A stretch of 64,000 nucleotides of DNA from contig DAIDHS010000014.1 in the NCBI GenBank assembly GCA_027451985.1, forward strand, positions 1,748 through 65,747. Reading direction: 5' to 3'. The DNA is from Elusimicrobiota bacterium. Lineage in GTDB: Bacteria; Elusimicrobiota; Elusimicrobia; UBA1565; UBA9628. How positions within the stretch are numbered: the stretch's first letter is position 1; the number at the start of each line of letters is the position of its first letter. The notes under the pieces are model-generated. The model worked only from the letters and a program-made list of their open reading frames with translations, ran no database searches and had not been told where the DNA came from. This document shows, in pieces, positions 1 through 64,000 of the stretch. A program made the position numbers and the translations under genes.

Positions 1-37
1 TTTTTGGAGGCGCGGTTAAATTCAAAAGAACAAAGCA

Positions 38-1732
38 TCAATGGTAATTTTCAAGCCGTAAAGCGCCGGCCAAATTCTTGGCCGCATTCGGATAGTTCGG
101 CTCCAAACGCAATGCCTCGCGGAATTGCGCGATGGCGCCATTTAAGTCTCTCCGCTCAACCATCACTAGGCCCATGGTATTATGGGCAACCGCGTTGGCA
201 GATTCCCCCGCCAAAACTACTTGCAGATACTCGTCCGCATCTTCCGGATGATTATCTGCGACATCGCGCAAAGCGAGATTCAGGAACCCTTGGAAATATT
301 GAGGGTGGAGCCGAGCTGCTTCTAAGTAATACCGAACGGCATCGGATTTCCTCCCGTTTTTATCCATGACCGTTCCCAAGATGTAGCTTACCAAGGGTTG
401 ATTGGGATACGCCAAACGCGCATACTGCCAGAGAGTGATCTCGTCATGCCATATCTCGCTCTGCCTCCATGTAAGCAACCCCAAAACCGAAAGAATAACC
501 ACCGTTCCCGCAAGCCAGATGCTCTTTAGACTCGAGGCGTTTTTTAATAATTTCAAAAGGCCGGCCCCAAGCGCCAAGGCGATTCCCAAAGATGGAAGAT
601 AGGTGTAACGATTCGCTACAAGCTCCTGCCCGAATTTCACTAAACCAATGACCGGCAGCAGCGCAACGATGAAATACGCCCATGCGGCCACTAAGATGGG
701 ACGAGTTCTTACCTTCCCCAGCAAGAACGTCGTAACTCCAAGAGTAAAAAGCGCTCCTATGATAAATTTCAACTTCCACGGATTAAACGGCTCCGGCATT
801 TCATAGAGCGGCACCAGACCAATGGGAAGGAATGTTTTAGAAACGTAGAAAGCGATGCTGTAGAGCGCCAGCATCCCACGGTCCAAAAAGCCGAGATTGC
901 CGATAGTCTCTACTCCCCCGAATTTTAACTGCCCGATAAGGCCAATGAATCCGATAATGCCGGCCGGGATTAGGAAGAGCATCTTTTCAAACCAGATCCC
1001 GCAGTACTTTCTCTCAAACCATTCATTAGGTGAGGAAGGCAGACGCTTCAAGGGATACAAATCCAGAATTAATAAAACGGCGGGGAAAATAATCGCAATG
1101 CCTTTAGACAACAGGGCCATCAGATACACGGCCCAACAGGTTCCAAAGAGAAGGCGTTTTATCCCCTTGGATTGTGCACCACAATAATTAAGATAGAGTA
1201 AAATGGCGCCAAGATAGAATAAGCCGCATAACACATCGCGGCGCTCGGTAATCCAAGCGACGGATTGCACTCGGAGAGGATGGATAGAAAAGAAAAGCGC
1301 CGCGAATGCGGCGGCGAAAATCGCCGTTTTTTCCCGGCTCTCTCCTAAACGGAAGAGGCGCAAGCAGATTAAATAGAACAAAGAAGCGTTGATCGCATGA
1401 ATGGCGATATTGACGAAATGATATCCCGCCGGATTCAGACCCCAGAAACGATAATCGCATGCGTAACTAAGCCAAGTCAAAGGCTGATATGGGCCATCCT
1501 TGAGCGTGGTAAACATCCAGGAAAGATGCGCCCAACTGAACCCCCTAAATCCTTGCGTTTCAAGCAAGTTCGCCGTATCGTCCCAAACAAAACCGCCTCG
1601 AAGAGCCGGAATGAACACGATGAAAGTTACAATAGAAACGACCAGCGCGCTGGACGCCTCAAAGGAGCATGTCTGCGTCCATAGTTTTCGGTTAGCTTCC
1701 TCGCCACTAGACTTTTTACCGTTTCTACTCAT
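38..1732 (-). CDS. TMTC-like polytopic membrane protein with C-terminal TPR repeats (putative GT39-like glycosyltransferase)
   Basis: 564 aa. Many hydrophobic helices at the N-terminus, and a C-terminal TPR-like region (YYLEAARLHPQYFQGFLNLA..., FREALRLEPNYPNAAKNLAG). Antisense ORFs 4..369 and 402..602 are rejected. Confidence 0.55.
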   Translation of the reverse strand: MSRNGKKSSGEEANRKLWTQTCSFEASSALVVSIVTFIVFIPALRGGFVWDDTANLLETQGFRGFSWAHLSWMFTTLKDGPYQPLTWLSYACDYRFWGLNPAGYHFVNIAIHAINASLFYLICLRLFRLGESREKTAIFAAAFAALFFSIHPLRVQSVAWITERRDVLCGLFYLGAILLYLNYCGAQSKGIKRLLFGTCWAVYLMALLSKGIAIIFPAVLLILDLYPLKRLPSSPNEWFERKYCGIWFEKMLFLIPAGIIGFIGLIGQLKFGGVETIGNLGFLDRGMLALYSIAFYVSKTFLPIGLVPLYEMPEPFNPWKLKFIIGALFTLGVTTFLLGKVRTRPILVAAWAYFIVALLPVIGLVKFGQELVANRYTYLPSLGIALALGAGLLKLLKNASSLKSIWLAGTVVILSVLGLLTWRQSEIWHDEITLWQYARLAYPNQPLVSYILGTVMDKNGRKSDAVRYYLEAARLHPQYFQGFLNLALRDVADNHPEDADEYLQVVLAGESANAVAHNTMGLVMVERRDLNGAIAQFREALRLEPNYPNAAKNLAGALRLENYH

Positions 1733-1742
1733 ACCCTTTTGC

Positions 1743-2504
1743 TTATCCTTTCAGTCGCTCGTTCAAGAAGCCCGTGAGCGCGGACCAGACGCGCTCGCGG
1801 TCTTCGGGCGCCATGGACGCGAAGTCCATCGTGAGTACCGAGTGGCCGTGGCCTTCGACCTCCACGGGCTTGAAGCGCTCGCCGAAGCTCTCGCGCAGGG
1901 TCTCAAAGCGCTCCTTGCGGCAGAGCGGGTCGCCGATGAAGCGAAAGCCTAGCACCGGAATGTTTTCGGCCTTGGAGCGTGCGGCGGCATGGTTCCACTC
2001 CGCGCTGGGGATGCCCATGGCCGAATGGGAGTAGGACGACGCGGGTTGGCTTAGGACCGGCGCGATCATCTCGGGCTCCATCATCAAGCTTAACGCGAAG
2101 CGCCCGGTGAAACACATACCGATGGCGCCCACGCCGCGGCCGCCACGCTCAGCGTAGGCTTGGCGCGCCAGGGCGCGCAGCCAATCCGCGGCCGGGCTTT
2201 TCCCGCGCGTGCTGAGCACGCTGAATTCCCGCCATACGCAGGGCCACAAGAGCGGCGCCATGCCGTAGTTCTTGTCTGGCTCGCCGAACAAGAGCGGCAT
2301 GTAAATCGTGAAGCCCTCGTCAGCCAAGCGCCGCGCCAGTTCGATGCACTCGGGTGACATGCCCGGCAACTCGTGGATGAGCACCACGGCAGGACCACTG
2401 CCGCGCCGGTAGACCCGCGCCGCTCTGCCGCCGGCGCGGTCTTCACGTCCAGTGTCGAAGTCGAAGCTCTCGAATCCGTCTAGGTCCGAGGGCACGGCTG
2501 CCAT
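1743..2504 (-). CDS. dienelactone hydrolase family alpha/beta hydrolase
   Basis: 253 aa. Nucleophile elbow GMCFTGRF, the VVLIHELPGMSP start and a C-terminal His region are typical of the DLH family. Confidence 0.65.
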   Translation of the reverse strand: MAAVPSDLDGFESFDFDTGREDRAGGRAARVYRRGSGPAVVLIHELPGMSPECIELARRLADEGFTIYMPLLFGEPDKNYGMAPLLWPCVWREFSVLSTRGKSPAADWLRALARQAYAERGGRGVGAIGMCFTGRFALSLMMEPEMIAPVLSQPASSYSHSAMGIPSAEWNHAAARSKAENIPVLGFRFIGDPLCRKERFETLRESFGERFKPVEVEGHGHSVLTMDFASMAPEDRERVWSALTGFLNERLKG

Positions 2505-2509
2505 GAGGT

Positions 2510-2965
2510 TTACTTCAGTCTCTTCTCAAAGATGTAAGACGCCTTGACCTTCTCGTAGCCCTCACGCTCGTAGAACTTGTGAGCGCGCCGGCGGACGACG
2601 CGCGAACTAAAGCGCAGGCGCGTGTAGCCGCGCTTTAACGTCCACGCCTCGGCCGCGGCCAGCAAAAGTTTCCCCACCCCTTTCCCGCGCCAGACCTCGC
2701 CGACCACCAAGCCGCCCAAATACATGCCCGGCTCCGATTCCAGAAGCGGAAACGGAAAGACATGAATCCAGCCCACGACCGCGCCTCCCGAGACACGAGG
2801 CGCCTGCGCGGCGAAAACTGCGTGGCCGGAATGTCTTTCAATGAGCGCGAGGCGCCGGGCCAGCGCCTGGGGCTTCGTAGGATAACCCAGTTCTCCGGCG
2901 AGCTTGGCCGCTGCTTTGGCGTCAGAGAGGCGCAACCGGCGGATTTTGATCGGGTTTCCAGTCAA
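2510..2965 (-). CDS. GNAT family N-acetyltransferase (start uncertain, TTG assumed)
   Basis: The C-terminal 150 aa of ORF 2510..3214 carry the GNAT core (LVVGEVWRGKGVGKLLL, FYEREGY). The N-terminal extension overlaps gene 2977..4284 in another frame, so the start was trimmed to the TTG of LTGNPIKIRR. Confidence 0.5.
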   Translation of the reverse strand: MTGNPIKIRRLRLSDAKAAAKLAGELGYPTKPQALARRLALIERHSGHAVFAAQAPRVSGGAVVGWIHVFPFPLLESEPGMYLGGLVVGEVWRGKGVGKLLLAAAEAWTLKRGYTRLRFSSRVVRRRAHKFYEREGYEKVKASYIFEKRLK

Positions 2966-2976
2966 AGGAAGGCCGG

Positions 2977-4284
2977 TTATTCGATGGCCGGGCGCGCGGG
3001 GACGACTGCGTTGGCGCTCAAGACTTGCCCGAAGCCGTGGCGCCCCGCGATGGCCTCGTAAACGAAGTTGGAGATCTGGCGGATGACGTTGCCGCGGCGG
3101 TTCATCCATCTGAAATAGGGGTAGGCGCGTCGGGACTTCTGGATGATGCCGACCACGATGTAGGGGTACTCCTGCCCTTCGTGGCGGATGACCAGAATGC
3201 CCATGTCCCCGCACAGGCGGCTGGTGGTGCCGGTCTTGTCGAAGACCTCCGTGCTGGGCGGCAACTCGGCGGTGAAGAGCCGGTTGGGCTTGGGCAGGCT
3301 CATCAAGCGCAGAAGCTCGTCCGAGAACGGCAGCTGTTTGTTCCAGAGGGCATAGAGGAAGCGGCTGTAGTCATGGGCCGAGGCCTTGTTGCGGTAGGTC
3401 CGTCCGCTGTAGGGAATGTACTCAACCAAGTGCAGATTCTGCAGAAGACCGCCGTAGTTCTTCTTCAAAAGGCGCTGGACCGCCGCGGGGCCGCCCATCT
3501 TGCGCAGGAAATAATCGGCCGCCGCGTTGTCGGAGTCCTGAATCATCGCCGCCATGCGTCGACGAGCGTAGGGCGTGTAGCTCAGCCGTCCCTCACTGAC
3601 TTCCTTAAAGAAAGCCAGCGCGATGAAGGGCTTGATGAGGCTCGCGGTCTCCATCGGCTCGTCCTCGTTGATGCTGACCAAGGGCGTATTGGAGGTCAAA
3701 TCGTAGACGGACCAAGCCGTGCTCTCGTTGCCCTTGATGGCGCCGATGCGGCGCAGCCGCTCAATGTAGGAGTCGATCTCGGTCGAAAGGCTTGAGGGCT
3801 CCTGCAGGATTTTAACCGCGACGGGCTGGGCAGCGGCAGCGAGCTTGGCGCGGGAAGGCAAAACGCGCCGCCGACGGGCGATCCGACGGGCGCGCGTATG
3901 CCTGCGCGGAACCACCACGGGTTCCCACGGCCGAACCTCGATAATGGAGGCGGGGTAGAGCCCATAACGCGTCAGGAGGTTCGAATGCCGGTGCGCGGTC
4001 TTTGCCGCGGAGCGCATGTAGCCGCGGCGCCGATAAATGAGCCCGTAGTTTGGACCCCACTTGACCACCGCCAAGTGCCGCACGAAGCGCCGCCCAAACA
4101 CATGGCTCATTTGCCTCCGGTAAGCCATAATGCTGGGCAATTCCGCGGACCAGCGGTAGGAAATGTCGTAGAGCGGCCGAGGCTCTTGGGCTAAAGCCGG
4201 GCGCGGCAAAAGCGCCCAAGACAGAACAACCGCCACGGCCGCGCTTGCCGCGACGCCGCCCCATTTTCTCAACGCATGCGCCAT
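2977..4284 (-). CDS. class A beta-lactamase-related serine hydrolase with N-terminal signal peptide and extension
   Basis: 435 aa. Motifs S-x-x-K (ETASLIKP), SDN (QDSDNAA) and KTG (DKTGTT) are in class A order and spacing. N-terminal signal MAHALRKWGGVAASAAVAVVLSWALLPRPALA. Confidence 0.65.
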   Translation of the reverse strand: MAHALRKWGGVAASAAVAVVLSWALLPRPALAQEPRPLYDISYRWSAELPSIMAYRRQMSHVFGRRFVRHLAVVKWGPNYGLIYRRRGYMRSAAKTAHRHSNLLTRYGLYPASIIEVRPWEPVVVPRRHTRARRIARRRRVLPSRAKLAAAAQPVAVKILQEPSSLSTEIDSYIERLRRIGAIKGNESTAWSVYDLTSNTPLVSINEDEPMETASLIKPFIALAFFKEVSEGRLSYTPYARRRMAAMIQDSDNAAADYFLRKMGGPAAVQRLLKKNYGGLLQNLHLVEYIPYSGRTYRNKASAHDYSRFLYALWNKQLPFSDELLRLMSLPKPNRLFTAELPPSTEVFDKTGTTSRLCGDMGILVIRHEGQEYPYIVVGIIQKSRRAYPYFRWMNRRGNVIRQISNFVYEAIAGRHGFGQVLSANAVVPARPAIE

Positions 4285-4322
4285 AGACTCTATATTTTTA
4301 GACTAAATTTACGGATTTTTCA

Positions 4323-4350
4323 AGGGGGCGGAGGTTAAAACCCCCGCCCC
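4323..4350 (-). terminator. candidate rho-independent terminator after cysteine protease gene
   Basis: GC hairpin gggggcgg..ccgccccc, then an A/T-rich run on the minus strand (ttgaaaaatccgtaaattt). A second small hairpin aagcggcagagccgctt lies at 4362-4377. Confidence 0.35.
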
Positions 4351-4385
4351 CATTTAAAAGCAAGCGGCAGAGCCGCTTTCCCTAA

Positions 4386-5381
4386 TTATTTAAAGACAAA
4401 ATAAGCGGCTTCCTCAGCCACGTCGTTGCAACGCTGGCCCTGGGCGTCGGTCATCTTGGAGAGCATGTAGCCGTTCATGCCCCAGGACGTGCCCCAGCTG
4501 TTGCGCAGGATCCAGACGCCTTTACCCGGAGGCAGGTTGCCATTCTTGCCGAACTTAGCCCCCTGGTTATCCCAGCCCACGATGTTGATCATGTGATCGA
4601 TCTGCCCCATCTTGCAGCCGTTGTAGACACCGCTCTGGTAGTTTTCCCAGTCGCCCGTAGCGGCCGCCACGTCGACCGAAACCGGCTTGCCGCTCTTGGT
4701 CATATAGGCCTCGATATCCCGCTCGCTCGGACTGTGCCCCGGCTTGCCCAGCATGTGCCACGCTTTGATGCGCATGACCGGTCCCTGGGGCTTGGCCGGG
4801 CATTGGCCGGCGCCTTCCTGGTAGAAACAGCGGCCCTGCGGGTCTGAGCCGGCCAAGGGCTGGCCCGGGTGGATGAAGTCGTTAGCCGAGTCGAAGTCGC
4901 CGCCGTTGCAGCCGTCGGCCTCGGGAGAGTTGTCCACGAGCCACTCCTGGGAAAGATCCCCGGGGTCCTTGCCGTCGGCGATCGCGTGCCCGTCGCGGTT
5001 GGTCGCGGTCAGGCTGAAGGCCCAGCAGGATCCGCACTGGCCCTGGTCCTGGATGGGAGTGAGCTCGGGGCGGAGATCAAAGGTATTGGGAATGGGAAGA
5101 GACATGCGCTGGGCAGAAACGGAGGCGGATTCCCAGTCGGACTTGGGCAGGGATTTATGGATAAACCCCGTCTCATGGATGGACTCGTACGGAGCGATCG
5201 TGTAGGTCTTCACGACGCTTGAGGAGAACTTCTTGCTCTGCGCCTCCTTCCCGAACGATCTGACGACGGAATTTACGCCCGTTCCCTGATCGAAATTAAC
5301 CTGGGTCTTGTCCGAAGCGAAGCTTTGGGCGCCGGCGATGAAGACGCAAGCGAAAGCCAAGACGAGGCATCTTTTAATCAT
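4386..5381 (-). CDS. secreted papain-family (C1A) cysteine peptidase
   Basis: 331 aa with signal peptide MIKRCLVLAFACVFIAGAQS. Catalytic motifs QGQCGSCWAFS (Cys), DHMINIVGWD (His), NSWGTSWGMNGY (Asn/Trp). Confidence 0.8.
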   Translation of the reverse strand: MIKRCLVLAFACVFIAGAQSFASDKTQVNFDQGTGVNSVVRSFGKEAQSKKFSSSVVKTYTIAPYESIHETGFIHKSLPKSDWESASVSAQRMSLPIPNTFDLRPELTPIQDQGQCGSCWAFSLTATNRDGHAIADGKDPGDLSQEWLVDNSPEADGCNGGDFDSANDFIHPGQPLAGSDPQGRCFYQEGAGQCPAKPQGPVMRIKAWHMLGKPGHSPSERDIEAYMTKSGKPVSVDVAAATGDWENYQSGVYNGCKMGQIDHMINIVGWDNQGAKFGKNGNLPPGKGVWILRNSWGTSWGMNGYMLSKMTDAQGQRCNDVAEEAAYFVFK

Positions 5382-5499
5382 AACCCTCTCCTGTGCGCAA
5401 GTTCGGCCGCAAGGCGACCGCTACTTTACGGCTCGGAAAAGCCTAGCGATTATGGCGGCGGGAATGCAAGGTCCGGGCGCGGCCAGGACCGCGGAACCT

Positions 5500-7152
5500 C
5501 TACTTGACGTCCTTGAGGTCCGCCATGTACTTCTGCGCGATGGTGCCGACCGCCAAGCGATAGTTGATCTCGGCCTGGGCCAGCGCGAGCGCGACGCCGT
5601 TGAGGCTTTGCTGCGCCTGCAGGGCCAAGTCTTGAGACTGCAGCACGCGGAAGGAATCGCTCAGGCCCAGACGCAGCCGTGCTTGCTCCTGCTCGAACTG
5701 CAGCCAGGACAGCCGCGCCGCAGCCTGGGCCACTTGGTAGCGCAAAGACTCGGTCTCAACGCCGCGCACGGCCGAGCGCACATCGAAGCGTACGGTGTTC
5801 TCCGTCCCTTGCAGCGCAAGTTCAGCCTGCTCCCGCGCGGCCTTGGCGGCGCGGTACTTGTCGATGTAGATGCGGTCACCGATGGGAATACTGAAGGCCC
5901 CCCCCACCGACCAAGCGTGGTCGCGGCCGTGCAGGGCGCCGGTAATGGCGTCGTTGAGCGCGCCCGGATCGCCGCTTTGGTTGCTGCCGCCGCTGGCCAA
6001 GGTGCCGGTGAAGTCAAGCTGAGGCAGAAGCGCGTTCCTGGCTTGGGCCAGGAAGGCGTTCTGCTCCGCCAGCACGCTGCGGGCCTGAGCGACGTCGGGG
6101 CGGAGCTTGAGCGCCATGGCCACGGCCTGAGAAAGCGGCGGCAACGTCGGAGCGGCCGCGGGCGCGCCGGTGGCTGTACCGATGGTGTAGCGCTCGTTAT
6201 CGAGCAGTTCCTGCACCTGCGCGCCGTAACAAAGGAAAATCAGATTATCCGCGTCGTCCTCACGGGTGCGCACGGCCTCCAAATAGGAGGTGCGCAGGAT
6301 TTCCACCTGCTCCTCCGAGGTCAGCGCGTCGTGCGCGGAGAGCAGGTTCAACTTGTTGAGCTCCTGGTTCTGGCGCATGATTTTTTCCGCGATGCGCAGG
6401 GACTTGAGCGTCACGGCCTCATTGCTCTCGTCTTGCCGAAGCGTCCAATAGCCGCTCTCGACCGCGGCCACCGTTTGCTGCAAAATGCGTTTGGACGCGG
6501 CCAGAGCCGCGTCGCCGCCCTCCTGCGCGATTTTGGCCGCGGCGAAAGCGGCGCTGCGCCCGAAACCCCGCAAAAGCGGCTGGGTGACGTCCAAGATGAC
6601 GCTTGAGTTGAACAGCGGCTGCGTGGGGGCGATCGAGTTCTCCTGCGTGCGCTGATTCTGCGCCGAAATGGAGAGCAGCGTGCCGATGGTGGTGTTTTTG
6701 TCGATTTTGAAAGTGGTGGTCTGGGAGTTGCTGTAGCTTTCCGCCGGAATCACGCCCGGCGTGTAAACGACGTGCTGGCCGATGTGGCTCTGCGAATAAT
6801 CGGCGCTGAAAACCGGATCGAAGGCGGCGACGTTCGCCTTGGCCCCGTAGCGCGCGTTGGCCAGGGCCGCCTCCGAGGCCAGGAAGCTCAGGTTGCGCGC
6901 GACCGCGACCTGGACCAGCGTCTCAAGCGGCACGCGCACGATAGTTTCATCGACGGTAAAGCGCGTCACCACGTCCGCGGTCGAAACCACCATCGCCGCG
7001 GCCTCCGCGGACAAGGTCGAGACGCTCAAGGCCGCGGATGGCGGCGCAGGAACTTTGGCCGCCGACCTGGCTGCGCGGGCTTGTCCGGGCGCGGCGCAAA
7101 GCAGAAGAGCCGCCGCAGCAATCAGAGCCTGAAGCTTCCCCCTCATGCTCAA
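5500..7152 (-). CDS. TolC-family outer membrane efflux protein
   Basis: 550 aa with signal peptide. Two-repeat coiled-coil/beta architecture, Ala/Gln/Leu-rich helical repeats, and a C-terminus typical of OEP family. ATGA overlap with the upstream ABC gene. Confidence 0.75.
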   Translation of the reverse strand: MSMRGKLQALIAAAALLLCAAPGQARAARSAAKVPAPPSAALSVSTLSAEAAAMVVSTADVVTRFTVDETIVRVPLETLVQVAVARNLSFLASEAALANARYGAKANVAAFDPVFSADYSQSHIGQHVVYTPGVIPAESYSNSQTTTFKIDKNTTIGTLLSISAQNQRTQENSIAPTQPLFNSSVILDVTQPLLRGFGRSAAFAAAKIAQEGGDAALAASKRILQQTVAAVESGYWTLRQDESNEAVTLKSLRIAEKIMRQNQELNKLNLLSAHDALTSEEQVEILRTSYLEAVRTREDDADNLIFLCYGAQVQELLDNERYTIGTATGAPAAAPTLPPLSQAVAMALKLRPDVAQARSVLAEQNAFLAQARNALLPQLDFTGTLASGGSNQSGDPGALNDAITGALHGRDHAWSVGGAFSIPIGDRIYIDKYRAAKAAREQAELALQGTENTVRFDVRSAVRGVETESLRYQVAQAAARLSWLQFEQEQARLRLGLSDSFRVLQSQDLALQAQQSLNGVALALAQAEINYRLAVGTIAQKYMADLKDVK

Positions 7153-9902
7153 GCCATCTGCCTCGATATGAGATCTTTAAAAAGGCCGGGCGTGTCGGCC
7201 AACGCGTCGAAAGTCCCTTCCTGCGCGATGCGGCCCTTATCGAGGACGATGACTCGATCAGCGTTGCGAATCGTGCTCAAGCGGTGCGCGATGACCACGC
7301 GCGTGACGTGCAAGGCATCCAGGCTCTTGGTCACCACTTCCTGCGTGGTGTTGTCCAGCGCGCTGGTGGCCTCGTCGAAATAAATCTTCTTGGGGCGCCG
7401 AGCCAAGGCTCGGGCGATCAAGAGGCGCTGGCGCTGGCCGCCCGACAAGGTCGAGGCGCCTTCGCTGATCAAGGTGAACATGCCCATGGGCATGTCGCGG
7501 ATGTCCTGCGCCACGCCGGCCAGCTCCGCCGCGGCCCAGGCGTCCTCCACACTCAAGGGCAGGCTGCCCACGATGTTGCGGTAGATGTCCCCGGCTAAGA
7601 GCCGGCCGTTTTGCAGCACCACGCCGATTTGCCGGCGGACTGAGCCGGCGTCGACTTTGGAAAGGTCCTGCCCGTCGTAATAAATGGATCCGATTTCGGG
7701 CGTCTCAAATCCCAGCAGAAGCCGCAGGATGGTCGACTTGCCCGATCCGGAGGGCCCCACCAGCGCCACGAACTCTCCGGGCTCGACGCGGAAGGACACG
7801 TCGTCAAGGACCTTGGGGCCGTCCGGGCGGTAGCGGAAGCTGACGTGGTTGACTTCTAGGCGCCCGCTCAAGGCCTTCGAGGCGGGCTTGGCCGAGTCCG
7901 CCTCTGGCAGCGTCTCCATGATGGGCTTGGCGTTTTTCCAGATGGGGATGACGTTCAAAATCGAAAAGGCCGTGCCGCTCAGGGAGATGCCGGCGTTTAA
8001 GAAGACCGTGAAAGCCGCCATGAAGGCGACAAAATCGCCCACCGAGAGCTTCAGGGGCGTCCCGCCGGCGGCCGGATGCATCTTCATATGCACCAACCAA
8101 AAGATTGCCGCGCTGGTGAACACCGGAATCATTGCGTTGAAGACCTGAATGAGATTGTCGTAGGCGTTGGCGGCGAAGGTGAGCTTGGTCGACTCGGCGT
8201 AGGACTTGCTCCACACCGCGAAGCCCCGGCGCTCGGCCGCGGCCACGCGGAGCTTTGAGATGCCGCCCAAAAGCTGGAAGACCAGCCCGGAAATCTTGTT
8301 GTCGAGGGCGGTGAGCTTGTAGCGCAGGCGCAGGGACATCCACAGACAGGCGCTATAGACCGCGACCGCGGCGGCCAGCATGCCGCAGGCGTAGAGCGCC
8401 AGGCCGGAGTCGTAGTAGAAAAGCAGGAAGAGGTTCAAGGCCGCGTGCAGGCTGTTGAGTACCGTCGTCATGACACTGCCGCTTAAGATCTGCTGGATGG
8501 AATTGACCGCGTTGGCGCGCTCGGCCAGTTCTCCCACGCTGTAGTCGCGAAAAAAAGGCACTGGCAGGCGCAAGAGCCTGTCCCAAAGCGCGGCCTGAAC
8601 CTCACCGTTGTACCTGCCGTTAATGCGCATCATGGCCACGCTTTGCGTCAGGCCGAAGAAAGCCGTAGCCAGCGCCGCCGCAACCAGGGCCAGCGTGTAC
8701 TGCATTAGGGCGCCGTACTCGGTGTTGGGGATGACCGTGTCGAAGAGCTTGCCCGTGACCCACGGGGCGGCCAGCCCCAGGACGGCGCCTGCTCCGGCCA
8801 TGAGTGCCAGCATCAGGAGATCGCCGCGCACTTCCTTGGCCACGAAACCCGCCACGTCCCGAAAGCGCACGACGGAATCCGGGAAGGGGCGGTAGAAGAC
8901 ATAGCCGAACGGCGAAAGGGAGCGCGCGGCCGCGGCGTCCACCGGGCGCCGCGAACCGTCCTCAGGATTAAAAATCTCGTAGGAGCCGGGCTTGACCGGC
9001 AGCAGGGCCACGGGCGGCCCGCAGAAATCACCATCGGGAGACGGCGGAGCGCCTAGCGCGGGAGCCGCCTCATCCGCGGGTTTTTCCGGAGCGGGCCCGC
9101 CCAAAGAGGCCAGAATAGGCCCGCAGTCGCTCTTCCACCAAGCCCCGCGCAAGGCGATGCGGCGCGAGCGCACGCGTGAGGCTTGACAGACGGCATCCAA
9201 GTAAAATCGGGGCGCGGGGTAGTCCGCGCGCCCGCCGGGATGAGAAAATTCGACGCCCATGGCTTCGCCCACCGCCAGCATGGCGCCGAAGAAGTGGTCG
9301 TCTTCGGGCGCGGCCAAGGCCGCGCCGGCCTTGGGCTCGATGATGCGGGCGAGGCGATTTAAGGCTGCGCGGTAAGCGCGCTCATCCGAAGCCTTGCGCC
9401 GCTCCAGACGTTTGGCGTCCTCAGCTTCGCCTTTTTCGGCCAAGTCCGCCAGGCGTTCCATCAATCCGTCTTGCAGGCTTAAAACCTGATCCAGAGCGGC
9501 CTCCTCCTCCGCGACCTTCGCGTCAGCCGATCCTGTCGGAGAGAAAGCGTCCGCCATGATTTGAAGGTAGAGTCTAAAATCCGCCGCGGCGCCCGCCGTC
9601 CCGGCGAACTCGCGCGCGTCTTGGCGGCGCACGGAGGCGCCCTGCCGCCCGACCGCGAGCAGGCTAAAGCCGCGCCGCGGCGGGGCACCCGCAAAAATAC
9701 GCCCGGCCGGAGCGGTGAAAACGTGCCGCCGCGGCCCCACAGGAACGCCGTTTTGGGCGCGCACGGCAAAGACGTCGACCTGGCCCGATTCGACCTTGTA
9801 AATCCAGCGCGCGTCGTCCAAGATGAGCGGGTGGTTGCCGGACAAAGACATTGCGGCCTGGGCTTCGTAGCTCATCTTATTGGCCCCCGGCCAAGCGAGC
9901 AT
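7149..9902 (-). CDS. NHLM-type bacteriocin export ABC transporter (permease+ATPase) with N-terminal cNMP-binding-like domain
   Basis: 917 aa. N-terminal beta-roll domain (ILDDARWIYKVESGQVDVFAV), six-helix permease domain, Walker A GPSGSGKST, signature LSGGQRQR, Walker B IYFDEATSALD. Confidence 0.8.
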   Translation of the reverse strand: MLAWPGANKMSYEAQAAMSLSGNHPLILDDARWIYKVESGQVDVFAVRAQNGVPVGPRRHVFTAPAGRIFAGAPPRRGFSLLAVGRQGASVRRQDAREFAGTAGAAADFRLYLQIMADAFSPTGSADAKVAEEEAALDQVLSLQDGLMERLADLAEKGEAEDAKRLERRKASDERAYRAALNRLARIIEPKAGAALAAPEDDHFFGAMLAVGEAMGVEFSHPGGRADYPAPRFYLDAVCQASRVRSRRIALRGAWWKSDCGPILASLGGPAPEKPADEAAPALGAPPSPDGDFCGPPVALLPVKPGSYEIFNPEDGSRRPVDAAAARSLSPFGYVFYRPFPDSVVRFRDVAGFVAKEVRGDLLMLALMAGAGAVLGLAAPWVTGKLFDTVIPNTEYGALMQYTLALVAAALATAFFGLTQSVAMMRINGRYNGEVQAALWDRLLRLPVPFFRDYSVGELAERANAVNSIQQILSGSVMTTVLNSLHAALNLFLLFYYDSGLALYACGMLAAAVAVYSACLWMSLRLRYKLTALDNKISGLVFQLLGGISKLRVAAAERRGFAVWSKSYAESTKLTFAANAYDNLIQVFNAMIPVFTSAAIFWLVHMKMHPAAGGTPLKLSVGDFVAFMAAFTVFLNAGISLSGTAFSILNVIPIWKNAKPIMETLPEADSAKPASKALSGRLEVNHVSFRYRPDGPKVLDDVSFRVEPGEFVALVGPSGSGKSTILRLLLGFETPEIGSIYYDGQDLSKVDAGSVRRQIGVVLQNGRLLAGDIYRNIVGSLPLSVEDAWAAAELAGVAQDIRDMPMGMFTLISEGASTLSGGQRQRLLIARALARRPKKIYFDEATSALDNTTQEVVTKSLDALHVTRVVIAHRLSTIRNADRVIVLDKGRIAQEGTFDALADTPGLFKDLISRQMA

Positions 9903-12057
9903 ACGCTCCGCCTTGGACTTTCAACTCGTCGTGGGTGCCGCGCTCGACCGTGCGGCCTTCCTCGAGCACGATGATTTCGTCCGCATCGCGCACGGTGCTA
10001 AGTCGGTGCGCGATGATGATGCAGGTGCAGCCGCGGCGGCGCAGGTTCTCGTCGATAGTTTTCTCCGTCACTGTGTCTAAGGCGCTGGTGGCCTCGTCCA
10101 AGACCAGCACGCGCGGGTTCAAGACCAAGGCGCGCGCGATTTCCAGGCGCTGGCGCTGGCCGCCGCTCAAATTGGCGCCGCCCTCCTCCAAAATCGCGTC
10201 GTAGCCGCCGACGCGCGCCACGATGTCGTTGTGGATGCAGGCGTCCTTGGCCGCGGCGACCATCTGTTCCTCGGGCACGGTGTCGTCCCAGAGGGTCAAG
10301 TTGTCTCGCACCGTCCCGGCGAAGAGCGCGATGTCTTGATCCACCAAGGCCACGGAGTTGGCCAGGATCTCGCGCGGAATGCTCGCGCGCGGCGTCCCGT
10401 CGAAAAGAATTTCCCCGCTCCAGGGCGGGTAGAGGCCCGTGACGATTTTGGAGATGGTCGACTTGCCGCAGCCGCTGGGGCCCACCAGCGCCACGCGGCT
10501 TCCGGGCTTCAACGACAGGCTGAAGTCCTCGATAAGCGGTTCCGAGAGCCGAGAGTAGCCGAAGCTCACGCCGCGCAACTCGACCTGGCCGGAGAGCTTG
10601 GCCGCGGGCGCGGCGCCGGATTTCTGCGCCGCCTCGTCCGCCGCCACATCCGCGTCCACAGGATAGGCCATGACGTCGTCAAGGCGGTTCATGTCGCCCT
10701 CGAATTCCTGGAAGGTGCCCATGAGCGCCACGCAGCGGTTGACCGGCTCGATGAAGCTGGCCATGAGGCTTTGGAAAGCGACCAAGAGGCCCAGAGTCAT
10801 GTGCCCGCGCATCACGCTCAAGCCTCCGAAAGCCAGGACCGCGGCCGTGGCCAGGGCCTGCAAAAGCGGCGGAATCTGTAGAAAGGGCTGCGTGACTTCG
10901 TTCAACTGCATGGTGAAGCTCACCAGCTTGGCCTGGTAACCGGCCCAAGTGGAGAAGAAATCCGACTCTCCCCCGGTCGCCTTCAGGGTCTCGATTGCCT
11001 GGAGCCCTCCCATGGACACGCCCATGAGCTTGCCCTGCTCGCGCACAAGGCGGCGGTTGCCGTCCACGCGCTTTCGCTGGATGGCGCGCGCGGCCGCGTA
11101 GTTGGCGCCCAGGGCGCCGACGGCGACCAAGGTCAAGAGCGGATTGATGGCGAACATCAGGGCGGCGTAGAAGATCACCATGACCGCGTCGACCGCGGCG
11201 CCGGCCATGTCCGCGGCCATGATGTGGGCCAGGCGCTTGTTGATGGCCACGCGGTTGGCGATGTCGCCTCCGAAGCGCTGGGAGTAGAAGTCCACGGGCA
11301 GGCGCAACACGTGCCATAGGAACTTGCCCGAGCCCGAAACCGAGAGCTTGGTCTCCAGGCGGTTGAGATAGTGCTTCTGCAACCAGGTGAGCGCACCGCG
11401 CATGACGGCGGTGATGAGCATGCCTAGAAGAAGGGGCTTGATCCAGTCCGTCATCTGGAGCACGAGGTAGTCATCTACGAAAATGCGGATGAATGTCGGG
11501 ATGACCAAGCCCGGCACTACCAGGGCCAGGCCCGCGATGACGATGTAGGAAAGCGCCTTCTTAGAGGACTCCATGCGCTGGCGCAGGCCCGGCCACAAGG
11601 AGGGCTTCACGCCGCCTTTCTTGAACTCGGGCCCCGGCTTAAAGGCCAGCGTCACGCCTGTGAAACACTCGTCGAACTCCTCATCCGAAACCGTCCGCGG
11701 CCCGGCCGCCGGATCGGCGAGATAGACGACGCCTTTACCGAAGCCCTCGACCACCAGGAAATGGTTGAAATTCCAGAAGACGATGAGCGGCATATCCATT
11801 TGGCGAAGTTCGGCGGGCTCCTTGCGGTAGCCCGTGGCCTCTAATCCATAAGTCCGCGCCGCGCGCAGGATGTTGCGCGCGTTGCTGCCGTCGCGCGAAA
11901 CGCCGCAGGCCTTGCGCAGTTCCTCGAGCGGGACGTAGCGCCCGAAATAGCCCAACACCATGGCCAAGGACGCGGCGCCGCACTCGACCGCCTCCATCTG
12001 CAGGACCGTCGGGACGCGGGCCCGGCGGAAGCTTTCGGATAATTTCAGGAGAGACAC
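9877..12057 (-). CDS. C39 peptidase-domain bacteriocin/lanthipeptide ABC transporter (LanT-like, double-glycine leader protease + exporter)
   Basis: 726 aa. N-terminal C39 domain with catalytic Cys in MEAVECGAASLAMVLGYFG, a permease domain, Walker A GPSGCGKST, LSGGQRQR, LVLDEATSALD. Confidence 0.85.
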   Translation of the reverse strand: MSLLKLSESFRRARVPTVLQMEAVECGAASLAMVLGYFGRYVPLEELRKACGVSRDGSNARNILRAARTYGLEATGYRKEPAELRQMDMPLIVFWNFNHFLVVEGFGKGVVYLADPAAGPRTVSDEEFDECFTGVTLAFKPGPEFKKGGVKPSLWPGLRQRMESSKKALSYIVIAGLALVVPGLVIPTFIRIFVDDYLVLQMTDWIKPLLLGMLITAVMRGALTWLQKHYLNRLETKLSVSGSGKFLWHVLRLPVDFYSQRFGGDIANRVAINKRLAHIMAADMAGAAVDAVMVIFYAALMFAINPLLTLVAVGALGANYAAARAIQRKRVDGNRRLVREQGKLMGVSMGGLQAIETLKATGGESDFFSTWAGYQAKLVSFTMQLNEVTQPFLQIPPLLQALATAAVLAFGGLSVMRGHMTLGLLVAFQSLMASFIEPVNRCVALMGTFQEFEGDMNRLDDVMAYPVDADVAADEAAQKSGAAPAAKLSGQVELRGVSFGYSRLSEPLIEDFSLSLKPGSRVALVGPSGCGKSTISKIVTGLYPPWSGEILFDGTPRASIPREILANSVALVDQDIALFAGTVRDNLTLWDDTVPEEQMVAAAKDACIHNDIVARVGGYDAILEEGGANLSGGQRQRLEIARALVLNPRVLVLDEATSALDTVTEKTIDENLRRRGCTCIIIAHRLSTVRDADEIIVLEEGRTVERGTHDELKVQGGAYARLAGGQ

Positions 12058-12064
12058 GGGGCGA

Positions 12065-13123
12065 TTAGAGCCCCAGCAGGGACTTCATCGCCGGGATGAC
12101 CAAGGTGATGGGGCGGCGCTTTTTGACGATGACGCGCACGTCGCACATCATGCCCGCCTTGATTTTCTGCTGCGGGCCGTCCGATGAGGACCAGCGGTAG
12201 CCGCTAAAATTATTGGGGTCCGCCTCCAGGGAGATACGCAGGATGTAGGGCGCGCCGCCGGAGGTGAGTTCCTGATCGAGGATATTGTTGCGGGTCAACT
12301 CGAAAATCATCTGCTCACGCGCGGGGAACTCGGAGACATAATAGACTTGGCCCTTCAAGTAGCCGTACTCTTCCTTCTTGATCGTGCGCGGCGAGACCTC
12401 CGCGGCCATGCCGGGCTTGGCCTGGTTGCCCACGCTCGGGATAAAGGCGATGGCGTTCAAAGACTGCTTCTCGCTGAAATAGGTCATGAGGAAAGCGCCT
12501 TTTTGGATGAGCGTGCCAGGCGAGGTCATGACTTCCACGATGCGCCCGCTCTTGGGCGCGATCACGTCCGTGGCTTCCTTCAACTCCATGCCGTTCAAGG
12601 CCAGCTGATTCTGGAGGGACTTGAGCTGGCTTTTGGCCTGGGCAAGGTTCTGCTTGGCGTTCTCCAGCACGTCTGGCGCGATGAGCCCCCCCTGCAGGGC
12701 CACCCGCATGGAGTCGACCTGGCGCTGCAGGCTACGCATGTGTTCCTGCGTGGCCGCGATCTTCTGGCTGATTTCCGCGTTCGAGCGGGCGCCGCGCTGC
12801 GCCATGTTGCTCTGATCCAGCGTCGCGACGACTTGTCCCTTTGTTACTGCGTCGCCTTCGCTGACGAAAATCTGCTTGACGATTCCGGTCCCGGGCGAGT
12901 AGATATTGTCCACGCCGCGGGGCGGCATGATGATGGCGGGACCGGAAATCGTCGTGGGAATGCTGCCGAAGACGGACCAGATGAGCGCTAAAGCGATGAG
13001 TCCGCAGAGCGTCCACAGGGCATACCAGCCCTTGGGTGTGGTCACCTGCATCAGGTAGTCTAGTTGCTCGGGAGAGGAGAGGCGTTCCAGAGAGGTTTTT
13101 CTAAAGATTTCCTGCTCGGCCAT
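12065..13123 (-). CDS. HlyD-family membrane fusion / NHLM bacteriocin secretion protein
   Basis: 352 aa. An N-terminal TM helix (WYALWTLCGLIALALIWSVF), a long coiled-coil (LQRQVDSMRVALQ...LKSLQNQLALN) and a C-terminal beta-barrel domain. Confidence 0.8.
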   Translation of the reverse strand: MAEQEIFRKTSLERLSSPEQLDYLMQVTTPKGWYALWTLCGLIALALIWSVFGSIPTTISGPAIIMPPRGVDNIYSPGTGIVKQIFVSEGDAVTKGQVVATLDQSNMAQRGARSNAEISQKIAATQEHMRSLQRQVDSMRVALQGGLIAPDVLENAKQNLAQAKSQLKSLQNQLALNGMELKEATDVIAPKSGRIVEVMTSPGTLIQKGAFLMTYFSEKQSLNAIAFIPSVGNQAKPGMAAEVSPRTIKKEEYGYLKGQVYYVSEFPAREQMIFELTRNNILDQELTSGGAPYILRISLEADPNNFSGYRWSSSDGPQQKIKAGMMCDVRVIVKKRRPITLVIPAMKSLLGL

Positions 13124-13155
13124 GAATGGAAAATTTTAACACAAAAGCGGGCGGC

Positions 13156-16100
13156 TCAAGCGAAGATTTCGACCTCGGGGAGTCCCTTTTGCAAAAAACG
13201 CGCGGCCGCGTAGCCGACGCCCGATTGACCCTGAAAAAATCCAGGGGTGGGCAGGCCCGCATCGAAGCCCAGGCGCAGGGCGCCTCGCTCGGTGCGGGAC
13301 GCCACGAGCGCGATGTCTCGCCGCGCCCACCGCGCCAAATTATCGTCTTTAAGAGCCTCTGCGGCGCGCTTTAAAAAAAGAGCGACGCCCACCTTGCCGC
13401 AGCACAAGTGATCGACGGGAGGCTCATCCGCGTGGCGCCAAGCCGCCGTGGCGGCTTGGCGCACGCTCAGCGAAAAATCGACACCCAGAAGCCGGCCCGT
13501 TTCCAAAAGCCCAAGACCCACGCCCGCCGCTCCGCCGCACCAGCTGGAGACAAAGCGCGGTTTGTCTCCCTGCCCGAAATCGCGCCAGTCCGGCCAGCCG
13601 CCCGCCTCGGCGTCGTAGCGCGCGGCGCAAAGCTCGGCCAAGTCGCGGGCCGCGGCGGCCCACGGGCCACCGCGCTTGGCCATGCGCGCGCAGACGTAGG
13701 CCGCGCCCGCCGCGCCGTGCGCTAAGCCCAATTCCGGACGCGCGTTTCGGCGCGACGCGGCCGCGCTGAAGAGCTCCCGGCTCGCCGCCAGAAATTCTTT
13801 CGAGAGCTCCTCGCGGCGACGCTCGATTTCGCCCGCGAGCGCGGCGGGAAGCCCCTGCGGCAGGACCTCCAGCGCCAAAAGAGCGCCCGGGATTCCCCCC
13901 AGCAGGTCCGCTCGGCGCGCGTCCTCCAGAGACAGGTATTTGGGCGAAAGCGCCGCCGCCAGATGGGCCGCGTCCAGGACTAGAGATTCATCTTTCAGGA
14001 TGCGGCCGATAGCCGATAAGCCGTAGGGCAAGGAGGCCGCGCCCGTGCCCACGCCCAGGCCCATGATGCGCACCATCCGCTCCATGCCGTATCGCTGCGC
14101 GTCGCGGGCGGCGAGCTTGGCCGTGGCCAGGGCCGTGCGGCGGGCGCGCTCGTGCCCCCCGACGGCGTGGGCCGCGGCCAGGAAAAGGGAAATGCCCATC
14201 GCCCCGTCGAAAAGCCGGCCGCCCACGGGACCGTACTGCCAGTTGCGCGAACGTTCGTCGTAGCACAGGGACAGCCACCAAGCCTCGTCGTTTTCCGCCA
14301 TCAGGGCGCCGTCTAAGATGCCGTCGGCCAGGCGTAAAATCACGCTCTTAAGCGTCTCCGGCGAGGCGTCGGCCTCTTCGGCGCCCTCCGGAGCGGACTT
14401 CCCCTGCGCCGCTTTGGGCATAAAAAAGCTCGCGCGCAGGAACTGCCTTTGCCGGGATAAATCAGGCTCGCCCAGCGCGGACAAGCGCCCGCGGACCAGG
14501 TCCAGCGGCGCTTCGTTCATCGTCAGAATCCGCCGCCCGCCGCAAGACGCGTACGCCCGGCCCGGCGCCGTTTTAAAAACCGGAACGTCCCGGTAAGACA
14601 ACGTCGCGATTTCCTCAACGGCGCACAAGCCGAGGCCCCGCCGCTCTTCCTCGTCTTCCACGCCGGAGAGCGCCCGCCACAAGGGCTCGAACACCAAGCC
14701 ATGGGCCGCGCCGTCCTTGAGCGCCGCGGGCTCCAGAGACTTTTGCAGCAGGTGGGCGTAGACCTTGGTGTTGCGCAGGATAAAGCGGGTCGGGATATCC
14801 CGGAGAGGCTCGAGCGCGGCGGAAGCGGCTTCGCGGATCTCGGGATGCAGAGCCTGGCCATAGGCCTCGGTAAAGCCCGTTTCGATGTCGTCTAGATAAT
14901 CGGCCGCGGCGACGGGCCGGCCGTTTAAAAGCGGTTTGTTCGCGCTGGGCGGGGCGGCCGTCCGGACCTTGGCCACGCGCATGCGGTCGCGGTTGGGAAA
15001 TTGCCACGCCAGGACTTCTCCCGATTCGCCCGCGCTTCCCCCCGCCAATCCGCTCGACTCCAAAACCCGGTCGCCGCCCAAAAACTCGTAGCGGGGCAGA
15101 AGCGCCGTGCGCACGACCGATTCAAAGAAGAAGCGGTGCAGCGCCAAGTTGGACGCGCCAAAGGCGTCCGCTCCCATACGCGGCCTCGGGCAGCACACGG
15201 TCTCCAAATCGATGGGATAAGGCCCCGCGGCGGTCGCGACGATGTTCTCGTGATGCAGGTCCGAGGCGCCCAGCAGGTACATGTGGAAGAGCAGCTCTCC
15301 CGCCGCCTTGAAATATCTCCGGACTTCGACCTCGGTTTTAAAATCGGCGCGGCGGGCAAATTCGCAGTAGCCGTAGCCGTCGCGGCCCAGTACGCGCAGG
15401 CGACCTAAGCTTGAGGCAAAACCCGCGGCGCCGATGCCGTCCAAGTAGGCGCCAAACCACGCCTCGGCCGCCAATGATTTGGGCTTATAAAGGAAGCGTG
15501 CGCCGCCTTCCGATTCCAGCACGGCCACGGTCTTTCCGCCCTCGTGCGGATCCGAGACGCCGAATTGGACGTGCCGCGCGCGCGCGGGCGCGCCTCCCAC
15601 GACGAAGAGCCGGACGACTTCCGGCCAATCCTCGGTCAAACGGGAAACGAACAGGGTCATGTTCCTGCGCCAATTTTCCAGCAAAACGGCCATGACGCGC
15701 AGAAGGACCGGGTATTCCCCGAAGAAAGCCCGGAAGCCGTCTTCCTGAAATTTAAGGATGAAGGCGCGGAAAGCGGCGTCTGACTCCGCGTCGAAACCGG
15801 AGAGGCTTTCGCCCTCCAGGTTTTTAAAAACGGCGAACTCAGCCGCGAGGCAATAGGCCGAAACGCCGCACAAGTTGTTGAGTAGATCGTGCCGTAAATC
15901 GTCCCAGGCCTCCGCCGCCAGCGGAGCCTCGGGAACAGCCGCCGCGCAAGAGCTCTGAAGACGCGCAAGCTCGTGATGCGTCAGGGCCGACCAGACGGGG
16001 CCAAACGCCACGTCCGCGTCGGGCAAAACGGCTCCGCTTTGCGAATTTCTCAGCACGCCGGAGAAAAACTCGACGATGTCCACAGCTGCGGGGACCCAGC

Positions 16101-16299
16101 GTTCGTCATCAGGAGGCGATCCGCCGAAGGCTTTGCGCTGTTCCAAAAGTCCGGGAGTGAGCGGATCGATGGCCACGCGCCATGCCTCCACGTCCAGGCC
16201 CCGCGCGCCGTCGGCCGAAAGCCGCTCGGACAAAAGGCGCGCTTTGGGTAGAAGCGCCTGAACGAAGGCTTCCGGCGGGGCGAAGGACGCGGCGCTCAC
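13156..16299 (-). CDS. class II lanthipeptide synthetase LanM (ProcM-like, CCG zinc motif)
   Basis: The DUF4135 dehydratase domain carries the conserved DLHHENIV. The C-terminal LanC-like cyclase has GLAHGAAG, SWCGGAAG (WCxG) and HLCCGKVG (CCG instead of CHG). The start is set at the GTG overlapping the upstream TGA stop (GTGA at 16296-16299); the first 207 codons of ORF 13156..16917 overlap the JmjC gene in another frame and hold no Met. Confidence 0.85.
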   Translation of the reverse strand: MSAASFAPPEAFVQALLPKARLLSERLSADGARGLDVEAWRVAIDPLTPGLLEQRKAFGGSPPDDERWVPAAVDIVEFFSGVLRNSQSGAVLPDADVAFGPVWSALTHHELARLQSSCAAAVPEAPLAAEAWDDLRHDLLNNLCGVSAYCLAAEFAVFKNLEGESLSGFDAESDAAFRAFILKFQEDGFRAFFGEYPVLLRVMAVLLENWRRNMTLFVSRLTEDWPEVVRLFVVGGAPARARHVQFGVSDPHEGGKTVAVLESEGGARFLYKPKSLAAEAWFGAYLDGIGAAGFASSLGRLRVLGRDGYGYCEFARRADFKTEVEVRRYFKAAGELLFHMYLLGASDLHHENIVATAAGPYPIDLETVCCPRPRMGADAFGASNLALHRFFFESVVRTALLPRYEFLGGDRVLESSGLAGGSAGESGEVLAWQFPNRDRMRVAKVRTAAPPSANKPLLNGRPVAAADYLDDIETGFTEAYGQALHPEIREAASAALEPLRDIPTRFILRNTKVYAHLLQKSLEPAALKDGAAHGLVFEPLWRALSGVEDEEERRGLGLCAVEEIATLSYRDVPVFKTAPGRAYASCGGRRILTMNEAPLDLVRGRLSALGEPDLSRQRQFLRASFFMPKAAQGKSAPEGAEEADASPETLKSVILRLADGILDGALMAENDEAWWLSLCYDERSRNWQYGPVGGRLFDGAMGISLFLAAAHAVGGHERARRTALATAKLAARDAQRYGMERMVRIMGLGVGTGAASLPYGLSAIGRILKDESLVLDAAHLAAALSPKYLSLEDARRADLLGGIPGALLALEVLPQGLPAALAGEIERRREELSKEFLAASRELFSAAASRRNARPELGLAHGAAGAAYVCARMAKRGGPWAAAARDLAELCAARYDAEAGGWPDWRDFGQGDKPRFVSSWCGGAAGVGLGLLETGRLLGVDFSLSVRQAATAAWRHADEPPVDHLCCGKVGVALFLKRAAEALKDDNLARWARRDIALVASRTERGALRLGFDAGLPTPGFFQGQSGVGYAAARFLQKGLPEVEIFA

Positions 16300-17027
16300 G
16301 CCTCCTCCCGGCGCAGACGCCACGCCTGCGGGTCGTCCGCGATCGCATCCAGAAATGCGGAGAGGTTCGTGTGGTTGACGAAGTTGAAGCTCAAAGTCAC
16401 GGAAGGCTCGAGGCTGCGCGCGGAGTGCACCTGCCCGGCGGGCACGAGCAGCACGTCGCCGGGCTCCAGATCCGCTCTCTTGACCGCGGACCGCGCCTTT
16501 TCTCCGGCCGGGCCGTGCAGGCTTACGCACTTGCGGCCGATGATTTGCGCGAGCCAGGCGTGCGTGGAAAACAAATCCGTGTGCGGCAAAGTCTCGGTCC
16601 CTGCGGGGCCGATGAAAAGCCAGCCGAACTTCTTCAAATACCACTCCTTGTCCGCGGGGGAGCGGAAATCGAGCAGCGTGCGGCAGAACTCCGGAAAAGC
16701 GAAGTCCTCCAGCAGCTCGGGGTGCTTCGCGAAAGGAGAATATTGCAGGGTATACCAGCGCGGCTCGCTCTCGGGTCCGGCGCCGCCTAAAATCCAATCG
16801 ATGAAGCCGGCCAGAAGCACTTTCTTGCCGCGCTTGGTTCCGCCGATGTTGTCGCCCACGACCAACTCGTCTTGCCCCAGCGCCTCGCGCAAAAAATCCC
16901 AGGTCCAGCGCCCGCACGCCCGCCAGTGCTTGGCGTAGCCTTTAAAGAGCGCCGGCGCGCCCGGAGAAGCGAGCAGCGCGCGCTCGGCCTCCTCTGCGGA
17001 AATGCCCTCTTTGAAAACGCGGATCAT
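16296..17027 (-). CDS. JmjC/cupin-type Fe(II)/2-oxoglutarate-dependent oxygenase (putative peptide hydroxylase)
   Basis: 243 aa from the internal Met MIRVFKEG. An HxD...H triad is visible (LPHTDLFSTHAW ... AGQVHSA) in a beta-roll context. ATGA overlap with the upstream gene; its stop overlaps the LanM GTG. Confidence 0.6.
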   Translation of the reverse strand: MIRVFKEGISAEEAERALLASPGAPALFKGYAKHWRACGRWTWDFLREALGQDELVVGDNIGGTKRGKKVLLAGFIDWILGGAGPESEPRWYTLQYSPFAKHPELLEDFAFPEFCRTLLDFRSPADKEWYLKKFGWLFIGPAGTETLPHTDLFSTHAWLAQIIGRKCVSLHGPAGEKARSAVKRADLEPGDVLLVPAGQVHSARSLEPSVTLSFNFVNHTNLSAFLDAIADDPQAWRLRREEA

Positions 17028-17926
17028 GACGGCGCGGCGGCGGAAAGGGCGGAGCGGCGGCGGATCTCCGCCCCGAAGCGATCCGTCAAGACGCCCGAGA
17101 GCCTCTCCAGCAGCCGGTCGCACAGATCTCGCGGAGTGTAGCCCGAAATGCGCGAGAGGCTGATGCCGATGAACCGGCAGTCCATATCCGAGCTTTTAAG
17201 CCACGCGGCGAAGCGATCCAGGCGCGCGAAGGCTTCCTCGTCCGTGGCCGTGCGGCCCTCGCCGCGCCCCTCCGAACGACCGAAGACCAGCAGGTGCCGT
17301 CCGTCGGGCGAGATCGTGGGGCTGACCGGAGCGCCGGGGGAAATGCGCAGAAGATGATACGGGTTGCTCTTAAAGCTTTCAAACTCGCCCGCGGTGACCT
17401 CAAGAGCGACCGGAGCGCGGTCCGGAGTCAGGTTGCAGGAGAAATAGTCCAGGCAGACGTCGAGCGCGACCGGGCCTTGCGGGCGGATGTCGGAAAGAGC
17501 CTTGACCCGAGCGAAGCGCGCCTGGGCGGCGTCCGGCTTGCCTTCCAATTCGGGCGGCAGCGGCCCTTTGGCCCAGACCATGGCGCGGCGCGCCGGATCA
17601 GTCGTGAAAACGCAGACCGGGCCGTCGTAGGGGATCGTGGCCTCGTGCTCGCGGTGCCACCACACCTCGCCGAAGAGGCCGTGAAGCATGGCCGGCCAGA
17701 TGAAGTTGGCGATGTTGAGCTCCTTCAAGACGAAGGCGCGTGTCTCCGCGAGGCCCGCTTCCGGCTTGAGCATCGGGCCCTGCAGCGTGGGCAAGTCCAT
17801 GTCCGAGTGCTCGTCGATGTGGACCAAGGAACTGCCCCGCGCGGGAAGGACGCCCCTGACGGCGGCCTCCTTCCAGAAGTAGAACGCCTCGTGGTGCTCC
17901 TCGAAAACGACGCAGGAGACGGGCAT
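17024..17926 (-). CDS. UPF0489-like (C5orf22-like) domain protein, function unknown
   Basis: 300 aa from MPVSCVVFEEHHEAFYFW. The motif block VFEEHHE...LVHIDEHSDMD resembles UPF0489 as I recall it, with low certainty. TGATG overlap with the upstream GNAT. Confidence 0.4.
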   Translation of the reverse strand: MPVSCVVFEEHHEAFYFWKEAAVRGVLPARGSSLVHIDEHSDMDLPTLQGPMLKPEAGLAETRAFVLKELNIANFIWPAMLHGLFGEVWWHREHEATIPYDGPVCVFTTDPARRAMVWAKGPLPPELEGKPDAAQARFARVKALSDIRPQGPVALDVCLDYFSCNLTPDRAPVALEVTAGEFESFKSNPYHLLRISPGAPVSPTISPDGRHLLVFGRSEGRGEGRTATDEEAFARLDRFAAWLKSSDMDCRFIGISLSRISGYTPRDLCDRLLERLSGVLTDRFGAEIRRRSALSAAAPS

Positions 17927-18858
17927 CAGCTCCGCGCGGGGGCGAGCAGGACTTCGAGCCCGCGCAAAGTCCAGGTCCTGTCCAGGCAGGGCACCAAGTG
18001 CTTGTTCAAGGAGCGCAGCCACTCGGGATATTCCAGCGGCACGTCGAACTCGGCGCAGCTGGGCGAACCTTTTTTCAAAAACATCTGGTAATGCGCGTTC
18101 ATGGCCGCGCGCAGGAGAAGCACGGCCGCGGCGCGGTGGCGCGAGGCGAAGTCCGGCTCGACCCAGAACTTGGTGTAGTAGAGCGTGTCCGGCTTCTCCG
18201 CGAAGCGGTGGGTCGCGAACCAGCCCTTGGCCTCGTCGCCCGCAAACAGCATCTGGCTCGTCTCCCAGTCGAGCTCACTTTGCCTAAAGCGCACGCCCAG
18301 GTGGGCCGGACCCCCGGCGCGCGAACCCCGCTCGATGGGGTCAAGCCCCTCGACGCGGGCTTTGGCCCAGGAAATCACGCGCCAATCGGCGGTCGAGGAT
18401 TCCCCCGCCCCCTTGGCCCAGCGCGGGATGTTCGCGATGCGGCTCTGTCCGAAGAAGATGCGCGTAAAAGGCGTCCCGTAGCCCGCCTTGATGATGGTCT
18501 TTTCCGCGGCTTCCAAGCCCGTGATGCGGCTGCCGTAATTCAAGGAAAGCCGCTCAAGATCAGGGGCGCGGGAAAGCTCTTCCCTCAAGCGGCGCAGCAA
18601 CGCGGCGCCGAGGCCTTGCCGGCGATATTCCGGCGCGACGTAGACGGAAAGCAGTTCGGCCCTATGCTCCGCGGCAATGAGACCGGCCAGAGCCAAGCCC
18701 TGCGGCTCGCCGCCTAAAGTCCGCGCGGCCGCGGCCAGCCAGGGAAATTCCTTCTTCGCGGCGCCTTCGGCGTAGGACGGGTAAGTGAGACCGGCCCAAG
18801 GGGCGAAGTCGGCTTCGGCGTTAAGGATGGAAATTTCGGAATCTAAAGCGGCGTTCAC
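17926..18858 (-). CDS. GNAT family N-acetyltransferase with C-terminal extension
   Basis: 310 aa. GNAT motif A is LSVYVAPEYRRQGLGAALLRRL. A C-terminal ~170 aa domain is of unknown function. Confidence 0.55.
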   Translation of the reverse strand: MNAALDSEISILNAEADFAPWAGLTYPSYAEGAAKKEFPWLAAAARTLGGEPQGLALAGLIAAEHRAELLSVYVAPEYRRQGLGAALLRRLREELSRAPDLERLSLNYGSRITGLEAAEKTIIKAGYGTPFTRIFFGQSRIANIPRWAKGAGESSTADWRVISWAKARVEGLDPIERGSRAGGPAHLGVRFRQSELDWETSQMLFAGDEAKGWFATHRFAEKPDTLYYTKFWVEPDFASRHRAAAVLLLRAAMNAHYQMFLKKGSPSCAEFDVPLEYPEWLRSLNKHLVPCLDRTWTLRGLEVLLAPARS

Positions 18859-18950
18859 GGGAGAAATCTCGGATTGGGGCTTTGCGCTCCGGAGCGCGGC
18901 CGAACTGCTCCGCGCCCCGGAGCGATGCCGTTTTAATTTTTCGGCCGAAA

Positions 18951-19268
18951 CTACATGCTCATCATGACGCAGGCCGAGGAGCCGCCGCAGCTCGCGCCGC
19001 AGCGCCCGCCGCCCGCGACTTTCTCAAGCTCGCTGTCCGAGAGCTCGCCGCCCGCCTTAACCAGATCGGGCACCACGACCACCAAGTCCGCGCCGTTGCG
19101 CGCCACGGCCTTGATGTTGAAGCCTTGCGGAAGCTCCTTGCCGGAGACTTCTTTGACCGCCGCGCTGGGGTTTTTGAGCGCCAGCTCGCGGAACTTCGCG
19201 TCCGTCGAAGCCTTGCGCGAGAACGCTTCCAAGGCTTTTTTTTGCTCGTCTTGGGTCCAGGGTTTCAT
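18951..19268 (-). CDS. lanthipeptide precursor A1 with NHLP (nitrile hydratase leader peptide)-type leader
   Basis: 105 aa. The leader is MKPWTQDEQKKALEAF...DAKFRELALKNP...LVVVVPDLVKAGGELSDSELEKVAGG. The predicted core is G-RCGASCGGSSACVMMSM, with 3 Cys and 4 Ser. Confidence 0.8.
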   Translation of the reverse strand: MKPWTQDEQKKALEAFSRKASTDAKFRELALKNPSAAVKEVSGKELPQGFNIKAVARNGADLVVVVPDLVKAGGELSDSELEKVAGGGRCGASCGGSSACVMMSM

Positions 19269-19331
19269 CGTTTTCTCCTTAAGAATAATTTAAACGGCCC
19301 GCCTTTCCTTTATATCGATTTGCAAATGCGC

Positions 19332-19694
19332 TTAAACGCAGGCTCCACCCACTCCCGGCACGTACGTAGGCCCCGGAGGCACCGTGGACGAAACCAGGCA
19401 GACCTGGCTGATACCGCAGCTTCCCGCGCAGCGTCCTCCCGCGACCTTCTCGAGTTCGCTGTCCGAGAGCTCGCCGCCCGCCTTGACCAGGTCGGGAACC
19501 ACAAGCACCATGTCCGCGCCGTCCCTCGCCACCGCCGCGACCTTAAAGCCCGCCGGCAGATCCTTGCCGGAGACTTCCTTGACCGCCGCGGCCGGATTCT
19601 TGAGCGCCAACTCGCGGAATTTCGCGTCCGTCGAGGCCTTGCGTGCGAACGCCTCCAAAGCCTTTTTCTTTTCGTCCTGCGTCCAAGGTTTCAT
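19332..19694 (-). CDS. lanthipeptide precursor A2 with NHLP-type leader
   Basis: 120 aa. The leader is almost identical to A1 and ends ...SDSELEKVAGG. The predicted core is RCAGSCGISQVCLVSSTVPPGPTYVPGVGGACV, with 4 Cys and 6 Ser/Thr. The ATG overlaps the upstream gene's stop (ATGA). Confidence 0.8.
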   Translation of the reverse strand: MKPWTQDEKKKALEAFARKASTDAKFRELALKNPAAAVKEVSGKDLPAGFKVAAVARDGADMVLVVPDLVKAGGELSDSELEKVAGGRCAGSCGISQVCLVSSTVPPGPTYVPGVGGACV

Positions 19695-20449
19695 GCGATT
19701 TTCTCCTTTCCCTCGAAAGCCGCGCGCGTCTCGCCGACGGCGGCAAGTTCCACGCGCAGATTAAAATTATCCGGAAGATGCCGCCCCATTATCCGGGCGG
19801 CGGCGCCGCGCGGATCGGACAAGAAGCGCCCCTTAAAGTCCGGCCGGGCCGCGGCGCGTTTCAAGACGGTTCGGCGTAGGCATTGGATTTCGAATTCGTT
19901 CGGAGGCGGCGCGGGCGGAAACACCTCGCCCTCGCCCAGCACGGTGATGCGCGCCGCCAAGGCCTGCCGCCAGCACTCGCGCGCGGCGGCGAGAACGTCC
20001 GCGAAATCCCGGACCGGCGCCAGCGGCGCGGCTTTCGCACCCGAATCGGCCACCAGGGCGCCGTAGCAGGCGAGCGCTTCCCGGAGCTTTTGAAGTTCAG
20101 CGCCACTAACGTCCGCGCCCAACGCACGCGCATCGAACGCCACGCATCGGGTGCGCGGCGCCGGAATGAAAACGGGGACGCAGGTCGCGCCGACGAACTC
20201 GGTCTCCATCAAATCAAAAAGAAATTCCCCGGCCCGGACGTCGAAAAGTTTGTGCCGCCGGATGAAGACGCCGCTTTCGGGATGGCGCCGCGCCAGAAAC
20301 AGGCTGAGGCGGCCCTCCAAGACAAGCCACGCGCGGCCCGGGGAGCCACACTGAACGTAGGGAACCCCGCCGGGGAGTTCTTGTCCGACGGCCTCGATGC
20401 GTTGCTCCAAGGTCCCGGGCTCCACTGTCATCTTAGAGGATGCTATCAT
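19691..20449 (-). CDS. cyclic-nucleotide-binding-like (beta-roll) domain protein, standalone
   Basis: 252 aa from MIASSKMTVEPG (SD-like aaaaagagaaat upstream). The N-terminal domain LVLEGRLSLFLARRHPESGVFIRRHKLFDVRAGEFLFDL resembles a cNMP-binding fold. The stop overlaps the A2 start. Confidence 0.45.
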   Translation of the reverse strand: MIASSKMTVEPGTLEQRIEAVGQELPGGVPYVQCGSPGRAWLVLEGRLSLFLARRHPESGVFIRRHKLFDVRAGEFLFDLMETEFVGATCVPVFIPAPRTRCVAFDARALGADVSGAELQKLREALACYGALVADSGAKAAPLAPVRDFADVLAAARECWRQALAARITVLGEGEVFPPAPPPNEFEIQCLRRTVLKRAAARPDFKGRFLSDPRGAAARIMGRHLPDNFNLRVELAAVGETRAAFEGKEKIA

Positions 20450-20468
20450 ATTTCTCTTTTTCGTCGTT

Positions 20469-21497
20469 TTAGCGGCCAAAAAAAGCACGAGCCGCAATCG
20501 CATTACAGATCAGATACGCGACGGGATAGAGCGCGCGGGAAGCGGAGCGCACGCGCGCCGCAGTCCGGGACGAGCGCGCTTGGGCCGCGCGATGAACCAC
20601 GACGATTTCCACTATGGACAACGCGGAAAAGACGAAGCAAATGAGGAAGAACGCGTCGATGTAGGTCAGATACGGTAGGTGCGGCAGGCTGCCCGAGATG
20701 ACGAACAAGAAGGCCACCATCGTCAGCGTGGCGCTCAAGGCCACGGAGAACTGAGCCGCCACGTCAGTCTCATTGATCCACAAGGCGCAGTAGGACACGA
20801 TGACCATGATAAAGAGCGGCAGGAACACCTTCCATATATAGTAGCCGTAGCGGCGCTTGATGAGCATGTTAAAGTCGATTTCTGGGATGCTGCCGCCCTT
20901 GCCGCCCAGCACCGACTCCGCGGGCACGGCCTTCATGCCGAGCATCTTCCACTGCGCCAGAAGCGCCCAAGGCTGGCTATTGATGCCGGTCTGCCCCGGG
21001 TCGGGGATGGGATTGACCACGTCCCGCTCATCGAGGAACGGCTGGATGACCACGGGCAGGACCTGCTCGTCGAAGGGAAAACGGTGGAAGCTCATCTGCA
21101 TGGTGAGGTCGTCCTCGAAGTCCTCCCAGAAAACCACCGTGCCGTCGGGCTTGCGCCGGACGTTGGTGCCCAGCTTGAAGAGCCCGTTGACGGCGTTGGC
21201 CATGATGACGTTGGGCGTCCAGATTTTAGCCGGATCGCAGAGCCGATCTTTGTCCTTGGGGCCGCGCGGAACGTACTTGAGTCGAGGATCCTTCCACTGC
21301 TCATAGAGGTATCCCCGGATGCGGAAGGTCTGCGCGACCTCGTCGACGCCCACCAAGTCGGTCACGTAGACGCCTACTTTGACAGGCACGCGCCCGCCGC
21401 TGGACGGCGGAGGAGGAGGAATTTGACGGGCCGAAGCCCGAAGCCCCGTGGACAGAAGAGGAATCAGGAGCGTAACGGCAATTGCGGTGCGCTTCAT
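20469..21497 (-). CDS. prokaryotic pentameric (Cys-loop family) ligand-gated ion channel homologue
   Basis: 342 aa. Signal peptide, ~200 aa beta-rich extracellular domain, then pre-M1/M1 RRYGYYIWKVFLPLFIMVIVSYCALWI (GLIC/ELIC-like R-x-Y..LP..F....S..A.W), M2 SVALSATLTMVAFLFVISGSLP, M3 and a short M4. Confidence 0.7.
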   Translation of the reverse strand: MKRTAIAVTLLIPLLSTGLRASARQIPPPPPSSGGRVPVKVGVYVTDLVGVDEVAQTFRIRGYLYEQWKDPRLKYVPRGPKDKDRLCDPAKIWTPNVIMANAVNGLFKLGTNVRRKPDGTVVFWEDFEDDLTMQMSFHRFPFDEQVLPVVIQPFLDERDVVNPIPDPGQTGINSQPWALLAQWKMLGMKAVPAESVLGGKGGSIPEIDFNMLIKRRYGYYIWKVFLPLFIMVIVSYCALWINETDVAAQFSVALSATLTMVAFLFVISGSLPHLPYLTYIDAFFLICFVFSALSIVEIVVVHRAAQARSSRTAARVRSASRALYPVAYLICNAIAARAFFGR

Positions 21498-21547
21498 TTT
21501 TGAAGATTATATCCTAAAAGTTATGATCCTAATATAAGGAAAAAACG

Positions 21548-22027
21548 ATGAGCCGGGCATTCACCAAGGAAGATGCGGGCGACTTCGACGAACTGCCGGA
21601 GCGCCATCAAAGCTCCTCGCCCAACTACGTGACCCCCGAGGGCTTGGCCGCCCTGCGCCGCCGGATGGAGGAGTTGCAGAACCGGATCGCGTCTTTGCCG
21701 CGGGAGAGCCAGCAGGCGAAGGAAGCACGCCGAGATCTGCATTACTACACGGGCCGGGTTTCAAGCGCCCTTTTGGTCGAACCGCAGGCCGCCTCGGCCG
21801 CAGAGGCGCGCTTTGGCGCAACGGTCGCCCTGCGGCGCAAGAACGGAAGCCTACGCCGCGTCAAAATCGTGGGGCAGGACGAAGCCGAGAGCGCCGAAGA
21901 CAAAATCGCCTGGGACTCGGCCCTGGCTATGGCGCTCATGGGGGGCAAAGCCGGAGACCGCGTCGAGACCGAGGACGAGGGGCCGCTGACCATCGCGGAG
22001 ATCCTCTACGAAAAGGCGCCCAAATAA
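21548..22027 (+). CDS. GreA/GreB-family transcription elongation factor homologue (Rnk-like)
   Basis: 159 aa. An N-terminal coiled-coil-like region (LAALRRRMEELQNRIASL) and a C-terminal FKBP-like domain with the acidic tip typical of the Gre family. Confidence 0.6.
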   Translation: MSRAFTKEDAGDFDELPERHQSSSPNYVTPEGLAALRRRMEELQNRIASLPRESQQAKEARRDLHYYTGRVSSALLVEPQAASAAEARFGATVALRRKNGSLRRVKIVGQDEAESAEDKIAWDSALAMALMGGKAGDRVETEDEGPLTIAEILYEKAPK

Positions 22028-22070
22028 GCTAAAGTCAGAAAATAAATTCGGCGGCAAAAGGAGATTCGGC

Positions 22071-22235
22071 ATGGCGATCGTGGAGTTCGGAGAATTCAAG
22101 GGCAACAAGATGATCATCCTCAAACGCAATGAGGAGGATAAGTACCCCTTTCAGTTCGGCCTCAGCAAGGCATCTCTTATCCTCGAGCACATCGAGGACA
22201 TCCGCAAGTTCGTTGCGGACAACCAGAAAGCTTAG
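22071..22235 (+). CDS. small conserved-looking protein (54 aa), possibly PC4/YdbC-like ssDNA-binding fold
   Basis: Not in the supplied track (<60 aa). Strong SD aaaggag 7 nt upstream of the ATG. The sequence MAIVEFGEFKGNKMIILKRNEEDKYPFQFGLSKASLILEHIEDIRKFV resembles the PC4 core motif FKGK..IDIRE. Confidence 0.4.
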   Translation: MAIVEFGEFKGNKMIILKRNEEDKYPFQFGLSKASLILEHIEDIRKFVADNQKA

Positions 22236-22447
22236 GGCTAAGGAAGCGCTTCCCGAGCGTACGCGGAGCAGGACAACACCGGAAGCCTGGGATATTTCGG
22301 TAACCCCCGCTCCGCGGGCGCCGTGCACAAATAAATAATCGCGGTGCTTTTTGTTTTAAGCCTGCGCGCGTTGGCGCAGACGGCGCACAAACCCGCCCGC
22401 TCGGTCTCAGGAAGCATCACGAGGCCGGCGCGTCTCCGCGGCCTTTC

Positions 22448-23890
22448 TCAATAGGTCGGCACGCTCGGATCAATGCGTTCTGACCAAGCGGCGATGCCCC
22501 CGGCCACGTTGACCGCATTTTTAAATCCCGCGCCGCGCAGAAACTCAACCGCCTTGGCGGAGCGCCCGCCCATCTTGCAGTGCACCAGGATGTCGGCCGC
22601 AGAGTCGAGCTCATGCAGGCGCTCGGGCAGCTGGCCCAGGGGAATGAGCGTTGAGCCAGGCAGGCGGCAGATGTCGTACTCCTCCTGCTCGCGCACATCG
22701 AGGATGAATATGTCGTCCTTGCGGTCCATGCGAGCCTTCAGGTCCTCGACGCTGATTTCGGGAATCCCGGCCGCGGTAGCTTTTTTCTCCTCGCCGCGGA
22801 TGCTGCAGAACTCCTCGTAGTCGATGAGCGTTTTGATGCTGGGCTTGGCCCCGCACACGGGGCAGTCGGGATCTTTGCGCAGCGCCAGTTTTCGCCAGCC
22901 CATCTTCAAGGCGTCGAAAAGCACAAGTTGGCCGATCAATGGTTCGCCAATGCCCACGATAAGCTTGATGGTCTCGGCGGCCTGCAAGGCTCCAACCACG
23001 CCCGGCAAAACGCCCAGCACGCCTCCTTCGGCGCACGACGGCACCAAGCCCGGCGGAGGCGGCTCAGAGTAGACGCAGCGGTAGCACGGCCCGCGCTCGG
23101 CCCAGAACACCGAGACCTGGCCGTCGAAGCGGAAGATGCTGCCGTAAACGTTGGGCTTGCCCAGAAGGACGCAGGCGTCGTTGACCAGGTAGCGCGTGGG
23201 GAAGTTGTCCGTGCCGTCCACCACGATGTCGTAACCCTTAATGATGTCCAAGGCGTTGTGCGAGGATAGCCTGACTTCGTGGGTTTGAATCTTGATGGTC
23301 GGGTTGACGTCCAGAAGCCGGGCGCGCGCTGATTCCAGCTTGGGCTTTCCCACCGCATCGGTGGAGTGGATGATTTGCCGCTGCAAGTTGGAAAGCTCGA
23401 CCACGTCGAAATCCACGATACCGATCGTGCCCACCCCGGCCGCGGCCAAGTACAGGCTCAGGGGCGAGCCCAGTCCGCCCGCGCCAATCGTCAAGACCCT
23501 GGCTTCCTTGAGTTTTTTCTGTCCGGCCATACCCACCTCGGGCATGATGAGATGGCGGCTGTAGCGTTTGATTTCCTCGGCGCTAAACGTCGTCTCCTCT
23601 TTAGCCGGGGCCGCGTTGCCGCCCGCAATCGAAGGCACAATGAGCAGAACGTCACCGTCCTTGACCGGAGTTTGTGCGCCCTGCAGGTGCCGGATGTCCG
23701 CGTCGTTTAGGAACACATTGACGAAATGGCGCAGCTTGCCGTCGTCGCCGATCAAGTGTTTTTTAAGCGCGGCGTATCTGCTCGTCAAGGCGTCCAATAC
23801 GGCCCCCACGGTCGCCCCCTCCAGCTCCACCACCTCTTTTTTCTCGACGTACTGCCGCAAAGCCGTCGGCACGTGCACTCTAACCTTCAT
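22448..23890 (-). CDS. fused ThiS/MoaD-like sulfur-carrier domain - MoeB/ThiF (E1-like adenylyltransferase) - rhodanese (MoeZ-like)
   Basis: 480 aa from MKVRVHV. The N-terminal ubiquitin-like beta-grasp ends ...VLLIVPSIAGG. The E1 nucleotide-binding segment is VLTIGAGGLGSPLSLYLAAAGVG, with CxxC pairs. The C-terminal rhodanese has the active-site Cys in CKMGGRS. Confidence 0.8.
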   Translation of the reverse strand: MKVRVHVPTALRQYVEKKEVVELEGATVGAVLDALTSRYAALKKHLIGDDGKLRHFVNVFLNDADIRHLQGAQTPVKDGDVLLIVPSIAGGNAAPAKEETTFSAEEIKRYSRHLIMPEVGMAGQKKLKEARVLTIGAGGLGSPLSLYLAAAGVGTIGIVDFDVVELSNLQRQIIHSTDAVGKPKLESARARLLDVNPTIKIQTHEVRLSSHNALDIIKGYDIVVDGTDNFPTRYLVNDACVLLGKPNVYGSIFRFDGQVSVFWAERGPCYRCVYSEPPPPGLVPSCAEGGVLGVLPGVVGALQAAETIKLIVGIGEPLIGQLVLFDALKMGWRKLALRKDPDCPVCGAKPSIKTLIDYEEFCSIRGEEKKATAAGIPEISVEDLKARMDRKDDIFILDVREQEEYDICRLPGSTLIPLGQLPERLHELDSAADILVHCKMGGRSAKAVEFLRGAGFKNAVNVAGGIAAWSERIDPSVPTY

Positions 23891-24333
23891 CAAAGAACCT
23901 CCGTTCTCCCCTCGATAAAGCTGCGTCCGTCCTCGGATCGCCGCCACACCCGCAAGTCCCCTGCGCCTGCCGCCGTCATCGCGACGATCAAGTAGGCGTA
24001 GGCGGGCCAAGCGCGCTGCAAATCAAAAGGCGACGGCCACGCAGGGGCGTCGGGATGTGAGTGGTAAATGCCCACGATGCCGCGGGGTTGACCCGAAAAT
24101 TCCTTCTCGACCGCGGCCCAGGCCTGCGGGTCCATCTCGTAGCGATCGTTTTTTCTTTGCGGGTTGGCCATATTTTTGAGCGGCCGAGCGTCCAGGACGC
24201 GCACGTCCGATTCGGGATCGCCGAAGCCGGAGGAGATGTCGCCGATTAAAAGCCCGCAGCCTTCCTCGGGATAAGTTTCGCGCACGTGATCTTGAATGGC
24301 CTTCATGACCGCGTTCGGAATAAAGAGCGTCAC
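23890..24333 (-). CDS. JAMM/MPN+ metalloprotease (Mec+-like)
   Basis: JAMM motif EEGCGLL ... HSHPDAPAWPSPFD (E-x(n)-HxH-x7-S-x2-D). Start is either the GTG overlapping the cysM TGA (GTGA, 147 aa) or the ATG at 24306 (138 aa). Confidence 0.75.
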   Translation of the reverse strand: MTLFIPNAVMKAIQDHVRETYPEEGCGLLIGDISSGFGDPESDVRVLDARPLKNMANPQRKNDRYEMDPQAWAAVEKEFSGQPRGIVGIYHSHPDAPAWPSPFDLQRAWPAYAYLIVAMTAAGAGDLRVWRRSEDGRSFIEGRTEVL

Positions 24334-25268
24334 TTGGCCGTCTCCCAGAAACGCTCGCTCAAGTAGCGCTCGCCGCCGTCCGGCAGAACCGTAGCCAAGA
24401 CCGCGTCCCGACCGTCCCGAAAAAGTTCTTGCCCGACCGCAAAGCACGCGGCTAGATTCGCACCACCCGAAATGCCGATGAGCACGCCCTCGTCTTTCGC
24501 CGCGCGCAGGACCCACCCGTAGGCGTCCTCCGTTGCAATCTCCAGGTTCCGATCCGCCAAGCGCGGGTCGTAGATGCCGGGGACAATGGCGCTGTCCATG
24601 TGCTTCAAGCCCTCCAAACCGTGCAGGGGCGAGTCGGGCTGGACCGAAATCAGCTTCACGCCGGGGTTCAATTCTTTGAGCTTGGTCCCGATGCCGCGGA
24701 ACGTGCCGCTTGTGCCCAAACCCGCGACGAAGTGCGTGACGCGGCCCTGGGTCTGCTCCCAAATTTCCGGGCCCGTGGTTTCGTAGTGCGCCTTCCAATT
24801 CTCGGGGTTGTTGTACTGGTCGGGATAGAAATAAAGCTCTGGATTTTCCGCGTTGAGCTCGCGCGCCTTGCGGATGGCGCCGTCGGGGCCTTCAAGCGGA
24901 TCGGTCAGCACAAGCTCCGCCCCGTAAGCCAGCAGGATTTTCTTTCGCTCCGCGTTGATGTTGCCGGGCACGGCCAGACGAACCCTGTAGCCCAGCTTCG
25001 CGCCCATCCAGGCATACGCGATGCCCGTGTTGCCCGAGGTGGCGTCCATGATGATCTTGCCGGGCGTCAAGAGCCCCGCGCGCTCGGCGGCGCGCAACAT
25101 CCCAAGAGCCGCGCGGTCCTTGATCGAGCCGCCGGGGTTGCGCCACTCCGCCTTGGCGGCGATTTGAACACGTCCCCCAAATGCGCGCGCGAGCTTCGGG
25201 AAAGAAATGAGCGGGGTGTTCCCGACCCCCAAATCTTGCTTCGGAACCGGACTGGCCTGCGCGCGCAT
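24330..25268 (-). CDS. cysM: cysteine synthase B-like (CysM; PLP-dependent, sulfur-carrier-dependent type)
   Basis: 312 aa. The PLP-lysine region is NPGGSIKDRAALGML, followed by DATSGNTGIAYA and GTSGTFRGIG, as in CysK/CysM. Confidence 0.85.
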   Translation of the reverse strand: MRAQASPVPKQDLGVGNTPLISFPKLARAFGGRVQIAAKAEWRNPGGSIKDRAALGMLRAAERAGLLTPGKIIMDATSGNTGIAYAWMGAKLGYRVRLAVPGNINAERKKILLAYGAELVLTDPLEGPDGAIRKARELNAENPELYFYPDQYNNPENWKAHYETTGPEIWEQTQGRVTHFVAGLGTSGTFRGIGTKLKELNPGVKLISVQPDSPLHGLEGLKHMDSAIVPGIYDPRLADRNLEIATEDAYGWVLRAAKDEGVLIGISGGANLAACFAVGQELFRDGRDAVLATVLPDGGERYLSERFWETAK

Positions 25269-25319
25269 CTGATTATTATACGTGTTATGTCTTGCCTCAA
25301 ACTGTGTGGGAGAGCCGAA

Positions 25320-26774
25320 TCAGAAGGCTAATTGCGAGCGCATCCCGATGATGCGTTCAATGGGGCGATTGCCCGTGCCATTGCCGCCTGCGAACCAAGT
25401 TTGCTCGTAGTCCACAGCTAACCGCACGAAATTATTCAAATACCAATTCAGCGCGAGAGTATAGGCTGTCGCCCGCGATGCGGAAACAGAGGAATCGGCG
25501 AAAGTCGGGAAAGTTTTCGGATCGAGCTGCAGCTGGTGAAGCCGCGCGGCTACCTCCCAGGCCCCCCAAGTTCCCGCCCGGGGGTCGAACACCTTTTTTG
25601 GAATGACACCCTCGTAAGAGGCATCCTCGCCGGTGAGCACCCAAGATGCCGCGCTCTGCCAAGCGCGATTGGTCAGGCGAGCTCGTGCGTTGCCCGCCTG
25701 AGCCACCTGGCTGGTTTGCGCATACTCCGCATAGACAGCGACGGGGCCTAAATAATAGGAAGCCTGCGGGACCAGATGAATTTGCTCGCCGCTGAAGGCC
25801 ACGGTGTTCCTGTAACTCATAAACTGTTCTTGGCCTATCGCGGTTCTAAAAACCGGAACCCCCGGATTCGAGGCGGCATAGCTGCCCGCGAACCCGAAAC
25901 CCAAGTTCTCAAGCTTGCGGCGGCCGGAATTCTTGAGCGGCTGAAAAAAAGTCCGCGCGACCAATTCCTTGGCATTGCCGGAGGGGCTGTCGATCGCATG
26001 AGCGGCGTCGGCCGTTCCGTTGGTGAAGGAAGCTTGATATGTGAAAGCATCGCCAAGAAGTCCGCCGAAAAACTCCACTCCAGTATCACGCGACGGCATC
26101 AGATCCGCTGTCAAGCCCCGCTCCATGAACGTCAAGTCGCTGGCGGCGCGCAGCCGCTCCAGACCCAGAGGAGGCTTGAACTTCCCGATTCGCAGATTCG
26201 CGAACGACCATGGACGGACGTCCAGGAACGAATCGTCAATTCCGACGGTATTTAAGCCGAAATCCGGCTGAAAAAAGAAATCATAAAACCCGGACACATT
26301 GCCCGCCAAGACAGGGCGCGCGCGCCTCAAAAAAAAGCCGCTCGTTACAGGCGCCTGCCCAGAAGCATTGACTGCGGGGGCATAAGCCGCGGGATTGGAT
26401 CCGCTTCCCGTGTAGAAACGGCCGTCAGTCTGGATAATGCCTTGAAATTGGATTTTAAAATTCCCGTCCGGCGACCTCAAAGAGAAACCAGACAGTCCGG
26501 CAAAAGATTCGCCCGCAGGAGGATTCTCGGGCCCGATGGCCATGCGCGGCCGGCTAAATGCCCCCGCCGGCTCGTGCGCCCCCACAAGCTGCAGTTCCCT
26601 GCGCATGGACTCCACTTGGCTCTCCAGCAGATCCACGCGCTGCCCCAAGGTTCTCGTGGACACGGAAATCGCGGGCACAGAATATTCTTCGGCACGAAGA
26701 GGCCGGGCCTGCGCGCACAGAAGAGCGGCAGATATCCCCGCGAAGATTAGAATATTTATTTTTATCGCCTTCAT
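25320..26774 (-). CDS. outer-membrane porin, phosphate-selective porin O/P-like
   Basis: 484 aa with signal peptide. An N-terminal coiled-coil (LESQVESMRRELQL) is followed by alternating-hydrophobic beta-strands, and the C-terminus ends ...RSQLAF. Confidence 0.55.
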   Translation of the reverse strand: MKAIKINILIFAGISAALLCAQARPLRAEEYSVPAISVSTRTLGQRVDLLESQVESMRRELQLVGAHEPAGAFSRPRMAIGPENPPAGESFAGLSGFSLRSPDGNFKIQFQGIIQTDGRFYTGSGSNPAAYAPAVNASGQAPVTSGFFLRRARPVLAGNVSGFYDFFFQPDFGLNTVGIDDSFLDVRPWSFANLRIGKFKPPLGLERLRAASDLTFMERGLTADLMPSRDTGVEFFGGLLGDAFTYQASFTNGTADAAHAIDSPSGNAKELVARTFFQPLKNSGRRKLENLGFGFAGSYAASNPGVPVFRTAIGQEQFMSYRNTVAFSGEQIHLVPQASYYLGPVAVYAEYAQTSQVAQAGNARARLTNRAWQSAASWVLTGEDASYEGVIPKKVFDPRAGTWGAWEVAARLHQLQLDPKTFPTFADSSVSASRATAYTLALNWYLNNFVRLAVDYEQTWFAGGNGTGNRPIERIIGMRSQLAF

Positions 26775-26994
26775 CAGCGCTTCAAGAGAATTTTATATCC
26801 CACTATTATACGCGTTCCGCTTCGGACTTTCGTGCCATATTTAAGCGCCTGAGTTGTCCAGATCATTTATGGAAGAGGCATCGGATGCAACGCAAGGCAT
26901 TGGCCGTTTGGCAGGAAGACTTGTGAAGTCGGGCAAGGGTAGTCAGCCCGCAAACATCATCAGCGGCGCAACCCTACCTTCTGAAAATACGCCC

Positions 26995-27870
26995 TTAATG
27001 GGCGGCGAAAGCGGCCGGCACGGGATAGTAAATCTTCAGATTGCCGACCGCGTCGCGGCTCAAGGCCACCGTGGTCTGGTCCGGGCTGTCCTTGCTGTTT
27101 TGCCGGGCCTCGGACGGCGCGGAGACTAGGACGCCGGCCCCCGCTCGCGGGATGTCCGTATCAAGCACGTGGAATCCGCCGACTTTGTCGCCGTCTAGCG
27201 TCATGAAGACCAGCAAGTTGTCGCCGCTGTAGCGCGCGAAGCCCCCATTACCGTCTTCAATGAAGTTCCGGCTGTAAATAAGCCGGTAGTCCTTGCCTCC
27301 GAGACGCAGAGGAACGCCGGTTTCGTAAGCATCTCGGACCATGTCGGCGATGAGGAAAGTCGCGGATTCTCCCCGTCCGTCCATGGACTTGATCACCAAC
27401 CGGCTTTGCATCGTATCCGACACGCACAAATCAATGTAAACACGGTAGGGAATATGGTTGAACTTCATGGTCATCGCGTCGTTGAGCAGGCTCAGCCCGA
27501 GAACCTTGATGCGGGGGAGCTTGTTTCCCTTTACAAAGATCGGCCGAGCGGCGTTCTCAGGCCAGAACTCTATAAACCAAGATTTCCTGTTTTCGCTTTT
27601 TGTCCCGAACACGTGCACGGGAACCCCTGCGGCCATGAACACCGCCGAGGTCCGGCGATCGGCGTCCAAAATCGGAGGCAGAACCACGGTATAAATCGGC
27701 CGTCCGAGAGCGGGGTTCGCCATTTCGTATGCGGGAAAATGCAGCGGAGCGAAATGGATGAACCCGGCGCCGACGCCGGCTTGAAGCTCCAGGCTTCGCA
27801 AGGCCGACGGGCTTTGCGCCCGGGCCGGCAGGGCCAGAACCGCGCCGAGCAGGACGGCGGAGAGCATCAT
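26995..27870 (-). CDS. secreted hypothetical protein
   Basis: 291 aa with signal peptide MMLSAVLLGAVLALPARAQS. No motif recognised. Confidence 0.45.
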   Translation of the reverse strand: MMLSAVLLGAVLALPARAQSPSALRSLELQAGVGAGFIHFAPLHFPAYEMANPALGRPIYTVVLPPILDADRRTSAVFMAAGVPVHVFGTKSENRKSWFIEFWPENAARPIFVKGNKLPRIKVLGLSLLNDAMTMKFNHIPYRVYIDLCVSDTMQSRLVIKSMDGRGESATFLIADMVRDAYETGVPLRLGGKDYRLIYSRNFIEDGNGGFARYSGDNLLVFMTLDGDKVGGFHVLDTDIPRAGAGVLVSAPSEARQNSKDSPDQTTVALSRDAVGNLKIYYPVPAAFAAH

Positions 27871-27955
27871 TACGGATAAGCGTACGCGGGGAAAAACCGC
27901 GGCGCCGGGGCCTAAAGGTCAAAAAACGGCAGCCAAAGGACCTACCTCTTGCGGC

Positions 27956-28684
27956 CTAGAACGTCCGGACCAGCGCCGCGGCCGCGCCCAATCCGTAGTA
28001 GCCGACGCCGTCCCGGTCCCCCATGGAGCGCAAGCCGTCGAGGGCGGCGTTAATTCGCCAATTGGAGTCGGGAATCTGCCACTCGTAACCCAGGCCGACG
28101 TCCCAGGCGGCCGAGGTCCCCACGATGGGAGAGGAAAAATCCGACGCGGGCGCGCCGGAGACCTGCGACGCAGCCAAGCCCACGCGCAAAAGCACGTAGC
28201 GGGTCTGCGGCGTCGCCAAGGGAACCAAAGCGAGTTCGATTCCGGCGGGAACGGTCCAGCGCATTAAATCCGCGGAACTGCCGTTCATCCGAGCCTGGCT
28301 CAAGGACTCGGCCTCCAAGCCCGCGTAGGCCCGCAGCCAGGGAGTAAGATGCCGCTCGTAAAGAGCCCTGGCGCCGAATCCTCCCCGGGCCGGCGATCCT
28401 CCGCCATTTCCGGAAATCGGGAAAAGCGTCGTTGACGCGGGGCCCAGTTCTAGCGACCACGCCGCATGCGGCGCGGCCAAGCTGTTCTCGCTGAGCGAGA
28501 CCTCCCGCACCTGCCCGGAAATCATCGGCTTGTTGGAATTGAGGTAATGAAGAAAAGTCACTTTGTCCTGCTGCGTCCAGGCCCGCTGATCGCCCAAAGA
28601 CGGCATGGCTTTGGCGCGGCAGGGGGCCCAGAGCGACAAAGAAACCGCGCACGCGAGCAGCCCGCATCCGTTCTGTGGCTTCAT
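27956..28684 (-). CDS. outer-membrane beta-barrel protein (OmpA-like barrel / OmpW-like), hypothetical
   Basis: Start taken at the internal MKPQNGCGLLACAVSLSLWA. The protein has alternating-pattern strands and a C-terminal aromatic end ...ALVRTF. Confidence 0.4.
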   Translation of the reverse strand: MKPQNGCGLLACAVSLSLWAPCRAKAMPSLGDQRAWTQQDKVTFLHYLNSNKPMISGQVREVSLSENSLAAPHAAWSLELGPASTTLFPISGNGGGSPARGGFGARALYERHLTPWLRAYAGLEAESLSQARMNGSSADLMRWTVPAGIELALVPLATPQTRYVLLRVGLAASQVSGAPASDFSSPIVGTSAAWDVGLGYEWQIPDSNWRINAALDGLRSMGDRDGVGYYGLGAAAALVRTF

Positions 28685-28711
28685 TCGGAAATGTATTATA
28701 TACCTTTCGCG

Positions 28712-29197
28712 ATGAAACACCGGCTCTCTCCCCCTCGCGCCAAAACCGCGCTCTGCTTGGCCGTCCTCGCGCTCGTCCTGGCGGCGCCGCGGCTTCGCGC
28801 CAAAACCATCGCCCAAGCGCGGCAGGAGATTCTCACCCAGACCCTGCGCTACTTGAACGTTCCTTATTTATGGGGCGGCGTCCAGCCCGCCACGGGCCTG
28901 GACTGCTCGGCCTTCGTCCAGCTCGTCTACCGCCGCGCGCACCTCTTTCTGCCGCGTTTGTCGCGGGAGCAATTCGCCGCCACGCGCTACTTGAAGCCCG
29001 AGAACGTTCTGCCCGGTGACCTGATCTTTTTCGCCATGAACCGCTCCCATCCGGACGAGGTCGATCACGTCGGGATTTACCTGGGCAAGGGCCTCTTCAT
29101 CCACGCCTCGGTCTCCGAGGGAGTGCACATCGAATCCATCGTCAAGCCCTATTACATGGAGCGGCTGGTGTCCATCCGCCGCTACGCGGGCTTCTGA
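28712..29197 (+). CDS. NlpC/P60 (C40) cell-wall peptidase
   Basis: Signal peptide present. The catalytic Cys is in GLDCSAFVQLVY, and the His is in DHVGIYLGKGLFIHAS. Confidence 0.75.
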   Translation: MKHRLSPPRAKTALCLAVLALVLAAPRLRAKTIAQARQEILTQTLRYLNVPYLWGGVQPATGLDCSAFVQLVYRRAHLFLPRLSREQFAATRYLKPENVLPGDLIFFAMNRSHPDEVDHVGIYLGKGLFIHASVSEGVHIESIVKPYYMERLVSIRRYAGF

Positions 29198-29201
29198 CCC
29201 C

Positions 29202-29966
29202 ATGAGACTCGACCTCGCCCTCTTGGCGGTCATCGCGCTCTTCGGCGCCTTCGGCCTTTTCTCCGGCGCCGTCCGGCAGTTGGCCCAACTCGCGGGACTG
29301 GCCTTGGCTTATCTGGCGGCGCCGCGCGCGGCCCGGGCGCTGATGCCGCTGGCCCAAAAGCGCGTTCACTGGCCGCCGCAGATTCTGGGCCCCGCCGTCT
29401 CCGCTGCGGCGTTCCTGCTGATCATGGCCGTCGGCGGCGCCTTGGCCCGCTCGGCTTTGACCAGACTCTTCCGCGGGCGCTTAAACCGCGCGGCCGACCG
29501 CTCGATCGGTCTATTCCTAGGTGCGGGCAAGGGCGCGGCGCTGGTTTTCGCGGCGCTCTCCATCCTGCTCTTTGTCGGCAGTCCCGGCTCCCTGCCGCCG
29601 GGCCAACTCACTGACTTCATCGCGAACTCAAAGGCGATCGCGTTCGTGCGGAAGCACAACTTATTCTCCCTCGTGCACCTTCCAGAGCTCAACAAAATTT
29701 CGAAGCTGCTGACCGCCGCAAGAAATCCGGAGACCGCCAAAGCCTTGGCCAACAACCCCGATTTCAACGCCGCGCTGAGCGACCCCAAGTTCCAGGCGCT
29801 TTTGGGCCAACTCCACCCCGGGCAGGCTCCGAACCTGGGCGACGCGGAGAGCCTCATGCGCAGCCCGCAGATGCGCGCCCTGCTTCAAGATCCCGCGTTC
29901 ATCAAGCACCTGCTCAAGATGCAAGCCGCGCTTTCCAGCGGCGGTTCGACCCCCCCGGCACAATAG
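29202..29966 (+). CDS. cvpA: CvpA-family membrane protein (colicin V production protein-like)
   Basis: 254 aa. The N-terminus MRLDLALLAVIALFGAFGLFSGAVRQLAQLAGLALAYL is typical of CvpA. Confidence 0.65.
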   Translation: MRLDLALLAVIALFGAFGLFSGAVRQLAQLAGLALAYLAAPRAARALMPLAQKRVHWPPQILGPAVSAAAFLLIMAVGGALARSALTRLFRGRLNRAADRSIGLFLGAGKGAALVFAALSILLFVGSPGSLPPGQLTDFIANSKAIAFVRKHNLFSLVHLPELNKISKLLTAARNPETAKALANNPDFNAALSDPKFQALLGQLHPGQAPNLGDAESLMRSPQMRALLQDPAFIKHLLKMQAALSSGGSTPPAQ

Positions 29967-29984
29967 CCCGGCAGAGGACCGGCC

Positions 29985-31025
29985 CTAGCGGCCGTCGAAA
30001 TCGCCGGCGGCGGACTTAAAGCGCCTCAGCGCTTTTTGGGCTAAAGCGAGATTCACGCTCGGCCGCCGATTGGCGGGCCTGGCAGGCTCCGCCGCGGACA
30101 GGGCCTCCAAGACGGGCCCCACCTCGCTTACGTCCTCCCCTGAGCAACCCGAGTTCGGGGCGAAGCCCGAGTCCGGGCAGACCTTGGAGGTCCGGTGATA
30201 GAGCCCAAAGGGACGCAGAAGAAAAAATCCATGCTTGACGAAATCATCCTCGCCGCGCACCAGGATGCCCTCGACCAAATCCGTGCGCGTGTCGAAAACT
30301 GGGGAACCCGAACTGCCGCCCGCGTCATCCAAATCGGCCGAAAAATAGCCATGGGGCGAGATGGACACGATGCGCGCGTCCTCGGACACCTTGGCCGGCA
30401 GGCCGGAGGGATAACCGATCATGAACAGAGGCTCCCCCACCTCGGGGTGGAAGTCGCCATCGAGCGTCAGCGGCACATGATTAAGCACGGGGCGATTGAG
30501 CCGAACCAAGGACCAGTCCTGCCCGTCGTCCGAATATTTGCGGGCGACCAGGGCGCTGCAGCTGTAGACCTCGGTCGCGGGAACCGAAGTCGGGTTGGCG
30601 TTCGCCCGCGCGACGGAATATCCGAAGACGAACGCGGTGCCGCTGCAGTCCTTGGCCGAGGTGACGCAGTGCCCAGCCGTGGCGACCAGATCCGGCCCGA
30701 CTAAAAATCCGGAGCAAAACGCGCCGTCGGGCTCGTTGTAAAAACGCTCCCGCGTCTCGAGCTTGTAGTCTTTGCCGTAGCTCAGGGTCGGCAGGTACAC
30801 CCGTCCGCCCTTGATGTCGACGATGCTTCTCCAGGAAAAAAGCGAGAGCGTCGACCCGGCCAGTCTTTGGATCCGCCGCCGGACCTGGTAGACGTCGTAG
30901 CGGTTGTCCGCCCCGTAAATCGTCGGCTCGGGCGCGGGGCCCAAGCGCGGCGCGGCCCGCAGCCGGGGCGCGGCGGCCGGCAAAAGGAACGCCGCCAGGA
31001 AAATCGCCTTGCGCCTTGAATTCAT
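29985..31025 (-). CDS. secreted trypsin-like (S1 family) serine protease
   Basis: Start at MNSRRKAIFLAAFLL. Catalytic His in LVATAGHCV, and Ser in GGSSGSPVF (a GDSGGP variant). Confidence 0.75.
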   Translation of the reverse strand: MNSRRKAIFLAAFLLPAAAPRLRAAPRLGPAPEPTIYGADNRYDVYQVRRRIQRLAGSTLSLFSWRSIVDIKGGRVYLPTLSYGKDYKLETRERFYNEPDGAFCSGFLVGPDLVATAGHCVTSAKDCSGTAFVFGYSVARANANPTSVPATEVYSCSALVARKYSDDGQDWSLVRLNRPVLNHVPLTLDGDFHPEVGEPLFMIGYPSGLPAKVSEDARIVSISPHGYFSADLDDAGGSSGSPVFDTRTDLVEGILVRGEDDFVKHGFFLLRPFGLYHRTSKVCPDSGFAPNSGCSGEDVSEVGPVLEALSAAEPARPANRRPSVNLALAQKALRRFKSAAGDFDGR

Positions 31026-31065
31026 CCCGCTTAGGATAAGCGCCGGACCGCGCGGGCGCATGGGC

Positions 31066-32382
31066 CTATCGGGGAGCTTCGAGTTCCCCCAAAAGCCCAT
31101 GGGGCCCCGGCGCTTCCTGCGCGGCCAAGGGCAAGGACAGGGTGAAGCGGGCCCCGCCGCCCTCCAGATTCTCGGCCTTGAGGCCGCCGCCGTGCTTGAA
31201 GGCGGTCTCCCGGCAGAAATAGAGCCCGAGCCCGTTGCCGCCCTCCCGCCGCCGCGTGGTGTTCATGGGCTGGAACAGGTTCGCCATGGCCTCGGCCGGA
31301 ATCCCGGGGCCCGTGTCCTCGACGATGACCGCCGCTTCAAGGGCGTCCGCTCCGGAGCGGACCGCGCCGATGCTCAGGACGCCGCCGCGCCGCATCGCCT
31401 GCACCGCGTTGGCCGCCAGGTTCATCAAAAGGCGCTCGAGCTCCACCCGCGCGGCCAAGACGCAAAGCGGCTCGGGGTCCAGGCGCTTGCGGACCTCCAC
31501 CCCGGCGCCGATGAGGGTTCCCGCGCAGAGTTCCAGAGCCGAATCGACCACGTCACGGAGATCAAGAAGGCGCAAAGGCTCATCATCGTCGCGGACGGCG
31601 CTGAGGATGCCGGCGAGCATGCCCCGGCAGCGATCCGCCGCGCGGCGGATTTTTTGCACGTCCCTCCGCGCTTCCGAGTCGAGCGACTGGTTTTGCAGAC
31701 AGATTTCGGCGAAGCCCAGGATGACCGCCAGCGGCGTCCGCAAATCGTGGACGATGCCGGCCGACATCAGCCCCAAAGCGGCGAACCTCTCGGTCTGCGG
31801 ATCGCGCGCCGCGGCCGCCCGGCTCTCGTTCTCCAAACTCCTCATCTGCTCGCGCTGGCGCTCGATCCTGGCCCGGGAGCGCCGTTCCGCGCTGGCCAGA
31901 CGCCAGATCGCGGCCGCGGAGAACAGAAATAGGCCGTCCTTCAGGAAAAGCCCGAAGGCGGCGGACTCCCCTAGCCGGCGCAGGGTGACGGCGTAAAAAA
32001 CCGTGTTGAAGCAGACCGCGCCCGCCGTGATCCAAGCCACGTCCCTGCCGTCCAAGAGCAGCGCGGCCGTGTAAATCGGCAGGAGATAGAGGACCCAGAG
32101 GTTGGAATCAACCCCGCCGGAGTAAGACAGCAGGGCGGTAATCACGCCGCAATTGGCGAGAATGATGGCGGCGGAGAGCCCTTGCTTCGACGGCCACCGG
32201 CGCACCGCGAAAATCGCGAGAAAATTGAGGGTGAGCAGCGTCAGAAACAAATAAAGGACGGCGGGATAAACGAGGTTGGCGTTTTCGCGCCCAAGATAAG
32301 CGATGGCGGAGAGGAAAATGCAGAAGACCGCCTCGTACTTGTAGGCGAGAATGCGCCCGCCGTCTTCGTTGTGTCCTCCCAT
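31066..32382 (-). CDS. membrane sensor histidine kinase (orphan)
   Basis: 438 aa. ~6 TM helices, H-box HDLRTPLAVILGFAEI, N-box LMNLAANAVQA, and G-boxes VEDTGPGIP and GGNGLGLYF. No response regulator lies adjacent. Confidence 0.75.
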   Translation of the reverse strand: MGGHNEDGGRILAYKYEAVFCIFLSAIAYLGRENANLVYPAVLYLFLTLLTLNFLAIFAVRRWPSKQGLSAAIILANCGVITALLSYSGGVDSNLWVLYLLPIYTAALLLDGRDVAWITAGAVCFNTVFYAVTLRRLGESAAFGLFLKDGLFLFSAAAIWRLASAERRSRARIERQREQMRSLENESRAAAARDPQTERFAALGLMSAGIVHDLRTPLAVILGFAEICLQNQSLDSEARRDVQKIRRAADRCRGMLAGILSAVRDDDEPLRLLDLRDVVDSALELCAGTLIGAGVEVRKRLDPEPLCVLAARVELERLLMNLAANAVQAMRRGGVLSIGAVRSGADALEAAVIVEDTGPGIPAEAMANLFQPMNTTRRREGGNGLGLYFCRETAFKHGGGLKAENLEGGGARFTLSLPLAAQEAPGPHGLLGELEAPR

Positions 32383-32456
32383 GGCCGCCTCTCGCCTAAG
32401 GATGGCGCAGCCGGCTGTCGCGCGGCTGAGCGGCTCCTTAATTCCCGCTTAACTTG

Positions 32457-32726
32457 CTATATGGCGGCTTGCCGGCCCGGCCAAGCCTGACGCGGCCAGA
32501 GGCCGGCTTGCGTTTGCGTGGCGGCGACTTGCTGACGCAACTGGACGATCATGGCGACGGCGCGCCTCAAAAACGGCCGGAACGCGGAGGCGAAGCATCG
32601 CTCTACGGCGGCCAGGCTTTCTTGCTCGCCGGACAAGGAGAGGGCGTGCCCACGCGCCATCCAGCAGGCGGCGCCCAAAATCGCAAACCCGGAGGCGGTT
32701 AAGGCGAGGCGTTTTGCGCGCGTCAT
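32457..32726 (-). CDS. small hypothetical protein (doubtful)
   Basis: 89-aa ORF upstream of the kinase with a possible TM helix. GC-rich DNA can yield this by chance. Confidence 0.2.
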   Translation of the reverse strand: MTRAKRLALTASGFAILGAACWMARGHALSLSGEQESLAAVERCFASAFRPFLRRAVAMIVQLRQQVAATQTQAGLWPRQAWPGRQAAI

Positions 32727-32768
32727 AGGGTTTCCAGCTTTTATATTAACAAATGTGAATAGAGAATT

Positions 32769-34289
32769 CTATTCACTAACCCAATCAAATGATCGAGTCA
32801 CCGCCTTTTTCCAGTGGCGGTAGAGCTCGGAGCGCGCGCCCTCCGCCATGCGGGGCTCCCACGAGCGGCCCAAGCGCCGATTCGCGCGCAGCTCGTCCAA
32901 GTCCCGAAAAAACCCCGCGGCCAGTCCGGCGGCATAGGCCGCGCCCAAGGCGGTGGTCTCCAGAACGGCCGGGCGCACCACGGGCCGGTTCAGGATGTCC
33001 GCCTGGAACTGCATGAGCGTCTTATTGGCCGCCATGCCCCCGTCCGCGCGCAGGGAGCCCAGCCTGATGCCCGAATCCGCCTCCATCGCCTCGACCACTT
33101 CCCGGATCTGATAGGCCGTGGCCTCAAGCGCGGCCCGCGCCAAGTGGCCTTTGTTGGCGTAGCGCGTCAGGCCCGCGACCACGCCGCGCGCCGCCGCGTT
33201 CCAATACGGGGCATAGAGGCCGGAGAAGGCGGGCACGAAGTAGACGCCGCCGTTGTCCTCGACCGTGCGCGCCAGGGCCTCGATGTCCGCGCTGCGGCGG
33301 ATGAGGCCCAGGTTGTCGCGCAGCCACTGCACCAACGCTCCGCCCACGGCGACGCTGCCCTCCAGGGCGTAGAGCGCCGGGTTTTTCCCCAGCTTGCAGG
33401 CGACGGTGGTCACCAGGCCCGAGGACGAGGCGACGGGCGAGGTTCCCGTGTTCATCAGCAGAAAGCAGCCGGTGCCGTAGGTGCTTTTGGCCTCTCCCGG
33501 ATTGAAGCACGCCTGGCCGAAGAGCGCGGCCTGCTGATCGCCCAGGATTCCCGCGATGGGAACGCCCGCGATGGCGGGCAATTGGGCGCGGCCGTAGACC
33601 TCGGCGCTGGGGCGCGGCTCGGGCAGCATCTTTTCGGGAATCGCGAAGAGCTTCAAGATGTCCTTATCCCACGCGAGCGTCTTGAGGTTGAGCAGCTGCG
33701 TGCGGCTGGCGTTGGTCACGTCCGTGGCGTGCACGCCTCCTTTGGGTCCGCCGGTCAAATTCCAGAGGAGAAAAGAGTCGACGGTGCCAAAGAGCAGCTC
33801 GCCCGCCTCGGCCCGCGCCCGCGCGCCGGGGACGCGGTCCAAAATCCAGCGCAGCTTCAATCCGCTGAAATAGGTCGAAAGCGGCAGGCCCGTTTTCGCG
33901 CGCAGGCGGTCTAGCCCGCCGTCCTTGGCCAGCTCCGCGACGGAGTCCTGCACGCGCGTATCCTGCCAGACGATGGCGTTGCCGACCGCCCGGCCGGTCT
34001 TGCGGCTCCACACCACCGTGGTTTCCCGCTGGTTGGTGATGCCTACGGCGGCCAGGTCTTGGGGCCTCAAGCCTTTGCGGCGCATGGCCGCGGCCACGAC
34101 CTCTTGCGTGCGCCGCCAGATCTCGGCCGGCGAGTGCTCGACCCAGCCGGGCTTGGGATAAATCTGCCGGTGCTCCTTCTGCGCGCTGGAGACGACGCGC
34201 CCCGCGCGGTCGAAAACGATGAAGCGCGTGCTAGACGTGCCCTGGTCGATGGCGCCCAGGTAGCGCGGCCCGCGGTCTTTATGGCGCAT
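32769..34289 (-). CDS. glpK: glycerol kinase
   Basis: 506 aa. [28 protein letters not shown] and the [15 protein letters not shown] blocks are all characteristic of GlpK. Confidence 0.9.
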
Positions 34290-34356
34290 GTCTTGCCTCC
34301 GGATTCAATCTGGTATAGTCTAGCGGTGAAACGCCGCGCCCCACAAGGCGAGCCCA

Positions 34357-34902
34357 ATGTCTTCTAGCCCGGTCCGCGTCCCCACGATTGAGACCGCGCG
34401 GCTCTTGTTGCGCGGCCATAGCCCTGATGATTTCCCCGCGTGCGCGGCCATGTGGGCCGACGAGCGCGTCACGCGGCACATCACGGGCAAGCCCTCCACA
34501 AAACCGCAGACCTGGGCGCGCATGCTCGGCTACGCCGGGCATTGGGACTTCCTGGGCTACGGCTACTGGGCCGTCGAGGAGAAAAGCTCCAAGTCTTATG
34601 TCGGAGAGCTCGGTTTCGCCGATTTCAAGCGCGACTTCGAACCCTCCATCGCAGGGATTCCGGAAATGGGCTGGGCGCTCGCGCCCGCGGTGCACGGCCG
34701 GGGCTACGCCAAGGAGGCGATGGCGGCGGCGCTGCAATGGCGCGACGCGAACTTGAAGTCCGAGCAAACGGCCTGCCTCATCAACCCCGGCAACCTCGCG
34801 TCCCTCGCGCTGGCCGAAAAGTTCGGCTTCCGCTGGGCGCAGGATGCGCTCTATCAGGGCGTTCCCGTGAAGCTGTTCTTCAGGAACCGGGGCGGACGCT
34901 AG
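34357..34902 (+). CDS. GNAT family N-acetyltransferase (RimJ/RimL-like)
   Basis: 181 aa. YGYWAVEEKSS..YVGELGF and GWALAPAVHGRGYAKEA are typical of Acetyltransf_3. Confidence 0.7.
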   Translation: MSSSPVRVPTIETARLLLRGHSPDDFPACAAMWADERVTRHITGKPSTKPQTWARMLGYAGHWDFLGYGYWAVEEKSSKSYVGELGFADFKRDFEPSIAGIPEMGWALAPAVHGRGYAKEAMAAALQWRDANLKSEQTACLINPGNLASLALAEKFGFRWAQDALYQGVPVKLFFRNRGGR

Positions 34903-34914
34903 GCGCGGCCGCGG

Positions 34915-35835
34915 CTAGCGTTCTACTTTCCGCTTCCAATCCGCGAAGAGCGCATCGTAGGAGGTTCCGTAGATTTTTCGGTAGGCTTGCGGAGTTCCCC
35001 CGGAATCGATGAGCGTCCAGAGCTTGGCCATACCGCCTTTGCGGAGCAGGAATTCGACGAAGGACCAGGACGCCCAGTAGAAATCCACGCGGATGTGCTG
35101 GCTCGAAAAGTTGTAGTGGCCGGGCTCGCCCAGGCCTTCGAGGAGCCCGGGCGGGTCCTCCGCGATGATTCTCTTGGCTTCCTTGTCCGGATTCGCTCCG
35201 GCGACCATGAAGGGCGCGGAGGCTTGGCCGGGGCGCAGGCGCCCTTGAACGGCGCAGGCGATGCCCTCGGCCAGGGACTGCGACGCGCCGTAGCCGGCCA
35301 GAAGATGCGTCATCTCATGAAAAATCGGCGAGCGCCCTTCCTTGACCCAGGCCAGCATGATGCCGGTTTCCCCCGGCTGGGCCCCGGGCACGCCGGCTTC
35401 CGAGATGGGTCCGTCATCGTAGACGTAGACGGTGAAGCGCTTGCGCACCAGCGGCGGCCGCCCGGTCAGACGCGGAATGTCGTAAACGGCCTGCCGGAGG
35501 TCAGAGACTAGTTGCGCGATTTGCCGCGCATTAAGATAGTTTTTCTCGACGACTAAAAGGATTCCGCCCAAGTCCGTATCGACGAAGTACTCATCGCTGT
35601 TTCTGGCGTCTAGAAGTTTGCGGCGAAAGGCGTCGTTCTCATCGTAAGAATCGGGGTTCGCGGCTTCCTGCGCGATCCTATGATAGGGAAGGGCCGGCTG
35701 GCCGGGCGCGGCGAGAGGAATACCCGCCTGTTGCGGAGCCAAGCGCCGCAAGTCTTGAAGCGCCGGCCGCCGTTCTCCGGCCCGCGCGGCCGCGGCCGGA
35801 AGAAGAAGGGCAAAGACGCAGGGCCAAATCTTCAT
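34915..35835 (-). CDS. secreted putative zinc metallopeptidase (HExxH)
   Basis: Start at MKIWPCVFALLLPAAAARAG. It carries an HEMTH motif (FHEMTHLLAGY). Confidence 0.45.
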   Translation of the reverse strand: MKIWPCVFALLLPAAAARAGERRPALQDLRRLAPQQAGIPLAAPGQPALPYHRIAQEAANPDSYDENDAFRRKLLDARNSDEYFVDTDLGGILLVVEKNYLNARQIAQLVSDLRQAVYDIPRLTGRPPLVRKRFTVYVYDDGPISEAGVPGAQPGETGIMLAWVKEGRSPIFHEMTHLLAGYGASQSLAEGIACAVQGRLRPGQASAPFMVAGANPDKEAKRIIAEDPPGLLEGLGEPGHYNFSSQHIRVDFYWASWSFVEFLLRKGGMAKLWTLIDSGGTPQAYRKIYGTSYDALFADWKRKVER

Positions 35836-35923
35836 GCCGCCCGAGTTTACTGCGGGAGATTTTCCGGCGCCAGGGTCCTTTGGTCCCCGGGTCGGGGCAA
35901 GGCGTCCGTTCATGCGCCAAAAT

Positions 35924-35998
35924 TGGCTCCCGGAGTAGGACTCGAACCTACAACCTAGCGGTTAACAGCCGCTCGCTCCACCATTGAGCTATCCGGGA
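35924..35998 (-). tRNA. tRNA-Asn (anticodon GTT)
   Basis: Hand-folded: acceptor UCCCGGA/UCCGGGA, D arm GCUC/GAGC, anticodon arm AGCGG-CUGUUAA-CCGCU, T arm GUAGG-UUCGAGU-CCUAC, with an encoded CCA. Confidence 0.85.
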
Positions 35999-36107
35999 AT
36001 GGATAGCGGAACTCTCGTCCGCGCGACATGATTCTACTATTTTTTACCGTTTTTTTATCCCCGTCAACTTGATTTCCGCACCCCGGGGCGCTATGCTTGT
36101 TGTGCCT

Positions 36108-37220
36108 ATGGCAGAAAACAATTCGACTCTCGCCGACTTGCTCAGGGACGTGGCCGCCAAGGGCGGATCGGATCTGCACCTGGTGCCGGGCCTTCCCCCC
36201 TTGGCGCGCGTGGGCGGCAACCTGCGCCAGATGCCGCACCCCGCGCTCGACGCCTCCGCCATCGGCAAGCTCATCGAGCCCTACATGGACGAGCCGCGCC
36301 GGCAGTCCTACGCCAACGAGATGCGCGCCAACTTCTCCTGCAGCATCGAGGGCATCGGCCGCTTTCGCTTCAGCGTCTGCCAGACCCTGGGCATGCCCAG
36401 CGCCGCCATCCGCTTGACGCCGACCAAAATCCACCCCTTGGCCACGCTGGGACTGCCCCCCATCGTGCAGACTTTGGTCAACCGCCGCGCGGGCCTGATT
36501 TTCATCACCGGCGCCACCGGCAACGGAAAGAGCACCACCATGGCCGCCATGATCGAGCACATCAACCAGAGCGGCGAGCCCAGCAAGGTCATGACCGTGG
36601 AAGACCCCATCGAGTTTTTGTTCAAGCCCGCGCGCTCGATTTTCGTGCAGAGGGAAGTGGGCGTGGACACGCCCAGCTTCGACATGGGCATCGTCGACTC
36701 TCTGCGCCAGGACCCCGACATCCTCTGCGTGGGCGAGATGCGCGGCACCGCCTCCATCAACGCCGCGCTTTTGGCCGCGGAGACGGGCCACCTGGTGCTG
36801 ACCACCCTGCACACCCGCGACGCGTCCAAGACCGCGCAGCGCGTCGTGGCCGCGTTCTCCCAAGTGGATCAAGACGGCATCCGCGAGCAGCTGGCCTCGA
36901 CCTTGGAGGCCGTCATCTCCCAGCGCCTGCTGCCGCGCGCCGACGGCCGCGGCCTGGTGCTGGCCTGCGAGGTCCTGGTCGCCACCCCCGCGGTGCGCCA
37001 GCTCATCCGCGAGAACAAGTTCGAGGCCATCAACGACGCCATCCAGTCGGGGATGAAGGACGGCATGGTTTCGCTCGACGCCTCGATTAAGGCCCTCTAC
37101 CAGAAGCAGCTCATCAGCCGGGCCACGGCGGCGGAGAACATGCGCCACCCGGAGATGCTGCCGGCGGGACCGGCGGGAACGGCTCAGGCCTTCGCGGGCG
37201 GCAAGCCCGGCGGCGCCTGA
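36108..37220 (+). CDS. pilT: type IV pilus retraction ATPase PilT
   Basis: Start at MAENNSTLADLLRDVAAKGGSDLHL. Walker A GATGNGKSTT, Asp box, Walker B DPDILCVGEMRG, His box LVLTTLHT. Confidence 0.85.
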   Translation: MAENNSTLADLLRDVAAKGGSDLHLVPGLPPLARVGGNLRQMPHPALDASAIGKLIEPYMDEPRRQSYANEMRANFSCSIEGIGRFRFSVCQTLGMPSAAIRLTPTKIHPLATLGLPPIVQTLVNRRAGLIFITGATGNGKSTTMAAMIEHINQSGEPSKVMTVEDPIEFLFKPARSIFVQREVGVDTPSFDMGIVDSLRQDPDILCVGEMRGTASINAALLAAETGHLVLTTLHTRDASKTAQRVVAAFSQVDQDGIREQLASTLEAVISQRLLPRADGRGLVLACEVLVATPAVRQLIRENKFEAINDAIQSGMKDGMVSLDASIKALYQKQLISRATAAENMRHPEMLPAGPAGTAQAFAGGKPGGA

Positions 37221-39484
37221 CGGCGCGCCCACTCTTTCTTCCACTCCTCGAACTGGGCGCGCAGCTTTTCTTCGTTGCGGGAAATCTGCTCCAAATAGTG
37301 CCGGTGCTGCTCCTCCAAGGCCTTGAGCCGCGCTTCCACGGCCTCGGCCTCGCGCTTGGCCCAGATGTCGCGCAGGGACTTCTCCATCTCGAGGTATTTG
37401 CGCTCGCGCAGGGCTTCCCGCTGGCCGGAAGACTCCTCCAGCGCCAGGCGCTGGGCCTCCCACTCCTTCTCGCGGCGCTGCAGGGTGTCCCAGGTCTTGC
37501 GGCGCGCGGCGTCTGACTCGGCGAGCTTCTCCTCCAGGGCCTTGATGCGCAGGTTGCGCTCCAAAACGTTTTCCCGCATCTGGGCGTCCAAGCGCTGCAG
37601 GTCTTCCTTCAAGCGCGCGATCTGGGCCTGCGCGTCCTGGCGCAGGCGCTCTTTCTCGCTGCCCGCCTTTTCGGCCGCGTACTGCGACTCGCGGCGGCGG
37701 CTCTCCTCCAATTGCGCGACCAGCGCCTCGTGCTTGGAGATGAGGTCCTGCTCCTTGCGGGCGTAGGCTTCCGCCAGCTCGGCCTCCGCGGTCTTTCGCT
37801 GCGCCTCGAACTCCTCCTCCATCTTGCGCGCGGACAGGGCGAAGTCCCGGCGCAGGCGGTCCTGCGCGGCCTCGTGGCCCTGCACCAATTCCTGCTCGCG
37901 CACGGCCCAGCGGCGGTCCAAATTCTTCTCCTTTAAGGCGTACTCCGCGGCCATGGACGCCTTTTTCTCCTCGAAGGCGTGCTCCAAGGCGCGGCGGCCG
38001 CTTTCCAACTCCGCGAGCCTGGCCTCGTAGTCCGCCTCCAGACCGCGGGCTTTCTCCTCGAGCTTTTTCTCCAAGGCCGCCTTCTCGCCCTGCGCGAGGC
38101 GGGCCTGCTCCTGCAGAAGCTCCACGCGCCGGCGGTTGAAGTCTTCCTCGGCCGCGCGGGTCTTGGCGACGAACTCCTCCGCCCGGTCGCGCTCGCGCGC
38201 CTCGAAGGCGGCTTCCAACTCCGCCGTTTTTTTGGCGATGAAATCGTTCTGGGCGCGGACGCGCTGGGCCTCGACGCGCGCGGCGTCCTCCAATATCCGG
38301 GAGTTGCGGTGGCGGTAGTCGGCCTCAAGCTCGTCCTTGGCGCGGGAAAGCTCCTGGGCGTTGGCCGCGCGCTGGGCTTCCAGAGCCTTTATCTTGTCCC
38401 GGTAGCGCAGCTCGATTTCGGCCCGTTCCTTGGCCAACTCCTCGTCGTAGCGGCCCAGGAAGCGCTTTTCCTTCTCTTCCCAGGAGGCCTTGAGCTCGCG
38501 CTCCTTCTGCGCCCAGCGCGCCTCGGCCTCGGCGCATTTCTTGGCGTAGTCGTCCTGGAGCTCCTGTTGGCGCTGGACCAGGATCTGATCAATCTCCTTG
38601 CTCCGCTCGGCCAGGGCGCGGGATTTCTCCGCGAACTGCTGTTCCGCGATTTCGTCCAGCTTGTCGCGGCCGGCCTTGGCCTTCTGCCACAAATTGTTCT
38701 CAAGCTCGGCCCAAGAGGACTCGAGCTCCATCTCCCGCTTGCTGTAGCGCTCGTGCAGGGACTGCTCCTTCAAGCGCATGTCCCGCAGCAGCGTCTCCTC
38801 TCTCTCCTTCAAGCGCTTCTCCATCTCGAGCGCGGCGGCGGAAATCTGTTTTTTAAGCTCCTCGTTCTCGCGCCTGAGCGCCTCGTTTTGGCGCTGTTTG
38901 TCCTCGGACTCCAGCTCCAGGCGCCTTAAGCCCGCGGCCACCTCCCGCTCGCGCCGCTCGCGCAGCTCCGCCACGGTCTTGGAATCGTCGTGGTAGCGCC
39001 GGGAAAGCTCGACCTTCTCCCGCTCGGCGCGCAGCAGCTCCGCCTGATAGCGCTCCAGGCTCTTCTTCAACTCCTCCCACTGCGCCTCCTTGTCCTTCTG
39101 CTGACCCGCCAGGCGCAGGATTTCGCCGCGCAGGCGCGCCGTCTCCTCTTCGAGCGCGGCCTGGGCCTGCTGCAGGCGGGTCTTCTCCTCCGCGCGGATT
39201 TCCAGCTTGACCGAGTTGCGCCAACTTTCCTCCTGGGCCTGGCGCGCGCGGTCCTGCTCCTCCCAGACCTTGGCCTGGTCCTGCCAGCGCTGCACCTGCG
39301 CGGTCAGGTCCGAAAGGTGGCTTTCCAGAAGGCGCCGCGCGGCGTCGTGCGACTGCGCCTCGGCCTTGGCCCGGGCGTTTTGTTCCTGCAGGTTGCGGAT
39401 GGTGGCGAGAGCTCCCCGAATGGCCAGGCGGGCGGAGTCCAGGCTGTTGATTTCGCGCAGCGCTTCTTCGTCCCAGTCGCTCAT
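37184..39484 (-). CDS. very long coiled-coil protein (E/R/A/Q/K-rich), function unknown
   Basis: 766 aa of nearly continuous heptad-like charged sequence (RAEEKTRLQQAQAALEEETARLRGE...). It ends convergently and overlaps the pilT 3' end by 37 nt. Confidence 0.5.
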   Translation of the reverse strand: MSDWDEEALREINSLDSARLAIRGALATIRNLQEQNARAKAEAQSHDAARRLLESHLSDLTAQVQRWQDQAKVWEEQDRARQAQEESWRNSVKLEIRAEEKTRLQQAQAALEEETARLRGEILRLAGQQKDKEAQWEELKKSLERYQAELLRAEREKVELSRRYHDDSKTVAELRERREREVAAGLRRLELESEDKQRQNEALRRENEELKKQISAAALEMEKRLKEREETLLRDMRLKEQSLHERYSKREMELESSWAELENNLWQKAKAGRDKLDEIAEQQFAEKSRALAERSKEIDQILVQRQQELQDDYAKKCAEAEARWAQKERELKASWEEKEKRFLGRYDEELAKERAEIELRYRDKIKALEAQRAANAQELSRAKDELEADYRHRNSRILEDAARVEAQRVRAQNDFIAKKTAELEAAFEARERDRAEEFVAKTRAAEEDFNRRRVELLQEQARLAQGEKAALEKKLEEKARGLEADYEARLAELESGRRALEHAFEEKKASMAAEYALKEKNLDRRWAVREQELVQGHEAAQDRLRRDFALSARKMEEEFEAQRKTAEAELAEAYARKEQDLISKHEALVAQLEESRRRESQYAAEKAGSEKERLRQDAQAQIARLKEDLQRLDAQMRENVLERNLRIKALEEKLAESDAARRKTWDTLQRREKEWEAQRLALEESSGQREALRERKYLEMEKSLRDIWAKREAEAVEARLKALEEQHRHYLEQISRNEEKLRAQFEEWKKEWARRQAPPGLPPAKA

Positions 39485-39561
39485 AAGGGTGGCCGACTTA
39501 AAGATAGAAGATGCATATTGCGAATTTATTAGGAAAGATTTACAATGAGGGCAGGCAAACC

Positions 39562-40464
39562 ATGAAATCGGAAACCGCCGCCCACAAAGTCGAGTTGACG
39601 CCGCTTGCTCCCGGCTTGGTCAAGGCCAAGGTCGTGCAGGGCAAGGGGCTTTTCCGCGTCGGCTCCGAAAAGCGCCACGGCGAAGCCAGCTCCGTGTTCT
39701 TTGAGTTGAACGGCCGCCGCACCTTCGACATCGGCAACGACTGCGACACCTGCCACTTCTGGTTCCGCGCCGTGGACGATCCGTCCGCCGCGCTGCAAAA
39801 GAAAGCCGCCAATCTCCCTAAGGCCATCCAGATGCCTCGTCCGGTGGACGAGGCCATGGCCAAGGAACTCGTCCCCCTCCTGGAGCTCATGGAGCGCGGC
39901 GAGTACTTCGTCTTCGAGACATCCGTCAACCTGTCCGGGCCCTACCAGTCGGAGGACGAGGGCTCGTACTTCTTCAACAGCGAGTTCATGGAGATCTGGG
40001 ACATCGAGGACCCCAAGGAAGAGGGGCTCTTGTCCGGCTGGGAGCACTACGAAAGCCAGCGGCCCCAAATCTTCCGGCACGAGGACGCCGGCATCTTGGA
40101 GAAGCAGTACGATTTCGTCATCCCCCTGATCCCCCGCGCCGCGCTCAAGGAAGAGTACGTCAAGCTCTACCAGTCCATGATCGAGGGCGGCGACCGCCCC
40201 CGCGTCCTGGTCTACGGCTTCTACCAGCGCGCGATTCCCTCCACGGTCAAGCGCGGGCAGAACAAGAACCTGCACTCCTTCTTCGGCGGCTTCGTCTTGG
40301 ACGGCCACCACAAGCTGGCCGCCTACCGCCGTTCCGGCGTGCCAGTGCCCCTGCTCGTGGTCCTCTCCCAGAAGGCCAGCAAGTATTTCCTGCTCAAGGA
40401 AGAAGGCACGGGCGTGCGCGCCAAATTCGAAGAACGCCTGGCCGTCCTGGCCGCCGCGCACTGA
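39562..40464 (+). CDS. hypothetical protein (no recognisable family)
   Basis: 300 aa from MKSETAAHK, with a moderate SD upstream. It has acidic stretches and a CDTC pair. Confidence 0.45.
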   Translation: MKSETAAHKVELTPLAPGLVKAKVVQGKGLFRVGSEKRHGEASSVFFELNGRRTFDIGNDCDTCHFWFRAVDDPSAALQKKAANLPKAIQMPRPVDEAMAKELVPLLELMERGEYFVFETSVNLSGPYQSEDEGSYFFNSEFMEIWDIEDPKEEGLLSGWEHYESQRPQIFRHEDAGILEKQYDFVIPLIPRAALKEEYVKLYQSMIEGGDRPRVLVYGFYQRAIPSTVKRGQNKNLHSFFGGFVLDGHHKLAAYRRSGVPVPLLVVLSQKASKYFLLKEEGTGVRAKFEERLAVLAAAH

Positions 40465-40519
40465 CGGTTTTTACCCTCTTTTTACTTGATTTCCCGGGAG
40501 CTCGCGCTATACTACGGGC

Positions 40520-41107
40520 ATGAGCGAACTCTCCCCCGCCTCGCCGCGATGCCCCAAATGCTTCGCCCAAGTTTCCGAAGAAGCGGCGCAGTGCCCGGCG
40601 TGTTCCTTCGACTTCTCCATCTTGGAGCAGCCGCGGGCGGCGGCCAAGCCCGCGAAAGCGCCCGCGCCCGCAAAAAAGGCCGCACAAGCCCCAGCCCGGC
40701 TCGCGATTCCTGTGCTGGCCGCGGAACCCGTTCCGGTCCTGGCGCCCCAAGCCGCCGCGACGCGCGTCATCCCCAAGCCCGCTCCCGTAAAGACGCTCCC
40801 CTTGCGCCGGCTCGCGCCGGCCCCCAAAATCGCGGCGGCGCGCAGCTTCGCCTGGACGCGCGCCGTTCTGTTTCTGGGCTTGATGGCCGTGGCTTCCTTC
40901 ATGGGCGTCGCGGGATTCCGGCTCTGGGCCGCGCCCGGCGCCTCGACTGATCTGATCATGGACGCGCCTGCCGCGGCCGCTCCCTCGGCCGCAGCCGAAG
41001 CCAATCCCTTCCCACAGCGGACGCCGGACGCCGTCCAAACTCAGGCGGCCTTGGTTTTGGCGGGGCTCTTTTCGACCCAGCTGCAGGCCATGAACCGGAC
41101 GTTCTAG
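40520..41107 (+). CDS. zinc-ribbon (CxxC..CxxC) membrane-anchored Ala/Pro-rich protein
   Basis: N-terminal CPKC...CPAC, an Ala/Pro-rich linker, and one TM helix FLGLMAVASFMGVAGF. Confidence 0.45.
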   Translation: MSELSPASPRCPKCFAQVSEEAAQCPACSFDFSILEQPRAAAKPAKAPAPAKKAAQAPARLAIPVLAAEPVPVLAPQAAATRVIPKPAPVKTLPLRRLAPAPKIAAARSFAWTRAVLFLGLMAVASFMGVAGFRLWAAPGASTDLIMDAPAAAAPSAAAEANPFPQRTPDAVQTQAALVLAGLFSTQLQAMNRTF

Positions 41108-41111
41108 GCCT

Positions 41112-42254
41112 TTAGGGCGCGGAAATCGCGCGCCCGTCCCACCGCAACGCGCCGGGATTCTGGAGCTTGATGACCAGCGGCGGGCGCTTGATGACGATGG
41201 GCTTCTCCGGCGGCGGCGGCGCGGCGGCGAGCTTGCGGATGTCCGGCAGAAGATTGTAGACGTTGTCCCCGGGGCATTCCGTCCTCTCGTAGTCCCGGTG
41301 GCCCTTGACCTCGGCGATAGCGATGCCGTAGCGCGCGTGCAGGTAGCGGATGAGCGCCACGAGCGCGGCTTCCTGGGCCGCGGTCAGGTGGTCGTTGACC
41401 GGCGGGCTGAAGTAGCCCATCATGGCGATGCCGATGTTGCCGTCGTTGTTGCCCTTGACGTGCGAGCCCACGACGTTGACCGGGCGGCCCTCGATGATGT
41501 TCCCCGCGCCGTCGATGAGGAAGTGGTAGCCGATGTCGTCCCAGCCGCGGCCGTTTTGCTGGAAATCCTGGATGAAGCGCACCTCGCGCAGGGTGTCTTT
41601 CAAGTTCATGGTCTGCGGGCCCGCGGTGTGGTGGATGGTGATGCGCCAGGGCGACGGCATGGGCACGTAAGGATTGCGCGTGGGCTTGGCGCGCCACTCC
41701 TTGCGCGTGTGGATGAGCGGCGGCAAAATGGGCTCCGGCGGGCCCGGATGGGCCGGGAGAGACTCCGCGGCTGCGGACTGGGCCTGAGCGTCGTAGACCT
41801 CGATGTCAGAGAGGAACACCGGCGCCGCGCCCTTGATGCCGCCGTCCATGATCTGGAAGCGCAGGGCCCCATCTCCCTCGGGAAGTCGGGCGCGCCCCCA
41901 AAAGCGGCCATTCTTGAAGAGGTGGATTTCCGCGGACACCCAGGGCGACCAGCTCCCGTCCGGCAGGCGCTTGGAAAACTCGTAAACCAGGTTCGCGTCG
42001 CCCTCGGTGCCCTCAAAGATCACCGTGGTCCAAGACTGCGGGAAGGCCAGGCTTCGGCCGCTGCGGTAGAGCGTCTTGGTCGCGCGGGACTTGCGCAAGG
42101 ACAGCGCCAGCGGCAGCTTGGGCGCGCCGCCGAAGGCGGCCGAGAGGGAATCCGCGCCCGAGTCGGGCGAAGCGCCGCCTAGCCGCGGCGCCAAAAGGGC
42201 CGCCAGAAGCGCCAGGGCCAGCGCGGCGCTAACGACGGCAGGCTTCTTCCACAT
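41112..42254 (-). CDS. secreted N-acetylmuramoyl-L-alanine amidase (Amidase_2/PGRP domain)
   Basis: Signal peptide present. The C-terminal domain has WRITIHHTAG...GWDDIGYHFLIDGAGNIIEGR...GSHVKGNNDGNIGIAMMG...TECPG. Confidence 0.75.
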   Translation of the reverse strand: MWKKPAVVSAALALALLAALLAPRLGGASPDSGADSLSAAFGGAPKLPLALSLRKSRATKTLYRSGRSLAFPQSWTTVIFEGTEGDANLVYEFSKRLPDGSWSPWVSAEIHLFKNGRFWGRARLPEGDGALRFQIMDGGIKGAAPVFLSDIEVYDAQAQSAAAESLPAHPGPPEPILPPLIHTRKEWRAKPTRNPYVPMPSPWRITIHHTAGPQTMNLKDTLREVRFIQDFQQNGRGWDDIGYHFLIDGAGNIIEGRPVNVVGSHVKGNNDGNIGIAMMGYFSPPVNDHLTAAQEAALVALIRYLHARYGIAIAEVKGHRDYERTECPGDNVYNLLPDIRKLAAAPPPPEKPIVIKRPPLVIKLQNPGALRWDGRAISAP

Positions 42255-43548
42255 CCTTGATTTCCTTGGGGACGTCGGTCAGGTTCACCGGCGCGCCGCG
42301 CGTGACCAGAATGTCGTCCTCGATGCGCACGCCGCCGAAGTCCAAAAAGCTCTCCGCCTTGGCGAAATTGACGCTTCCCTTATATTTGCGGCGCACCGCG
42401 GGATCCTGCAGCAGGGCCTTGATGAAGTAGACGCCGGGCTCCATGGTGACCACGAAGCCGGGTTCGAGCTTGGCCACGAAGCGCACCGGCACCTTGTTGG
42501 GGTTCTTGGCGCGGCGCTTCTTGCCGCCGGTCACGTCGTGGACGTCTAAGCCCAACATGTGCGTGAGGCCGTGGGGATAGAAAATGCGCACCGCGCCGCC
42601 CTCGACCAGTCCCGAGGTCTCTCCCTTTAAAAGCCCCAGGGACTTCAAGCCCTCGGCGATGAACCACATGGAGCGCACGTGGAGGTCCGCGGAGTTGACT
42701 CCCGCGCGGGTCATCGTGATGCAGCGCTTCTGGGTCTCCAAAACGAGGGAATAGACGTCCCGCTGCCGGGGCGTGAAGCGTCCGCTCACGGGAAAGGTCC
42801 GCGTGATGTCCGCGGCGTAGCCCTTGTTCTCGGCGCCCGCGTCGATGAGCAGCAAATCGCCGGACTTCATCCGCGCGTTGTTCCGCGAGTAATGCAGCAC
42901 TGCGGCGTTGGCGCCGGCCGCGACGATGCTGGGGTAGGCCAAGCGGCCCAAGCCCTGCTTCAAGCACTCGGCCTCGAACACGGCCTGGATTTCGTACTCG
43001 TAGAGCCCGGGCCGGGCCGCGGCCATGACCGCGCGGTGGGCCTTGGCGCTGGCCGCGTTGGCCGCGCGCATCAAGCGGATTTCCGCGGCGGTCTTGACCG
43101 CGCGCAGCTCGTCCAAGGCGTCGCGCAGCGCGGGCGCGGCGTTGGGCAGGCGCAGGTCCGCCTTGTAGCGCCGCCAGGCCTCCGGATCGGCGTAGCAGCG
43201 GCGCGCGCTTTTGCGGGCGCGCTTGAGCGCCGGGCCCAGCTCGGAGGCGTAGGCGACGTTGGCCACGCCGAAAAGGTGCCTCGCCTCCGCGGGGCCGGGG
43301 ACGTGGCCGAGCCAGACGCGGTGGTGGTTGTCGATTTTGGGGATGAACAGCGTGGATTTCCGGCGGCCCGGCTCCAAAAGCAGGTAGCAGCCGGCCTCCT
43401 CGGCCCCGGTCAAATAGAGGAAGTCGGACTTTTGCCGGAAGGGATACTCCACGTCGTGGTTGCGCGCGACGGGCACGCCCCCGGAGAGAAGGATGAGGCC
43501 GTCGGGAAGCCGCGCCATCAATGAACGCCGGATGTCTTCGTAGTGCAT
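42229..43548 (-). CDS. pepP: Xaa-Pro aminopeptidase (M24B)
   Basis: 439 aa. LYLTGAEEAGCYLLL, GYAADITRTFPVSG and HGLTHMLGLDVHD are typical of PepP. Confidence 0.85.
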   Translation of the reverse strand: MHYEDIRRSLMARLPDGLILLSGGVPVARNHDVEYPFRQKSDFLYLTGAEEAGCYLLLEPGRRKSTLFIPKIDNHHRVWLGHVPGPAEARHLFGVANVAYASELGPALKRARKSARRCYADPEAWRRYKADLRLPNAAPALRDALDELRAVKTAAEIRLMRAANAASAKAHRAVMAAARPGLYEYEIQAVFEAECLKQGLGRLAYPSIVAAGANAAVLHYSRNNARMKSGDLLLIDAGAENKGYAADITRTFPVSGRFTPRQRDVYSLVLETQKRCITMTRAGVNSADLHVRSMWFIAEGLKSLGLLKGETSGLVEGGAVRIFYPHGLTHMLGLDVHDVTGGKKRRAKNPNKVPVRFVAKLEPGFVVTMEPGVYFIKALLQDPAVRRKYKGSVNFAKAESFLDFGGVRIEDDILVTRGAPVNLTDVPKEIKDVEEACRR

Positions 43549-43691
43549 GGCGGTTATTATATATATCTACGCCTTCGCGGCGCGGCGCATAAGGGCCTTT
43601 TCGCCCCGAATCCGCATCTGAAGGGCCCAGCCCAAATTGGGCCATAAGGCTCACGCTTCGGCGACGCGCGTCCGCTATAATAAAAAGCTCG

Positions 43692-45519
43692 ATGAAAAAA
43701 ATTCTATCCGCCGCCTTGGCCGCGCTCCTTGTCGCCGCGCAGGGCGGACTCGTCCAAGCCGCGGACTTTGAAGCCCAGGCCGAGCAGACGGGCGCCGCGC
43801 TGCCCATGGCCGCGGCGCTTGTTCCCTCGGCGGCGGACTTCGCCCTTCTTCCCGAGGCGCAAGAGTTCGGCGCCCAAGACGCGGGACTGCCCGCCGCGGC
43901 GCTCCTCGAATTTTCAAAAACGGCGCTGCCGGCGCGGGTCGCGAGCGCGGCGCCAGTAAAAGCCGCGGCCGCAGTTCCGGCCGTCGCCCAAACGGCGCAA
44001 GACTTTTCGCCCGCCGCAGCGCCCGTCATCGCGGCGCAAACGCTCGAAGCGGCGCCCCGCGCCGCCAAGCCCGAAGCCGCCGCGCCCAAGGCCTCGGCCC
44101 GCGCCCGGCTCGCGCAGTCGGCCGCGTTTTTTAAAGGAAGCGCCAAGAAGGATATAATGGGAGCCGCGGAACGCCAGGACGCGTTCTGGGCGGGAGCCGC
44201 GCTCTCCCCGCAAGACGGCGTCCCCGAGGCCGGCCCGGCGCCGGCGCCCGCACAATTTGAAAAAAATCTCTCGCGCCTCAAGGCGCCCTCCGGCTCGCGC
44301 TCCGGCGCCGCCCTCGCGGCGGCGGCCGTGCCCGTGTTCGTCCCGGTCGTGATTCCCGCCAAGCTCGCCTCGCTCGCCCTGCGCTTCGCGCCCTACCTCA
44401 AGATCGGCGGCATCTTCCTGGGCGCGCACCTCGCCAACAAGTTCGTCCGCCGGACCATCGACAAGGCCGGCGCGCGCCATTCCTGGCCCGCGGACAAGAT
44501 TTCCCTCTACAAATCCGTCTCCACCATCGGCGTCTGGGGCCTGGGCGTGCTGGTCGCCCTGCCCGTGATGGGCGTGGCCTTGAACCACATCGTCGCCGCC
44601 GCGGGCGTCACCGGCGTCCTGGTCTCCATCGCCGCCGGCGACGTCATCAACAACGTCTTCGAGGCCGCGCGCGTGCTTCTGGCGCGGCCCTTTATCCCCG
44701 GCGGCCGCGTCAGCGTCGGGGGCAAGGACTACACGGTTGAGTCCATGGGCTGGCACGACCTGCTGCTGCTTGACGCCAACGGCGGGCGAACGGTCATGCC
44801 CTACACCACGCTCTCGGGCTCGGTCCTCGCCGTCGCGCCGGAGTCGGCGCCGCCCGTGCACGCGGCCCCGGGCGGCCGGGCGCCGCTCAAGATCCTCGCA
44901 GGCATCGTCGACTCCATCCGCGAGGATCTCCCCAAGGCCGGGAAAGAATCGATTCTCCGAGACTCCGCCGTTTATCTCGCCGCCGGCGCCGCGGCCTATC
45001 TGCGCTTCGCCCATCCTCTGCATTGGCTCGCCCCCGTCCTGCCCGGCTTGATGGCCATCTCCGTCGTGGCCGCGGCCGTGGTCACCGCCAAGCTCCTGCG
45101 CCCGGTCCTAGACCGCATCGGCTCGCGCTTTTCCTGGTCGGCCGAGAGGCTTATGGTCGTCCAGGGCGCGTTCCAGGCCCTGCTCTGGGGCCTGACCGGG
45201 GGCCTTGCCTTGAAGTCGCTGGGCACCTCCTGGGCGGCGCTGGGCGCCAGCGTGGGCTTCATCTCCTTGGGCGTGGGCCTGGTGACGCAGAACATCATCT
45301 CCGGATTTTGGAAATGGGTCCTGGTCCGCTTCGGCTGGGCCTTCGGCTTCAACTGCTCGCTGCGCATCGGCGAGACGATTTCGAGCAACGGCGTGCAGGG
45401 CGTGGTGAGCGACATCAACTTCTACTACATCGTGCTCACACTCCCCGACGGCAGGAAAGCCTACGTCCACTACTCCATCGCCTTTCCCTTTACCAAACTA
45501 AACCAGGAGCAAGCCCCCC

Positions 45520-45533
<14 letters not shown>
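43692..45533 (+). CDS. mechanosensitive channel, MscS family, with two tandem MscS-like core domains
   Basis: 613 aa. An Ala-rich signal/N-terminus is followed by two copies of the pore-lining helix plus beta domain ([29 protein letters not shown]... and [30 protein letters not shown]...). Confidence 0.65.
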
Positions 45534-47358
<1,825 letters not shown>

Positions 47359-47405
47359 AAAGTGGTAGCATGGGACTGCAGTCCAAATCAGCCAAGGAGG
47401 CTCCC

Positions 47406-47723
47406 ATGAACAAAACCAAGAAGCCGCTCTACGCCGCGCTCGCGGCCTGCGCCGTCGCCGCCGTTTTGGCCGGCTGCGTTTCCATCGGCCACACCTTCGA
47501 CACCTCCAAGGTCTCGGCCATCGCCTTGAACAAGACCACCCAGGCGCAAATCCAGCAGACCTTCGGCACCCCGACGCGCACCGGCACGGACGACGGCAGC
47601 CCGACCTGGACCTACCTCGACTACAAGATCAGCGTGATGGGACTGCAGCGCGCCAACGACCTCTACGTGAAATTCAATCCCGACGGCACCGTCAAGTCCT
47701 ACTCCTTCAACACCAACCAGTAG
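47406..47723 (+). CDS. lipoprotein, BamE/SmpA_OmlA-like
   Basis: Start at MNKTKKPLYAALAACAVAAVLAGC (lipobox LAGC). IALNKTTQAQIQQTFGTPT resembles the BamE motif. Confidence 0.45.
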   Translation: MNKTKKPLYAALAACAVAAVLAGCVSIGHTFDTSKVSAIALNKTTQAQIQQTFGTPTRTGTDDGSPTWTYLDYKISVMGLQRANDLYVKFNPDGTVKSYSFNTNQ

Positions 47724-47741
47724 GCGCTTGAAAGCCGCCCG

Positions 47742-48929
47742 CTAGTAGACCCAGCCGGGCACGCCGCTGGTGTCTAGCACGCCGCCCTGCGGCGGCTTGG
47801 CGCTGCCCTGGGGCGAGACCGGGATTCTCTGCTCCAGGTTGAGCTTGGGAGTCTTCGTGTTGCCGGTGGGAAGCTCGAAATTCTCCTGCCGGATGGGAGC
47901 CTTGCGCGAGGTGATGACGCTGCCGAAGCGCACCCCCAGCGTGGCGTACTGCAGGTCTTGCAGCGGCCCGGCCATGGCCCAGGCGTAGTCCAACGAGAAG
48001 TCGTGCCACTTGACGCCGAAGCCCAGGGTCAAGCCCAGCGTGTCGCGGTGGAGCTGGTAGCCCACGCGGGCCGCGAAGCCCATCGGCAGCTTGCACTCCA
48101 GGCCCGTGTTGGCGTACCAGGTGCGCTCGTGCGTCATCCACTCGCCGTCCGCGGCCAGGAGCAAGGACGCCCAGTGCCCGGCCGCAAAATGGTAGGCCGC
48201 GCCGGCCCGCAGCGTGGTGGGCAAGGGGTCCGCGACCGCGATGTACTTCAAGCTCCCCCCGATGTTCAAGGCCGAGGCGCCGAAGCTGAGTCCCCAGTCC
48301 GGAATGACCCCCAAATAGCCCGCGTCCCCGGTGAAAGTCTGCGCGTGGTACTGCTGGACCAAGGTCGAGCGGATGTATTTGCCGGTCAGGCCGATGAAGT
48401 TGTTCATCTCGTGCTCGGTGGTGTCGTCGGGGCCCGAGAGAAAGCTCACCTGCCCGATGCTTTCGGCGTAGGAGAGGCCCGCGATGAGGTCCGAGCCCGC
48501 GCTCATGGAGTTGCTGCTTAAAAAGGACCCGTCGGGGTTGGTCTTGTTGACCTGGATGCTGCCGTCCTGCGAGTAGACGAGGTTGGCACCCACGCTCGCG
48601 TAGCCCGCGCCCGAGACCCCCGAGAACGAGATGGGCGCGGCGTAGGCCACGTTCTGAAGCGTGTTGCCGGCCAGGCCCGAGTAAAAGCTGCCCTGCACCT
48701 CCTGCGACTGCAGGAGGCTGATGCCCGCGGGGTTGTAGTAGAGCCCCTCCGGGTCGTCCGCCACGGCCGTAAAGGCGCCGCCCATGCCCAGGGCGCGCGC
48801 GCCCAGCGGAATCTGCAGGACCGATTCCGCGGTCACGCCGGGGTTGGCCTGGCCGAACGCCAAGCCCCCCAGCATGGGCAGGGCCAGCGCCGTCAATACA
48901 AGTCGCCGTGTTCTCATGATGTCATGCAA
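47742..48929 (-). CDS. outer-membrane beta-barrel, PorV/FadL-like (possible T9SS-type cargo shuttle)
   Basis: 395 aa with signal peptide. An N-terminal ALGMGGAFTAVADDPEGLYYNPAGISLL block is recalled from PorV/UPF0164-like barrels. It is co-directional with and immediately downstream of the CTD-bearing protease. Confidence 0.45.
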   Translation of the reverse strand: MHDIMRTRRLVLTALALPMLGGLAFGQANPGVTAESVLQIPLGARALGMGGAFTAVADDPEGLYYNPAGISLLQSQEVQGSFYSGLAGNTLQNVAYAAPISFSGVSGAGYASVGANLVYSQDGSIQVNKTNPDGSFLSSNSMSAGSDLIAGLSYAESIGQVSFLSGPDDTTEHEMNNFIGLTGKYIRSTLVQQYHAQTFTGDAGYLGVIPDWGLSFGASALNIGGSLKYIAVADPLPTTLRAGAAYHFAAGHWASLLLAADGEWMTHERTWYANTGLECKLPMGFAARVGYQLHRDTLGLTLGFGVKWHDFSLDYAWAMAGPLQDLQYATLGVRFGSVITSRKAPIRQENFELPTGNTKTPKLNLEQRIPVSPQGSAKPPQGGVLDTSGVPGWVY

Positions 48930-48953
48930 ACGCCAAACGCCGCTGTAGTCCGG

Positions 48954-51900
48954 CTACTTTACGACCACGATCTTCTGCGTCTTGGAAATCCCCGGGCCGT
49001 CGATGTGAATAAGGTAGACCCCGCTGGCCACCGTCGAGCCTCTCAGGTTCTTGCCGTACCAGTCCACCGAGCCCTGCCCCGCGGGCTCGTCCGCGTCCAA
49101 CAAAGTCTCCACCAGCGCGCCGTTCAGGGTGTAGAGCTTGAGCGAGACGTGCCCCGAGCTCTGCAGCTGGTACTTGATGGTGGTCTTCTGCCCGTCCATC
49201 GGATCGAAAACGTTGTTCCACGCCTGCATGTCCGTGGTGTTGGCGCCCAGGTTCAAGGCGTTGGAGAGCCCGAAGGACACCGTGTCGCTCGAGCTGTCCG
49301 TGCCGAACACCTCCACGTAGACCGAGCCCACGGCCGGGAAGCGCGCCGCAAAACCCGGCAGGATCTTGATTTGCCCGCTCATGGAGCCGGCCGCGTCCGT
49401 CGTGGAGAGCACCGTAAGGTAGGGCGAGCCCGCGTTGGTCTGGGTCTGGGCCAGCACGTTTTGCCCCTGGTCCCGCAGCTGGGCGTAGGCGAAGACGTAG
49501 GTCGGCGTCGAGCCGATGACGGGCGTGGCCGCGTCGAAGCTGATGACGTCGTTGTCGTAGGAGGCGTTGACGATTTGGCCGTTCAAGGCCCCGGCCGCGC
49601 TGTAGGAGACCGACAAGGTATAAGGAAGGGAGTTGCTCACCCCGCTGTTGGAGTCGTTGCCCGTGGGCGAGGCGGCCACGCGGAGGTAGAAGTGCCCGGA
49701 GCCCGCGTTATTATAGGAAAGAGTGACTTGCTGCTGGGTGGTGGTGCAGTCCTGCGCGCTGCAGACCTGCACGCCGCCGGCGTAACCCGTGCCCACGCCG
49801 TTTAAGGCCGGCTGCGCGTCCTCGACCACGTTATGGTTGGCGTCGAAGAGCGTCAGGCCGTAGGCCGAGTAGTAGCCCTGGCCGTCGGCCGAGCCCGGCA
49901 AAGTGAGCGTGACGGTGACGGGGCCCGGCCCCGCGCCGAAGGTGTAGTAGTTCTCCTGGCCCGCGGTGGCGATGTAGCCCTGCACGGTGGGCGTGGTGGA
50001 GACGTCGACCGCGCTGGCAAAGCCCCCGCCCGCGGACGCGGTCAAGCCGTGCGCGGAAAAGGCGTTGTCCACGTAGCCCTGGATGGTGCCGGCGGTCAAG
50101 CCGCCGATGGCGCTGCAGCCGGACAAAGCGGAATAGTTCTGCGCCGCGGCGTCCAGGGCGTCCTGAAACTCGCCGAAGCTTTCGGGGTAGGACAAGAGCG
50201 CCGTGAACTCGAGCTCGTTGGCGCAGGCAACACCATTGGCCGCGCTCTGGGAGAGCAGGTGCCGGCGCACGTCCCACAGAGCCTGGCTCAAGAACAGGCT
50301 GTCGGTGTGGATTTCCCCGCTCCAGTTGTTGCTGGCGCCCGAGGTGAGCACGGCGCAGTGCGGGCCCTCGGAGCAGGACGTGCAGGAGGCCGCGCCCGGG
50401 CAGTTGGTGAACTGGGCCGAGTTGTCGTCCAACTCCCGCAGGGGCGTGTAGCCGTAGCCCAGCTCCTGGAGCACGTAGGCCGCGATGTTGGGGTCGCCCA
50501 AGGAGCTGGCCGACCAGTAGTCGGCGTTGGCCTCCGAGATGGCGCCCGCCTGGCCGAAGTTCTGGATGTTCCAGATTTTCTGCACCACGAAGTGCGTGTA
50601 CTCGTGGCGCACGACCGTGGCGTCGTCCGCGAACATGTCCGAGGGCAGGGAGTCCGACTGGTCGCCGAAGAACAAGTCGTCGTGCTTGGGGTCGTAGAAG
50701 GCGTTGGTGAGGTCGCTGGCCAGGGCCACGGCCGCGACGGGCTTCAAGGTGATGGCCGAGGCCCCGGCCGCGGACATCGCGCCGGCGAAGTAGTCGTGCA
50801 TCATGTTCAGCTGGTAGTAGAGGCTCTGTTCGCTGTGCAGGCCGCTGTAGGTGTAGGAGGACGGCCACCAGTCCACGTCGTCCGAGGGCCCGGAGACGCC
50901 GGGGTTGCTCAGCACCAGGCAGCTTGACGTCGCCACGTCGAAGCCGTAGGCGCCGGAGCCCCCGCCGGCGGCGTTTAATTCCAAGACCATCTTCTGGCCG
51001 ATGCCCGCGGTGCCGTGGAACGAGCCGCCGTAGGTGCCCACGTAGTCCGCGATGGGGTTGCCGAAGGAGTCGAAGGCCGTCAGCTGGTCGTCCTGCTCGA
51101 TGCCGCTGGCTTCTCCGCCCGAGCCCGTGCCGTTGAAGCTCGCGTTGTTATAGATGCCCACGGTCAGCTGCGAGAACACCGGCAAAAACTCGACGGCGTT
51201 GGGCACCAGGCTCGCGACGCTCAAAGTGGAATACGTGATCGAATACGGGGCGTAGGGGTGCGCGGAGGACAAGGGCGTCGAGACCACCTGCCAGGACGCG
51301 CCGTTGTTCTCGTAGTGCGCGTTGGGGCCCTGGTAGTTGGAGACGCTCACGTAGGAGCCCTGCAAGGTGGTGAAGACCTCGCCGGTGGTGGCAATCGAGT
51401 AGGTGCCGTTGGAGGCGGTGGTGGTGCAGTCGGCCGAGGACCCGGCGCAGACGCGCTCATAAGGAAAGGGCTGCAGGGACGCGGGCGTGGAGCTGGGGTC
51501 GACGCCGTAGACCACGCCTCTGACGGTGCCCGCCTCGGCCGACTGGTAGCCGTCGTAGCGGAACAAAATCGCGCCCGTCTCGGCGTCCACGTAGTAGCGC
51601 CAGGCGGCGCCGGGCGCCTGCACGCCCACGCGCCAGGCGAGCTTGTCGCCGCCGCTTTGCCGGTCGGGCCAGACCACCAGCGTCCCCGTGCCCGCCTGCG
51701 CGCCCGAGCCCGCGTCCGCGTCCGCGACCTGCGCGGCCTGGGATTCCGGAATGCCGGGCGTCACGCTCAAATTCAAGGACGGCTCGAAGCTGGAATGGTA
51801 GTTGAAGACCGAGCCGTTTTGGTCCACGTCCATCTTCACCTGCGCGAACTCGACCGGCAGGCCCTGGTAGACCTGCGAGAACAAAAAGTGCGTCACGCCG

Positions 51901-52280
51901 GCGGCGGAAATCTCGTGGGTGAGCGTCAAGGCGTTGGGGTCGATGCCCAGCATGGCGGCGTTCCTCGACATGAACTCGTAGGCCGCCACGCGCGGCCCGC
52001 CCTGAACCGCCTGCGAGCGCCCGCCGGTCAAGGCCGAGAGGCTGCCGTTGCGGGAGCTAAAGCGCGCGCGCCACTGCCACTTGCGCGCCCTGTTGTAGTT
52101 GTTGAAGGCGCTTAAAGGACCGTAGGCCGCGGGCTTGTTGGACGGAAAAAGCGTCTGCAGGCCGAAGCGTTGGATGTCGCGGCTGTCCCTGCGGCCGAGG
52201 GTGACGGCCCAAGCGGGACCAACGGCCGCCGCGCCCAAAGCCGCGGCGGCCAGCAAAGCGGCCCAGCGCCGGGGCCTCAC
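48954..52280 (-). CDS. large secreted M4/M36-like zinc metalloprotease with beta-rich domains and a T9SS-type / FlgD-Ig-like C-terminal domain
   Basis: 1108 aa with signal peptide MRPRRWAALLAAAALGAAAVGPAWA. Zincin motif HEYTHFVV ... GAISEANADYW (HExxH + GAxxEAxxD). The last ~80 aa are KTTIKYQLQSSGHVSLKLYTLNGALVETLLDADEPAGQGSVDWYGKNLRGSTVASGVYLIHIDGPGISKTQKIVVVK. Confidence 0.7.
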   Translation of the reverse strand: MRPRRWAALLAAAALGAAAVGPAWAVTLGRRDSRDIQRFGLQTLFPSNKPAAYGPLSAFNNYNRARKWQWRARFSSRNGSLSALTGGRSQAVQGGPRVAAYEFMSRNAAMLGIDPNALTLTHEISAAGVTHFLFSQVYQGLPVEFAQVKMDVDQNGSVFNYHSSFEPSLNLSVTPGIPESQAAQVADADAGSGAQAGTGTLVVWPDRQSGGDKLAWRVGVQAPGAAWRYYVDAETGAILFRYDGYQSAEAGTVRGVVYGVDPSSTPASLQPFPYERVCAGSSADCTTTASNGTYSIATTGEVFTTLQGSYVSVSNYQGPNAHYENNGASWQVVSTPLSSAHPYAPYSITYSTLSVASLVPNAVEFLPVFSQLTVGIYNNASFNGTGSGGEASGIEQDDQLTAFDSFGNPIADYVGTYGGSFHGTAGIGQKMVLELNAAGGGSGAYGFDVATSSCLVLSNPGVSGPSDDVDWWPSSYTYSGLHSEQSLYYQLNMMHDYFAGAMSAAGASAITLKPVAAVALASDLTNAFYDPKHDDLFFGDQSDSLPSDMFADDATVVRHEYTHFVVQKIWNIQNFGQAGAISEANADYWSASSLGDPNIAAYVLQELGYGYTPLRELDDNSAQFTNCPGAASCTSCSEGPHCAVLTSGASNNWSGEIHTDSLFLSQALWDVRRHLLSQSAANGVACANELEFTALLSYPESFGEFQDALDAAAQNYSALSGCSAIGGLTAGTIQGYVDNAFSAHGLTASAGGGFASAVDVSTTPTVQGYIATAGQENYYTFGAGPGPVTVTLTLPGSADGQGYYSAYGLTLFDANHNVVEDAQPALNGVGTGYAGGVQVCSAQDCTTTQQQVTLSYNNAGSGHFYLRVAASPTGNDSNSGVSNSLPYTLSVSYSAAGALNGQIVNASYDNDVISFDAATPVIGSTPTYVFAYAQLRDQGQNVLAQTQTNAGSPYLTVLSTTDAAGSMSGQIKILPGFAARFPAVGSVYVEVFGTDSSSDTVSFGLSNALNLGANTTDMQAWNNVFDPMDGQKTTIKYQLQSSGHVSLKLYTLNGALVETLLDADEPAGQGSVDWYGKNLRGSTVASGVYLIHIDGPGISKTQKIVVVK

Positions 52281-53479
52281 TTCTTCCCCCGGCGCGGCTC
52301 AAGCCGCTTTAAGATGATCCGCGCGGCGTCCACGCGCAGCAGCTTGGAGTCGTCCTTCTCCATCTCGGATTTAAGCAAGTCCAAGGACTCGGCGCCGGGC
52401 GTGAGCGCCAGGAGGTCCAGGCCCAGCTTGCGGATGTCCTCGTCGGAGTTGGAGAGAGCGGGCTTGACCGTGGACAAATCGACCGCGTCGCCGCGGCGCA
52501 AGAGGCCCTGGGCCGCGATGAGCTCGGTCGACAAATCGGGCGCGTTGGCAAAGGCCTGCGCGACGGCCGCGGAGCTGGCCTGGTCGCTGAAATCCGCCAA
52601 AGTCTGCAGGGCCTGGGAGCGCACGTCCGCGTCCGAGTCCGCCAAGCCATTGGTCAAGAGCGGCACGGCGTCCGCCGCGGAGAAATGCGCGGCGGCGGAC
52701 ATGACCTCGGAGCGCACCGAGGCGTCCGAGTCGTCCGCGGCGGCCGCGACCGCGGCCACGGCCTTGGGCGTGGCGATGTGGCCCAGCGCCTGCACGGCCG
52801 CGACGCGCACGCCGGGGTTGGAGCTTTTGACCGCGGTCAAAAAGCGCGCGGTAAATTCGTCCAAGCCCAGGCCCGCCAGCGCCTCGGCGGTGGCGTCGCG
52901 GACCGGGCCGTAGGGGTCGTCCAAGGTCGTCTCAAAAACCTTGACCGCCTTTTCGCCAAGCGCCGTGTCCCCTTTGCCGATGACGCGCAGCTCTCTGATG
53001 GCGTCGATGCGCAGGCGCTCCTTGACCATGAGCTTCAACTCGTCGATGGGGCTGGGGTTGTCGGGCGCCTTGGGCTCGGTCTTGGCAATATCGAGAATGA
53101 TCGCAAAGGCGGCCTTGTCGCCCAAAGCGTAGAGGCTTTTGGCCGCGGCCAGGCGCACGGAGCCGTCCTTGTCCTTGAGCATTTTGACCAGCAGCGGCTT
53201 GGCCGCGGGGTTGCCCAGCTCCCCCCACGCCGCCGCGGCGGAGGAACGCACTTCCGGATCGGAGTTTTTCCCCGCCTGGACCAGCACCGCCAGCGCCGCG
53301 CGCCCCAGCAGCGCCTCGGGGCTCGGCGGCGGCTGGGCCCGCTCGCGCCGGCGCGCGAACGCGCGGGGATGATGCGCGCGCGGGGCCGCCAGGGCAGGAG
53401 ACGCGCACGCCAGCGCCAAGGCGCAGGCCATCAATGGAGGAAGCCGCATCAGAATCCTATGGTATTTCCGCGGGTTTAC
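52277..53479 (-). CDS. secreted HEAT/PBS-lyase-repeat protein
   Basis: Start at MRLPPLMACALALACASPALA. Repeated DxxVRxxAxxAL units are present (DSDADVRSQALQTL, DPYGPVRDATAEAL, NPGVRVAAVQAL). Confidence 0.55.
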   Translation of the reverse strand, partial: VNPRKYHRILMRLPPLMACALALACASPALAAPRAHHPRAFARRRERAQPPPSPEALLGRAALAVLVQAGKNSDPEVRSSAAAAWGELGNPAAKPLLVKMLKDKDGSVRLAAAKSLYALGDKAAFAIILDIAKTEPKAPDNPSPIDELKLMVKERLRIDAIRELRVIGKGDTALGEKAVKVFETTLDDPYGPVRDATAEALAGLGLDEFTARFLTAVKSSNPGVRVAAVQALGHIATPKAVAAVAAAADDSDASVRSEVMSAAAHFSAADAVPLLTNGLADSDADVRSQALQTLADFSDQASSAAVAQAFANAPDLSTELIAAQGLLRRGDAVDLSTVKPALSNSDEDIRKLGLDLLALTPGAESLDLLKSEMEKDDSKLLRVDAARIILKRLEPRRGKK

Positions 53480-53530
53480 GGAAATATTTCGCCCAAATAA
53501 CGTTTCAGTTAAACCGTATAAGGAAAGCCG

Positions 53531-53602
53531 TGGGCCCGCCAGGAATCGAACCCGGATCCTGTGGTTCGAAGCCACATACTCTATCCATTGAGCTACGGGC
53601 CC
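53531..53602 (-). tRNA. tRNA-Arg (anticodon TCG)
   Basis: Hand-folded: acceptor GGGCCCG/CGGGCCC, anticodon arm UGUGG-CUUCGAA-CCACA, T arm CCGGG-UUCGAUU-CCUGG, discriminator A, no encoded CCA. Confidence 0.85.
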
Positions 53603-53807
53603 AAGGTGTGTATTTTACCATGGCGCTAAAGCAATTCCTATAGACGCGCCAGGTGCGCAGGTGCGGGCGCGAGAGGTGGGCATATCGAAGGGTCATCGCA
53701 GGCGTGGAGTGCCCTAAAATCTCCTGCACGGCGCGCAAATCGGCGGTCTTCATCACGAAATGAGAGGCAAAGGTATGCCGGAGGTCGTGAAAGCAGAAAT
53801 GGGGCAC
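53603..53807 (-). pseudogene. tyrosine recombinase (phage integrase family) C-terminal remnant abutting tRNA-Arg
   Basis: Only the last ~50 aa of an integrase catalytic domain are present (HFCFHDLRHTFASHFV...ILGHSTPAMTLRYAHLS, with the R-H-R-Y elements). There is no upstream continuation, and the reading frame runs on through the tRNA only by chance. Confidence 0.55.
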
Positions 53808-53846
53808 GCCAGAGGCCTTCCTGGCCTTATTAAACAGCCGTTCAAA

Positions 53847-54554
53847 TTAAAGAAATTGAGCGACGAGTTTTTGGAATGCCTTGTCTAAAGGCATCAATCT
53901 CTCTTTAATCTTTTTGCTGGTATAGCCAGTCTTGCGGTAGGCTGGGATGAAGCTTTCCTTAAAATCCCCATCGTCAGTAGCAAGGTCAATCAGAAATCCA
54001 TTTTGGCTAATGGGGGCAATGCCAAAAAGGAGTGCTTTCTCCGACTGCAAGCGCAAAAATTTATTGTCGCGCAAATCTGCATGATTTTTATGCAACCAAG
54101 TGTCTTTCCAATCACAAAAAACTTCTACCTGTCTTTCACCCTTACTTCCCTTAATGACAATGTCTGGCTGGGTCGATATTTTTCTAGGAGTCAAGAATTC
54201 TCTGAATCGGTCATGTCCATGCAATATGGCTACTCCACCTTTATTTTCTATGGCCCATATCACCGCATCTTCAATGAGCCAACCAAGAACCAGGTCGACT
54301 GCATACTCGTGAGGCTTTCGCGAATCCTTAAGCCATCCAAGGTTACACTTTTGTTCGAAATACTCAAAAACGGCATCGGACAAGCTTTTCCCAAGAACTT
54401 CCTGAAAAGCAATTTTTTTGGAAATTTCGGTTTCCGGGAAACGATCGTTTTTATATTTATTCAAGACCTGTTTAAAGTCCAAACCCAGTGCGCTTATTGA
54501 AATCAGGCATGAATCCACTTTCCCTTGGTAAGTTTCACTTAACGAATGGCTCAT
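53847..54554 (-). CDS. putative type II restriction endonuclease (PD-(D/E)xK-like)
   Basis: 235 aa, low GC, directly downstream of the C-protein gene. Candidate motif QPDIVIKGSKGERQVEVFCDWK (PD...E...DxK). No family recognised. Confidence 0.4.
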   Translation of the reverse strand: MSHSLSETYQGKVDSCLISISALGLDFKQVLNKYKNDRFPETEISKKIAFQEVLGKSLSDAVFEYFEQKCNLGWLKDSRKPHEYAVDLVLGWLIEDAVIWAIENKGGVAILHGHDRFREFLTPRKISTQPDIVIKGSKGERQVEVFCDWKDTWLHKNHADLRDNKFLRLQSEKALLFGIAPISQNGFLIDLATDDGDFKESFIPAYRKTGYTSKKIKERLMPLDKAFQKLVAQFL

Positions 54555-54577
54555 GAATGCCTCGCAGTTTAAGAGTC

Positions 54578-54784
54578 TTAGAAAAATGTTCGAACCGTAG
54601 TTTTCAGCGCCTTTGCCAACCGAAGCATGGTTTTAAGCGAAATGTTGCGCCGACCACGCTCCACCAAGCTTATGTAGGTCCGATGAAGGCCGGCTAATTC
54701 GGCAAGACGCTCCTGAGAAACGCCCCGCCCCCTACGAAGGGCACGAAGTTTTTTCCCGAACCGAGCAAGATCCGTGTTTGACAT
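54578..54784 (-). CDS. R-M controller (C) protein, XRE-type helix-turn-helix
   Basis: 68 aa from MSNTDLARFGKKLRALRRGRGVSQERLAELAGLHRTYISLVERGRRNISLKTMLRLAKAL. The HTH is canonical and the gene lies upstream of the REase. Confidence 0.6.
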   Translation of the reverse strand: MSNTDLARFGKKLRALRRGRGVSQERLAELAGLHRTYISLVERGRRNISLKTMLRLAKALKTTVRTFF

Positions 54785-54807
54785 TATTGTTGATGGAACC
54801 AAATGGC

Positions 54808-54833
54808 AGACTAACAGTCTACAGACTATGAGC
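54808..54833 (-). promoter_or_regulatory. C-box operator (GACT-N3-AGTC type) upstream of C gene
   Basis: AGACTaacAGTCT followed 2 bp later by AGACTatgAGC. This matches the tandem GACT-N3-AGTC C-box architecture of C.PvuII-like systems. Confidence 0.5.
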
Positions 54834-54884
54834 AACGTTACGGTGGTGAAAAAGCATCGTTCAAGTTGCTATACTAGGCTAAAC

Positions 54885-56018
54885 ATGAAGCCCCTCAGGT
54901 GCGTCGATCTATTCTCAGGCGCGGGTGGTTTTTCTGCCGGCCTGCAGAAAGAAGGATTTAGCACGCTTTTCGCCGTTGAGATCGATTTAGACGCGTGCGC
55001 TACCTTCAAAGCCAATCACCCCAATGCAGATTTATTCAGAGACAACATTGCCAAACTGACTACGACGAATCTGCTGAAGCGACTTAAAGTTAAACCCGGA
55101 GATCTAGAACTTTTGGTTGGTGGTCCCCCATGTCAAGGTTTTAGCACGGTGGGCAACAAAAACATGGACGATCCACGCAACCAGTTATTCCGCCATTACT
55201 TCAGAATTGTCGAAAAGCTTCGGCCGCAATTCGTCATTTTTGAAAACGTGACGGGGTTTAAACGCCTCTATGATGGCCGGGCTTTCGAATCGGTGTGCTC
55301 GGAGTTCCAAAGGCTCGATTATGCCGTAGAAGCAAGGATCCTCAACGCCGCCCACTACGGAGTTCCCCAACTAAGAGAACGGACCATCGTCGTTGGCCAT
55401 GAAAAGGGCACCCGATTTTCCTGGCCTTCACACACCCACTCCGTGGAAGAAGACGAACTGTTGTTGGCGACGGGACACCTAAAAAAAGCCGTCACGCTTG
55501 GTGAAGCTCTTGGAGATTTACCTCAGATTGCCGCCGGGGAAACGTCTCAGCATTACGCCTGCGCCCCTCAAAACGATTATCAGCGAGCACGTCGCAAAAA
55601 GTTGTCAAAACTAACCGAGCACGAAGCCCCAAAACACGGCCCCAAGCTTCTCGAAGTCATCAAGCACGTTCCCGTTGGAGGGTGCGTCCTTGACGTCCCG
55701 AAACATTTAAGGCCCCGCGGATATTTCAACAACACCTACGCACGCCTCTGGTGGGACAAGCCCTCCACGACAATCACTCGCAATTTTGGCACGCCATCGT
55801 CTAGCCGATGCATTCACCCCCTGCTAGATCGTGGATTAACGACGCGGGAAGGTGCGCGCCTACAAAGCTTTGACGACGATTTCCAATTTACCGGCTCGAA
55901 CTCGTCCAAGAATCTTCAAATTGGGAATGCCGTTCCTCCTCTGTTGGCCGCAGCTCTCGGAAGAGCCGTAAAAGAATCACTGTCTTTGCCTAGCGCCCTC
56001 GCCGCAATTCCGAGGTAA
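54885..56018 (+). CDS. DNA (cytosine-5)-methyltransferase
   Basis: Start at MKPLRCVDLFSGAGGFSAGL (motif I). Motif IV is GGPPCQGFS and motif VI is ENV (FVIFENVTGF). The C-terminus has the target-recognition region and motif X. Confidence 0.9.
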   Translation: MKPLRCVDLFSGAGGFSAGLQKEGFSTLFAVEIDLDACATFKANHPNADLFRDNIAKLTTTNLLKRLKVKPGDLELLVGGPPCQGFSTVGNKNMDDPRNQLFRHYFRIVEKLRPQFVIFENVTGFKRLYDGRAFESVCSEFQRLDYAVEARILNAAHYGVPQLRERTIVVGHEKGTRFSWPSHTHSVEEDELLLATGHLKKAVTLGEALGDLPQIAAGETSQHYACAPQNDYQRARRKKLSKLTEHEAPKHGPKLLEVIKHVPVGGCVLDVPKHLRPRGYFNNTYARLWWDKPSTTITRNFGTPSSSRCIHPLLDRGLTTREGARLQSFDDDFQFTGSNSSKNLQIGNAVPPLLAAALGRAVKESLSLPSALAAIPR

Positions 56019-56029
56019 GCGCCTCCACC

Positions 56030-56467
56030 ATGCTTAGGCGCCGCCACGGCTCTGAGCACTGGTACAGCACGAAACGGACGACGTCCCGAATGCGCAAAGT
56101 ACGCAGCCATGGCACCGGCTTGGAATCCGCAATGAGGTTCATCTTGCGCAAGCTGGACTTAAGATTTTCCGAACAACCCAAACTTTTTGGAAAACCCGAT
56201 TTCAGAATAAAGGGGACGCCTTTCCTGGTATTTTGCGACAGCTCTTTTTGGCATGGGCGCGGAATTCCCACAACGAGCAAACATCGCTTCGGAAAGAACA
56301 AAGACCTTTGGCTAAAGAAACTTCACCGCAACGCCATGCGGGATCGCGCAGTAAACAAAACTCTAAGAAAAAATGGCTGGAAAGTACTTCGATTCTGGGA
56401 CACCGACATTTTAAGGTCTCCACAAGAAGTCGCGAACACGCTCGTTGGCCGTCTATCGAATAGATAG
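56030..56467 (+). CDS. vsr: very-short-patch repair endonuclease Vsr
   Basis: 145 aa. GKPDFRIKGTPFLVFCDSSFWHGRG matches the Vsr core (GKPDIV...FVHGCFWHGH). Confidence 0.8.
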   Translation: MLRRRHGSEHWYSTKRTTSRMRKVRSHGTGLESAMRFILRKLDLRFSEQPKLFGKPDFRIKGTPFLVFCDSSFWHGRGIPTTSKHRFGKNKDLWLKKLHRNAMRDRAVNKTLRKNGWKVLRFWDTDILRSPQEVANTLVGRLSNR

Positions 56468-56512
56468 GACCTCCCCTAGGGAACTTTTTCGCAAACCACT
56501 CGTAGTATAGCC

Positions 56513-56800
56513 ATGATCTTCCAAATGCATTCGACTTGCAACCACTGTGGCGGACAATCCGCACTCGAAACGGATGATTCGAATTTTGAGCTTTTCGAAA
56601 ACTGTCTCGAATGTGGATGGTATTTCCATCGAGAACTTCTTGGAGACTCTCCCAAGGTACGGAAAGGCTTCGCTTCATTGTCCGAAGTTAACTCTTTGAG
56701 AGAAACGGAAGGCCTCGGTCCATTGTCTAGTTTGCGAAATCCCATCAACACGAAAAAGCCCGTTATCGAGTACCAGGAGGCGCCACCAGAAAGTTCGTGA
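56513..56800 (+). CDS. small zinc-ribbon hypothetical protein at island edge (doubtful)
   Basis: 95 aa with CNHC...CLEC pairs, in low-GC DNA. Confidence 0.3.
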   Translation: MIFQMHSTCNHCGGQSALETDDSNFELFENCLECGWYFHRELLGDSPKVRKGFASLSEVNSLRETEGLGPLSSLRNPINTKKPVIEYQEAPPESS

Positions 56801-56860
56801 CGTTGACGTCCCCCCAAAAAACTTAGGCATTACAAATTAGCTCCCAACTAAACATCCCCC

Positions 56861-57823
56861 CTACCTCCCAATCATCCCAATCGTTTGAAGCCACGTCCGC
56901 GCCAGGCGGGGCCAGCGCGTGATGGGCCGCGCCGTGCGCCGCAGGCCGAAGGCGTGCCCGCCGCGGGCGTAGAGATGCATCTCCACCGGCACGCCCGCGT
57001 CCTTGAGCGCGACGTAGTACGCCAGCGCCTGGCTGACGCCGTCGACGCGGTCGTCCTCCGCCTGCACGATGAACGTGGGCGGCGTGCGGCGCGTGACGCG
57101 CAGCGCGGGGTTGAGCGTCAGCGCGCCTTGGCCCCCGCGCGGCCGCCACAGGTGGCCGGGGTAGACGAGCATGGAAAAATCCGGCCGGCAGCTCTCTTGG
57201 TCCGCGGCGTCTTGGGCCGGGTAGGCGCGCGGGCTAAAATCCGCCGCGGTCTTGGCGGCCAGGTATCCGCCCGCGGAAAAGCCGATGACGCCGATTTTAT
57301 CCGGCGCAACGCCCCAGCGTGCGGCCCGAAAGCGCAGCAGGCTAATCGCGCGCTGCGCGTCCTCGAAGGCCGTGGGGGCCTTGGGCTCGCGGCGGCGGCG
57401 CAGGGCCTCATCCCAATAGTCCTCCGACCTCGGCACGCGGTATTTGAGCAGCGCGCACGTGACCCCCAGGGGCGTCAGCCAGCGGCAGACTTCCGTGCCT
57501 TCCAGATCCATCGCCAGCCCCATGAAGCCCCCGCCGGGAAAGACGACCACGGCCGCCCCCGTGTTCCTGCTTTGCGCGGGAAAGACCGTGAGCGTGGGCG
57601 AGGAGACGTCGGTCACCCAGGTCCAGGGCTTGCCCGCGACGAACTCGGCGCTGCTGACCGAGACCGAGGACTCGGGCCCCGGCGCGGGGACGGCGTCCGG
57701 AGCGGCCCCGGGCCAGAGCGGAATTTGCACTAGGCCCGCGGGCGGCTGCCAGGCCTTGGCCCAGGAAGGCGCCGGCGCGGCCAAGCCCAGCCCGGCGGCC
57801 AGCGCGCATAAAATCGCTTTCAT
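56861..57823 (-). CDS. secreted alpha/beta-hydrolase (esterase/lipase-type)
   Basis: 320 aa with signal peptide MKAILCALAAGLGLAAPAPSWA. Nucleophile elbow IGFSAGGYLAA, an oxyanion HGGG-like VVFPGGGF, and a C-terminal Asp/His. Confidence 0.7.
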   Translation of the reverse strand: MKAILCALAAGLGLAAPAPSWAKAWQPPAGLVQIPLWPGAAPDAVPAPGPESSVSVSSAEFVAGKPWTWVTDVSSPTLTVFPAQSRNTGAAVVVFPGGGFMGLAMDLEGTEVCRWLTPLGVTCALLKYRVPRSEDYWDEALRRRREPKAPTAFEDAQRAISLLRFRAARWGVAPDKIGVIGFSAGGYLAAKTAADFSPRAYPAQDAADQESCRPDFSMLVYPGHLWRPRGGQGALTLNPALRVTRRTPPTFIVQAEDDRVDGVSQALAYYVALKDAGVPVEMHLYARGGHAFGLRRTARPITRWPRLARTWLQTIGMIGR

Positions 57824-57931
57824 GTTTTATCCCCTTTTCGCCGCCGGACCGGCCAACGACTAGCCGCCTGCCGGCCGGGGCTATTCTACATATAAAGGAA
57901 GGCGGCCTCGCCGGGGGCCAAGTTGGCCCCT

Positions 57932-58134
57932 GGCCATGGCCGGGGGCCGGCCGGCTGGCCCCCGTATACCCCCCGTATACCTAGGGGAGTAGTGGGGTAT
58001 ACCCCAGGATCCCCGGATCGATCCCCCTAGGATCTGCCAGACAGACCCGATTTGGCTATTATAGCCGGGCTCTAGCGCTATCGATAGCGCTAGATAGCGC
58101 TAGGCCCTATGCCCGCGCGGGCCTGGCACCATGG
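57932..58134. repeat. dense array of perfect short palindromes in a divergent intergenic region
   Basis: The stretch contains GGCCATGGCC, GGCCGGCC, CGTATACC x2, GGGGTATACCCC, CCTAGG x2, GGATCC, GGATCGATCC, ggctat-t-atagcc, TAGCGCTA x3 (including the 20-bp TAGCGCTATCGATAGCGCTA), GCCCGCGCGGGC and CCATGG. Confidence 0.7.
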
Positions 58135-58195
58135 TCTCATGCGGCCCCCCCCGCCAAGTGTTCTTGAATAGCCCATCTTAACGTAGGAGGAACGC

Positions 58196-58795
58196 ATGAA
58201 AAAGTATCTTTTGAGCTTTGCGGCGCTGATGCTCTGCGCCACGGCCTACGCCGCCCTGCCGGCGTTTTCGCCCGCAATCAATATCGGCGCGATTCGGGCC
58301 GCCGCCCCCAAGCTCGCGGCGCCCGCCCCCCATCCCGTGGCCGCGCGAGCGCAGCCCGTTTCGACCTATCGCGGCTGGGACTATTCCTCGCCGGCCGTGA
58401 CGCTCGATGAGTGGAACGTGGGCGAGAGGCAGTATCTGCCCTATTGCCGCGGCTACGTGCGCTTGGAGCTCAAGAACGGCCGCGCCTACGTCATTTTCAA
58501 CCACGTCGAGCGCTGCTCGGAGTACGAAGTGCGCTCCAACGACGGCTACCGCGCCATCGACCGCGAGAAGTTCCTAAACGGCACCTGGACCTACGGCGGC
58601 AGCTACACCATCCCCAACGGCCTCACGCTGCTGGGCGAGAACAGCATCAGCCTGGTCCTGCACGCCGCGGGCGATATGCCCGCCCGCGGTGCTGCGGCAA
58701 GGACGCGTTTTGAAAAAACGTTTTCCGCTTCCGCAAGCGCCGCGGGCCGGCGCGCTCCCTACGACGTCGTCCGCGTGAACTTCTGGGCTTGGTAG
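58196..58795 (+). CDS. secreted hypothetical protein
   Basis: 199 aa. Strong SD aggagg, signal peptide MKKYLLSFAALMLCATAYA, GC lower than the flanks. Confidence 0.55.
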   Translation: MKKYLLSFAALMLCATAYAALPAFSPAINIGAIRAAAPKLAAPAPHPVAARAQPVSTYRGWDYSSPAVTLDEWNVGERQYLPYCRGYVRLELKNGRAYVIFNHVERCSEYEVRSNDGYRAIDREKFLNGTWTYGGSYTIPNGLTLLGENSISLVLHAAGDMPARGAAARTRFEKTFSASASAAGRRAPYDVVRVNFWAW

Positions 58796-58888
58796 GGGCG
58801 GGGCTAGACCGGGAAAGCGCGCCGCCGGATGACGTCTGCCGAAGGACGCGCCATTGCGCCCTGTGGCTTCTCCTGCTAAACTAAAGAT

Positions 58889-59089
58889 ATGAAACTTAAG
58901 GTCGTCTTCGAGAAAGACGAAACCGGCTACTACGTCGCTGAAGTTCCCGCATTGCCGGGGTGCCTCAGCCAAGGAAAGACTCTAGCCGAAGCCAAGGCGA
59001 ACATCCGCGAAGCCATCGTCGGCTGGGTGGCCGTCATGAACGCAAAAGCCGGGAAGCGCCACGGCCAGAGTACGTTAATCGCCGTCTGA
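58889..59089 (+). CDS. hicB: HicB-family antitoxin (short, UPF0150-like)
   Basis: MKLKVVFEKDETGYYVAEVPALPGCLSQGKTLAEAKANIREAI is the typical HicB N-terminal RNase-H-like fold. Confidence 0.65.
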   Translation: MKLKVVFEKDETGYYVAEVPALPGCLSQGKTLAEAKANIREAIVGWVAVMNAKAGKRHGQSTLIAV

Positions 59090-59101
59090 CCGAGTTCAGA
59101 C

Positions 59102-59323
59102 ATGGGGCACGGGCTTCGGCTGTGTTCCGGAGCCGAGGCCGTCAAGAAGTTTAAGCGAGCCGGATGGAGCGTTGATCGCCAAGTCGGCTCCCACGCCATG
59201 ATGACCAAGCCCGATTATCTTTACACCCTCTCCATTCCTCAACATAAAGAGCTAGGTTTAGGGCTTCTTAAGAAACTCCTGCGTCAGGCCGGGTTGAGCG
59301 CTGAAGAGTTCAACGATCTTTAA
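59102..59323 (+). CDS. hicA: HicA-family mRNA interferase toxin
   Basis: VKKFKRAGWSVDRQVGSHAMMTKPD....IPQHKELGLGLLKKLLRQAGLSAEEF matches the HicA dsRBD-like motif (GW..vrq.GSH, kkilkqAGl). The start could be an internal Met. Confidence 0.65.
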   Translation: MGHGLRLCSGAEAVKKFKRAGWSVDRQVGSHAMMTKPDYLYTLSIPQHKELGLGLLKKLLRQAGLSAEEFNDL

Positions 59324-59336
59324 AAATTCAGCGGCC

Positions 59337-59996
59337 ATGACAGGGGCTCCCTCGCTGGCCCAAGCCCGCCGCCTTTTAGTCCTCTCGCGGCGCGTCGGCT
59401 GGAAGTTCCCCACCTCGTCCGGGACCCCGGTCCCGCTGGGCGCCAGCGCCGGCCGGCTCGTGCAAAACCGCGCGGCGCTTTTAAAGGCCGCGCGGCAGTT
59501 CGCGCAAAGCGGCCAACCGGGCGAGGCCGCGGAATTGGCCGCGCGCCTCTGGCGGATCTGGATGCTGCCGCCGCGGGACTTAAAAGCGGGCCAAGCCTTT
59601 CTCAAAGCGGCCCTGGCCAAGGGCGGCGGCGCTCCCCGCTGGCGCGGCTTGAAGCCCGCGTTCGGGCAGGCGCCGCTGCACATGGGCGCGCAGGCCAACC
59701 GTCTGGCGGGAAACTACGGCCGGGCGGCCGCGCTTTTTCGCAAGAGCCTGGCGCTCAACCTCAAAGTGGGCGACAAACGGATGGCCCACATCGAGATGCA
59801 CAACCTGGGCCACGTGGAGTGCCGCAGGGGCCAAGCCGCCCTCGCCTTCGCGCGCGGCAACCGCAGCGATGCCGCCAAACTCTGCGGCCGCGCCCGCGCG
59901 ATTCTCAAAAAGTCCCGCGTCACGCTGGCGACGGACGACGCCTCCGAGCTCGCCTGGCTGCGCCGGCGCCTCAGGCGTTATACTGCGCGTCGCTGA
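59337..59996 (+). CDS. hypothetical helical (TPR-like?) protein; 3' end lies in left direct repeat
   Basis: 219 aa, Ala/Arg/Leu-rich helical. The C-terminal ...LRRYTARR* is encoded within the repeat. Confidence 0.4.
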
Positions 59997-60038
59997 CTTT
60001 TTCCATCCACTCCACGGCCTGGCCGTCCTTGACGCCCT
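59966..60038. repeat. direct repeat, left copy (73 bp, identical to 62995-63067)
   Basis: gcgcctcaggcgttatactgcgcgtcgctgactttttccatccactccacggcctggccgtccttgacgccct. The similarity continues imperfectly for ~8 bp more. Confidence 0.85.
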
Positions 60039-60173
60039 GAATCGCGATGTGGGTCATGGGCGAGTCGGGCGCGGCGCCGGACGGAGTTGCCGCTTGACCT
60101 GAAATTATTGCTTTCAAGATGCGGCAGAGGGTAAAATGGAGAGGTCTTCGTCGTCAATCGAGCGAAAACAATC

Positions 60174-60767
60174 ATGCCCCCATCGCAGAAGGCCGCCGCG
60201 CCGGAGCTCTACGTCATCGCCGGCCCCAACGGGGCTGGAAAAACGACATTCGCGACTGAATTCCTGCCTCATTTCGCGAATTGCCGCGAATTTGTAAACG
60301 CAGATCTCATCGCGGGCGGCCTTTCCCCGTTCTCGCCCAGCGCGGCGGCAATCGAGGCAGGCCGGTTAATGCTTGCCAAAATCGAAGGGCTGGCCGCCCA
60401 ACGGCACACCTTTGCTTTCGAAACAACCTTGTCCGGCCGCAGCTATCTGGCCTTTTTCCGACGCCTCAAAGCGCGCGGGTATCGAATCCATATTATTTTT
60501 CTCTGGTTGCCCGGAGTCGATATCGCCATCCGCCGCGTAAAAGAGCGCGTCCAGCGCGGCGGCCATTCGGTTCCGGAGCCCGACATTCGGCGGCGGTTCG
60601 ACCGGGGAATCCGCAATCTGCTTGGCGATTACCAAGAGCTTGTCGACACGTGGACGCTCTTCGACAATTCGGGCGACCGGCCGCGCCTCGTCGCCTTGTT
60701 CAACGGCGCGGCAATCGCCGATATCGACAGCGCCCTATTTGATAAAATCAAAAGCAGGCTAAAATGA
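60174..60767 (+). CDS. zeta-toxin-family P-loop kinase-like protein
   Basis: 197 aa. Walker A IAGPNGAGKTTF, and ...FAFETTLSGRSY...IHIIFLWLPGVDIAIRRVKERVQRGGHSVPE..IRRRF are characteristic of the Zeta_toxin family. Confidence 0.7.
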   Translation: MPPSQKAAAPELYVIAGPNGAGKTTFATEFLPHFANCREFVNADLIAGGLSPFSPSAAAIEAGRLMLAKIEGLAAQRHTFAFETTLSGRSYLAFFRRLKARGYRIHIIFLWLPGVDIAIRRVKERVQRGGHSVPEPDIRRRFDRGIRNLLGDYQELVDTWTLFDNSGDRPRLVALFNGAAIADIDSALFDKIKSRLK

Positions 60768-60964
60768 ACGGAAAACGTAAACGTCCTCGCATCCCCCCCA
60801 TCGCCCGCAAAGCGGAGAAAGCCCTGCGCATCGCCGTCGCCAAGACGCTCGAGGATCACCGCCGAACCGGAGACCCTATCGTGGTCTGGAAAAACGGACG
60901 CGTCGTCACCATCCCCGCCAGCCGGATTCCGCGCTTGAAGCCCGCGCGGCGGCTTAAGAGTTAA
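60764..60964 (+). CDS. small basic protein translationally coupled (ATGA) to zeta-like gene; possible partner/antitoxin
   Basis: 66 aa, Arg/Lys-rich, with the start overlapping the preceding stop. Confidence 0.3.
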   Translation: MNGKRKRPRIPPIARKAEKALRIAVAKTLEDHRRTGDPIVVWKNGRVVTIPASRIPRLKPARRLKS

Positions 60965-61043
60965 GTCGGCCCAGCGCTATTGACTCAAGCGCGTGTGCGC
61001 CCTATCCTATGGGGCCTTCGAGTTTGCACGCCGCGCACGCGCG

Positions 61044-61922
61044 ATGCTGAAAATCAAAAGGGCCGCGACCAACAGCCTCCTCGCCTTGGGCGTGCTCCTG
61101 TCTTCCTGCGCGAAACAAAACCCGCGAATCGCTTTTAGGGACGCCGTGATTAAGGGCGACATCGCCGGCATGCAGGAGGCTTTAAAAGAGGGCGCCGATG
61201 TTAACGCCGAGGACAGGTACGGCGGAACGGCCATGGCCTACGCGGCACAGCATCATCACTGGGACATCGTTGAATTTCTGGCCGCCCACGGCGCAAATCC
61301 CAATACTCTTGGCCGAGGGAGATCAACCGCTTTAATGCAGATGAACGTGGGGATGACGCCTTTGATGTGGGCGGTTTATTCCAAGCGCGCCGATATGGTC
61401 AACTTTCTCATTGCGCATCATGCCGGCGCAGATGTTTTAAACAAGATGGGCTGGAGCGCTCTTAACTTCGCGATCCAGAATGACATGAGAGGTACCGCCA
61501 ATCTTCTCATCGCGCACGGCGCCGGCCTCAAAAGCCTGCGGGCCAGCGGAATGACGCCGCTCATCCAGAGCGTCTGGTTCAAGCATGAGAAAGAAGCCCG
61601 CAACCTTGTCGACCATGGCGCCGACGTCAACGCCCGGGATCAATGGAATATGACGCCGCTTTTGTACGCGGCAAAAGAAGATATGCAGGACACCGCCATT
61701 TTTTTAATTCGGCACGGCGCGAACACGAAGACTTTTGACAACGAAGGCCAAACGGCTTTGATTTGGGCCAGCAAAAACGACGAGCCGCGGCTTGCTCGGC
61801 TTTTAATCAAGAATGGCGCGAATCTTGGAATGAAGAACCTCAAGGGAGAGACGGCCCTCGAGATCGCCAAGCGCTTGCACCACGCGGACATCGCCAAGAT
61901 GATCCGGGACGCCGGCGGCTAA
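61044..61922 (+). CDS. ankyrin-repeat lipoprotein
   Basis: Start at MLKIKRAATNSLLALGVLLSSC (lipobox). At least 6 ANK repeats follow (G.TALM.A...GH..iV.fLi.hGAdvN). Confidence 0.7.
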   Translation: MLKIKRAATNSLLALGVLLSSCAKQNPRIAFRDAVIKGDIAGMQEALKEGADVNAEDRYGGTAMAYAAQHHHWDIVEFLAAHGANPNTLGRGRSTALMQMNVGMTPLMWAVYSKRADMVNFLIAHHAGADVLNKMGWSALNFAIQNDMRGTANLLIAHGAGLKSLRASGMTPLIQSVWFKHEKEARNLVDHGADVNARDQWNMTPLLYAAKEDMQDTAIFLIRHGANTKTFDNEGQTALIWASKNDEPRLARLLIKNGANLGMKNLKGETALEIAKRLHHADIAKMIRDAGG

Positions 61923-61957
61923 GCGGGCTATTTCCGAAATGCTATGCTCCCTCTACC

Positions 61958-62839
61958 ATGGAGAACAAACTGCGCTTAGGCGCGGCGCTGGCGGCGGGCC
62001 TGTTCCTCTTCGCTCCCCGGGCCCGGGCGGACGCGGGCTTTCGCCGGCACCATTACGCCGCCGGAGAAACCCTGCATTACCGCTACGAGGACACGGACAC
62101 CACTTTTGCGGCCGGCCGCAAAGACGGGATGATTGTGCCCGGCGCGCCGTTGCGCGTGCAGGAAATCCGCATCCCCGTGGCCATCAAGGTCCTGCGCGGG
62201 GCGCACGGGCTTGAGCGCGAACTGACCATCAGCCCCGCGGCCTGCTACCGCGCCGGCGCGCCGGGCGAATTCTCCAAGGCCCCCTGCCAAGCGCTCCATG
62301 CCGCGGACAAGAACATCCCCGAGGCCTTCTCCTACCGCTACCAAGACGACACGGCCGCCCTCGACTCCATGCAGGACATCTTCGCCAAAATCCGCAAGAG
62401 CCCCGTGGGCAGCTTCCTGTTCTACAAGATGGAGGACGTCCACCAGATGCAGGAGTCGGTCGAGAAAATTCCGGCCGGCATGCGGCCCGGGCAGATGAAG
62501 AGCTCCCCGGGCCACGAGCGGGGAGGCCTGGGCGGAAAATTCGTCTCGGGCTCCTCGCAGATCCTCTATGAGAGCACCGAGACCTTCGACGGGGTCAAGG
62601 CCGGCTATTTCAAGGCGACCAACCTGGGGAACCGGTTCTCGCTGCCTTCGGCCAAGGGGCTCAAGATCTACACGAATTTTTCCTTCACCGCGCACGTCGC
62701 TCTGGCCGGGCCGCGGCGGGGGCTTTTGCTCTTCGGGGAAGGCCAGGAGACGGCCTACGTCCTAAGAAAAGACGGGACGGGAATTTACCAGCCCGAAGTG
62801 ATTCTGCAGCGGCAGTTCTCCATCGGGCAAGGCTCGTAA
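61958..62839 (+). CDS. secreted hypothetical protein
   Basis: Start at MENKLRLGAALAAGLFLFAPRARA with a signal peptide. No motif recognised. Confidence 0.45.
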   Translation: MENKLRLGAALAAGLFLFAPRARADAGFRRHHYAAGETLHYRYEDTDTTFAAGRKDGMIVPGAPLRVQEIRIPVAIKVLRGAHGLERELTISPAACYRAGAPGEFSKAPCQALHAADKNIPEAFSYRYQDDTAALDSMQDIFAKIRKSPVGSFLFYKMEDVHQMQESVEKIPAGMRPGQMKSSPGHERGGLGGKFVSGSSQILYESTETFDGVKAGYFKATNLGNRFSLPSAKGLKIYTNFSFTAHVALAGPRRGLLLFGEGQETAYVLRKDGTGIYQPEVILQRQFSIGQGS

Positions 62840-62994
62840 GCGCCCGGGACGCACTGTGCGCGTGTCCGCCCAAGCCCCAGGGCGGAGAAAACTCTAAGTA
62901 TTTTTCGAAAGAGATCTTCCATTGCGTTTGCGCCGCTTACACTACAATAAGTCCGCAGGCCCGGTTTGTCGTGTAACCATTCAAGCGCCGAAGC

Positions 62995-63067
62995 GCGCCT
63001 CAGGCGTTATACTGCGCGTCGCTGACTTTTTCCATCCACTCCACGGCCTGGCCGTCCTTGACGCCCT
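62995..63067. repeat. direct repeat, right copy (73 bp)
   Basis: Identical to 59966-60038. It lies immediately 3' of the MNT-like gene's stop. Confidence 0.85.
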
Positions 63068-63642
63068 CAATCGAACTTCAGCGGCTTGCGGCCGAAGTGC
63101 TCTTCCAGGACGATGTTGAAGGTCTGATCCAGCGCGGGCAGGCGGCCGACGTAATAACCCCGCGCGACTTTGTAGTAGGCGATGAGCTTTTTGACGTCCG
63201 CCCGGCGTTCCTCGGCCAGGAAGCGGATGTCCTCGCGGTCCCGGTCGTTGTAGCGGCTAAGCTTGCTCAGGATGAGATCTTCCTTGCCCATGGCCAGAAT
63301 GCGCAAATGCTTGAGCCGCCCCTTTAGAATCTCGACGCTGCGTTCCTGCCACTCCGGCTCCGCGATGAGCATGAGGGTCGTATTCGCAGGCTGGAAGTAG
63401 ATTTGGTGCTTCTTCGCCAGCGGCGTGCCCTCGCCGGCAAGTTTTTCGAGTTTGCTCCGAATCCGCCCGTCCGCGACCCAGGCGTCGATGTCGGTCGTTC
63501 CGCGCTTCATGCCGTACGCGATGACCGCCGCCGCGCCGCCCAGCACGTAAAGCGCGATTTTGGCGGGGAGATTCTCCCCCGCGAAGCTCGCGTCGATCTC
63601 TTTTAGGAATTCGAAGAGCTCTTCTTCGCCCGCCTGCTTCAT
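63067..63642 (-). CDS. minimal nucleotidyltransferase (MNT)-fold protein, putative toxin-antitoxin component
   Basis: Start at MKQAGEEELFEFL (ATGA overlap with the upstream gene). GGAAAVIAYGMKRGTTDIDAWV fits the G[SG]...DxD nucleotidyltransferase signature. Confidence 0.45.
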   Translation of the reverse strand: MKQAGEEELFEFLKEIDASFAGENLPAKIALYVLGGAAAVIAYGMKRGTTDIDAWVADGRIRSKLEKLAGEGTPLAKKHQIYFQPANTTLMLIAEPEWQERSVEILKGRLKHLRILAMGKEDLILSKLSRYNDRDREDIRFLAEERRADVKKLIAYYKVARGYYVGRLPALDQTFNIVLEEHFGRKPLKFD

Positions 63643-63995
63643 CGCGGGAGATAACGTCTGAACGAGTCCAAATCGGCCGACGCCAGGCCGTGCCAAAACC
63701 GCAGCCATTGCGGAGTCCTCTCCCGCAGAAAATCGAGCGCCGCGCCGGTCTTGGGCCTGGTCCCCACGACTTCTTCCCGGTCGAGCTTCTTTTCCGCCAG
63801 GCCGTCATGCAGGCTTTGGAGGGTTTCCCACACCTTCGCGTCGACGCCCTTGGCCGCGCTCTTGAGCTTCAAGGCCGCGGCCAGGACCATGCCGAGCCGG
63901 TTCTGCAGGCCCAAAGCGTAGGCGCACGAGGCCAGCTTCGTCCAATCGACCTCGTCCGCGCGCGTCAAAAGCAGCGCGGGCAGCGCTTCGAACAC
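63639..63995 (-). CDS. helical hypothetical protein upstream of MNT-like gene (may be truncated at window edge)
   Basis: 118-aa ORF starting 5 nt from the window end. No motif recognised. Confidence 0.3.
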   Translation of the reverse strand: MFEALPALLLTRADEVDWTKLASCAYALGLQNRLGMVLAAALKLKSAAKGVDAKVWETLQSLHDGLAEKKLDREEVVGTRPKTGAALDFLRERTPQWLRFWHGLASADLDSFRRYLPR

Positions 63996-64000
63996 GCGCG

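Follow-up and report, generated by a model that had tools for sequence, protein, structure and literature searches.

Organization of the locus

In the window, i.e. the whole 64-kb stretch of DNA analysed, two precursor genes were found on the minus strand next to genes for modifying enzymes, in the order A2-A1-N-R-I-M (N, GNAT; R, arginase; I, JmjC hydroxylase; M, LanM), followed by exporter genes. The remainder of the window consists of housekeeping genes. In transcriptional order, the features are as follows.

19691..20503, minus strand: clade-specific hypothetical protein (246-270 aa), stop codon overlapping the start codon of A2 (ATGA)
19332..19694, minus strand: A2, long-type NHLP precursor, 120 aa (TIGR03793, 47.3 bits, slightly under the curated cut-off of 50.9)
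18951..19268, minus strand: A1, short-type NHLP precursor, 105 aa (TIGR03793, 48.2 bits, likewise slightly under this cut-off)
18885..18924, minus strand: GC-rich stem-loop of 15 bp within the 92 nt that separate A1 from the GNAT gene (MFE -43.5 kcal/mol, z -2.2)
17926..18858, minus strand: GNAT-family N-acyltransferase, 310 aa (PF00583, 45.7 bits, residues 18-107)
17024..17926, minus strand: peptide arginase homologue, 300 aa (PF12640, 57 bits), ATG overlapping the GNAT stop codon
16296..17027, minus strand: JmjC/Cupin_8 Fe(II)/2-oxoglutarate hydroxylase homologue, 243 aa (PF13621, 53.2 bits; PF08007, 25.2 bits, cut-off 22)
13156..16299, minus strand: LanM, class II lanthipeptide synthetase, 1047 aa, GTG start at 16299 with Shine-Dalgarno sequence GGGAGGAGG and a GTGA overlap with the JmjC stop codon
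12065..13123, minus strand: NHLP HlyD-type periplasmic adaptor (TIGR03794, 280 bits, cut-off 156)
9877..12057, minus strand: NHLP export ABC transporter with N-terminal C39 peptidase (PF03412, 126 bits; TIGR03796, 1100 bits, cut-off 853)
7149..9902, minus strand: second NHLP export ABC subunit (permease/ATPase) without peptidase domain (TIGR03797, 883 bits, cut-off 709)
5500..7152, minus strand: TolC-like outer-membrane efflux protein (PF02321, 109 bits)

Stop and start codons overlap at the N/R, R/I, and I/M junctions, which suggests translational coupling of N-R-I-M. The GNAT, peptide arginase, and JmjC hydroxylase genes situated between the precursors and the LanM gene had been missed in the first-pass annotation, and it is their presence that places the locus in the selidamide family (see below).

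Precursor genes and core peptides

Both precursors consist of an 87-aa leader that ends in AGG at a Gly-Gly leader-core junction (...ELEKVAGG) and of a core, which is RCAGSCGISQVCLVSSTVPPGPTYVPGVGGACV in A2 (33 aa, 4 Cys, 6 Ser/Thr) and GRCGASCGGSSACVMMSM in A1 (18 aa, 3 Cys, 4 Ser). An AGGAG Shine-Dalgarno site precedes each gene. The two minus-strand ORFs had previously been reported at the same coordinates, with leaders ending in ELSDSELEKVAGG and with these cores, all of which is correct. For A1 and A2 the top family match is TIGR03793 (leader_NHLP), with model positions 2-77 of 77 covered; the Nif11 model reaches 17 bits only. A1 and A2 are the sole significant mutual tblastn matches in the window (E 1.7e-52 and 8e-45), and no third precursor was found by tblastn with the leaders over its 64 kb. 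Thus, the window contains exactly two precursors, whose sequences support a role as LanM substrates with NHLP-type leaders. Conserved homologues in related genomes, on which the first-pass annotation had made its reading depend, do exist: an Elusimicrobiota MAG (L009) encodes orthologues of both precursors with 93-94% amino-acid identity, indicating that A1 and A2 are real genes under selection. For A2, 14 homologues were found. Precursors of this type are listed in public records solely as hypothetical proteins and hence escape standard annotation. A full-text literature search with the core strings retrieved no paper describing the A1 or A2 peptides.

The leaders had been considered near-identical with differences at only a few positions. 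With 87% identity the first statement comes close, but the second underrates the divergence, as 11 of the 87 residues differ and the nucleotide identity is 82.8%. Moreover, near-identical short-type and long-type leaders are peculiar to the clade of A1 and A2; elsewhere their identity is 41-65%. The cores, in turn, had been regarded as unrelated. This does not hold, since a gap-free alignment starting at the Arg residue covers 17 positions, with eight identities (R1, C2, S5, C6, G7, S9, C12, and S16, numbered from Arg) that include all three Cys residues of A1 and define the common pattern R-C-x-x-S-C-G-x-S-x-x-C-x-x-x-S. Both peptides belong to a single core family with short and long members and an invariant start R-C-x-x-S/T-C, and A2 is in essence an A1-like scaffold with a 16-residue C-terminal extension (..STVPPGPTYVPGVGGACV). 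In the long type, R, C, S, C, S, C, ST, PGVG, and C are invariant across 12 sequences. The earlier observation that Cys residues precede Ser residues is valid beyond A1: all short and long cores are devoid of Ser/Thr N-terminal to the first Cys, so that any thioether formed by this Cys must run in the 'reverse' direction. The C-terminal MMSM tail, noted before as unusual, is so only in being limited to the A1/A2 subclade (VMMSM, VAMSL, AAMTM, and VMMSS), other lineages ending in FSSVL, ISAIV, or VSQGF.

Modifying enzymes and exporter

The GNAT gene is located immediately downstream of A1. Its product possesses an N-terminal lobe with the P-loop RRQGLG and, C-terminally, a conserved lobe of some 170 aa. 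A comparison of both lobes by hhalign (probability 59%, E 9e-5) hints at a possible tandem fold. The protein aligns over its full length with 12 GNATs of NHLP/arginase RiPP loci. A Kamptonema locus (L014) encodes a KspN-like GNAT that is 27% identical to it over 266 of its 310 aa (E 7e-25). It therefore seems to fall into the RiPP-associated KspN/PhaN/NpuN clade, an assignment that takes the L014 enzyme, at 27% identity, as proxy for KspN, PhaN, and NpuN. Pfam and NCBIfam label it as a generic acetyltransferase only, and among PDB structures no solved relatives beyond generic GNATs were found. In an AlphaFold2 model built from 5 sequences the pLDDT of the C-terminal lobe is below 50, and this part of the model is unreliable. 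We infer fatty-acyl transfer, with the restriction that acetyl and fatty-acyl donors cannot be told apart from sequence.

The arginase homologue matches the structure of OspR (PDB 8BRP) with an E-value of 1.9e-30, and NF052474 with 170 bits compared to a cut-off of 350. The motifs DEHSD and EEHHEAF are present, and the third one reads LDVCLDYFSC. Thereby, five of the six metal ligands are conserved and the equivalent of OspR Asp165, which bridges both Mn ions, is replaced by Cys. This Cys occurs in all eight loci of the A1/A2 clade, as opposed to Asp in the other 46 homologues, including those of the sister lineages with short and long precursors L004, L011, L012, L070, and L078, which carry the same R-C cores. 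Otherwise the protein is 82-83% conserved within its clade. Judging from the position of the exchange, activity or metal use may differ from that of canonical peptide arginases, and in replacing Asp by Cys at the bridging ligand, nature itself has probed the metal site of this young enzyme family.

The JmjC gene lies between the arginase and LanM genes in another frame, hidden beneath an over-extended LanM ORF of 1253 aa (13156..16917). The latter was considered as a LanM with a 200-aa N-terminal extension and was rejected, as the extension lacks any Pfam match and its frame is 55-57% conserved compared to 78-80% for the JmjC frame. In the related loci L001-L003, the JmjC protein is called as a separate gene of 242 aa. 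An HxD...H triad can be recognised, made up of LPHTD and a distal His, and the closest structural matches are the Arg and Lys hydroxylases JMJD5 (1e-12) and JMJD6 (6e-9).

LanM scores 556 bits with TIGR03897 (cut-off 304), 297 bits with DUF4135 (PF13575), and 121 bits with LANC_like (PF05147). With a LanM dehydratase, a LanC-like cyclase, and Cys and Ser/Thr residues in both cores, the locus has the features of class II. The zinc site (WCGG and DHLCCG) is of the three-Cys CCG type of the ProcM clade, whose enzymes cyclise in both directions, the reverse one included (bioRxiv 10.64898/2026.01.31.703028). Downstream, the matches to TIGR03794, TIGR03796, and TIGR03797 each exceed the respective equivalog cut-off. 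The C39-containing ABC transporter is predicted to cleave after Gly-Gly during export, and the TolC-like protein, by its family match, is predicted to complete a type-I-like export route across the diderm envelope.

Co-conservation of short and long precursors

One long-type and one to three short-type cores were observed beside the same enzymes in at least 10 distinct metagenomic or MAG lineages (the window, L001-3, L004/5, L009/L067, L011/12/78, L030, L070, L071/81, L072, L075/76, L077, and L079). These are assigned to Elusimicrobiota, Vicinamibacteria, and Opitutales, with at least three named phyla, or are unassigned. Wherever the contig is long enough, the GNAT, arginase, JmjC, and LanM genes are adjacent, and one long core together with at least one short core is present in every related contig of sufficient length. 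The pairing is thus of ancient origin and has been conserved as a unit, so that a two-peptide product is favoured over a ProcM-style library. Support is thereby gained for the two-component lantibiotic that the first-pass annotation had mentioned as an alternative.

Classical two-component lantibiotics of the haloduracin or lacticin 3147 type usually employ two LanMs, one per peptide. In the window, two distinct structural peptides are co-encoded and co-inherited as well, but a single LanM occurs here and in the related loci in place of a dedicated enzyme for each peptide. In view of their co-occurrence beside the same enzymes in many distant lineages, the short and the long peptide most likely function together, both being products of one LanM, although co-conservation does not prove synergy. 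Enterococcal cytolysin (PMC4550811), the exception with one LanM among two-component lantibiotics, resembles this arrangement in that a long and a short subunit (CylLL and CylLS) are processed by one CylM and act jointly. It differs in its unrelated leaders and cores, its Gram-positive origin, and the absence of ornithine, hydroxylation, and acylation, and the analogy is a functional one only.

Relation to selidamide clusters and proposed pathway

Among the closest counterparts is the pha cluster of Pseudophaeobacter arcticus DSM 23566 (phaA-N-R-I-M), which encodes a selidamide (Hubrich et al. 2022, PMC8784127). As far as published gene content and order are concerned, both loci share the same succession of an NHLP precursor with Gly-Gly, a GNAT, a PF12640 arginase, a PF08007-type hydroxylase, a LanM, and a peptidase-containing exporter, and the acceptor Arg of pha occupies core position 2 as in A1. 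Unlike the present locus, with its two conserved core types, three to four Cys residues in each, and repeated C-x-x-S, pha has a single precursor with one methyllanthionine ring. The arginase of the present locus, moreover, carries Cys at the bridging-Asp site. The ksp cluster (kamptornamide, Kamptonema sp. PCC 6506) likewise combines an NHLP precursor, a GNAT, an arginase, and a CCG-type LanM, and its acylated Orn at core position 1 matches Arg1 of A2. In contrast, it lacks a hydroxylase, its core contains four Arg residues and one ring, and a short and long pair on a shared scaffold is absent. The core of 20 aa at the Kamptonema locus L014, with four Arg residues, Asn12, and Asn20, matches the description of KspA.

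In case of the nostolysamides (npu) of Nostoc punctiforme (Hubrich et al. 2022; Weir et al. 2026, bioRxiv 10.64898/2026.01.31.703028), the likeness consists in a CCG LanM of the ProcM clade and, as far as predicted here, in a polycyclic product acylated on residue 1. The GNAT of npu is predicted to be a tandem with the P-loop in its N-terminal lobe, which may apply to the present GNAT as well. Three of the four nostolysamide rings have the Cys N-terminal to its Dha/Dhb partner. A Nif11 leader, a Lys acceptor, a single precursor, and the lack of arginase and hydroxylase set npu apart. The prochlorosin systems of ProcM and SyncM share the three-Cys CCG site, the associated ability to form rings in two directions, and NHLP/Nif11-type leaders with the present locus, but show the opposite pattern of many precursors with hypervariable cores instead of two precursors with highly conserved ones. 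Landornamide (osp) also relies on an NHLP precursor, a LanM, and an arginase, OspR, which is the closest solved structure (8BRP); however, osp includes an rSAM epimerase, lacks GNAT and hydroxylase, and its ornithines stay free.

Considering these likenesses, A1 and A2 are probably the short and the long precursor gene of a RiPP cluster of the selidamide type that resembles the phaeornamide one, in an uncultivated diderm bacterium with an Elusimicrobiota MAG as its nearest relative; the two products most likely work as a pair. In selidamides, which are defined by N-fatty-acylation of a side chain, the acyl group resides on the Lys or Orn nearest to the N-terminus of the core, at position 1 in kamptornamide and nostolysamide and at position 2 in phaeornamide. 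Neither core contains a basic residue other than Arg, which occupies position 1 in A2 and position 2 in A1 and is invariant across all short and long cores.

Homology and the published pha and ksp pathways suggest the following route. Both precursors would be recognised through their NHLP leaders, the arginase would hydrolyse the single core Arg to ornithine, and the JmjC enzyme would hydroxylate the latter. With an acyl-CoA supplied by primary metabolism as donor, the GNAT would then attach a fatty acyl group to the delta-amine of ornithine. The CCG-type LanM would dehydrate Ser/Thr and close up to three (A1) or four (A2) thioether rings; in the first ring at least, the Cys would lie N-terminal to its dehydroalanine partner. 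Finally, the C39-ABC/ABC2/HlyD/TolC machine would cut after Gly-Gly and export the products. In nostolysamide, the measured activity was unchanged by acylation.

Only three selidamide pathways are characterised, each with one precursor type, and they are under development as tools for gene-encoded lipopeptides. The present locus is an uncharacterised member of this known pathway type; its conserved short and long pair is not known to have been described, and the two-peptide character is possibly new. The locus is part of a well-populated subfamily from uncultured soil and sediment bacteria (Elusimicrobiota, Vicinamibacteria, and Opitutales) in which the complete set of pha-type enzymes occurs together with Cys-rich cores, probably tri- and tetracyclic, and with a strictly conserved short and long pair. 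It is tempting to speculate, and for the time being we regard it as a tentative proposal, that this is a widespread, undescribed subfamily of two-peptide selidamides acting together, with a shared acyl-(hydroxy)ornithine-Cys head, a (C-x-x-S/T)x3 ring scaffold, and one CCG-type LanM, and with an Elusimicrobiota-like clade distinguished by its Cys-for-Asp arginase. If the pair acts together, it would constitute the first two-component lipolanthipeptide and a compact system with a single leader family guiding four different modifications to two scaffolds.

Alternative explanations

In the first-pass annotation, the locus had been interpreted as a ProcM-like combinatorial system, i.e. one promiscuous LanM acting on conserved leaders with unrelated, fast-evolving cores. 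We consider this very improbable. The CCG motif of the LanM, regarded as distinctive of ProcM-like enzymes (PMC8524650), points in this direction, but it is also present in single-substrate NpuM (bioRxiv 10.64898/2026.01.31.703028) and in all LanMs encoded at the arginase/GNAT loci that were analysed, and thus does not imply a substrate library. Similarly, the high identity of the A1 and A2 leaders would fit such a system if it were not clade-specific. Just two precursors are present in 64 kb, their cores are homologous, and both core types are kept across phyla. Furthermore, no part of the locus is more conserved than the cores: compared to L009, 33 of 33 residues of the long core and 17 of 18 of the short core are identical, in contrast to 91-94% for the leaders and 73% for LanM. 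Two independent, redundant lanthipeptides, i.e. paralogous variants that are made by one enzyme set and do not interact functionally, appear unlikely. Paralogues would be expected to drift or to vanish in some lineages, whereas the pairing described above holds for each lineage with enough sequence and each type keeps its signature, e.g. the C-terminal PGVG...C of the long type. It has to be considered that multi-precursor RiPP loci are common, that the copy number of the short type varies between lineages, and that five different precursors occur at the Kamptonema locus L014.

The placement among the selidamides itself competes with a plain, non-lipidated class II lanthipeptide that keeps its Arg, accompanied by a dead arginase-like protein and a GNAT in another role, such as N-terminal acetylation, self-protection, or regulation. 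This explanation, which we rate as quite improbable, draws on the Cys at the Asp165-equivalent position, on the drop of OspR activity to 5-14% in mutants of single DxHxD ligands, and on the generic acetyltransferase label of the GNAT. However, the fixation of this Cys in an otherwise conserved protein with five intact ligands points to a functional enzyme, and the sister lineages retain Asp with the same R-C cores. The GNAT is homologous to the KspN-like enzyme over both lobes. In addition, as the cores are free of Lys and removal of the leader accompanies export, ornithine is the only amine acceptor for a cytoplasmic GNAT.

Flanking features

No terminator or promoter was found by a consensus scan of the minus strand around the precursors. 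The stem-loop between A1 and the GNAT gene lacks a U-tract and is therefore not a canonical intrinsic terminator. At the same position, L009, L067, and L001 contain a stem of 15-16 bp, though its sequence differs; covariation is weak, with one formally compensatory pair only. Probably, this hairpin functions as an attenuator or mRNA stabiliser that sets the precursor-to-enzyme ratio.

For the hypothetical protein encoded upstream of A2, the sole homologue found is an Elusimicrobiota hypothetical protein (55%). Its C-terminal region (aa 209-251) is weakly NHLP-leader-like (TIGR03793, E 0.001), and BLASTP comparisons with A2 and with the N-terminal part of ABC2 yielded no significant match. The best Foldseek matches of its structural model (pLDDT 66.6) are CRP-family regulators (E 8.5e-5, TM about 0.3), and the model predicts a cNMP-binding (CRP/FNR-like) beta-roll.

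Precursor Genes and Enzyme Neighborhood

The two ORFs proposed at 18951-19694 in the first-pass annotation are both real, lie on the minus strand, and have exactly these coordinates. These NHLP-leader lanthipeptide precursor genes, the long-type A2 followed by the short-type A1 and each with an AGGAG Shine-Dalgarno site at its 5' side, are situated at the head of a minus-strand gene string.

Precursor, processing and export genes in their order on the minus strand
19332..19694, minus strand, A2 precursor, 120 aa with an 87-aa leader
18951..19268, minus strand, A1 precursor, 105 aa with an 87-aa leader
17926..18858, minus strand, GNAT acyltransferase
17024..17926, minus strand, peptide arginase homologue (PF12640; PDB 8BRP OspR, E 1.9e-30)
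16296..17027, minus strand, JmjC/Cupin_8 Fe/2OG hydroxylase homologue (nearest structures JMJD5 and JMJD6; HxD...H present)
13156..16299, minus strand, class II LanM (TIGR03897, 556 bits)
next, NHLP export set of HlyD (TIGR03794), C39-peptidase ABC protein (TIGR03796) and second ABC subunit (TIGR03797), all above the equivalog cut-offs
after the export set, TolC-like protein

A longer LanM ORF of 1253 aa (13156..16917, minus strand) was rejected as over-extended, the JmjC gene being located in another frame under its first ~200 codons. Among relatives, conservation is 78-80% in the JmjC frame versus 55-57% in the alternative frame, and JmjC is annotated there as a separate gene; the true LanM start is the GTG at 16299. 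Stop-to-start overlaps of GNAT and arginase (TGATG), arginase and JmjC (ATGA), and JmjC and LanM (GTGA) suggest translational coupling. Between A1 and the GNAT gene, a hairpin with a 15-bp GC-rich stem and without a U-tract is located (18885..18924, minus strand). Hairpins of 15-16 bp occur in the same place in the related loci L009 (~9096..9133), L067, and L001 (~10345..10386); their stem sequences differ, and formal support for covariation is weak. This element may be an attenuator or may stabilise the transcript.

For both precursors the NHLP leader family TIGR03793 is the top match over the full model, with 48.2 (A1) and 47.3 bits (A2) slightly under the cut-off of 50.9 bits. Both leaders end in ELSDSELEKVAGG. 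Described before as differing at only a few positions, they are indeed 87% identical (82.8% at the nucleotide level), but with 11 differences. The cores had been considered unrelated, which does not hold: from the Arg on, RCGASCGGSSACVMMSM (A1) and RCAGSCGISQVCLVSST (A2) align without gaps and share 8 of 17 residues, including every Cys of A1. The A2 core exceeds this alignment by 16 residues with the tail VPPGPTYVPGVGGACV. Arg is the sole basic residue of either core (position 1 in A2, position 2 in A1), and Lys is absent from both. No third precursor was found within the 64-kb window.

Conservation of the Short-Plus-Long Pair

Homologous precursors fall into two core types, short, e.g., (G)RCGASCGGSSACVMMSM, GRCGASCAASCVFSSVL, and GDANRCGGSCVVSCGISAIV, and long, e.g., RCAASCAASCAVTSTVSIGLPGVGAVGGCI, in which R, C, S, C, S, C, S-T, and PGVG are invariant, as is a Cys that is penultimate or close to the C-terminus. 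In every contig of sufficient length, one long-type gene is adjacent to one to three short-type genes, followed at the 3' side by GNAT, arginase, and usually JmjC genes with LanM nearby. MAG lineages with the pair include Elusimicrobiota (L009), Vicinamibacteria (L011, L012), and Opitutales (L030). Due to this side-by-side occurrence across at least 10 distinct lineages, the pair is ancient and co-inherited, and each core type retains its own signature throughout.

The first-pass annotation favored a ProcM-like pattern of one enzyme with many substrates. Compared to L009, the nearest locus, with identical gene order and 73-94% protein identity, the long core is identical in 33 of 33 and the short core in 17 of 18 residues, versus 91-94% for the leaders and 73% for LanM. 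By these figures, no other part of the locus is as constrained as the cores. Among prochlorosins the reverse holds, and the pattern seen here argues for a defined product pair. The nearest functional analogy is cytolysin, in which one LanM makes long and short subunits that act synergistically (PMC4550811). By inference only, the short and long peptides of the window might act in synergy as well.

In loci of the Vicinamibacteria and Opitutales type (L011, L012, L030, L070, L072, L078, and L079), short cores carry a spacer of 3-7 residues from Gly-Gly to Arg-Cys, which usually ends in Asn (GDAN|RC, GGSGN|RC, VGDGN|RC). The spacer may point to an additional trimming of the N-terminus, as in some two-component lantibiotics. 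Of the Vicinamibacteria and Opitutales loci, L011 (1354..2247), L012 (1213..2112), and L030 (3075..3992) each encode another, divergent member of the GNAT family, approximately 6-8 kb from the precursor-adjacent copy.

Within the window, L001, and L009, the short and long leaders of a locus are 84-87% identical, compared to 41-65% in all other lineages (L004, L011, L030, L070, and others). Furthermore, only in this clade do both genes share a two-residue core insertion (S-S-A-C, S-Q-V-C), where lineages outside it have S-C. High leader identity together with the shared insertion suggests concerted evolution and is consistent with homogenised 5' parts of A1 and A2 in this lineage, for which gene conversion or joint constraint may be responsible.

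LanM Zinc Site and Arginase Variant

The window LanM carries WCGG and DHLCCG, i.e., the three-Cys CCG zinc site deemed distinctive of the ProcM clade (PMC8524650), as do all LanMs of the arginase/GNAT loci examined. Enzymes of the ProcM clade can close rings in either direction; in NpuM, a single-substrate member, three of four rings are formed with Cys N-terminal to its partner (bioRxiv 10.64898/2026.01.31.703028). The earlier remark that Cys precedes Ser in an unusual topology is correct, yet expected for this enzyme clade. Most cores follow (C-x-x-S/T)x3, and since no Ser/Thr precedes the first Cys in any short or long core, at least one ring must run in reverse should this Cys take part in ring formation.

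OspR, the landornamide arginase, binds two Mn via His12, Asp39, His41, Asp43, the bridging Asp165, and Asp167, and the Mn-ligand motifs of peptide arginases are EEH.., DxHxD, and LDIDLDYFSC (PMC10028609, PMC12703449). The window arginase reads LDVCLDYFSC, with Cys at the equivalent of Asp165 (a +1 chain-numbering offset being allowed for). This Cys occurs in 8 of 8 loci of the window's clade, whereas Asp is kept in all 46 other homologues examined, the other short-plus-long lineages included. Due to the 5-14% activity left in OspR single-ligand mutants, the activity of the window arginase is uncertain. Fixation of the Cys in the clade, the well-conserved remainder of the enzyme, the invariant core Arg, and the Lys-free cores argue for a functional arginase, perhaps with altered metal use.

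Probable Assignment to the Selidamides

Phaeornamide (phaANRIM) is one of three characterised pathways for selidamides, fatty-acylated RiPPs (PMC8784127; PMC13647313), and its order of precursor, N, R, I, M, and exporter genes is that of the window. In the characterised pathways the arginase converts core Arg to Orn, PhaI hydroxylates that Orn, a GNAT fatty-acylates the most N-terminal Lys or Orn, and the LanM thioether rings form largely independently of the other steps (PMC8784127). Of the 310 residues in the window GNAT, 266 are covered by an alignment with that of a Kamptonema MAG locus (L014; 27% identity, E 7e-25), where osp and ksp clusters adjoin as published. A 20-aa core in L014, RRRGGSSRVITNTPGVPGCN, agrees with what is published on KspA (20 residues, four Arg, Asn12, Asn20). 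GNATs of 12 NHLP/arginase loci align over full length. For NpuN, a tandem-GNAT fold was reported; N- and C-lobe of the window GNAT match weakly (hhalign E 9e-5), the AF2 C-lobe being unreliable.

Based on gene order, core Arg position, and the GNAT alignment with L014, we file the locus as an uncharacterised, putatively selidamide-type, phaeornamide-like cluster, likened to PhaN, PhaI, and PhaM by gene order and families only. Judged from sequence, the group transferred by the GNAT may be fatty-acyl or acetyl. The A2 orthologue of L009 is annotated as a hypothetical protein, and a full-text literature search for the core sequences found no paper; more putative selidamide clusters, some of them from Acidobacteria, were noted in other phyla in 2022 (PMC8784127). 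The selidamide-type pathway itself is known; what could be new are the putative joint action of the two peptides and the changed metal ligand of the arginase.

Flanking Genes

One further gene is located directly upstream of A2.
19691..20503, minus strand, clade-specific hypothetical protein, stop overlapping the A2 start (ATGA)

AF2 and Foldseek suggest a CRP/FNR-like cNMP-binding beta-roll for this protein. Over its last ~45 aa it shows a weak similarity to an NHLP leader (TIGR03793, E 0.001), and its only homologue is a hypothetical protein of an Elusimicrobiota MAG (55%). Considering both the similarity and the predicted fold, the protein may have a regulatory or accessory role, or may be what is left of a former precursor. 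Immediately upstream, a prokaryotic pentameric ligand-gated ion channel homologue (20469..21497, minus strand; Neur_chan_LBD and Neur_chan_memb) is encoded, which is syntenic in L001, L003, and L009 (81-82% identity) and absent from distant short-plus-long loci. A papain-family cysteine protease gene (Peptidase_C1; 4386..5381, minus strand) directly follows the TolC-like gene in the same orientation and could encode a trimming protease or be unrelated. A low-GC patch (53530..56018; 48.6% versus about 64%) adjoining a tRNA-Arg gene (53530..53602) contains a C-5 cytosine DNA methyltransferase gene (54774..56018). Probably, this patch is a small restriction-modification island gained by horizontal transfer.

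Follow-up and report, generated by a model that had tools for sequence, protein, structure and literature searches.

A CRP-like beta-roll joined to a putative core-less NHLP leader-like domain in a selidamide-like lanthipeptide cluster

Directly upstream of a precursor gene in a lanthipeptide cluster of an Elusimicrobiota bacterium lies a gene that raises the following question: what kind of protein does it encode, and what might that protein do alongside the precursors? We analyzed a stretch of 64,000 nucleotides that contains the cluster (hereafter, the window) and characterized the gene (19691..20449, minus strand) by its open reading frame, its homologues, dN/dS and AlphaFold2 modelling. 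The encoded protein consists of a beta-roll, a helical linker and a core-less NHLP-like domain, and it is a very rare two-part protein, in which a CRP-like beta-roll is followed by a copy of the folded precursor leader that carries no cargo.

The gene, its cluster and its relatives

The window harbors a selidamide-like class II lanthipeptide cluster with two NHLP precursors, an arginase, a hydroxylase, a GNAT, a LanM and an NHLP-type exporter (all features described here are on the minus strand). Precursor A2 (19332..19694; 120 aa; TIGR03793, E=1.4e-12) has an NHLP leader, a GG site and the core RCAGSC...PGVGGACV, and precursor A1 (18951..19268; 105 aa; TIGR03793, E=7.4e-13) has an NHLP leader, a GG site and the core (G)RCGASCGGSSACVMMSM. 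They are followed by a GNAT acyltransferase, i.e., a selidamide-type N protein (17926..18858; PF00583, E=1e-11; context in PMC8784127), a peptide arginase that converts Arg to Orn (ORF 17024..18022, with the true start probably downstream; NF052474, E=6e-50; PF12640), a PhaI-like Cupin_8/JmjC hydroxylase (16296..17027) and the class II lanthipeptide synthetase LanM (13156..16299; TIGR03897, E=1e-166). The hydroxylase gene was concealed beneath an over-extended "LanM" ORF; it shows 79% identity (tblastn, residues 1-241) to the cupin of locus L001, from which its Pfam annotation is taken. Alignment to the N-terminus of the L001 LanM places the true start of LanM near 16299, resulting in an overlap of 4 nt with the stop codon of the hydroxylase. 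The export module (5500..13123; TIGR03794, TIGR03796 and TIGR03797 above cut-off, with TolC-family matches) comprises HlyD (12065-13123), ABC1 with a C39 peptidase (9877-12057), ABC2 (7149-9902) and a TolC-like outer-membrane protein (5500-7152). Residues ~230-360 of ABC2 were compared to the peptidase domain of ABC1, and the presence of a degenerate C39-like domain there was not supported.

The gene under study encodes 252 aa within an enclosing ORF at 19691..20503 (ORF scan). Its start at 20449 (MIASSK...) is backed by the relative P0002, which starts with MIGASE; gene callers elsewhere chose a Met that lies downstream by six codons (P0001, 246 aa). The DNA is GC-rich, and several long ORFs in other frames overlap the gene. 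Homologues were found for the frame of the gene only (P0002, P0003/P0028, P0004, P0020 and P0005), and the pairwise dN/dS values of the family are 0.28-0.47; this is not a chance ORF. Intact ORFs are kept in at least three divergent lineages with 40-57% identity. The ORF is a genuine gene, and purifying selection acts on it. It should be noted that the family is tiny, with about five stand-alone lineages and one split form, so that the conservation statistics are weak. A scan for promoters and terminators around the gene yielded none on the minus strand.

The TGA of the gene (19693..19691) and the ATG of A2 (19694..19692) form an ATGA overlap at 19694..19691, as read from the sequence, and the A2 ribosome-binding site AAGGAG (19708..19703) is located 8 nt before this ATG, within the last codons of the gene; the two signals together span 19691..19708. 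A reading of the sequence alone (hereafter, the sequence-only reading) had interpreted the overlap as translational coupling to A2. The overlap is indeed present in the window, but it is specific to the window, given that the homologues are separated from the precursor gene by gaps of 10-23 nt. Because short overlaps recur in the same operon (cupin/LanM and ABC2/outer-membrane protein), the ATGA overlap by itself is a weak sign of partnership.

A word-indexed homologue search recovered no more than 2-5 members of the family and 3 relatives of the ABC2 N-terminus, and the scans of GTDB genomes and JGI metagenomes produced only relatives of the Elusimicrobiota type. Two proteins that scored strongly in the exhaustive search, P0006 and P0008, were discarded as artefacts, being repeat proteins in which many 1-3-bit matches were summed. 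Wherever the context is readable, the gene immediately downstream of a stand-alone homologue encodes an A2-type NHLP precursor, and the genes upstream of these homologues vary (pLGIC, NTP-transferase or Tag). The co-conservation with NHLP precursors, which the sequence-only reading had suggested as a check, was thus observed in all such cases and, in agreement with that reading, to which no such component was known for lanthipeptide systems, we found none in the literature searched.

A sister cluster contains the two halves of the protein apart: ABC2 carries the beta-roll, and the next gene, which overlaps ABC2 by 4 nt, encodes a core-less NHLP protein of 75 aa. This split arrangement is present on 15 contigs. 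The gene order in L008, L013, L014 and L015 is ABC1, ABC2 (with a beta-roll similar to that of the protein under study), the 75-aa core-less NHLP protein, A1, A2, A1, GNAT, arginase and LanM, and the split cluster carries its own GerE-type regulator.

Domains of the encoded protein

A profile search of 1.84 billion representatives divides the protein cleanly into an ABC2-like part and an NHLP-like part. The former is a CRP/cNMP-type beta-roll, residues ~22-111 (20117..20386), as delineated by model strands, Foldseek and ABC2 homology. The AlphaFold2 model, calculated from a 13-row alignment (pLDDT 84.2, pTM 0.80; with a 2-sequence alignment, the pLDDT was 41), has strands at 39-106 and helices at 107-134, i.e., an eight-stranded beta-roll followed by a helix. 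The best Foldseek matches are Mtb CRP, Xanthomonas CLP, GlxR, CooA, PKG and CprK, and the top matches extend over ~125-135 aligned columns, with prob 0.97-1.0 and E values starting at ~3e-4. The pTM suggests that the predicted protein is a single packed unit rather than two independent domains. Among six sequences, 35 positions of the N-domain are invariant; ABC2 fragments were left out of the MAFFT alignments because their tails were misplaced.

The fold is not accompanied by membership of the cNMP sequence family. At E<=10, Pfam gave no match for the protein, P0002 and the N-termini of the window ABC2, P0007, P0021 and P0022; P0004 and P0005 match NHLP-related families only. PF00027 thus does not match the N-domain, and the N-domain alone had no NCBIfam match. 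No cNMP proteins were found either by comparing the N-domain profile to PDB sequences or by a single-protein PDB sequence search, which gave a weak NHLP match of the C-domain only. An hhalign comparison to E. coli CRP was not significant (E=0.75). The phosphate-binding cassette of the cNMP family (Gly-Glu ... Arg-Ser/Thr-Ala) contacts the cyclic phosphate. In the canonical register, taken from this non-significant alignment and partly extended by eye (GDFIGEL on GEFLFDL), G71/E72 of CRP correspond to F78/D79, which are invariant in the family, and R82/S83 are near T89/C90; the invariant P92-x-F94-x-P96 is next, and no conserved Arg is seen there. Given that membership in the cNMP family was not found at the sequence level and that the phosphate-binding Arg has no apparent counterpart in this register, cyclic-nucleotide binding is unlikely, and the protein is probably not a cyclic-nucleotide sensor. 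The designation "cNMP-binding-like" in the sequence-only reading thus holds for the fold, for which the confident AlphaFold model matches the beta-rolls of CRP, CLP, GlxR and PKG, but not for the sequence family.

Sequence similarity of the N-domain leads to the second ABC subunit of the exporter. The stretch from residue 27 to 141 aligns with residues 18-134 of P0007, an ABC2 exporter (E=5e-15 library-wide; 1e-28 in a local hmmsearch against P0007). From residue 247 (335 in P0007) through the TMD and NBD to the C-terminus, P0007 is 41% identical to the window ABC2, and its gene follows a C39-containing ABC1. The window ABC2 has a divergent beta-roll-like N-domain of its own, residues ~20-99 (9606..9845). 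BLASTP between this N-terminus and the protein was not significant, and an HMM of four stand-alone proteins was marginal (E=0.013); hhalign of the N-domain to the window-type ABC2 N-domain yielded a probability of 93% (E=3.5e-7), or 90.5% (E=1.3e-6) when the query profile was built from stand-alone proteins only. These comparisons support the view that the two N-domains are remote homologues. The claim of a free-standing copy of the exporter's N-terminal beta-roll is therefore upheld by the profile matches to P0007 and to the window-type ABC2, whereas the claim that the transporter at 7149-9902 has the same domain as its N-terminus applies in the sense of remote homology, beyond the reach of BLASTP. 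This N-terminal accessory domain, which is cytoplasmic in ABC2, is the sole part that the two proteins have in common: no ABC_membrane or ABC_tran match, i.e., neither the TMD nor the ATP-binding cassette of TIGR03797, was found in the protein.

The helical linker, residues ~112-183 (19901..20116; AlphaFold2 model and alignments), is Pro-rich and contains helices 116-134 and 149-168. The first helix is common to the protein and P0007, for which the match in the profile search stops at residue 141; the remainder occurs only in the stand-alone family, in which P0005 has a shortened form of it.

The sequence-only reading described a stand-alone beta-roll protein, which is correct for the N-domain but misses the C-terminal ~65 residues, a predicted core-less NHLP leader-like domain, residues ~184-247 (19709..19900; TIGR03793, PDB 9cjx_A and profile search). 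The match to TIGR03793 covers model positions 5-46 of 77 with 18.9 bits (E=1e-3), which does not reach the curated cut-off of 50.9 bits; the genuine precursors A1 and A2 have 47-48 bits. The match to PDB 9cjx_A (NHLP) has E=0.011. In library-wide comparisons, residues 184-246 match residues 6-68 of the 75-aa protein P0009 (E=3.7e-9), and the C-domain matches genuine NHLP precursors, among them P0010, P0012 and P0017 with E values from 8e-9 to 6.5e-4; over all NHLP precursors matched, the E values lie between 8e-9 and 9e-4. The NHLP-clan models match P0004 and P0009. The AlphaFold2 model predicts for the C-domain the three-helix bundle (185-201, 203-211 and 213-221) and the beta-hairpin that are typical of the folded part of NHLP leaders; the hairpin strands are at 229-236 and 240-247, and the pLDDT of the second is low. 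In the alignment to PDB 9cjx_A, the hydrophobic-nucleus residues V12, I16, F26, C30, P34 and V38 of DprE2 correspond to L191, V195, F205, F209, P213 and A217, and the salt bridge E8-K44 corresponds to E187-R223.

The protein ends with ...TRAAFEGKEKIA and the stop codon, five residues beyond the predicted hairpin. No flexible C-terminal leader half with hydrophobic -12/-7/-4 positions, LxxxxL motif, GG site or Cys/Ser/Thr-rich core was found in the protein, P0004, P0005, P0020 or P0009; without the LxxxxL/GG half and the core, the protein would not be cleavable, modifiable in a core or exportable as a product. The Elusimicrobiota relatives P0002 and P0003/P0028 stop at KLRLD and have no second hairpin strand; thus, the complete NHLP fold is not strictly conserved. 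The presence of the NHLP domain shifts the functional reading from a binder to a binder that carries, in the same chain, a mimic of the ligand it presumably binds.

The order of a beta-roll, a helix and a small helical domain with a hairpin resembles CRP, and Foldseek gave several alignments of 200-237 columns with full-length CRP, GlxR and Vfr. The protein could then be a CRP/FNR-like transcription factor, in which the beta-roll and the long helix form a dimeric sensor and the C-domain is a winged-helix-like DNA binder that controls the cluster, where no other regulator is evident. We consider this very unlikely: the 200-237-column alignments have RMSD of 12-18 A, Pfam gave no match to HTH_Crp_2/Crp or other HTH families at E<=10, the sequence homology of the C-domain is to NHLP leaders and not to HTH, and the beta-roll of the split form belongs to a membrane transporter in a cluster that has its own GerE-type regulator. 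A PqqD-like RRE was likewise not found by Pfam, and the best 50 Foldseek matches are almost all of the CRP/cNMP type, none being an RRE.

Possible roles in export and maturation

We tentatively propose that the protein is a soluble, non-enzymatic leader-mimic or docking accessory of the selidamide-like cluster, acting in the hand-over of precursors or in the gating of the exporter. The exporter-type beta-roll would be a docking site for a folded NHLP domain, and the two modules would be binding partners, so that the protein would represent a receptor and pseudo-ligand unit produced alongside the precursors. It would hand NHLP precursors to the ABC1/ABC2 exporter or gate this exporter, for example, as a pseudo-substrate that occupies its non-catalytic side. 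The modules are regarded as candidate binding partners because they are split in the sister cluster, with the beta-roll on ABC2 and the NHLP protein in the next gene; the existence of fused and split forms is suggestive of an interaction between the beta-roll and the NHLP fold.

The analysis shows the gene, its domain architecture, homologies and fold, the fused and split forms and the adjacency to A2-type precursors; this interaction and a role in hand-over or export, rather than in a modification step, are what we infer. In E. coli, the arginase, (hydroxylase,) GNAT and LanM genes alone sufficed for the full maturation of kamptornamide and phaeornamide (PMC8784127); thus, an extra factor is not needed for modification in these reconstituted related pathways. 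The folded half of NHLP leaders is a protein-protein interaction module, and its partners bind to different surfaces (PMC12537861; PMC12455567). The exporter PCAT1 binds two substrates, only one of which is positioned for transport (PMC6959990), and HetC, also a PCAT, requires its N-terminal cNMP-type domain (PMC10986499). Against the docking reading stand the incomplete NHLP fold of the Elusimicrobiota relatives, the small size of the family and further observations. The window ABC2 retains its own, very divergent beta-roll, which makes a second, soluble copy hard to explain; and ORF, Pfam and NCBIfam annotation revealed no obvious regulator in the window cluster, which leaves room for a regulatory role.

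A broader proposal is that the N-terminal beta-roll of ABC2 in NHLP/Nif11 exporters is a receptor devoted to the folded leader domain of NHLP precursors, and that the core-less NHLP domain, whether fused as here or separate as in the sister cluster, is a naturally encoded pseudo-substrate. The latter would occupy or prime that half of the heterodimeric exporter which is not catalytic, or escort precursors to the exporter. We regard this generalization as doubtful.

The CRP-type effector fold of the beta-roll (AlphaFold2 and Foldseek) is consistent with a ligand-controlled decoy: the beta-roll would sense a small molecule, e.g., a nucleotide alarmone, and expose or hide the core-less NHLP domain, which would compete with A1 and A2 for docking to LanM, arginase or GNAT and thereby tune maturation to the physiological state. 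In support of such control, the essential N-terminal cNMP-type domain of HetC binds ppGpp with KD ~59 uM (PMC10986499), and LanM docks on the trihelical nucleus of NHLP leaders (PMC12537861), which is kept in the protein. Nevertheless, we consider a decoy unlikely, because PF00027 does not match the protein, the canonical phosphate-binding Arg/Ser have no counterpart (in the register of the non-significant alignment), the beta-roll of the split form resides on the exporter, away from the enzymes, and the acidic segment through which NHLP leaders make their second contact to LanM is missing from the C-domain (PMC12537861).

A precursor chaperone, one of the roles suggested by the sequence-only reading, would also fit the strict adjacency to A2-type precursors and the shared orientation that all lineages show, the ATGA coupling in the window and the hint of a beta-roll/NHLP interaction from the fused and split forms. 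The beta-roll would bind the NHLP leader of newly made A2 or A1 and protect or solubilize the precursor until modification, and the C-terminal NHLP-like domain would be a mere auto-inhibitory or stabilizing plug. Such a chaperone appears distinctly unlikely, given that NHLP leaders are already stable folded domains (the Tm of DprE2 is 67 C; PMC12537861), that maturation by related pathways proceeds in E. coli with no factor of this kind (PMC8784127), and that the beta-roll of the split form is tethered to the membrane on the exporter.

Against the interaction on which the docking reading depends, it can be argued that the fused and split forms could reflect a breakpoint of operon rearrangement. 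In the extreme case, the protein is a functionless by-product, produced by the fusion of the 5' end of ABC2 to a small NHLP-like gene. Its architecture amounts to P0007 residues 18-134, a linker and P0009 residues 6-68, and the change in gene order between the split and fused clusters is as expected from a breakpoint inside ABC2. Conversely, at least three divergent lineages keep the ORF intact (40-57% identity, dN/dS 0.28-0.47), 35 N-domain positions are invariant in six sequences, and the AlphaFold2 model is confident and compact, which makes the absence of function exceedingly improbable.

Implications and comparison with known systems

NHLP (proteusin-type) leaders are unusually large and folded, and distinct maturases grip distinct surfaces of these leaders (PMC12537861; PMC12455567). 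The literature searched did not address how the three-gene exporter recognizes NHLP leaders or why its second ABC subunit has an extra N-domain. The protein links this exporter domain with a cargo-less leader fold, as a fusion in some clusters and as neighboring genes in another, and so provides a concrete, testable binding hypothesis for the recognition of large folded leaders by the exporter, one that concerns two small soluble proteins. If the receptor/pseudo-substrate reading is true, RiPP biosynthesis would have its first natural component of the leader-mimic kind, and the ABC2 N-domain its first assigned function. A natural leader mimic, should it tune or gate export or maturation, could be exploited for the heterologous production of lipo-lanthipeptides (selidamide-type) and would extend the RiPP genome-mining rules by a new class of accessory component. 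If the protein is instead a small-molecule-controlled decoy or regulator, it would still represent a new regulatory design for RiPP clusters.

Compared to the NHLP (proteusin) leaders DprE2 (PDB 9cjx) and MprE7, the C-domain is homologous in sequence, with the three helices and hairpin predicted and the nucleus and Glu-Lys/Arg salt bridge retained; in contrast to them, the protein is not a precursor, has no Pro-rich/acidic flexible half and carries the domain at the C-terminus of a larger protein. No naturally encoded core-less leader domain was found in the literature searched. The ABC2 N-domain (TIGR03797; P0007 and the window ABC2) is a homologous beta-roll from the same type of gene cluster; unlike ABC2, the protein is soluble and has the NHLP-like domain in place of the transmembrane and ATPase domains. 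For this N-domain, we found no published function in the literature searched, and Haft et al. 2010 state only that ABC2 has no peptidase domain. HetC of Nostoc PCC 7120 is an ABC exporter that contains a peptidase and, at its N-terminus, a cNMP-type domain, which is essential and binds neither cAMP nor 2-oxoglutarate (PMC10986499). The likeness is a CRP-type effector fold tied to a bacteriocin-type exporter system; however, the HetC domain matches PF00027 and binds ppGpp, whereas the domain described here does not match PF00027, stands apart from any exporter and is joined to a leader-like domain.

The CRP/FNR factors (CRP, CLP, GlxR, CooA and CprK) are the best structural match to the beta-roll and helix and have a similar domain order, whereas the protein has neither HTH nor PF00027 at the sequence level, the cAMP-contacting Arg/Ser are not conserved (in the non-significant register), and the C-domain belongs to the NHLP clan. 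RREs are non-catalytic leader-recognition modules, and leaders supplied in trans or fused to LanM are active without an attached core. RREs are cited in PMC12537861, where the dpr cluster has DprR. The concept of a PqqD-like RRE is thus similar to that of the proposed docking accessory, whereas the folds differ: a predicted beta-roll here and a winged helix in the RRE.

The gene and its lanthipeptide cluster

The longest open reading frame of the target gene spans 19691..20503 on the minus strand. From the sequence and a relative we accepted the start at 20449 (MIASSKMTVEPG...), which gives 252 aa, because the closest relative opens with MIGASEAT in the same register. The DNA here is GC-rich and several long ORFs overlap the target in other frames; therefore, ORF length alone is no proof of a gene. 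Intact homologues with 40-57% identity exist in the target frame, and pairwise dN/dS in the family is 0.28-0.47, the two pairs with least saturation giving 0.28 and 0.32. On these sequence grounds the target is a real gene under selection; a functionless product of rearrangement appears very improbable. Pfam gave no match at E<=10. A word-indexed search of 5.8 billion proteins returned nothing but the target and a single relative, encoded in an Elusimicrobiota MAG. When 1.84 billion cluster representatives were searched exhaustively with HMMER, 18 proteins scored E<=1e-3. The full-length relatives are P0002, P0003/P0028, P0004, P0020 and P0005, with about five stand-alone lineages over all public data searched. 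Two highly repetitive proteins among the 18 matches, P0006 (3038 aa, E=6e-20) and P0008 (1447 aa, E=2e-12), were rejected as repeat-protein artefacts, their E-values being inflated because 19-25 repeats each add 1-3 bits. It should be noted that whole-sequence E-values can mislead for such repeat proteins.

On the minus strand of the window, the target is followed by the NHLP precursors A2 (120 aa) and A1 (105 aa), together at 18951-19694, and by GNAT, a peptide arginase of FlmR/OhkR type, a Cupin_8/JmjC hydroxylase, LanM, HlyD (TIGR03794), ABC1 with its C39 peptidase (TIGR03796), ABC2 (7149-9902, TIGR03797) and a TolC-like outer-membrane protein. The ATGA coupling to A2 proposed in the sequence-only reading can be seen directly: the target stop TGA (19693..19691) shares bases with the A2 ATG (19694..19692), and AAGGAG at 19708..19703, the A2 ribosome-binding site, lies within the last target codons. 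This overlap occurs in the window alone, whereas the other homologues leave a gap of 10-23 nt to the precursor gene.

Arg-Cys opens both cores just past GG, with one additional Gly before it in A1. The A1-type core is short, (G)RCGxSCG..., and the A2-type core is long, RCxxSC...PGVGGACV; both types are conserved across clusters, with one LanM only for the two. Precursor loci are found in the window and in contigs L006 (1093-1446), L008 (3449-4620) and L011 (5745-6485), all with the conserved A2 core end. The mechanically called "LanM" ORF of 1253 aa (13156..16917) was rejected as over-extended: a PhaI-like hydroxylase gene, 79% identical to that of contig L001, lies under it in another frame (16296..17027), and the true LanM start is near 16299, overlapping the hydroxylase stop by 4 nt. 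The cluster therefore holds arginase, hydroxylase, GNAT and LanM, the complete phaeornamide-type set. Kamptornamide and phaeornamide, two selidamide lipopeptides, are made with such enzymes, by conversion of Arg to ornithine, optional hydroxylation, N-acylation by GNAT and LanM ring formation (PMC8784127). The products of A1 and A2 look like a two-component, ornithine-acylated lanthipeptide. Directly 3' of the TolC-like gene, the minus strand encodes a C1 cysteine peptidase of the papain family (4386-5381) and a class-A-like protein of the beta-lactamase family (2977-4284), which may be additional genes of the cluster for processing or immunity.

The sequence-only reading had asked whether homologues adjoin NHLP precursors elsewhere, and they do. 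Synteny is complete in the Elusimicrobiota-type contigs L001-L004, L011 and L012 (pLGIC, homologue, A2, A1, GNAT, arginase, cupin, LanM, HlyD, ABC1, ABC2). The upstream gene differs in L005 (NTP-transferase), L006 (probable DNA glycosylase) and the P0004 contig; in L005 and L006 an A2-type NHLP precursor with the core end ...PGVGGACV, as in the window, lies 11-23 nt 3' of the homologue, and in the P0004 contig a 117-aa ORF lies 3' of it. Wherever context is readable, the homologue opens the cluster in every case and precedes the precursors. In the window, a homologue of prokaryotic pentameric ligand-gated ion channels (pLGIC; Neur_chan_LBD + Neur_chan_memb; 20469-21497, minus strand) lies with its end 19 nt ahead of the target gene, a position kept in L001 and L011 but not in L005 and L006. 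Also on the minus strand, one ORF at 22448-24010 combines ThiS, ThiF/MoeB and rhodanese, a fused sulfur-carrier/activating enzyme.

Two modules of the target protein

The exhaustive HMMER search divides the target cleanly into two modules. Target residues 27-141 align with P0007 residues 18-134 (E=5e-15); P0007 is a 983-aa ABC2-type exporter encoded directly after a C39-containing ABC1. Residues ~184-246 align with the core-less 75-aa NHLP protein P0009 (E=3.7e-9) and with bona fide NHLP precursors, of which several carry NHLP domains in tandem (E 8e-9 to 9e-4). The C-domain is also matched by TIGR03793 (E=1e-3, model positions 5-46) and by 9cjx_A, an NHLP leader solved by NMR (E=0.011); NHLP-clan models match P0004 (NF038399 2e-6, TIGR03793 9e-5) and P0009. 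In the 9cjx_A alignment, the DprE2 leader's hydrophobic nucleus (Val12, Ile16, Phe26, Cys30, Pro34, Val38) and its salt bridge Glu8-Lys44 (PMC12537861) correspond to target L191, V195, F205, F209, P213 and A217, and to E187-R223. Judged by these alignments, the C-domain is an NHLP leader reduced to its folded half; the earlier picture of a single beta-roll was right about the beta-roll and missed this domain. The target ends five residues past the predicted hairpin, and its C-domain, read to the stop, contains no flexible acidic segment, LxxxxL, GG or core. The Elusimicrobiota-type P0002 and P0003/P0028 (L001 10001-10687, L011 ~5031-5735) terminate at ...KLRLD, without the last ~18 residues that form the second hairpin strand in the target, P0004, P0020, P0005 and P0009. 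The extra tail of the window target is homologous to the tails of the latter four and overlaps the A2 ribosome-binding site. As for other matches, P0010, P0012, P0013, P0014, P0015, P0018 and P0011 are RiPP-like precursors with two tandem NHLP domains ahead of GG/core, or, in P0011, three NHLP-like repeats; such a leader architecture is unusual.

We modelled the target with AlphaFold2, using 13 aligned rows drawn from family members, NHLP leaders, P0009 and the N-terminus of P0007 (pLDDT 84.2, pTM 0.80; two-sequence input gave pLDDT 41). The model has beta-roll strands between residues 39 and 106, helices at 116-134 and 149-168, three helices at 185-221 and, at lower confidence, a hairpin at 229-247; the pTM is consistent with a packed unit of the two domains. 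Almost all of the 50 best Foldseek matches in the PDB are cNMP-type domains of the CRP/FNR family and PKG (Mtb CRP, CLP, GlxR, CooA, CprK, PKG; probability ~1.0, E from 3e-4, ~125-135 aligned columns). The label "cNMP-binding-like" is thus right for the fold; membership of the cNMP family at the sequence level was not found with Pfam, the N-domain profile against PDB sequences or profile comparison with CRP. In the canonical register, taken from a non-significant alignment, the cAMP-contacting Gly-Glu corresponds to F78-D79, and Arg-Ser to a T/C position followed by an invariant P-x-F-x-P. Nothing in the sequence supports binding of cyclic nucleotides.

Exporter relatives and the split form

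The claim that the same domain forms the N-terminus of the ABC transporter at 7149-9902 holds as remote homology. BLASTP of the target against this ABC2 was not significant, and a small HMM gave E=0.013 in the correct register; profile-profile comparison gave 93% probability (E=3.5e-7, 110 columns) and 90.5% with stand-alone proteins alone as query (E=1.3e-6, 82 columns across the beta-roll). P0007 shares 41% identity with the window ABC2 over a stretch that starts ahead of the membrane domain and runs to the C-terminus. By sequence comparison, the target beta-roll resembles the P0007 N-domain much more closely than that of the ABC2 in its own cluster. ABC2 proteins have 200-300 more residues between beta-roll and membrane domain, a charged helical stretch in the window ABC2 (residues ~100-350) and, in P0021, P0022 and P0007, a second segment rich in beta structure. 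This segment had no family match in these four proteins, and a C39-like domain was rejected, there being no detectable similarity to the ABC1 C39 domain.

In the sister cluster, read in L008, L013, L014 and L015 and arranged in this way on 15 contigs, the order is a divergent GerE regulator, a 554-aa protein, HlyD, ABC1, ABC2 (P0007 type), 75-aa core-less NHLP protein, A1, A2, A1, GNAT, arginase and LanM. Here ABC2 bears the target-like beta-roll, and the start of the 75-aa gene overlaps its stop by 4 nt; therefore, the target amounts to the ABC2 N-domain joined by a linker to the 75-aa protein. Modules that are fused in some genomes, and separate but adjacent in another, are a classic hint of physical cooperation. 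We consider a CRP-like transcription factor improbable: the lack of another regulator in the window cluster speaks for it, but the C-domain is homologous to NHLP and the beta-roll sits on a transporter in the split form, which speak against it.

Putative role in precursor export

The folded half of NHLP leaders is stable (Tm 67 C for DprE2) and serves as a module for protein-protein interaction; LanM grips its nucleus by inserted Trp/Leu side chains, with acidic residues of the flexible half as the second contact (PMC12537861); other enzymes use other NHLP surfaces or the flexible half only (PMC12455567). C39 peptidase domains recognise the -4/-7/-12 positions and GG (PMC12537861), and in PCAT1 two substrates are bound, one alone being positioned for cleavage and transport (PMC6959990). 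Our tentative preference, drawn from sequence relationships, is that the exporter-type beta-roll would be a docking site for the NHLP fold, and that the target, as receptor plus pseudo-ligand, may help to pass precursors to the ABC1/ABC2 exporter or may gate it; the target itself would be neither cleavable nor exportable as a product. A ligand-controlled decoy competing for maturase docking sites seems unlikely, and a plain precursor chaperone somewhat less likely still. In E. coli, maturation in related selidamide pathways needs no factor of this kind (PMC8784127).

Both folds are already known. In NHLP exporters, the literature searched describes no function for the N-domain of ABC2 and no free-standing copy of it; nor does it describe a core-less NHLP leader domain, fused or separate, that is encoded in nature. 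We place the target among the accessory components of RiPP clusters that are related to leaders, with a putative role, and the fusion/fission offers a sharp, cheap experimental handle on the encounter of large folded leaders with their exporter. Among peptidase-containing exporters, HetC has already been described as bearing a cNMP-type domain at its N-terminus; this domain is required, and its ligand is ppGpp, not cAMP (PMC10986499).

Follow-up and report, generated by a model that had tools for sequence, protein, structure and literature searches.

A CysO-like sulfur carrier encoded as the N-terminal domain of a MoeZ-type E1-rhodanese in a putative cysteine-synthesis operon of an Elusimicrobiota bacterium

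Introduction

The steps of a protein-thiocarboxylate pathway to cysteine, carried by Mec+, CysO and CysM, have been described in Mycobacterium tuberculosis (PMC8280819), and MoeZR sulfurates CysO (PMC3227635). Recent literature calls the CysO/CysM/Mec pathway actinomycete-specific (PMC8280819; PMC9547175). Iyer, Burroughs and Aravind defined in 2006 an operon class, 4c, consisting of ThiS/MoaD, an E1-rhodanese, a JAB protein and a cysteine synthase, and already noted it outside the actinobacteria, including in the acidobacterium Solibacter usitatus (PMC1779556). They also proposed that the JAB may cleave a fused ThiS/MoaD and so free its C-terminus (PMC1779556). In the literature searched, we found neither experimental follow-up of class 4c or of any member of the fused family considered here, nor a description of a CysO::MoeZ or Ubl::E1-rhodanese fusion, although an earlier mention is possible.

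Several sulfur carriers are made with residues beyond the diglycine (GG) that must become their C-terminus. The methionine pathway of Wolinella has such an extended carrier, HcyS, together with a trimming JAMM protease, HcyD. For QbsE/QbsD of thioquinolobactin and CxnE/CxnF of chuangxinmycin, the residues past GG are proposed to be removed by a JAMM protease (PMC5925218). MoaX of M. tuberculosis is a MoaD-MoaE fusion in which cleavage of Gly82|Ser83 is needed for activity (PMC4326299). In the SAMP system, a JAMM enzyme removes the ubiquitin-like protein (Ubl) from proteins (PMC4443979).

Here we analyze a locus in which the carrier is continuous with an E1-rhodanese. "The window" denotes the whole stretch of Elusimicrobiota DNA that was analyzed, 64 kb in length.

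Results

Three overlapping genes on the minus strand

The locus consists of the following features.

24330..25268, minus strand: cysM-like PLP-dependent cysteine synthase, 312 aa (PALP); stop codon TGA at 24332-24330
23890..24333, minus strand: JAMM/JAB (Mec+-like) zinc metalloprotease, 147 aa (Prok-JAB); GTG start at 24333
22448..23890, minus strand: 480-aa precursor, CysO-like carrier::MoeZ adenylation::rhodanese (Pfam ThiS, ThiF and Rhodanese); ATG at 23890
25272..25300, minus strand: promoter-like site TTGAGG-17-AATAAT just upstream of the cysM ATG (consensus scan)

The initial annotation had described a cysM - JAMM - carrier::MoeB::rhodanese operon, and all three ORFs were recovered at the same positions and on the minus strand. 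Both overlaps said to link the genes are present. The JAB GTG start overlaps the cysM-like TGA stop in a GTGA tetranucleotide at 24333-24330, and in TGATG at 23892-23888 the JAB stop and the fusion-gene ATG have one base in common. A Shine-Dalgarno GGAGG lies 7 nt upstream of the fusion-gene ATG. The consensus scan of the region returned four promoter-like sites against 1.2 expected. The one at 25272..25300 may tentatively be taken as a candidate cysM promoter, which would leave the cysM leader very short or absent. A terminator scan downstream of the operon gave nothing convincing. The upstream Porin_O_P gene (25320-26774) was considered as a member of the system and rejected, its homologue being found in 0/80 related loci. 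The architecture and gene order are far beyond chance, because the same architecture and order recur in dozens of species.

A CysO-type carrier with an internal Gly-Gly

Modeling of the domain boundaries of the 480-aa protein gives a carrier at aa 1-91, then a disordered linker, an adenylation domain and a rhodanese domain.

23618..23890, minus strand: CysO-type beta-grasp sulfur-carrier domain, aa 1-91 (end-to-end PDB matches; AF2/Foldseek)
23618..23623, minus strand: codons of Gly90-Gly91, predicted cleavage/activation site with scissile bond G91-N92 (AGG conservation; CysO alignment)
23591..23617, minus strand: linker, aa 92-100 (NAAPAKEET), predicted to be disordered (pLDDT) and to stay on the E1 fragment after cleavage
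22856..23590, minus strand: MoeZ/MoeB/ThiF-type adenylation (E1-like) domain, aa ~101-345 (ThiF; Foldseek)
22478..22753, minus strand: rhodanese domain, aa 380-471, active-site Cys438 in HCKMGGR (Rhodanese 6e-19)

Pfam ThiS (PF02597) matches aa 5-91 at 3.5e-14. The best PDB sequence matches of the carrier domain are CysO of A. orientalis (4n6e_B, 2e-19) and of M. tuberculosis (3dwg_C, 1.8e-16). Both align end to end, with PSIAGG over the C-terminal PAVAGG of each. The AF2 model of the domain alone has a pLDDT of 92, and its top Foldseek matches are again 4n6e_B (TM 0.89/0.91, rmsd 1.5 A) and 3dwg_C (TM 0.87/0.86). The domain also scores 65 bits against the NCBIfam SAMP1 model (cutoff 60). The claim that the carrier, ending PSIAGG, is the N-terminal domain of the E1-rhodanese is thus borne out by CysO-type matches in sequence and fold. 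The initial annotation had allowed for a domain without a beta-grasp fold or a buried GG; what we find is a beta-grasp fold and, in the full-length model (mean pLDDT 85), values below 50 at aa 87-98, which fit an exposed, flexible tail and linker in the model.

The segment VPSIAGG closes at G90-G91, and the reading frame continues as NAAPAKEETTFSAEEIKRYSRH. GG is therefore internal (residues 90-91 of 480), and the encoded product has no free C-terminal carboxylate at this position. A89, G90 and G91 are invariant in 40 aligned fusions, and AGG is conserved in 119 of 120 aligned clusters, the exception (P0002) being a 394-aa entry without the Ubl domain. The segment from GG to RYSRH is unconserved in relatives, 12-45 aa long and rich in Ala, Pro and Thr. 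An invariant AGG followed by a hypervariable linker is expected if GG is a future C-terminus and the linker only a tether. The P1' residue after GG is Ala in 67/175 proteins (38%); the remainder have S, V, T, R or N. On these grounds we rejected self-cleavage by a nucleophile following GG, and the lack of a conserved nucleophile there suggests a protease acting in trans.

The E1 and rhodanese domains

Pfam ThiF covers aa 110-345 of the fusion (4e-84). By Foldseek, the adenylation domain matches E. coli MoeB (1jw9_B) and ThiF (1zfn) with TM 0.94-0.95, and the whole E1+rhodanese unit matches Uba4 (6yub). Invariant among the adenylation domains of relatives are GxGGLG (G136-G141), DGTDNF (D228) and the zinc ligands CxxC 269/272 and 343/346. 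In the rhodanese, C438, G441 and R443 are invariant. NCBIfam MoeB/MoeZ models match over aa 97-480 with 529-550 bits, below the equivalog cutoffs of PRK07878 MoeZ (529 vs 647) and PRK07411 MoeB (550 vs 633). The fusion passes PRK08762 (487 bits, cutoff 449) and PRK05690 (317 bits, cutoff 266) and scores 353 bits, sub-cutoff, against the SAMP-activating E1 UbaA. These scores place the E1 part in the MoeZ/MoeB family, and not as a curated MoeZ equivalog.

The JAB protease

The JAB protein matches Pfam Prok-JAB (3.5e-21), and in the PDB its sequence is closest to the S. ruber MPN protein 2kcq (2e-18). The JAMM motif is intact, with E23 in YPEEGCG and H91-S-H93-PDAPAWP-S101-PF-D104 (HxHx7Sx2D). 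Against the NCBIfam desampylase it reaches 74 bits, under the cutoff of 130. In favor of the GTG start, there are homologues with tblastn alignments that open at query residues 1-5; translation might alternatively begin at an ATG nine codons further on. From the conservation patterns and the precedents we infer that the JAB cuts the fusion after GG. The presence of a JAB does not itself separate the hypotheses, because unfused Mec+-type operons carry one too.

The cysM-like enzyme

The first gene product matches Pfam PALP at 4e-67 and is 39% identical to CysM of M. tuberculosis (Mtb) and 40% identical to that of E. coli. It scores 335 bits against TIGR01138 cysM, short of the cutoff of 394, and lies under the NCBIfam equivalog cutoffs for both cysM and cysK. 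By sequence, it is a PLP enzyme of the cysteine synthase family, fold-type II. The catalytic PLP lysine and the TSGNT substrate loop are kept. Equivalents of K51, S79, G80, N81 and T82 are conserved in 68/68 cysM-like relatives; the T78 position is Thr in the window protein and Thr or Ser among the 68.

Arg220 of Mtb CysM reportedly recognizes the phosphate of O-phosphoserine, a finding attributed to Agren et al. (2008, J Biol Chem). Its position is Lys in the window protein and in 67/68 relatives, and an invariant His follows in the motif HGLEG(L/M)KHM, where Mtb CysM has Arg220-Asn. The C-terminal tail that inserts into the active site in Mtb CysM is absent; the window protein ends ...RYLSERFWETAK, about 14 residues short of Mtb CysM. 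The expectation of O-phosphoserine-type residues thus fails a strict check, since 67/68 relatives have a conserved Lys-His in place of Arg220. Lys is still a basic residue, so O-phosphoserine use is neither supported nor ruled out. Together, the sub-cutoff scores, Lys-His in place of Arg220-Asn and the missing tail make the assignment of the acceptor substrate, and even of cysteine as the product, provisional.

Distribution and unfused relatives

Every one of the 80 best species genomes carries the carrier::E1-rhodanese fusion, and so do 119 of the 120 best protein clusters. The hosts are mainly Acidobacteriota and Gemmatimonadota, but also Elusimicrobia, Verrucomicrobia and others; the closest relative, at 90% identity, is a protein from an Elusimicrobiota MAG. 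The order cysM-JAB-fusion is kept in 70 of the 80 best species loci. In 74 of them the fusion gene has a JAB gene upstream of it on its own strand, and in 62 all three genes are closely spaced. An adjacent JAB is absent from 4/78 loci with sufficient flanking sequence, where a protease would need to be encoded elsewhere. No second carrier sequence was found by tblastn in the 80 loci, nor in the window.

Unfused versions also occur. Standalone forms of the carrier domain reach 67% identity, and the gene order of the fused operon recurs in a split one, PALP-JAB-ThiS(119 aa)-ThiF/Rhod. One locus (L081) has a split ThiS(GG+RS)-E1 pair and no JAB nearby. Among the 120 standalone-carrier clusters closest to the window domain, GG is the terminus in only 7; in 84 the chain runs on for 1-5 residues, and others have longer tails. 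With extensions on most of the closest standalone carriers, trimming after GG looks like the norm of the clade. An exhaustive search of cluster representatives with the Ubl domain gave 5150 matches, which yield no clean fused-to-split ratio because representatives are often truncated or frame-shifted metagenomic fragments. One 90% cluster mixes members of 482, 383 and 87 aa, which may reflect real fission events or long-read indel errors. Fusions of 480 aa are annotated as 'MoeB' or 'ubiquitin-like small modifier protein 1', the latter being the PGAP name of a close homologue (P0001).

Proposed pathway

Every homology part of the proposed match to the mycobacterial CysO/CysM/Mec+/MoeZ pathway holds. 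We consider it probable, at roughly 0.72, that the operon carries out thiocarboxylate-dependent cysteine synthesis of this type, with the carrier translated as the N-terminus of its own E1-rhodanese and released by the JAB. The overlapping stop and start codons show that the three genes are co-transcribed and translationally coupled. Homology and modeling show a 51.9-kDa precursor made up of the CysO-like beta-grasp domain, flexible linker, MoeZ adenylation domain and rhodanese. The JAB would hydrolyze Gly91-Asn92 and split the precursor into the carrier (9.9 kDa), now with its Gly-Gly carboxylate free, and the E1-rhodanese (42 kDa). Such release is chemically required, because adenylation by an E1 needs a free C-terminal carboxylate. 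On the model of the homologous MoeZR and CysO, the E1 would then adenylate the carrier and the persulfide of rhodanese Cys438 would convert it to the thiocarboxylate. The cysM-like enzyme, judging by its homologues, would make aminoacrylate from O-phospho- or O-acetylserine; attack by the carrier thiocarboxylate and an S-to-N acyl shift would yield carrier-Gly-Gly-Cys. The same JAB, as a Mec+ homologue, would finally cut Gly-Gly|Cys, freeing cysteine and regenerating the carrier. Maturation and turnover both hydrolyze the peptide bond that follows GG; as this is one reaction, a single protease can do both.

Discussion

It is possible, if doubtful, that a blocked pro-form is general to the clade, with the carrier capped by 1-5 residues, a Cys-rich tail or the whole E1, and a single JAB both maturing it and releasing the product. 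The encoded bond after GG would then mimic carrier-Cys, and JAB activity would gate activation of carrier and E1. Such a gate would be zinc- and possibly redox-dependent. The system would parallel in bacteria the ubiquitin-fusion precursors that deubiquitinases process, with carrier and E1 synthesized strictly 1:1 and the flow of sulfur into cysteine controlled in the manner of a zymogen.

The carrier might instead be freed by a housekeeping or other protease, with the adjacent JAB hydrolyzing only the carrier-cysteine adduct. MoaX offers a precedent, since its protease is not identified and some cleavage occurs even in E. coli (PMC4326299); the four informative fusion loci without an adjacent JAB and the split pair at L081 point the same way. 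But the JAB adjoins the fusion in 74/80 loci, JAMM enzymes are the proposed trimmers of the QbsE and CxnE extensions (PMC5925218), and Mec+ acts on the same type of bond (PMC8280819). The variable P1' residue, too, fits an enzyme that recognizes the Ubl body and GG, and we think a separate maturation protease unlikely. It is harder still to credit that the Ubl stays attached and serves the E1 for docking, regulation or autoinhibition, while some other gene of the genome encodes the real carrier. ThiF proteins with an N-terminal Ubl do co-occur with a separate ThiS, and a different role was suggested for them (PMC1779556); Mtb MoeZ serves several carriers (PMC3227635). Here, however, the domain is closely related to CysO and has the activation tail in full, and an invariant AGG would be needless in a docking module. 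No other carrier appears in the 80 loci or the window, and split relatives encode the same domain as its own gene at the same operon position, with standalone versions up to 67% identical.

We give least credence to Ubl conjugation of the SAMP/TtuB kind or another thio pathway (Moco, thiamin, thio-cofactor or siderophore), with the JAB as deconjugase. The best NCBIfam names do lean that way, being SAMP1 for the Ubl and, both sub-cutoff, UbaA for the E1 and desampylase for the JAB, as does the PGAP name of P0001. CysO-type carriers have also been co-opted for thiosugar synthesis, 4n6e being a BexX/CysO complex. Yet a cysteine-synthase-family gene is tightly and widely linked (70/80 loci), no MoaE, ThiG, E2-like or AMP-ligase gene was found in the operon, and CysO structures are the best matches in both sequence and fold. 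Moco or thiamin synthesis as the primary function was rejected, with no MoaE or ThiG nearby and CysO as the best match. On the side, the operon may also take part in conjugation or serve other carriers.

Among soil bacteria the fused layout, though genuine, is commonplace; we regard it as an ordinary-to-moderately interesting variant of a known pathway. Each step has a characterized precedent, so what it adds to biochemistry is an increment and not a new concept. Acidobacteriota, Gemmatimonadota, Elusimicrobia, Verrucomicrobia and other soil lineages commonly carry homologous operons, with the carrier mostly fused to the E1. Current names are a problem for annotation, as neither 'MoeB' nor 'ubiquitin-like small modifier protein 1' conveys the fused carrier. 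If the JAB matures the precursor, the pair would be a simple natural two-protein system for JAMM recognition of a Ubl and cutting after Gly-Gly, and would cleanly parallel, in bacteria, how ubiquitin fusion precursors are processed.

Comparison with known systems

The Mtb Mec+-CysO-CysM system with MoeZ has the same four functions: a GG carrier, an E1 with rhodanese, a JAMM protease and a CysM-family enzyme. There, cysO is a separate gene and moeZ lies elsewhere, whereas the window carrier is fused in frame to the E1 inside the operon. The Mtb order is mec-cysO-cysM, against cysM-JAB-fusion here, and Mtb CysM has Arg220 and the C-terminal tail where the window enzyme has the conserved Lys-His and no tail. 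The Mtb host is an actinobacterium; the window host is not. Class 4c shares all four functions, which the window holds in three overlapping genes, but the 2006 text has no carrier::E1 fusion, only a distinct Ubl on some thiamin-operon ThiF proteins (PMC1779556).

The folds of the Ubl and the E1(+rhodanese) are also those of Haloferax SAMP1/UbaA/HvJAMM1 and eukaryotic Urm1/Uba4. In those systems, however, the Ubl is conjugated to lysines and has roles in tRNA thiolation and Moco synthesis, with no cysteine synthase as partner. We know of no natural Ubl-E1 fusion in the SAMP1/UbaA or Urm1/Uba4 systems. MoaX, too, joins a sulfur carrier to a partner enzyme and has its Gly-Gly inside the chain. 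Its partner is the acceptor enzyme MoaE of the Moco pathway, whereas here it is the E1, and its protease is not encoded beside moaX, whereas the window JAB adjoins the fusion. With QbsE, CxnE and HcyS, the window shares a carrier precursor with residues past GG and an adjacent JAMM protease that would expose GG before MoeZ-type activation. Their extensions are 1-10 residues long and of no known function, whereas the "extension" in the window is a functional enzyme of 389 residues, so that cleavage would give two active proteins.

Organization of the operon

Three genes lie closely packed on the minus strand, as determined from the ORF listing and by direct reading:

25268..24330, minus strand, cysM-like gene, 312 aa
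24333..23890, minus strand, JAB (JAMM) gene, 147 aa, GTG start
23890..22448, minus strand, fusion gene, 480 aa, ATG start

The JAB GTG start overlaps the cysM TGA stop (aaGTGAcg), and the JAB stop shares one base with the fusion start (tTGATGaag). GGAGG is found 7 nt ahead of the fusion start codon and GGGAGA about 8 nt ahead of the JAB GTG. Pfam assigns the first gene to PALP and the second to Prok-JAB/JAB; it divides the fusion into ThiS (aa 5-91), ThiF (aa 110-345) and Rhodanese (aa 380-471), and every score is well over the gathering level. With NCBIfam, the first gene gives cysM/cysKM-type scores under the equivalog cutoffs, aa 97-480 of the fusion match MoeB/MoeZ models, and aa 3-91 match SAMP1 and archaeal MoaD models, barely over the cutoffs. 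The initial annotation, which read this segment as a cysM-JAMM operon with a sulfur carrier fused to its E1, was correct in its coordinates, domain calls, PSIAGG motif and GTGA and TGATG overlaps.

On the upstream side of cysM, with 51 nt between them, lies a Porin_O_P gene of the phosphate-selective, anion-porin family (window 25320-26774, minus strand). This gene accompanies the operon in none of 80 related loci and is probably unrelated to it; a tie via uptake of an anion, thiosulfate or sulfate, is conceivable.

The fused carrier, E1 and JAB domains

When the sequence of aa 1-91 was compared with every PDB chain, the best two matches were the ThiS/MoaD protein of 4n6e (2e-19), the Amycolatopsis orientalis BexX/CysO complex, and M. 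tuberculosis CysO (3dwg_C, 1.8e-16). Both alignments span residue 1 to the last residue and place G90-G91 on the Gly-Gly with which the free carriers end. Modelled in full with AlphaFold2, the fusion (mean pLDDT 85) has a confident N-terminal beta-grasp, with strands at 2-6, 20-24, 57-61 and 81-86 and helices at 9-14, 28-38 and 40-46, while residues 87-98, the SIAGG tail and linker, fall below pLDDT 50. The carrier domain modelled alone reaches pLDDT 92, and its best fold matches are the same two CysO proteins (TM 0.86-0.91, rmsd 1.5-2.1 A), with SAMP1, Urm1 and MoaD ranking next. As far as modelling tells, the beta-grasp fold is present and the Gly-Gly exposed, the two features whose absence the initial annotation had held would overturn its reading.

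The E1 domain superimposes on E. coli MoeB and ThiF (TM 0.94-0.95), and the E1-rhodanese unit matches Uba4 in structure. Invariant across 40 aligned fusions are the GxGGLG that binds the nucleotide, the aspartate of DGTDNF, the two CxxC zinc motifs and the loop around Cys438 of the rhodanese. The JAB protein, whose nearest solved relative is the Salinibacter ruber MPN protein, has a complete JAMM motif (E23, H91-x-H93-x7-S101-x2-D104).

Sequence following the Gly-Gly

The tail (I/V)(V/I)P(S/A)(I/V)AGG is conserved in the 119 three-domain clusters of 120 aligned, and A89-G90-G91 is strictly invariant in the 40-sequence fusion alignment. The sole exception, P0002, is a 394-aa entry without the carrier (Ubl) domain. 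The stretch from GG to the conserved RYSRH of the E1 is 12 to 45 residues long and, apart from an abundance of Ala, Pro and Thr, is unconserved. In 175 proteins, GG is followed by Ala (67), Ser (59) or else Val, Thr, Arg or Asn, and no nucleophile for self-cleavage is conserved.

Standalone carriers recovered with the Ubl domain are up to 67% identical to the fused one. Only seven of the best 120 standalone clusters end exactly at GG, 84 carry 1-5 extra residues and others have longer tails; judged from these sequences, carriers of this clade seem to be capped at the C-terminus by default. In a Terriglobales operon, PALP-JAB-ThiS(119 aa)-ThiF/Rhodanese, the order of the genes is kept and the carrier is encoded separately, and in one further genome ThiS(GG+RS) is followed 4 nt downstream by the E1 gene. 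Linker variability, standalone tails and split operons thus indicate that the sequence after GG, which may be absent, a few residues long or an entire enzyme, is evolutionarily free in the clade, as would be expected if everything after GG gets removed. E1 adenylation needs a free C-terminal carboxylate. The fused GG has none, so the chemistry also points to cleavage.

Some close standalone CysO-like carriers have Cys-rich tails after GG (proteins P0196, P0197, P0217-P0219, P0182, P0295, P0257, P0310, P0300, P0313 and P0323; locus L083, 5001-5360; locus L084, 2275-2634). A conserved 29-aa tail, SGxIDELxxFRIFELxSSITIRCCCPSxx, recurs in Terriglobales PALP-JAB-ThiS-E1 operons; others are CCCCCCL, ACACYCPCRMNA and ...CCCPSCCCR. 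The related protein P0171 ends in GGC, resembling a CysO-Cys adduct.

The cysM-like enzyme

We aligned the cysM-like protein of the window, together with 68 relatives encoded in related operons, to M. tuberculosis CysM, the reference being 100% identical to PDB 3dwi. Arg220 of CysM reportedly binds the phosphate of O-phosphoserine. The initial annotation had suggested checking cysM for O-phosphoserine-type active-site residues: the PLP lysine and TSGNT loop are kept, but Lys replaces Arg220 in the window protein and 67/68 relatives. Where M. tuberculosis CysM has Arg220-Asn, the operon-linked proteins have Lys-His, within an invariant HGLEG(L/M)KHM motif. The mycobacterial C-terminal tail is missing, the operon-linked proteins having a short C-terminus (...RFWxE). 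Because Arg220 is exchanged, the tail is absent and identity is about equal to M. tuberculosis (39%) and E. coli (40%) CysM, the acceptor substrate could be O-phospho- or O-acetylserine. The operon-linked proteins (window 24330-25268, minus strand, and homologues in the 80 loci) form a subfamily scoring under both the cysM and cysK equivalog cutoffs of NCBIfam.

Distribution of the fusion

A search of the fusion against 5.8 billion proteins returned thousands of relatives, and all three Pfam domains are present at about 470-500 aa in 119/120 best clusters. The nearest relative, from an Elusimicrobiota MAG (90% identity), is labelled 'ubiquitin-like small modifier protein 1'; other homologues are labelled 'MoeB' or 'sulfur-carrier protein adenylyltransferase/sulfurtransferase'. 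Full-length fusions occur in 80/80 best loci of at least 600 candidates (GTDB, one genome per species), chiefly from Acidobacteriota and Gemmatimonadota, also from Elusimicrobia, Verrucomicrobia, Eisenbacteria and others. The fusion family is large and conserved and no isolated case. We searched these 80 loci with the window proteins by tblastn:

JAB on the same strand, upstream: 74/80 loci
cysM homologue, upstream: 70/80 loci
gene order cysM-JAB-fusion: 70/80 loci
three genes with gaps within 400 nt: 62/80 loci

A second carrier sequence was found within none of the 80 loci, and no paralogues of the three genes were found within the 64-kb window. The 90%-identity cluster of the related protein P0101 mixes fused (482-aa), E1-only (383-aa) and Ubl-only (87-aa) members, reflecting either very recent gene fission or linker indel errors from long-read assemblies.

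Other features of the window

18951-19268, minus strand, small ORF, 105 aa
19332-19694, minus strand, small ORF, 120 aa, paralogous to and in tandem with the first
20469-21497, minus strand, bacterial pentameric ligand-gated ion channel homologue

The small ORFs have a common N-terminal region, MKPWTQDE.KKALEAF.RKASTDAKFRELALKNP.AAVKEVSGK, ending ...SELEKVAGG before Cys/Gly/Ser-rich cores. Their sequences resemble NHLP/Nif11-type leader peptides of ribosomal natural products; neither matched Pfam at 1e-3. The channel homologue (Neur_chan_LBD 2.6e-20, Neur_chan_memb 1.8e-12) has a signal-peptide-like N-terminus. GC is markedly low in two segments, 1-2000 (0.51) and 54001-56000 (0.49), where the window as a whole averages about 0.64; these segments may represent DNA of foreign or mobile origin, or genes for RNA.

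Proposed mechanism and alternatives

We favour a JAB-matured carrier::E1 fusion acting in cysteine biosynthesis, with a probability of roughly 0.7. We observe here how the genes are built and linked, which domains they encode and what is conserved; all catalytic steps, notably JAB as maturase, we infer. The operon would be co-translated, and JAB would cut behind G91, turning the 51.9-kDa precursor into a carrier of 9.9 kDa and an E1-rhodanese of 42 kDa. The carrier would then be adenylated by the E1 and converted to a thiocarboxylate by the rhodanese persulfide. The cysM-like enzyme would join the thiocarboxylate to activated serine, and the same JAB would hydrolyse the GG-Cys bond. Since the precursor and product bonds are of one kind, no new protease specificity would be needed.

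Maturation by some protease other than the adjacent JAB seems unlikely. It would account for those few loci where no JAB adjoins the fusion, and it has a precedent in MoaX, a MoaD-MoaE fusion whose Gly82/Ser83 cleavage is essential for activity and whose protease is not encoded beside it (PMC4326299). We give slightly less credence to an Ubl that stays attached to the E1 as a docking or regulatory domain, since the activation tail is invariant and split orthologues encode the carrier as its own gene. Least probable is that the operon serves conjugation or another thio-metabolite, against which the pervasive cysM linkage speaks.

Comparison with known systems

The components, pathway, operon class and general idea of JAB-mediated release are already known. 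In the mycobacterial pathway, MoeZ thiocarboxylates CysO, CysM joins it to O-phosphoserine and Mec cuts the CysO-cysteine adduct (PMC8280819, PMC3227635). The operon class ThiS/MoaD, E1-rhodanese, JAB and cysteine synthase was catalogued in 2006 by Iyer, Burroughs and Aravind with an acidobacterial example; their paper also proposed that JAB may release ThiS/MoaD domains from fusion partners (PMC1779556). The adjacent JAMM proteases QbsD and CxnF have been proposed to remove the post-GG extensions of QbsE and CxnE (PMC5925218). Proteins with the fused architecture are plentiful in public databases, with poor automatic annotation; a literature search of incomplete coverage found no paper describing or testing the carrier::E1 fusion. 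Ubl-GG recognition by a prokaryotic JAMM could be studied cleanly with the fusion, and the cysM partner bears a distinctive conserved Lys-His signature. CysO/CysM/Mec has been termed actinomycete-specific (PMC8280819, PMC9547175); our results suggest that this supposedly restricted pathway is widespread in soil phyla.
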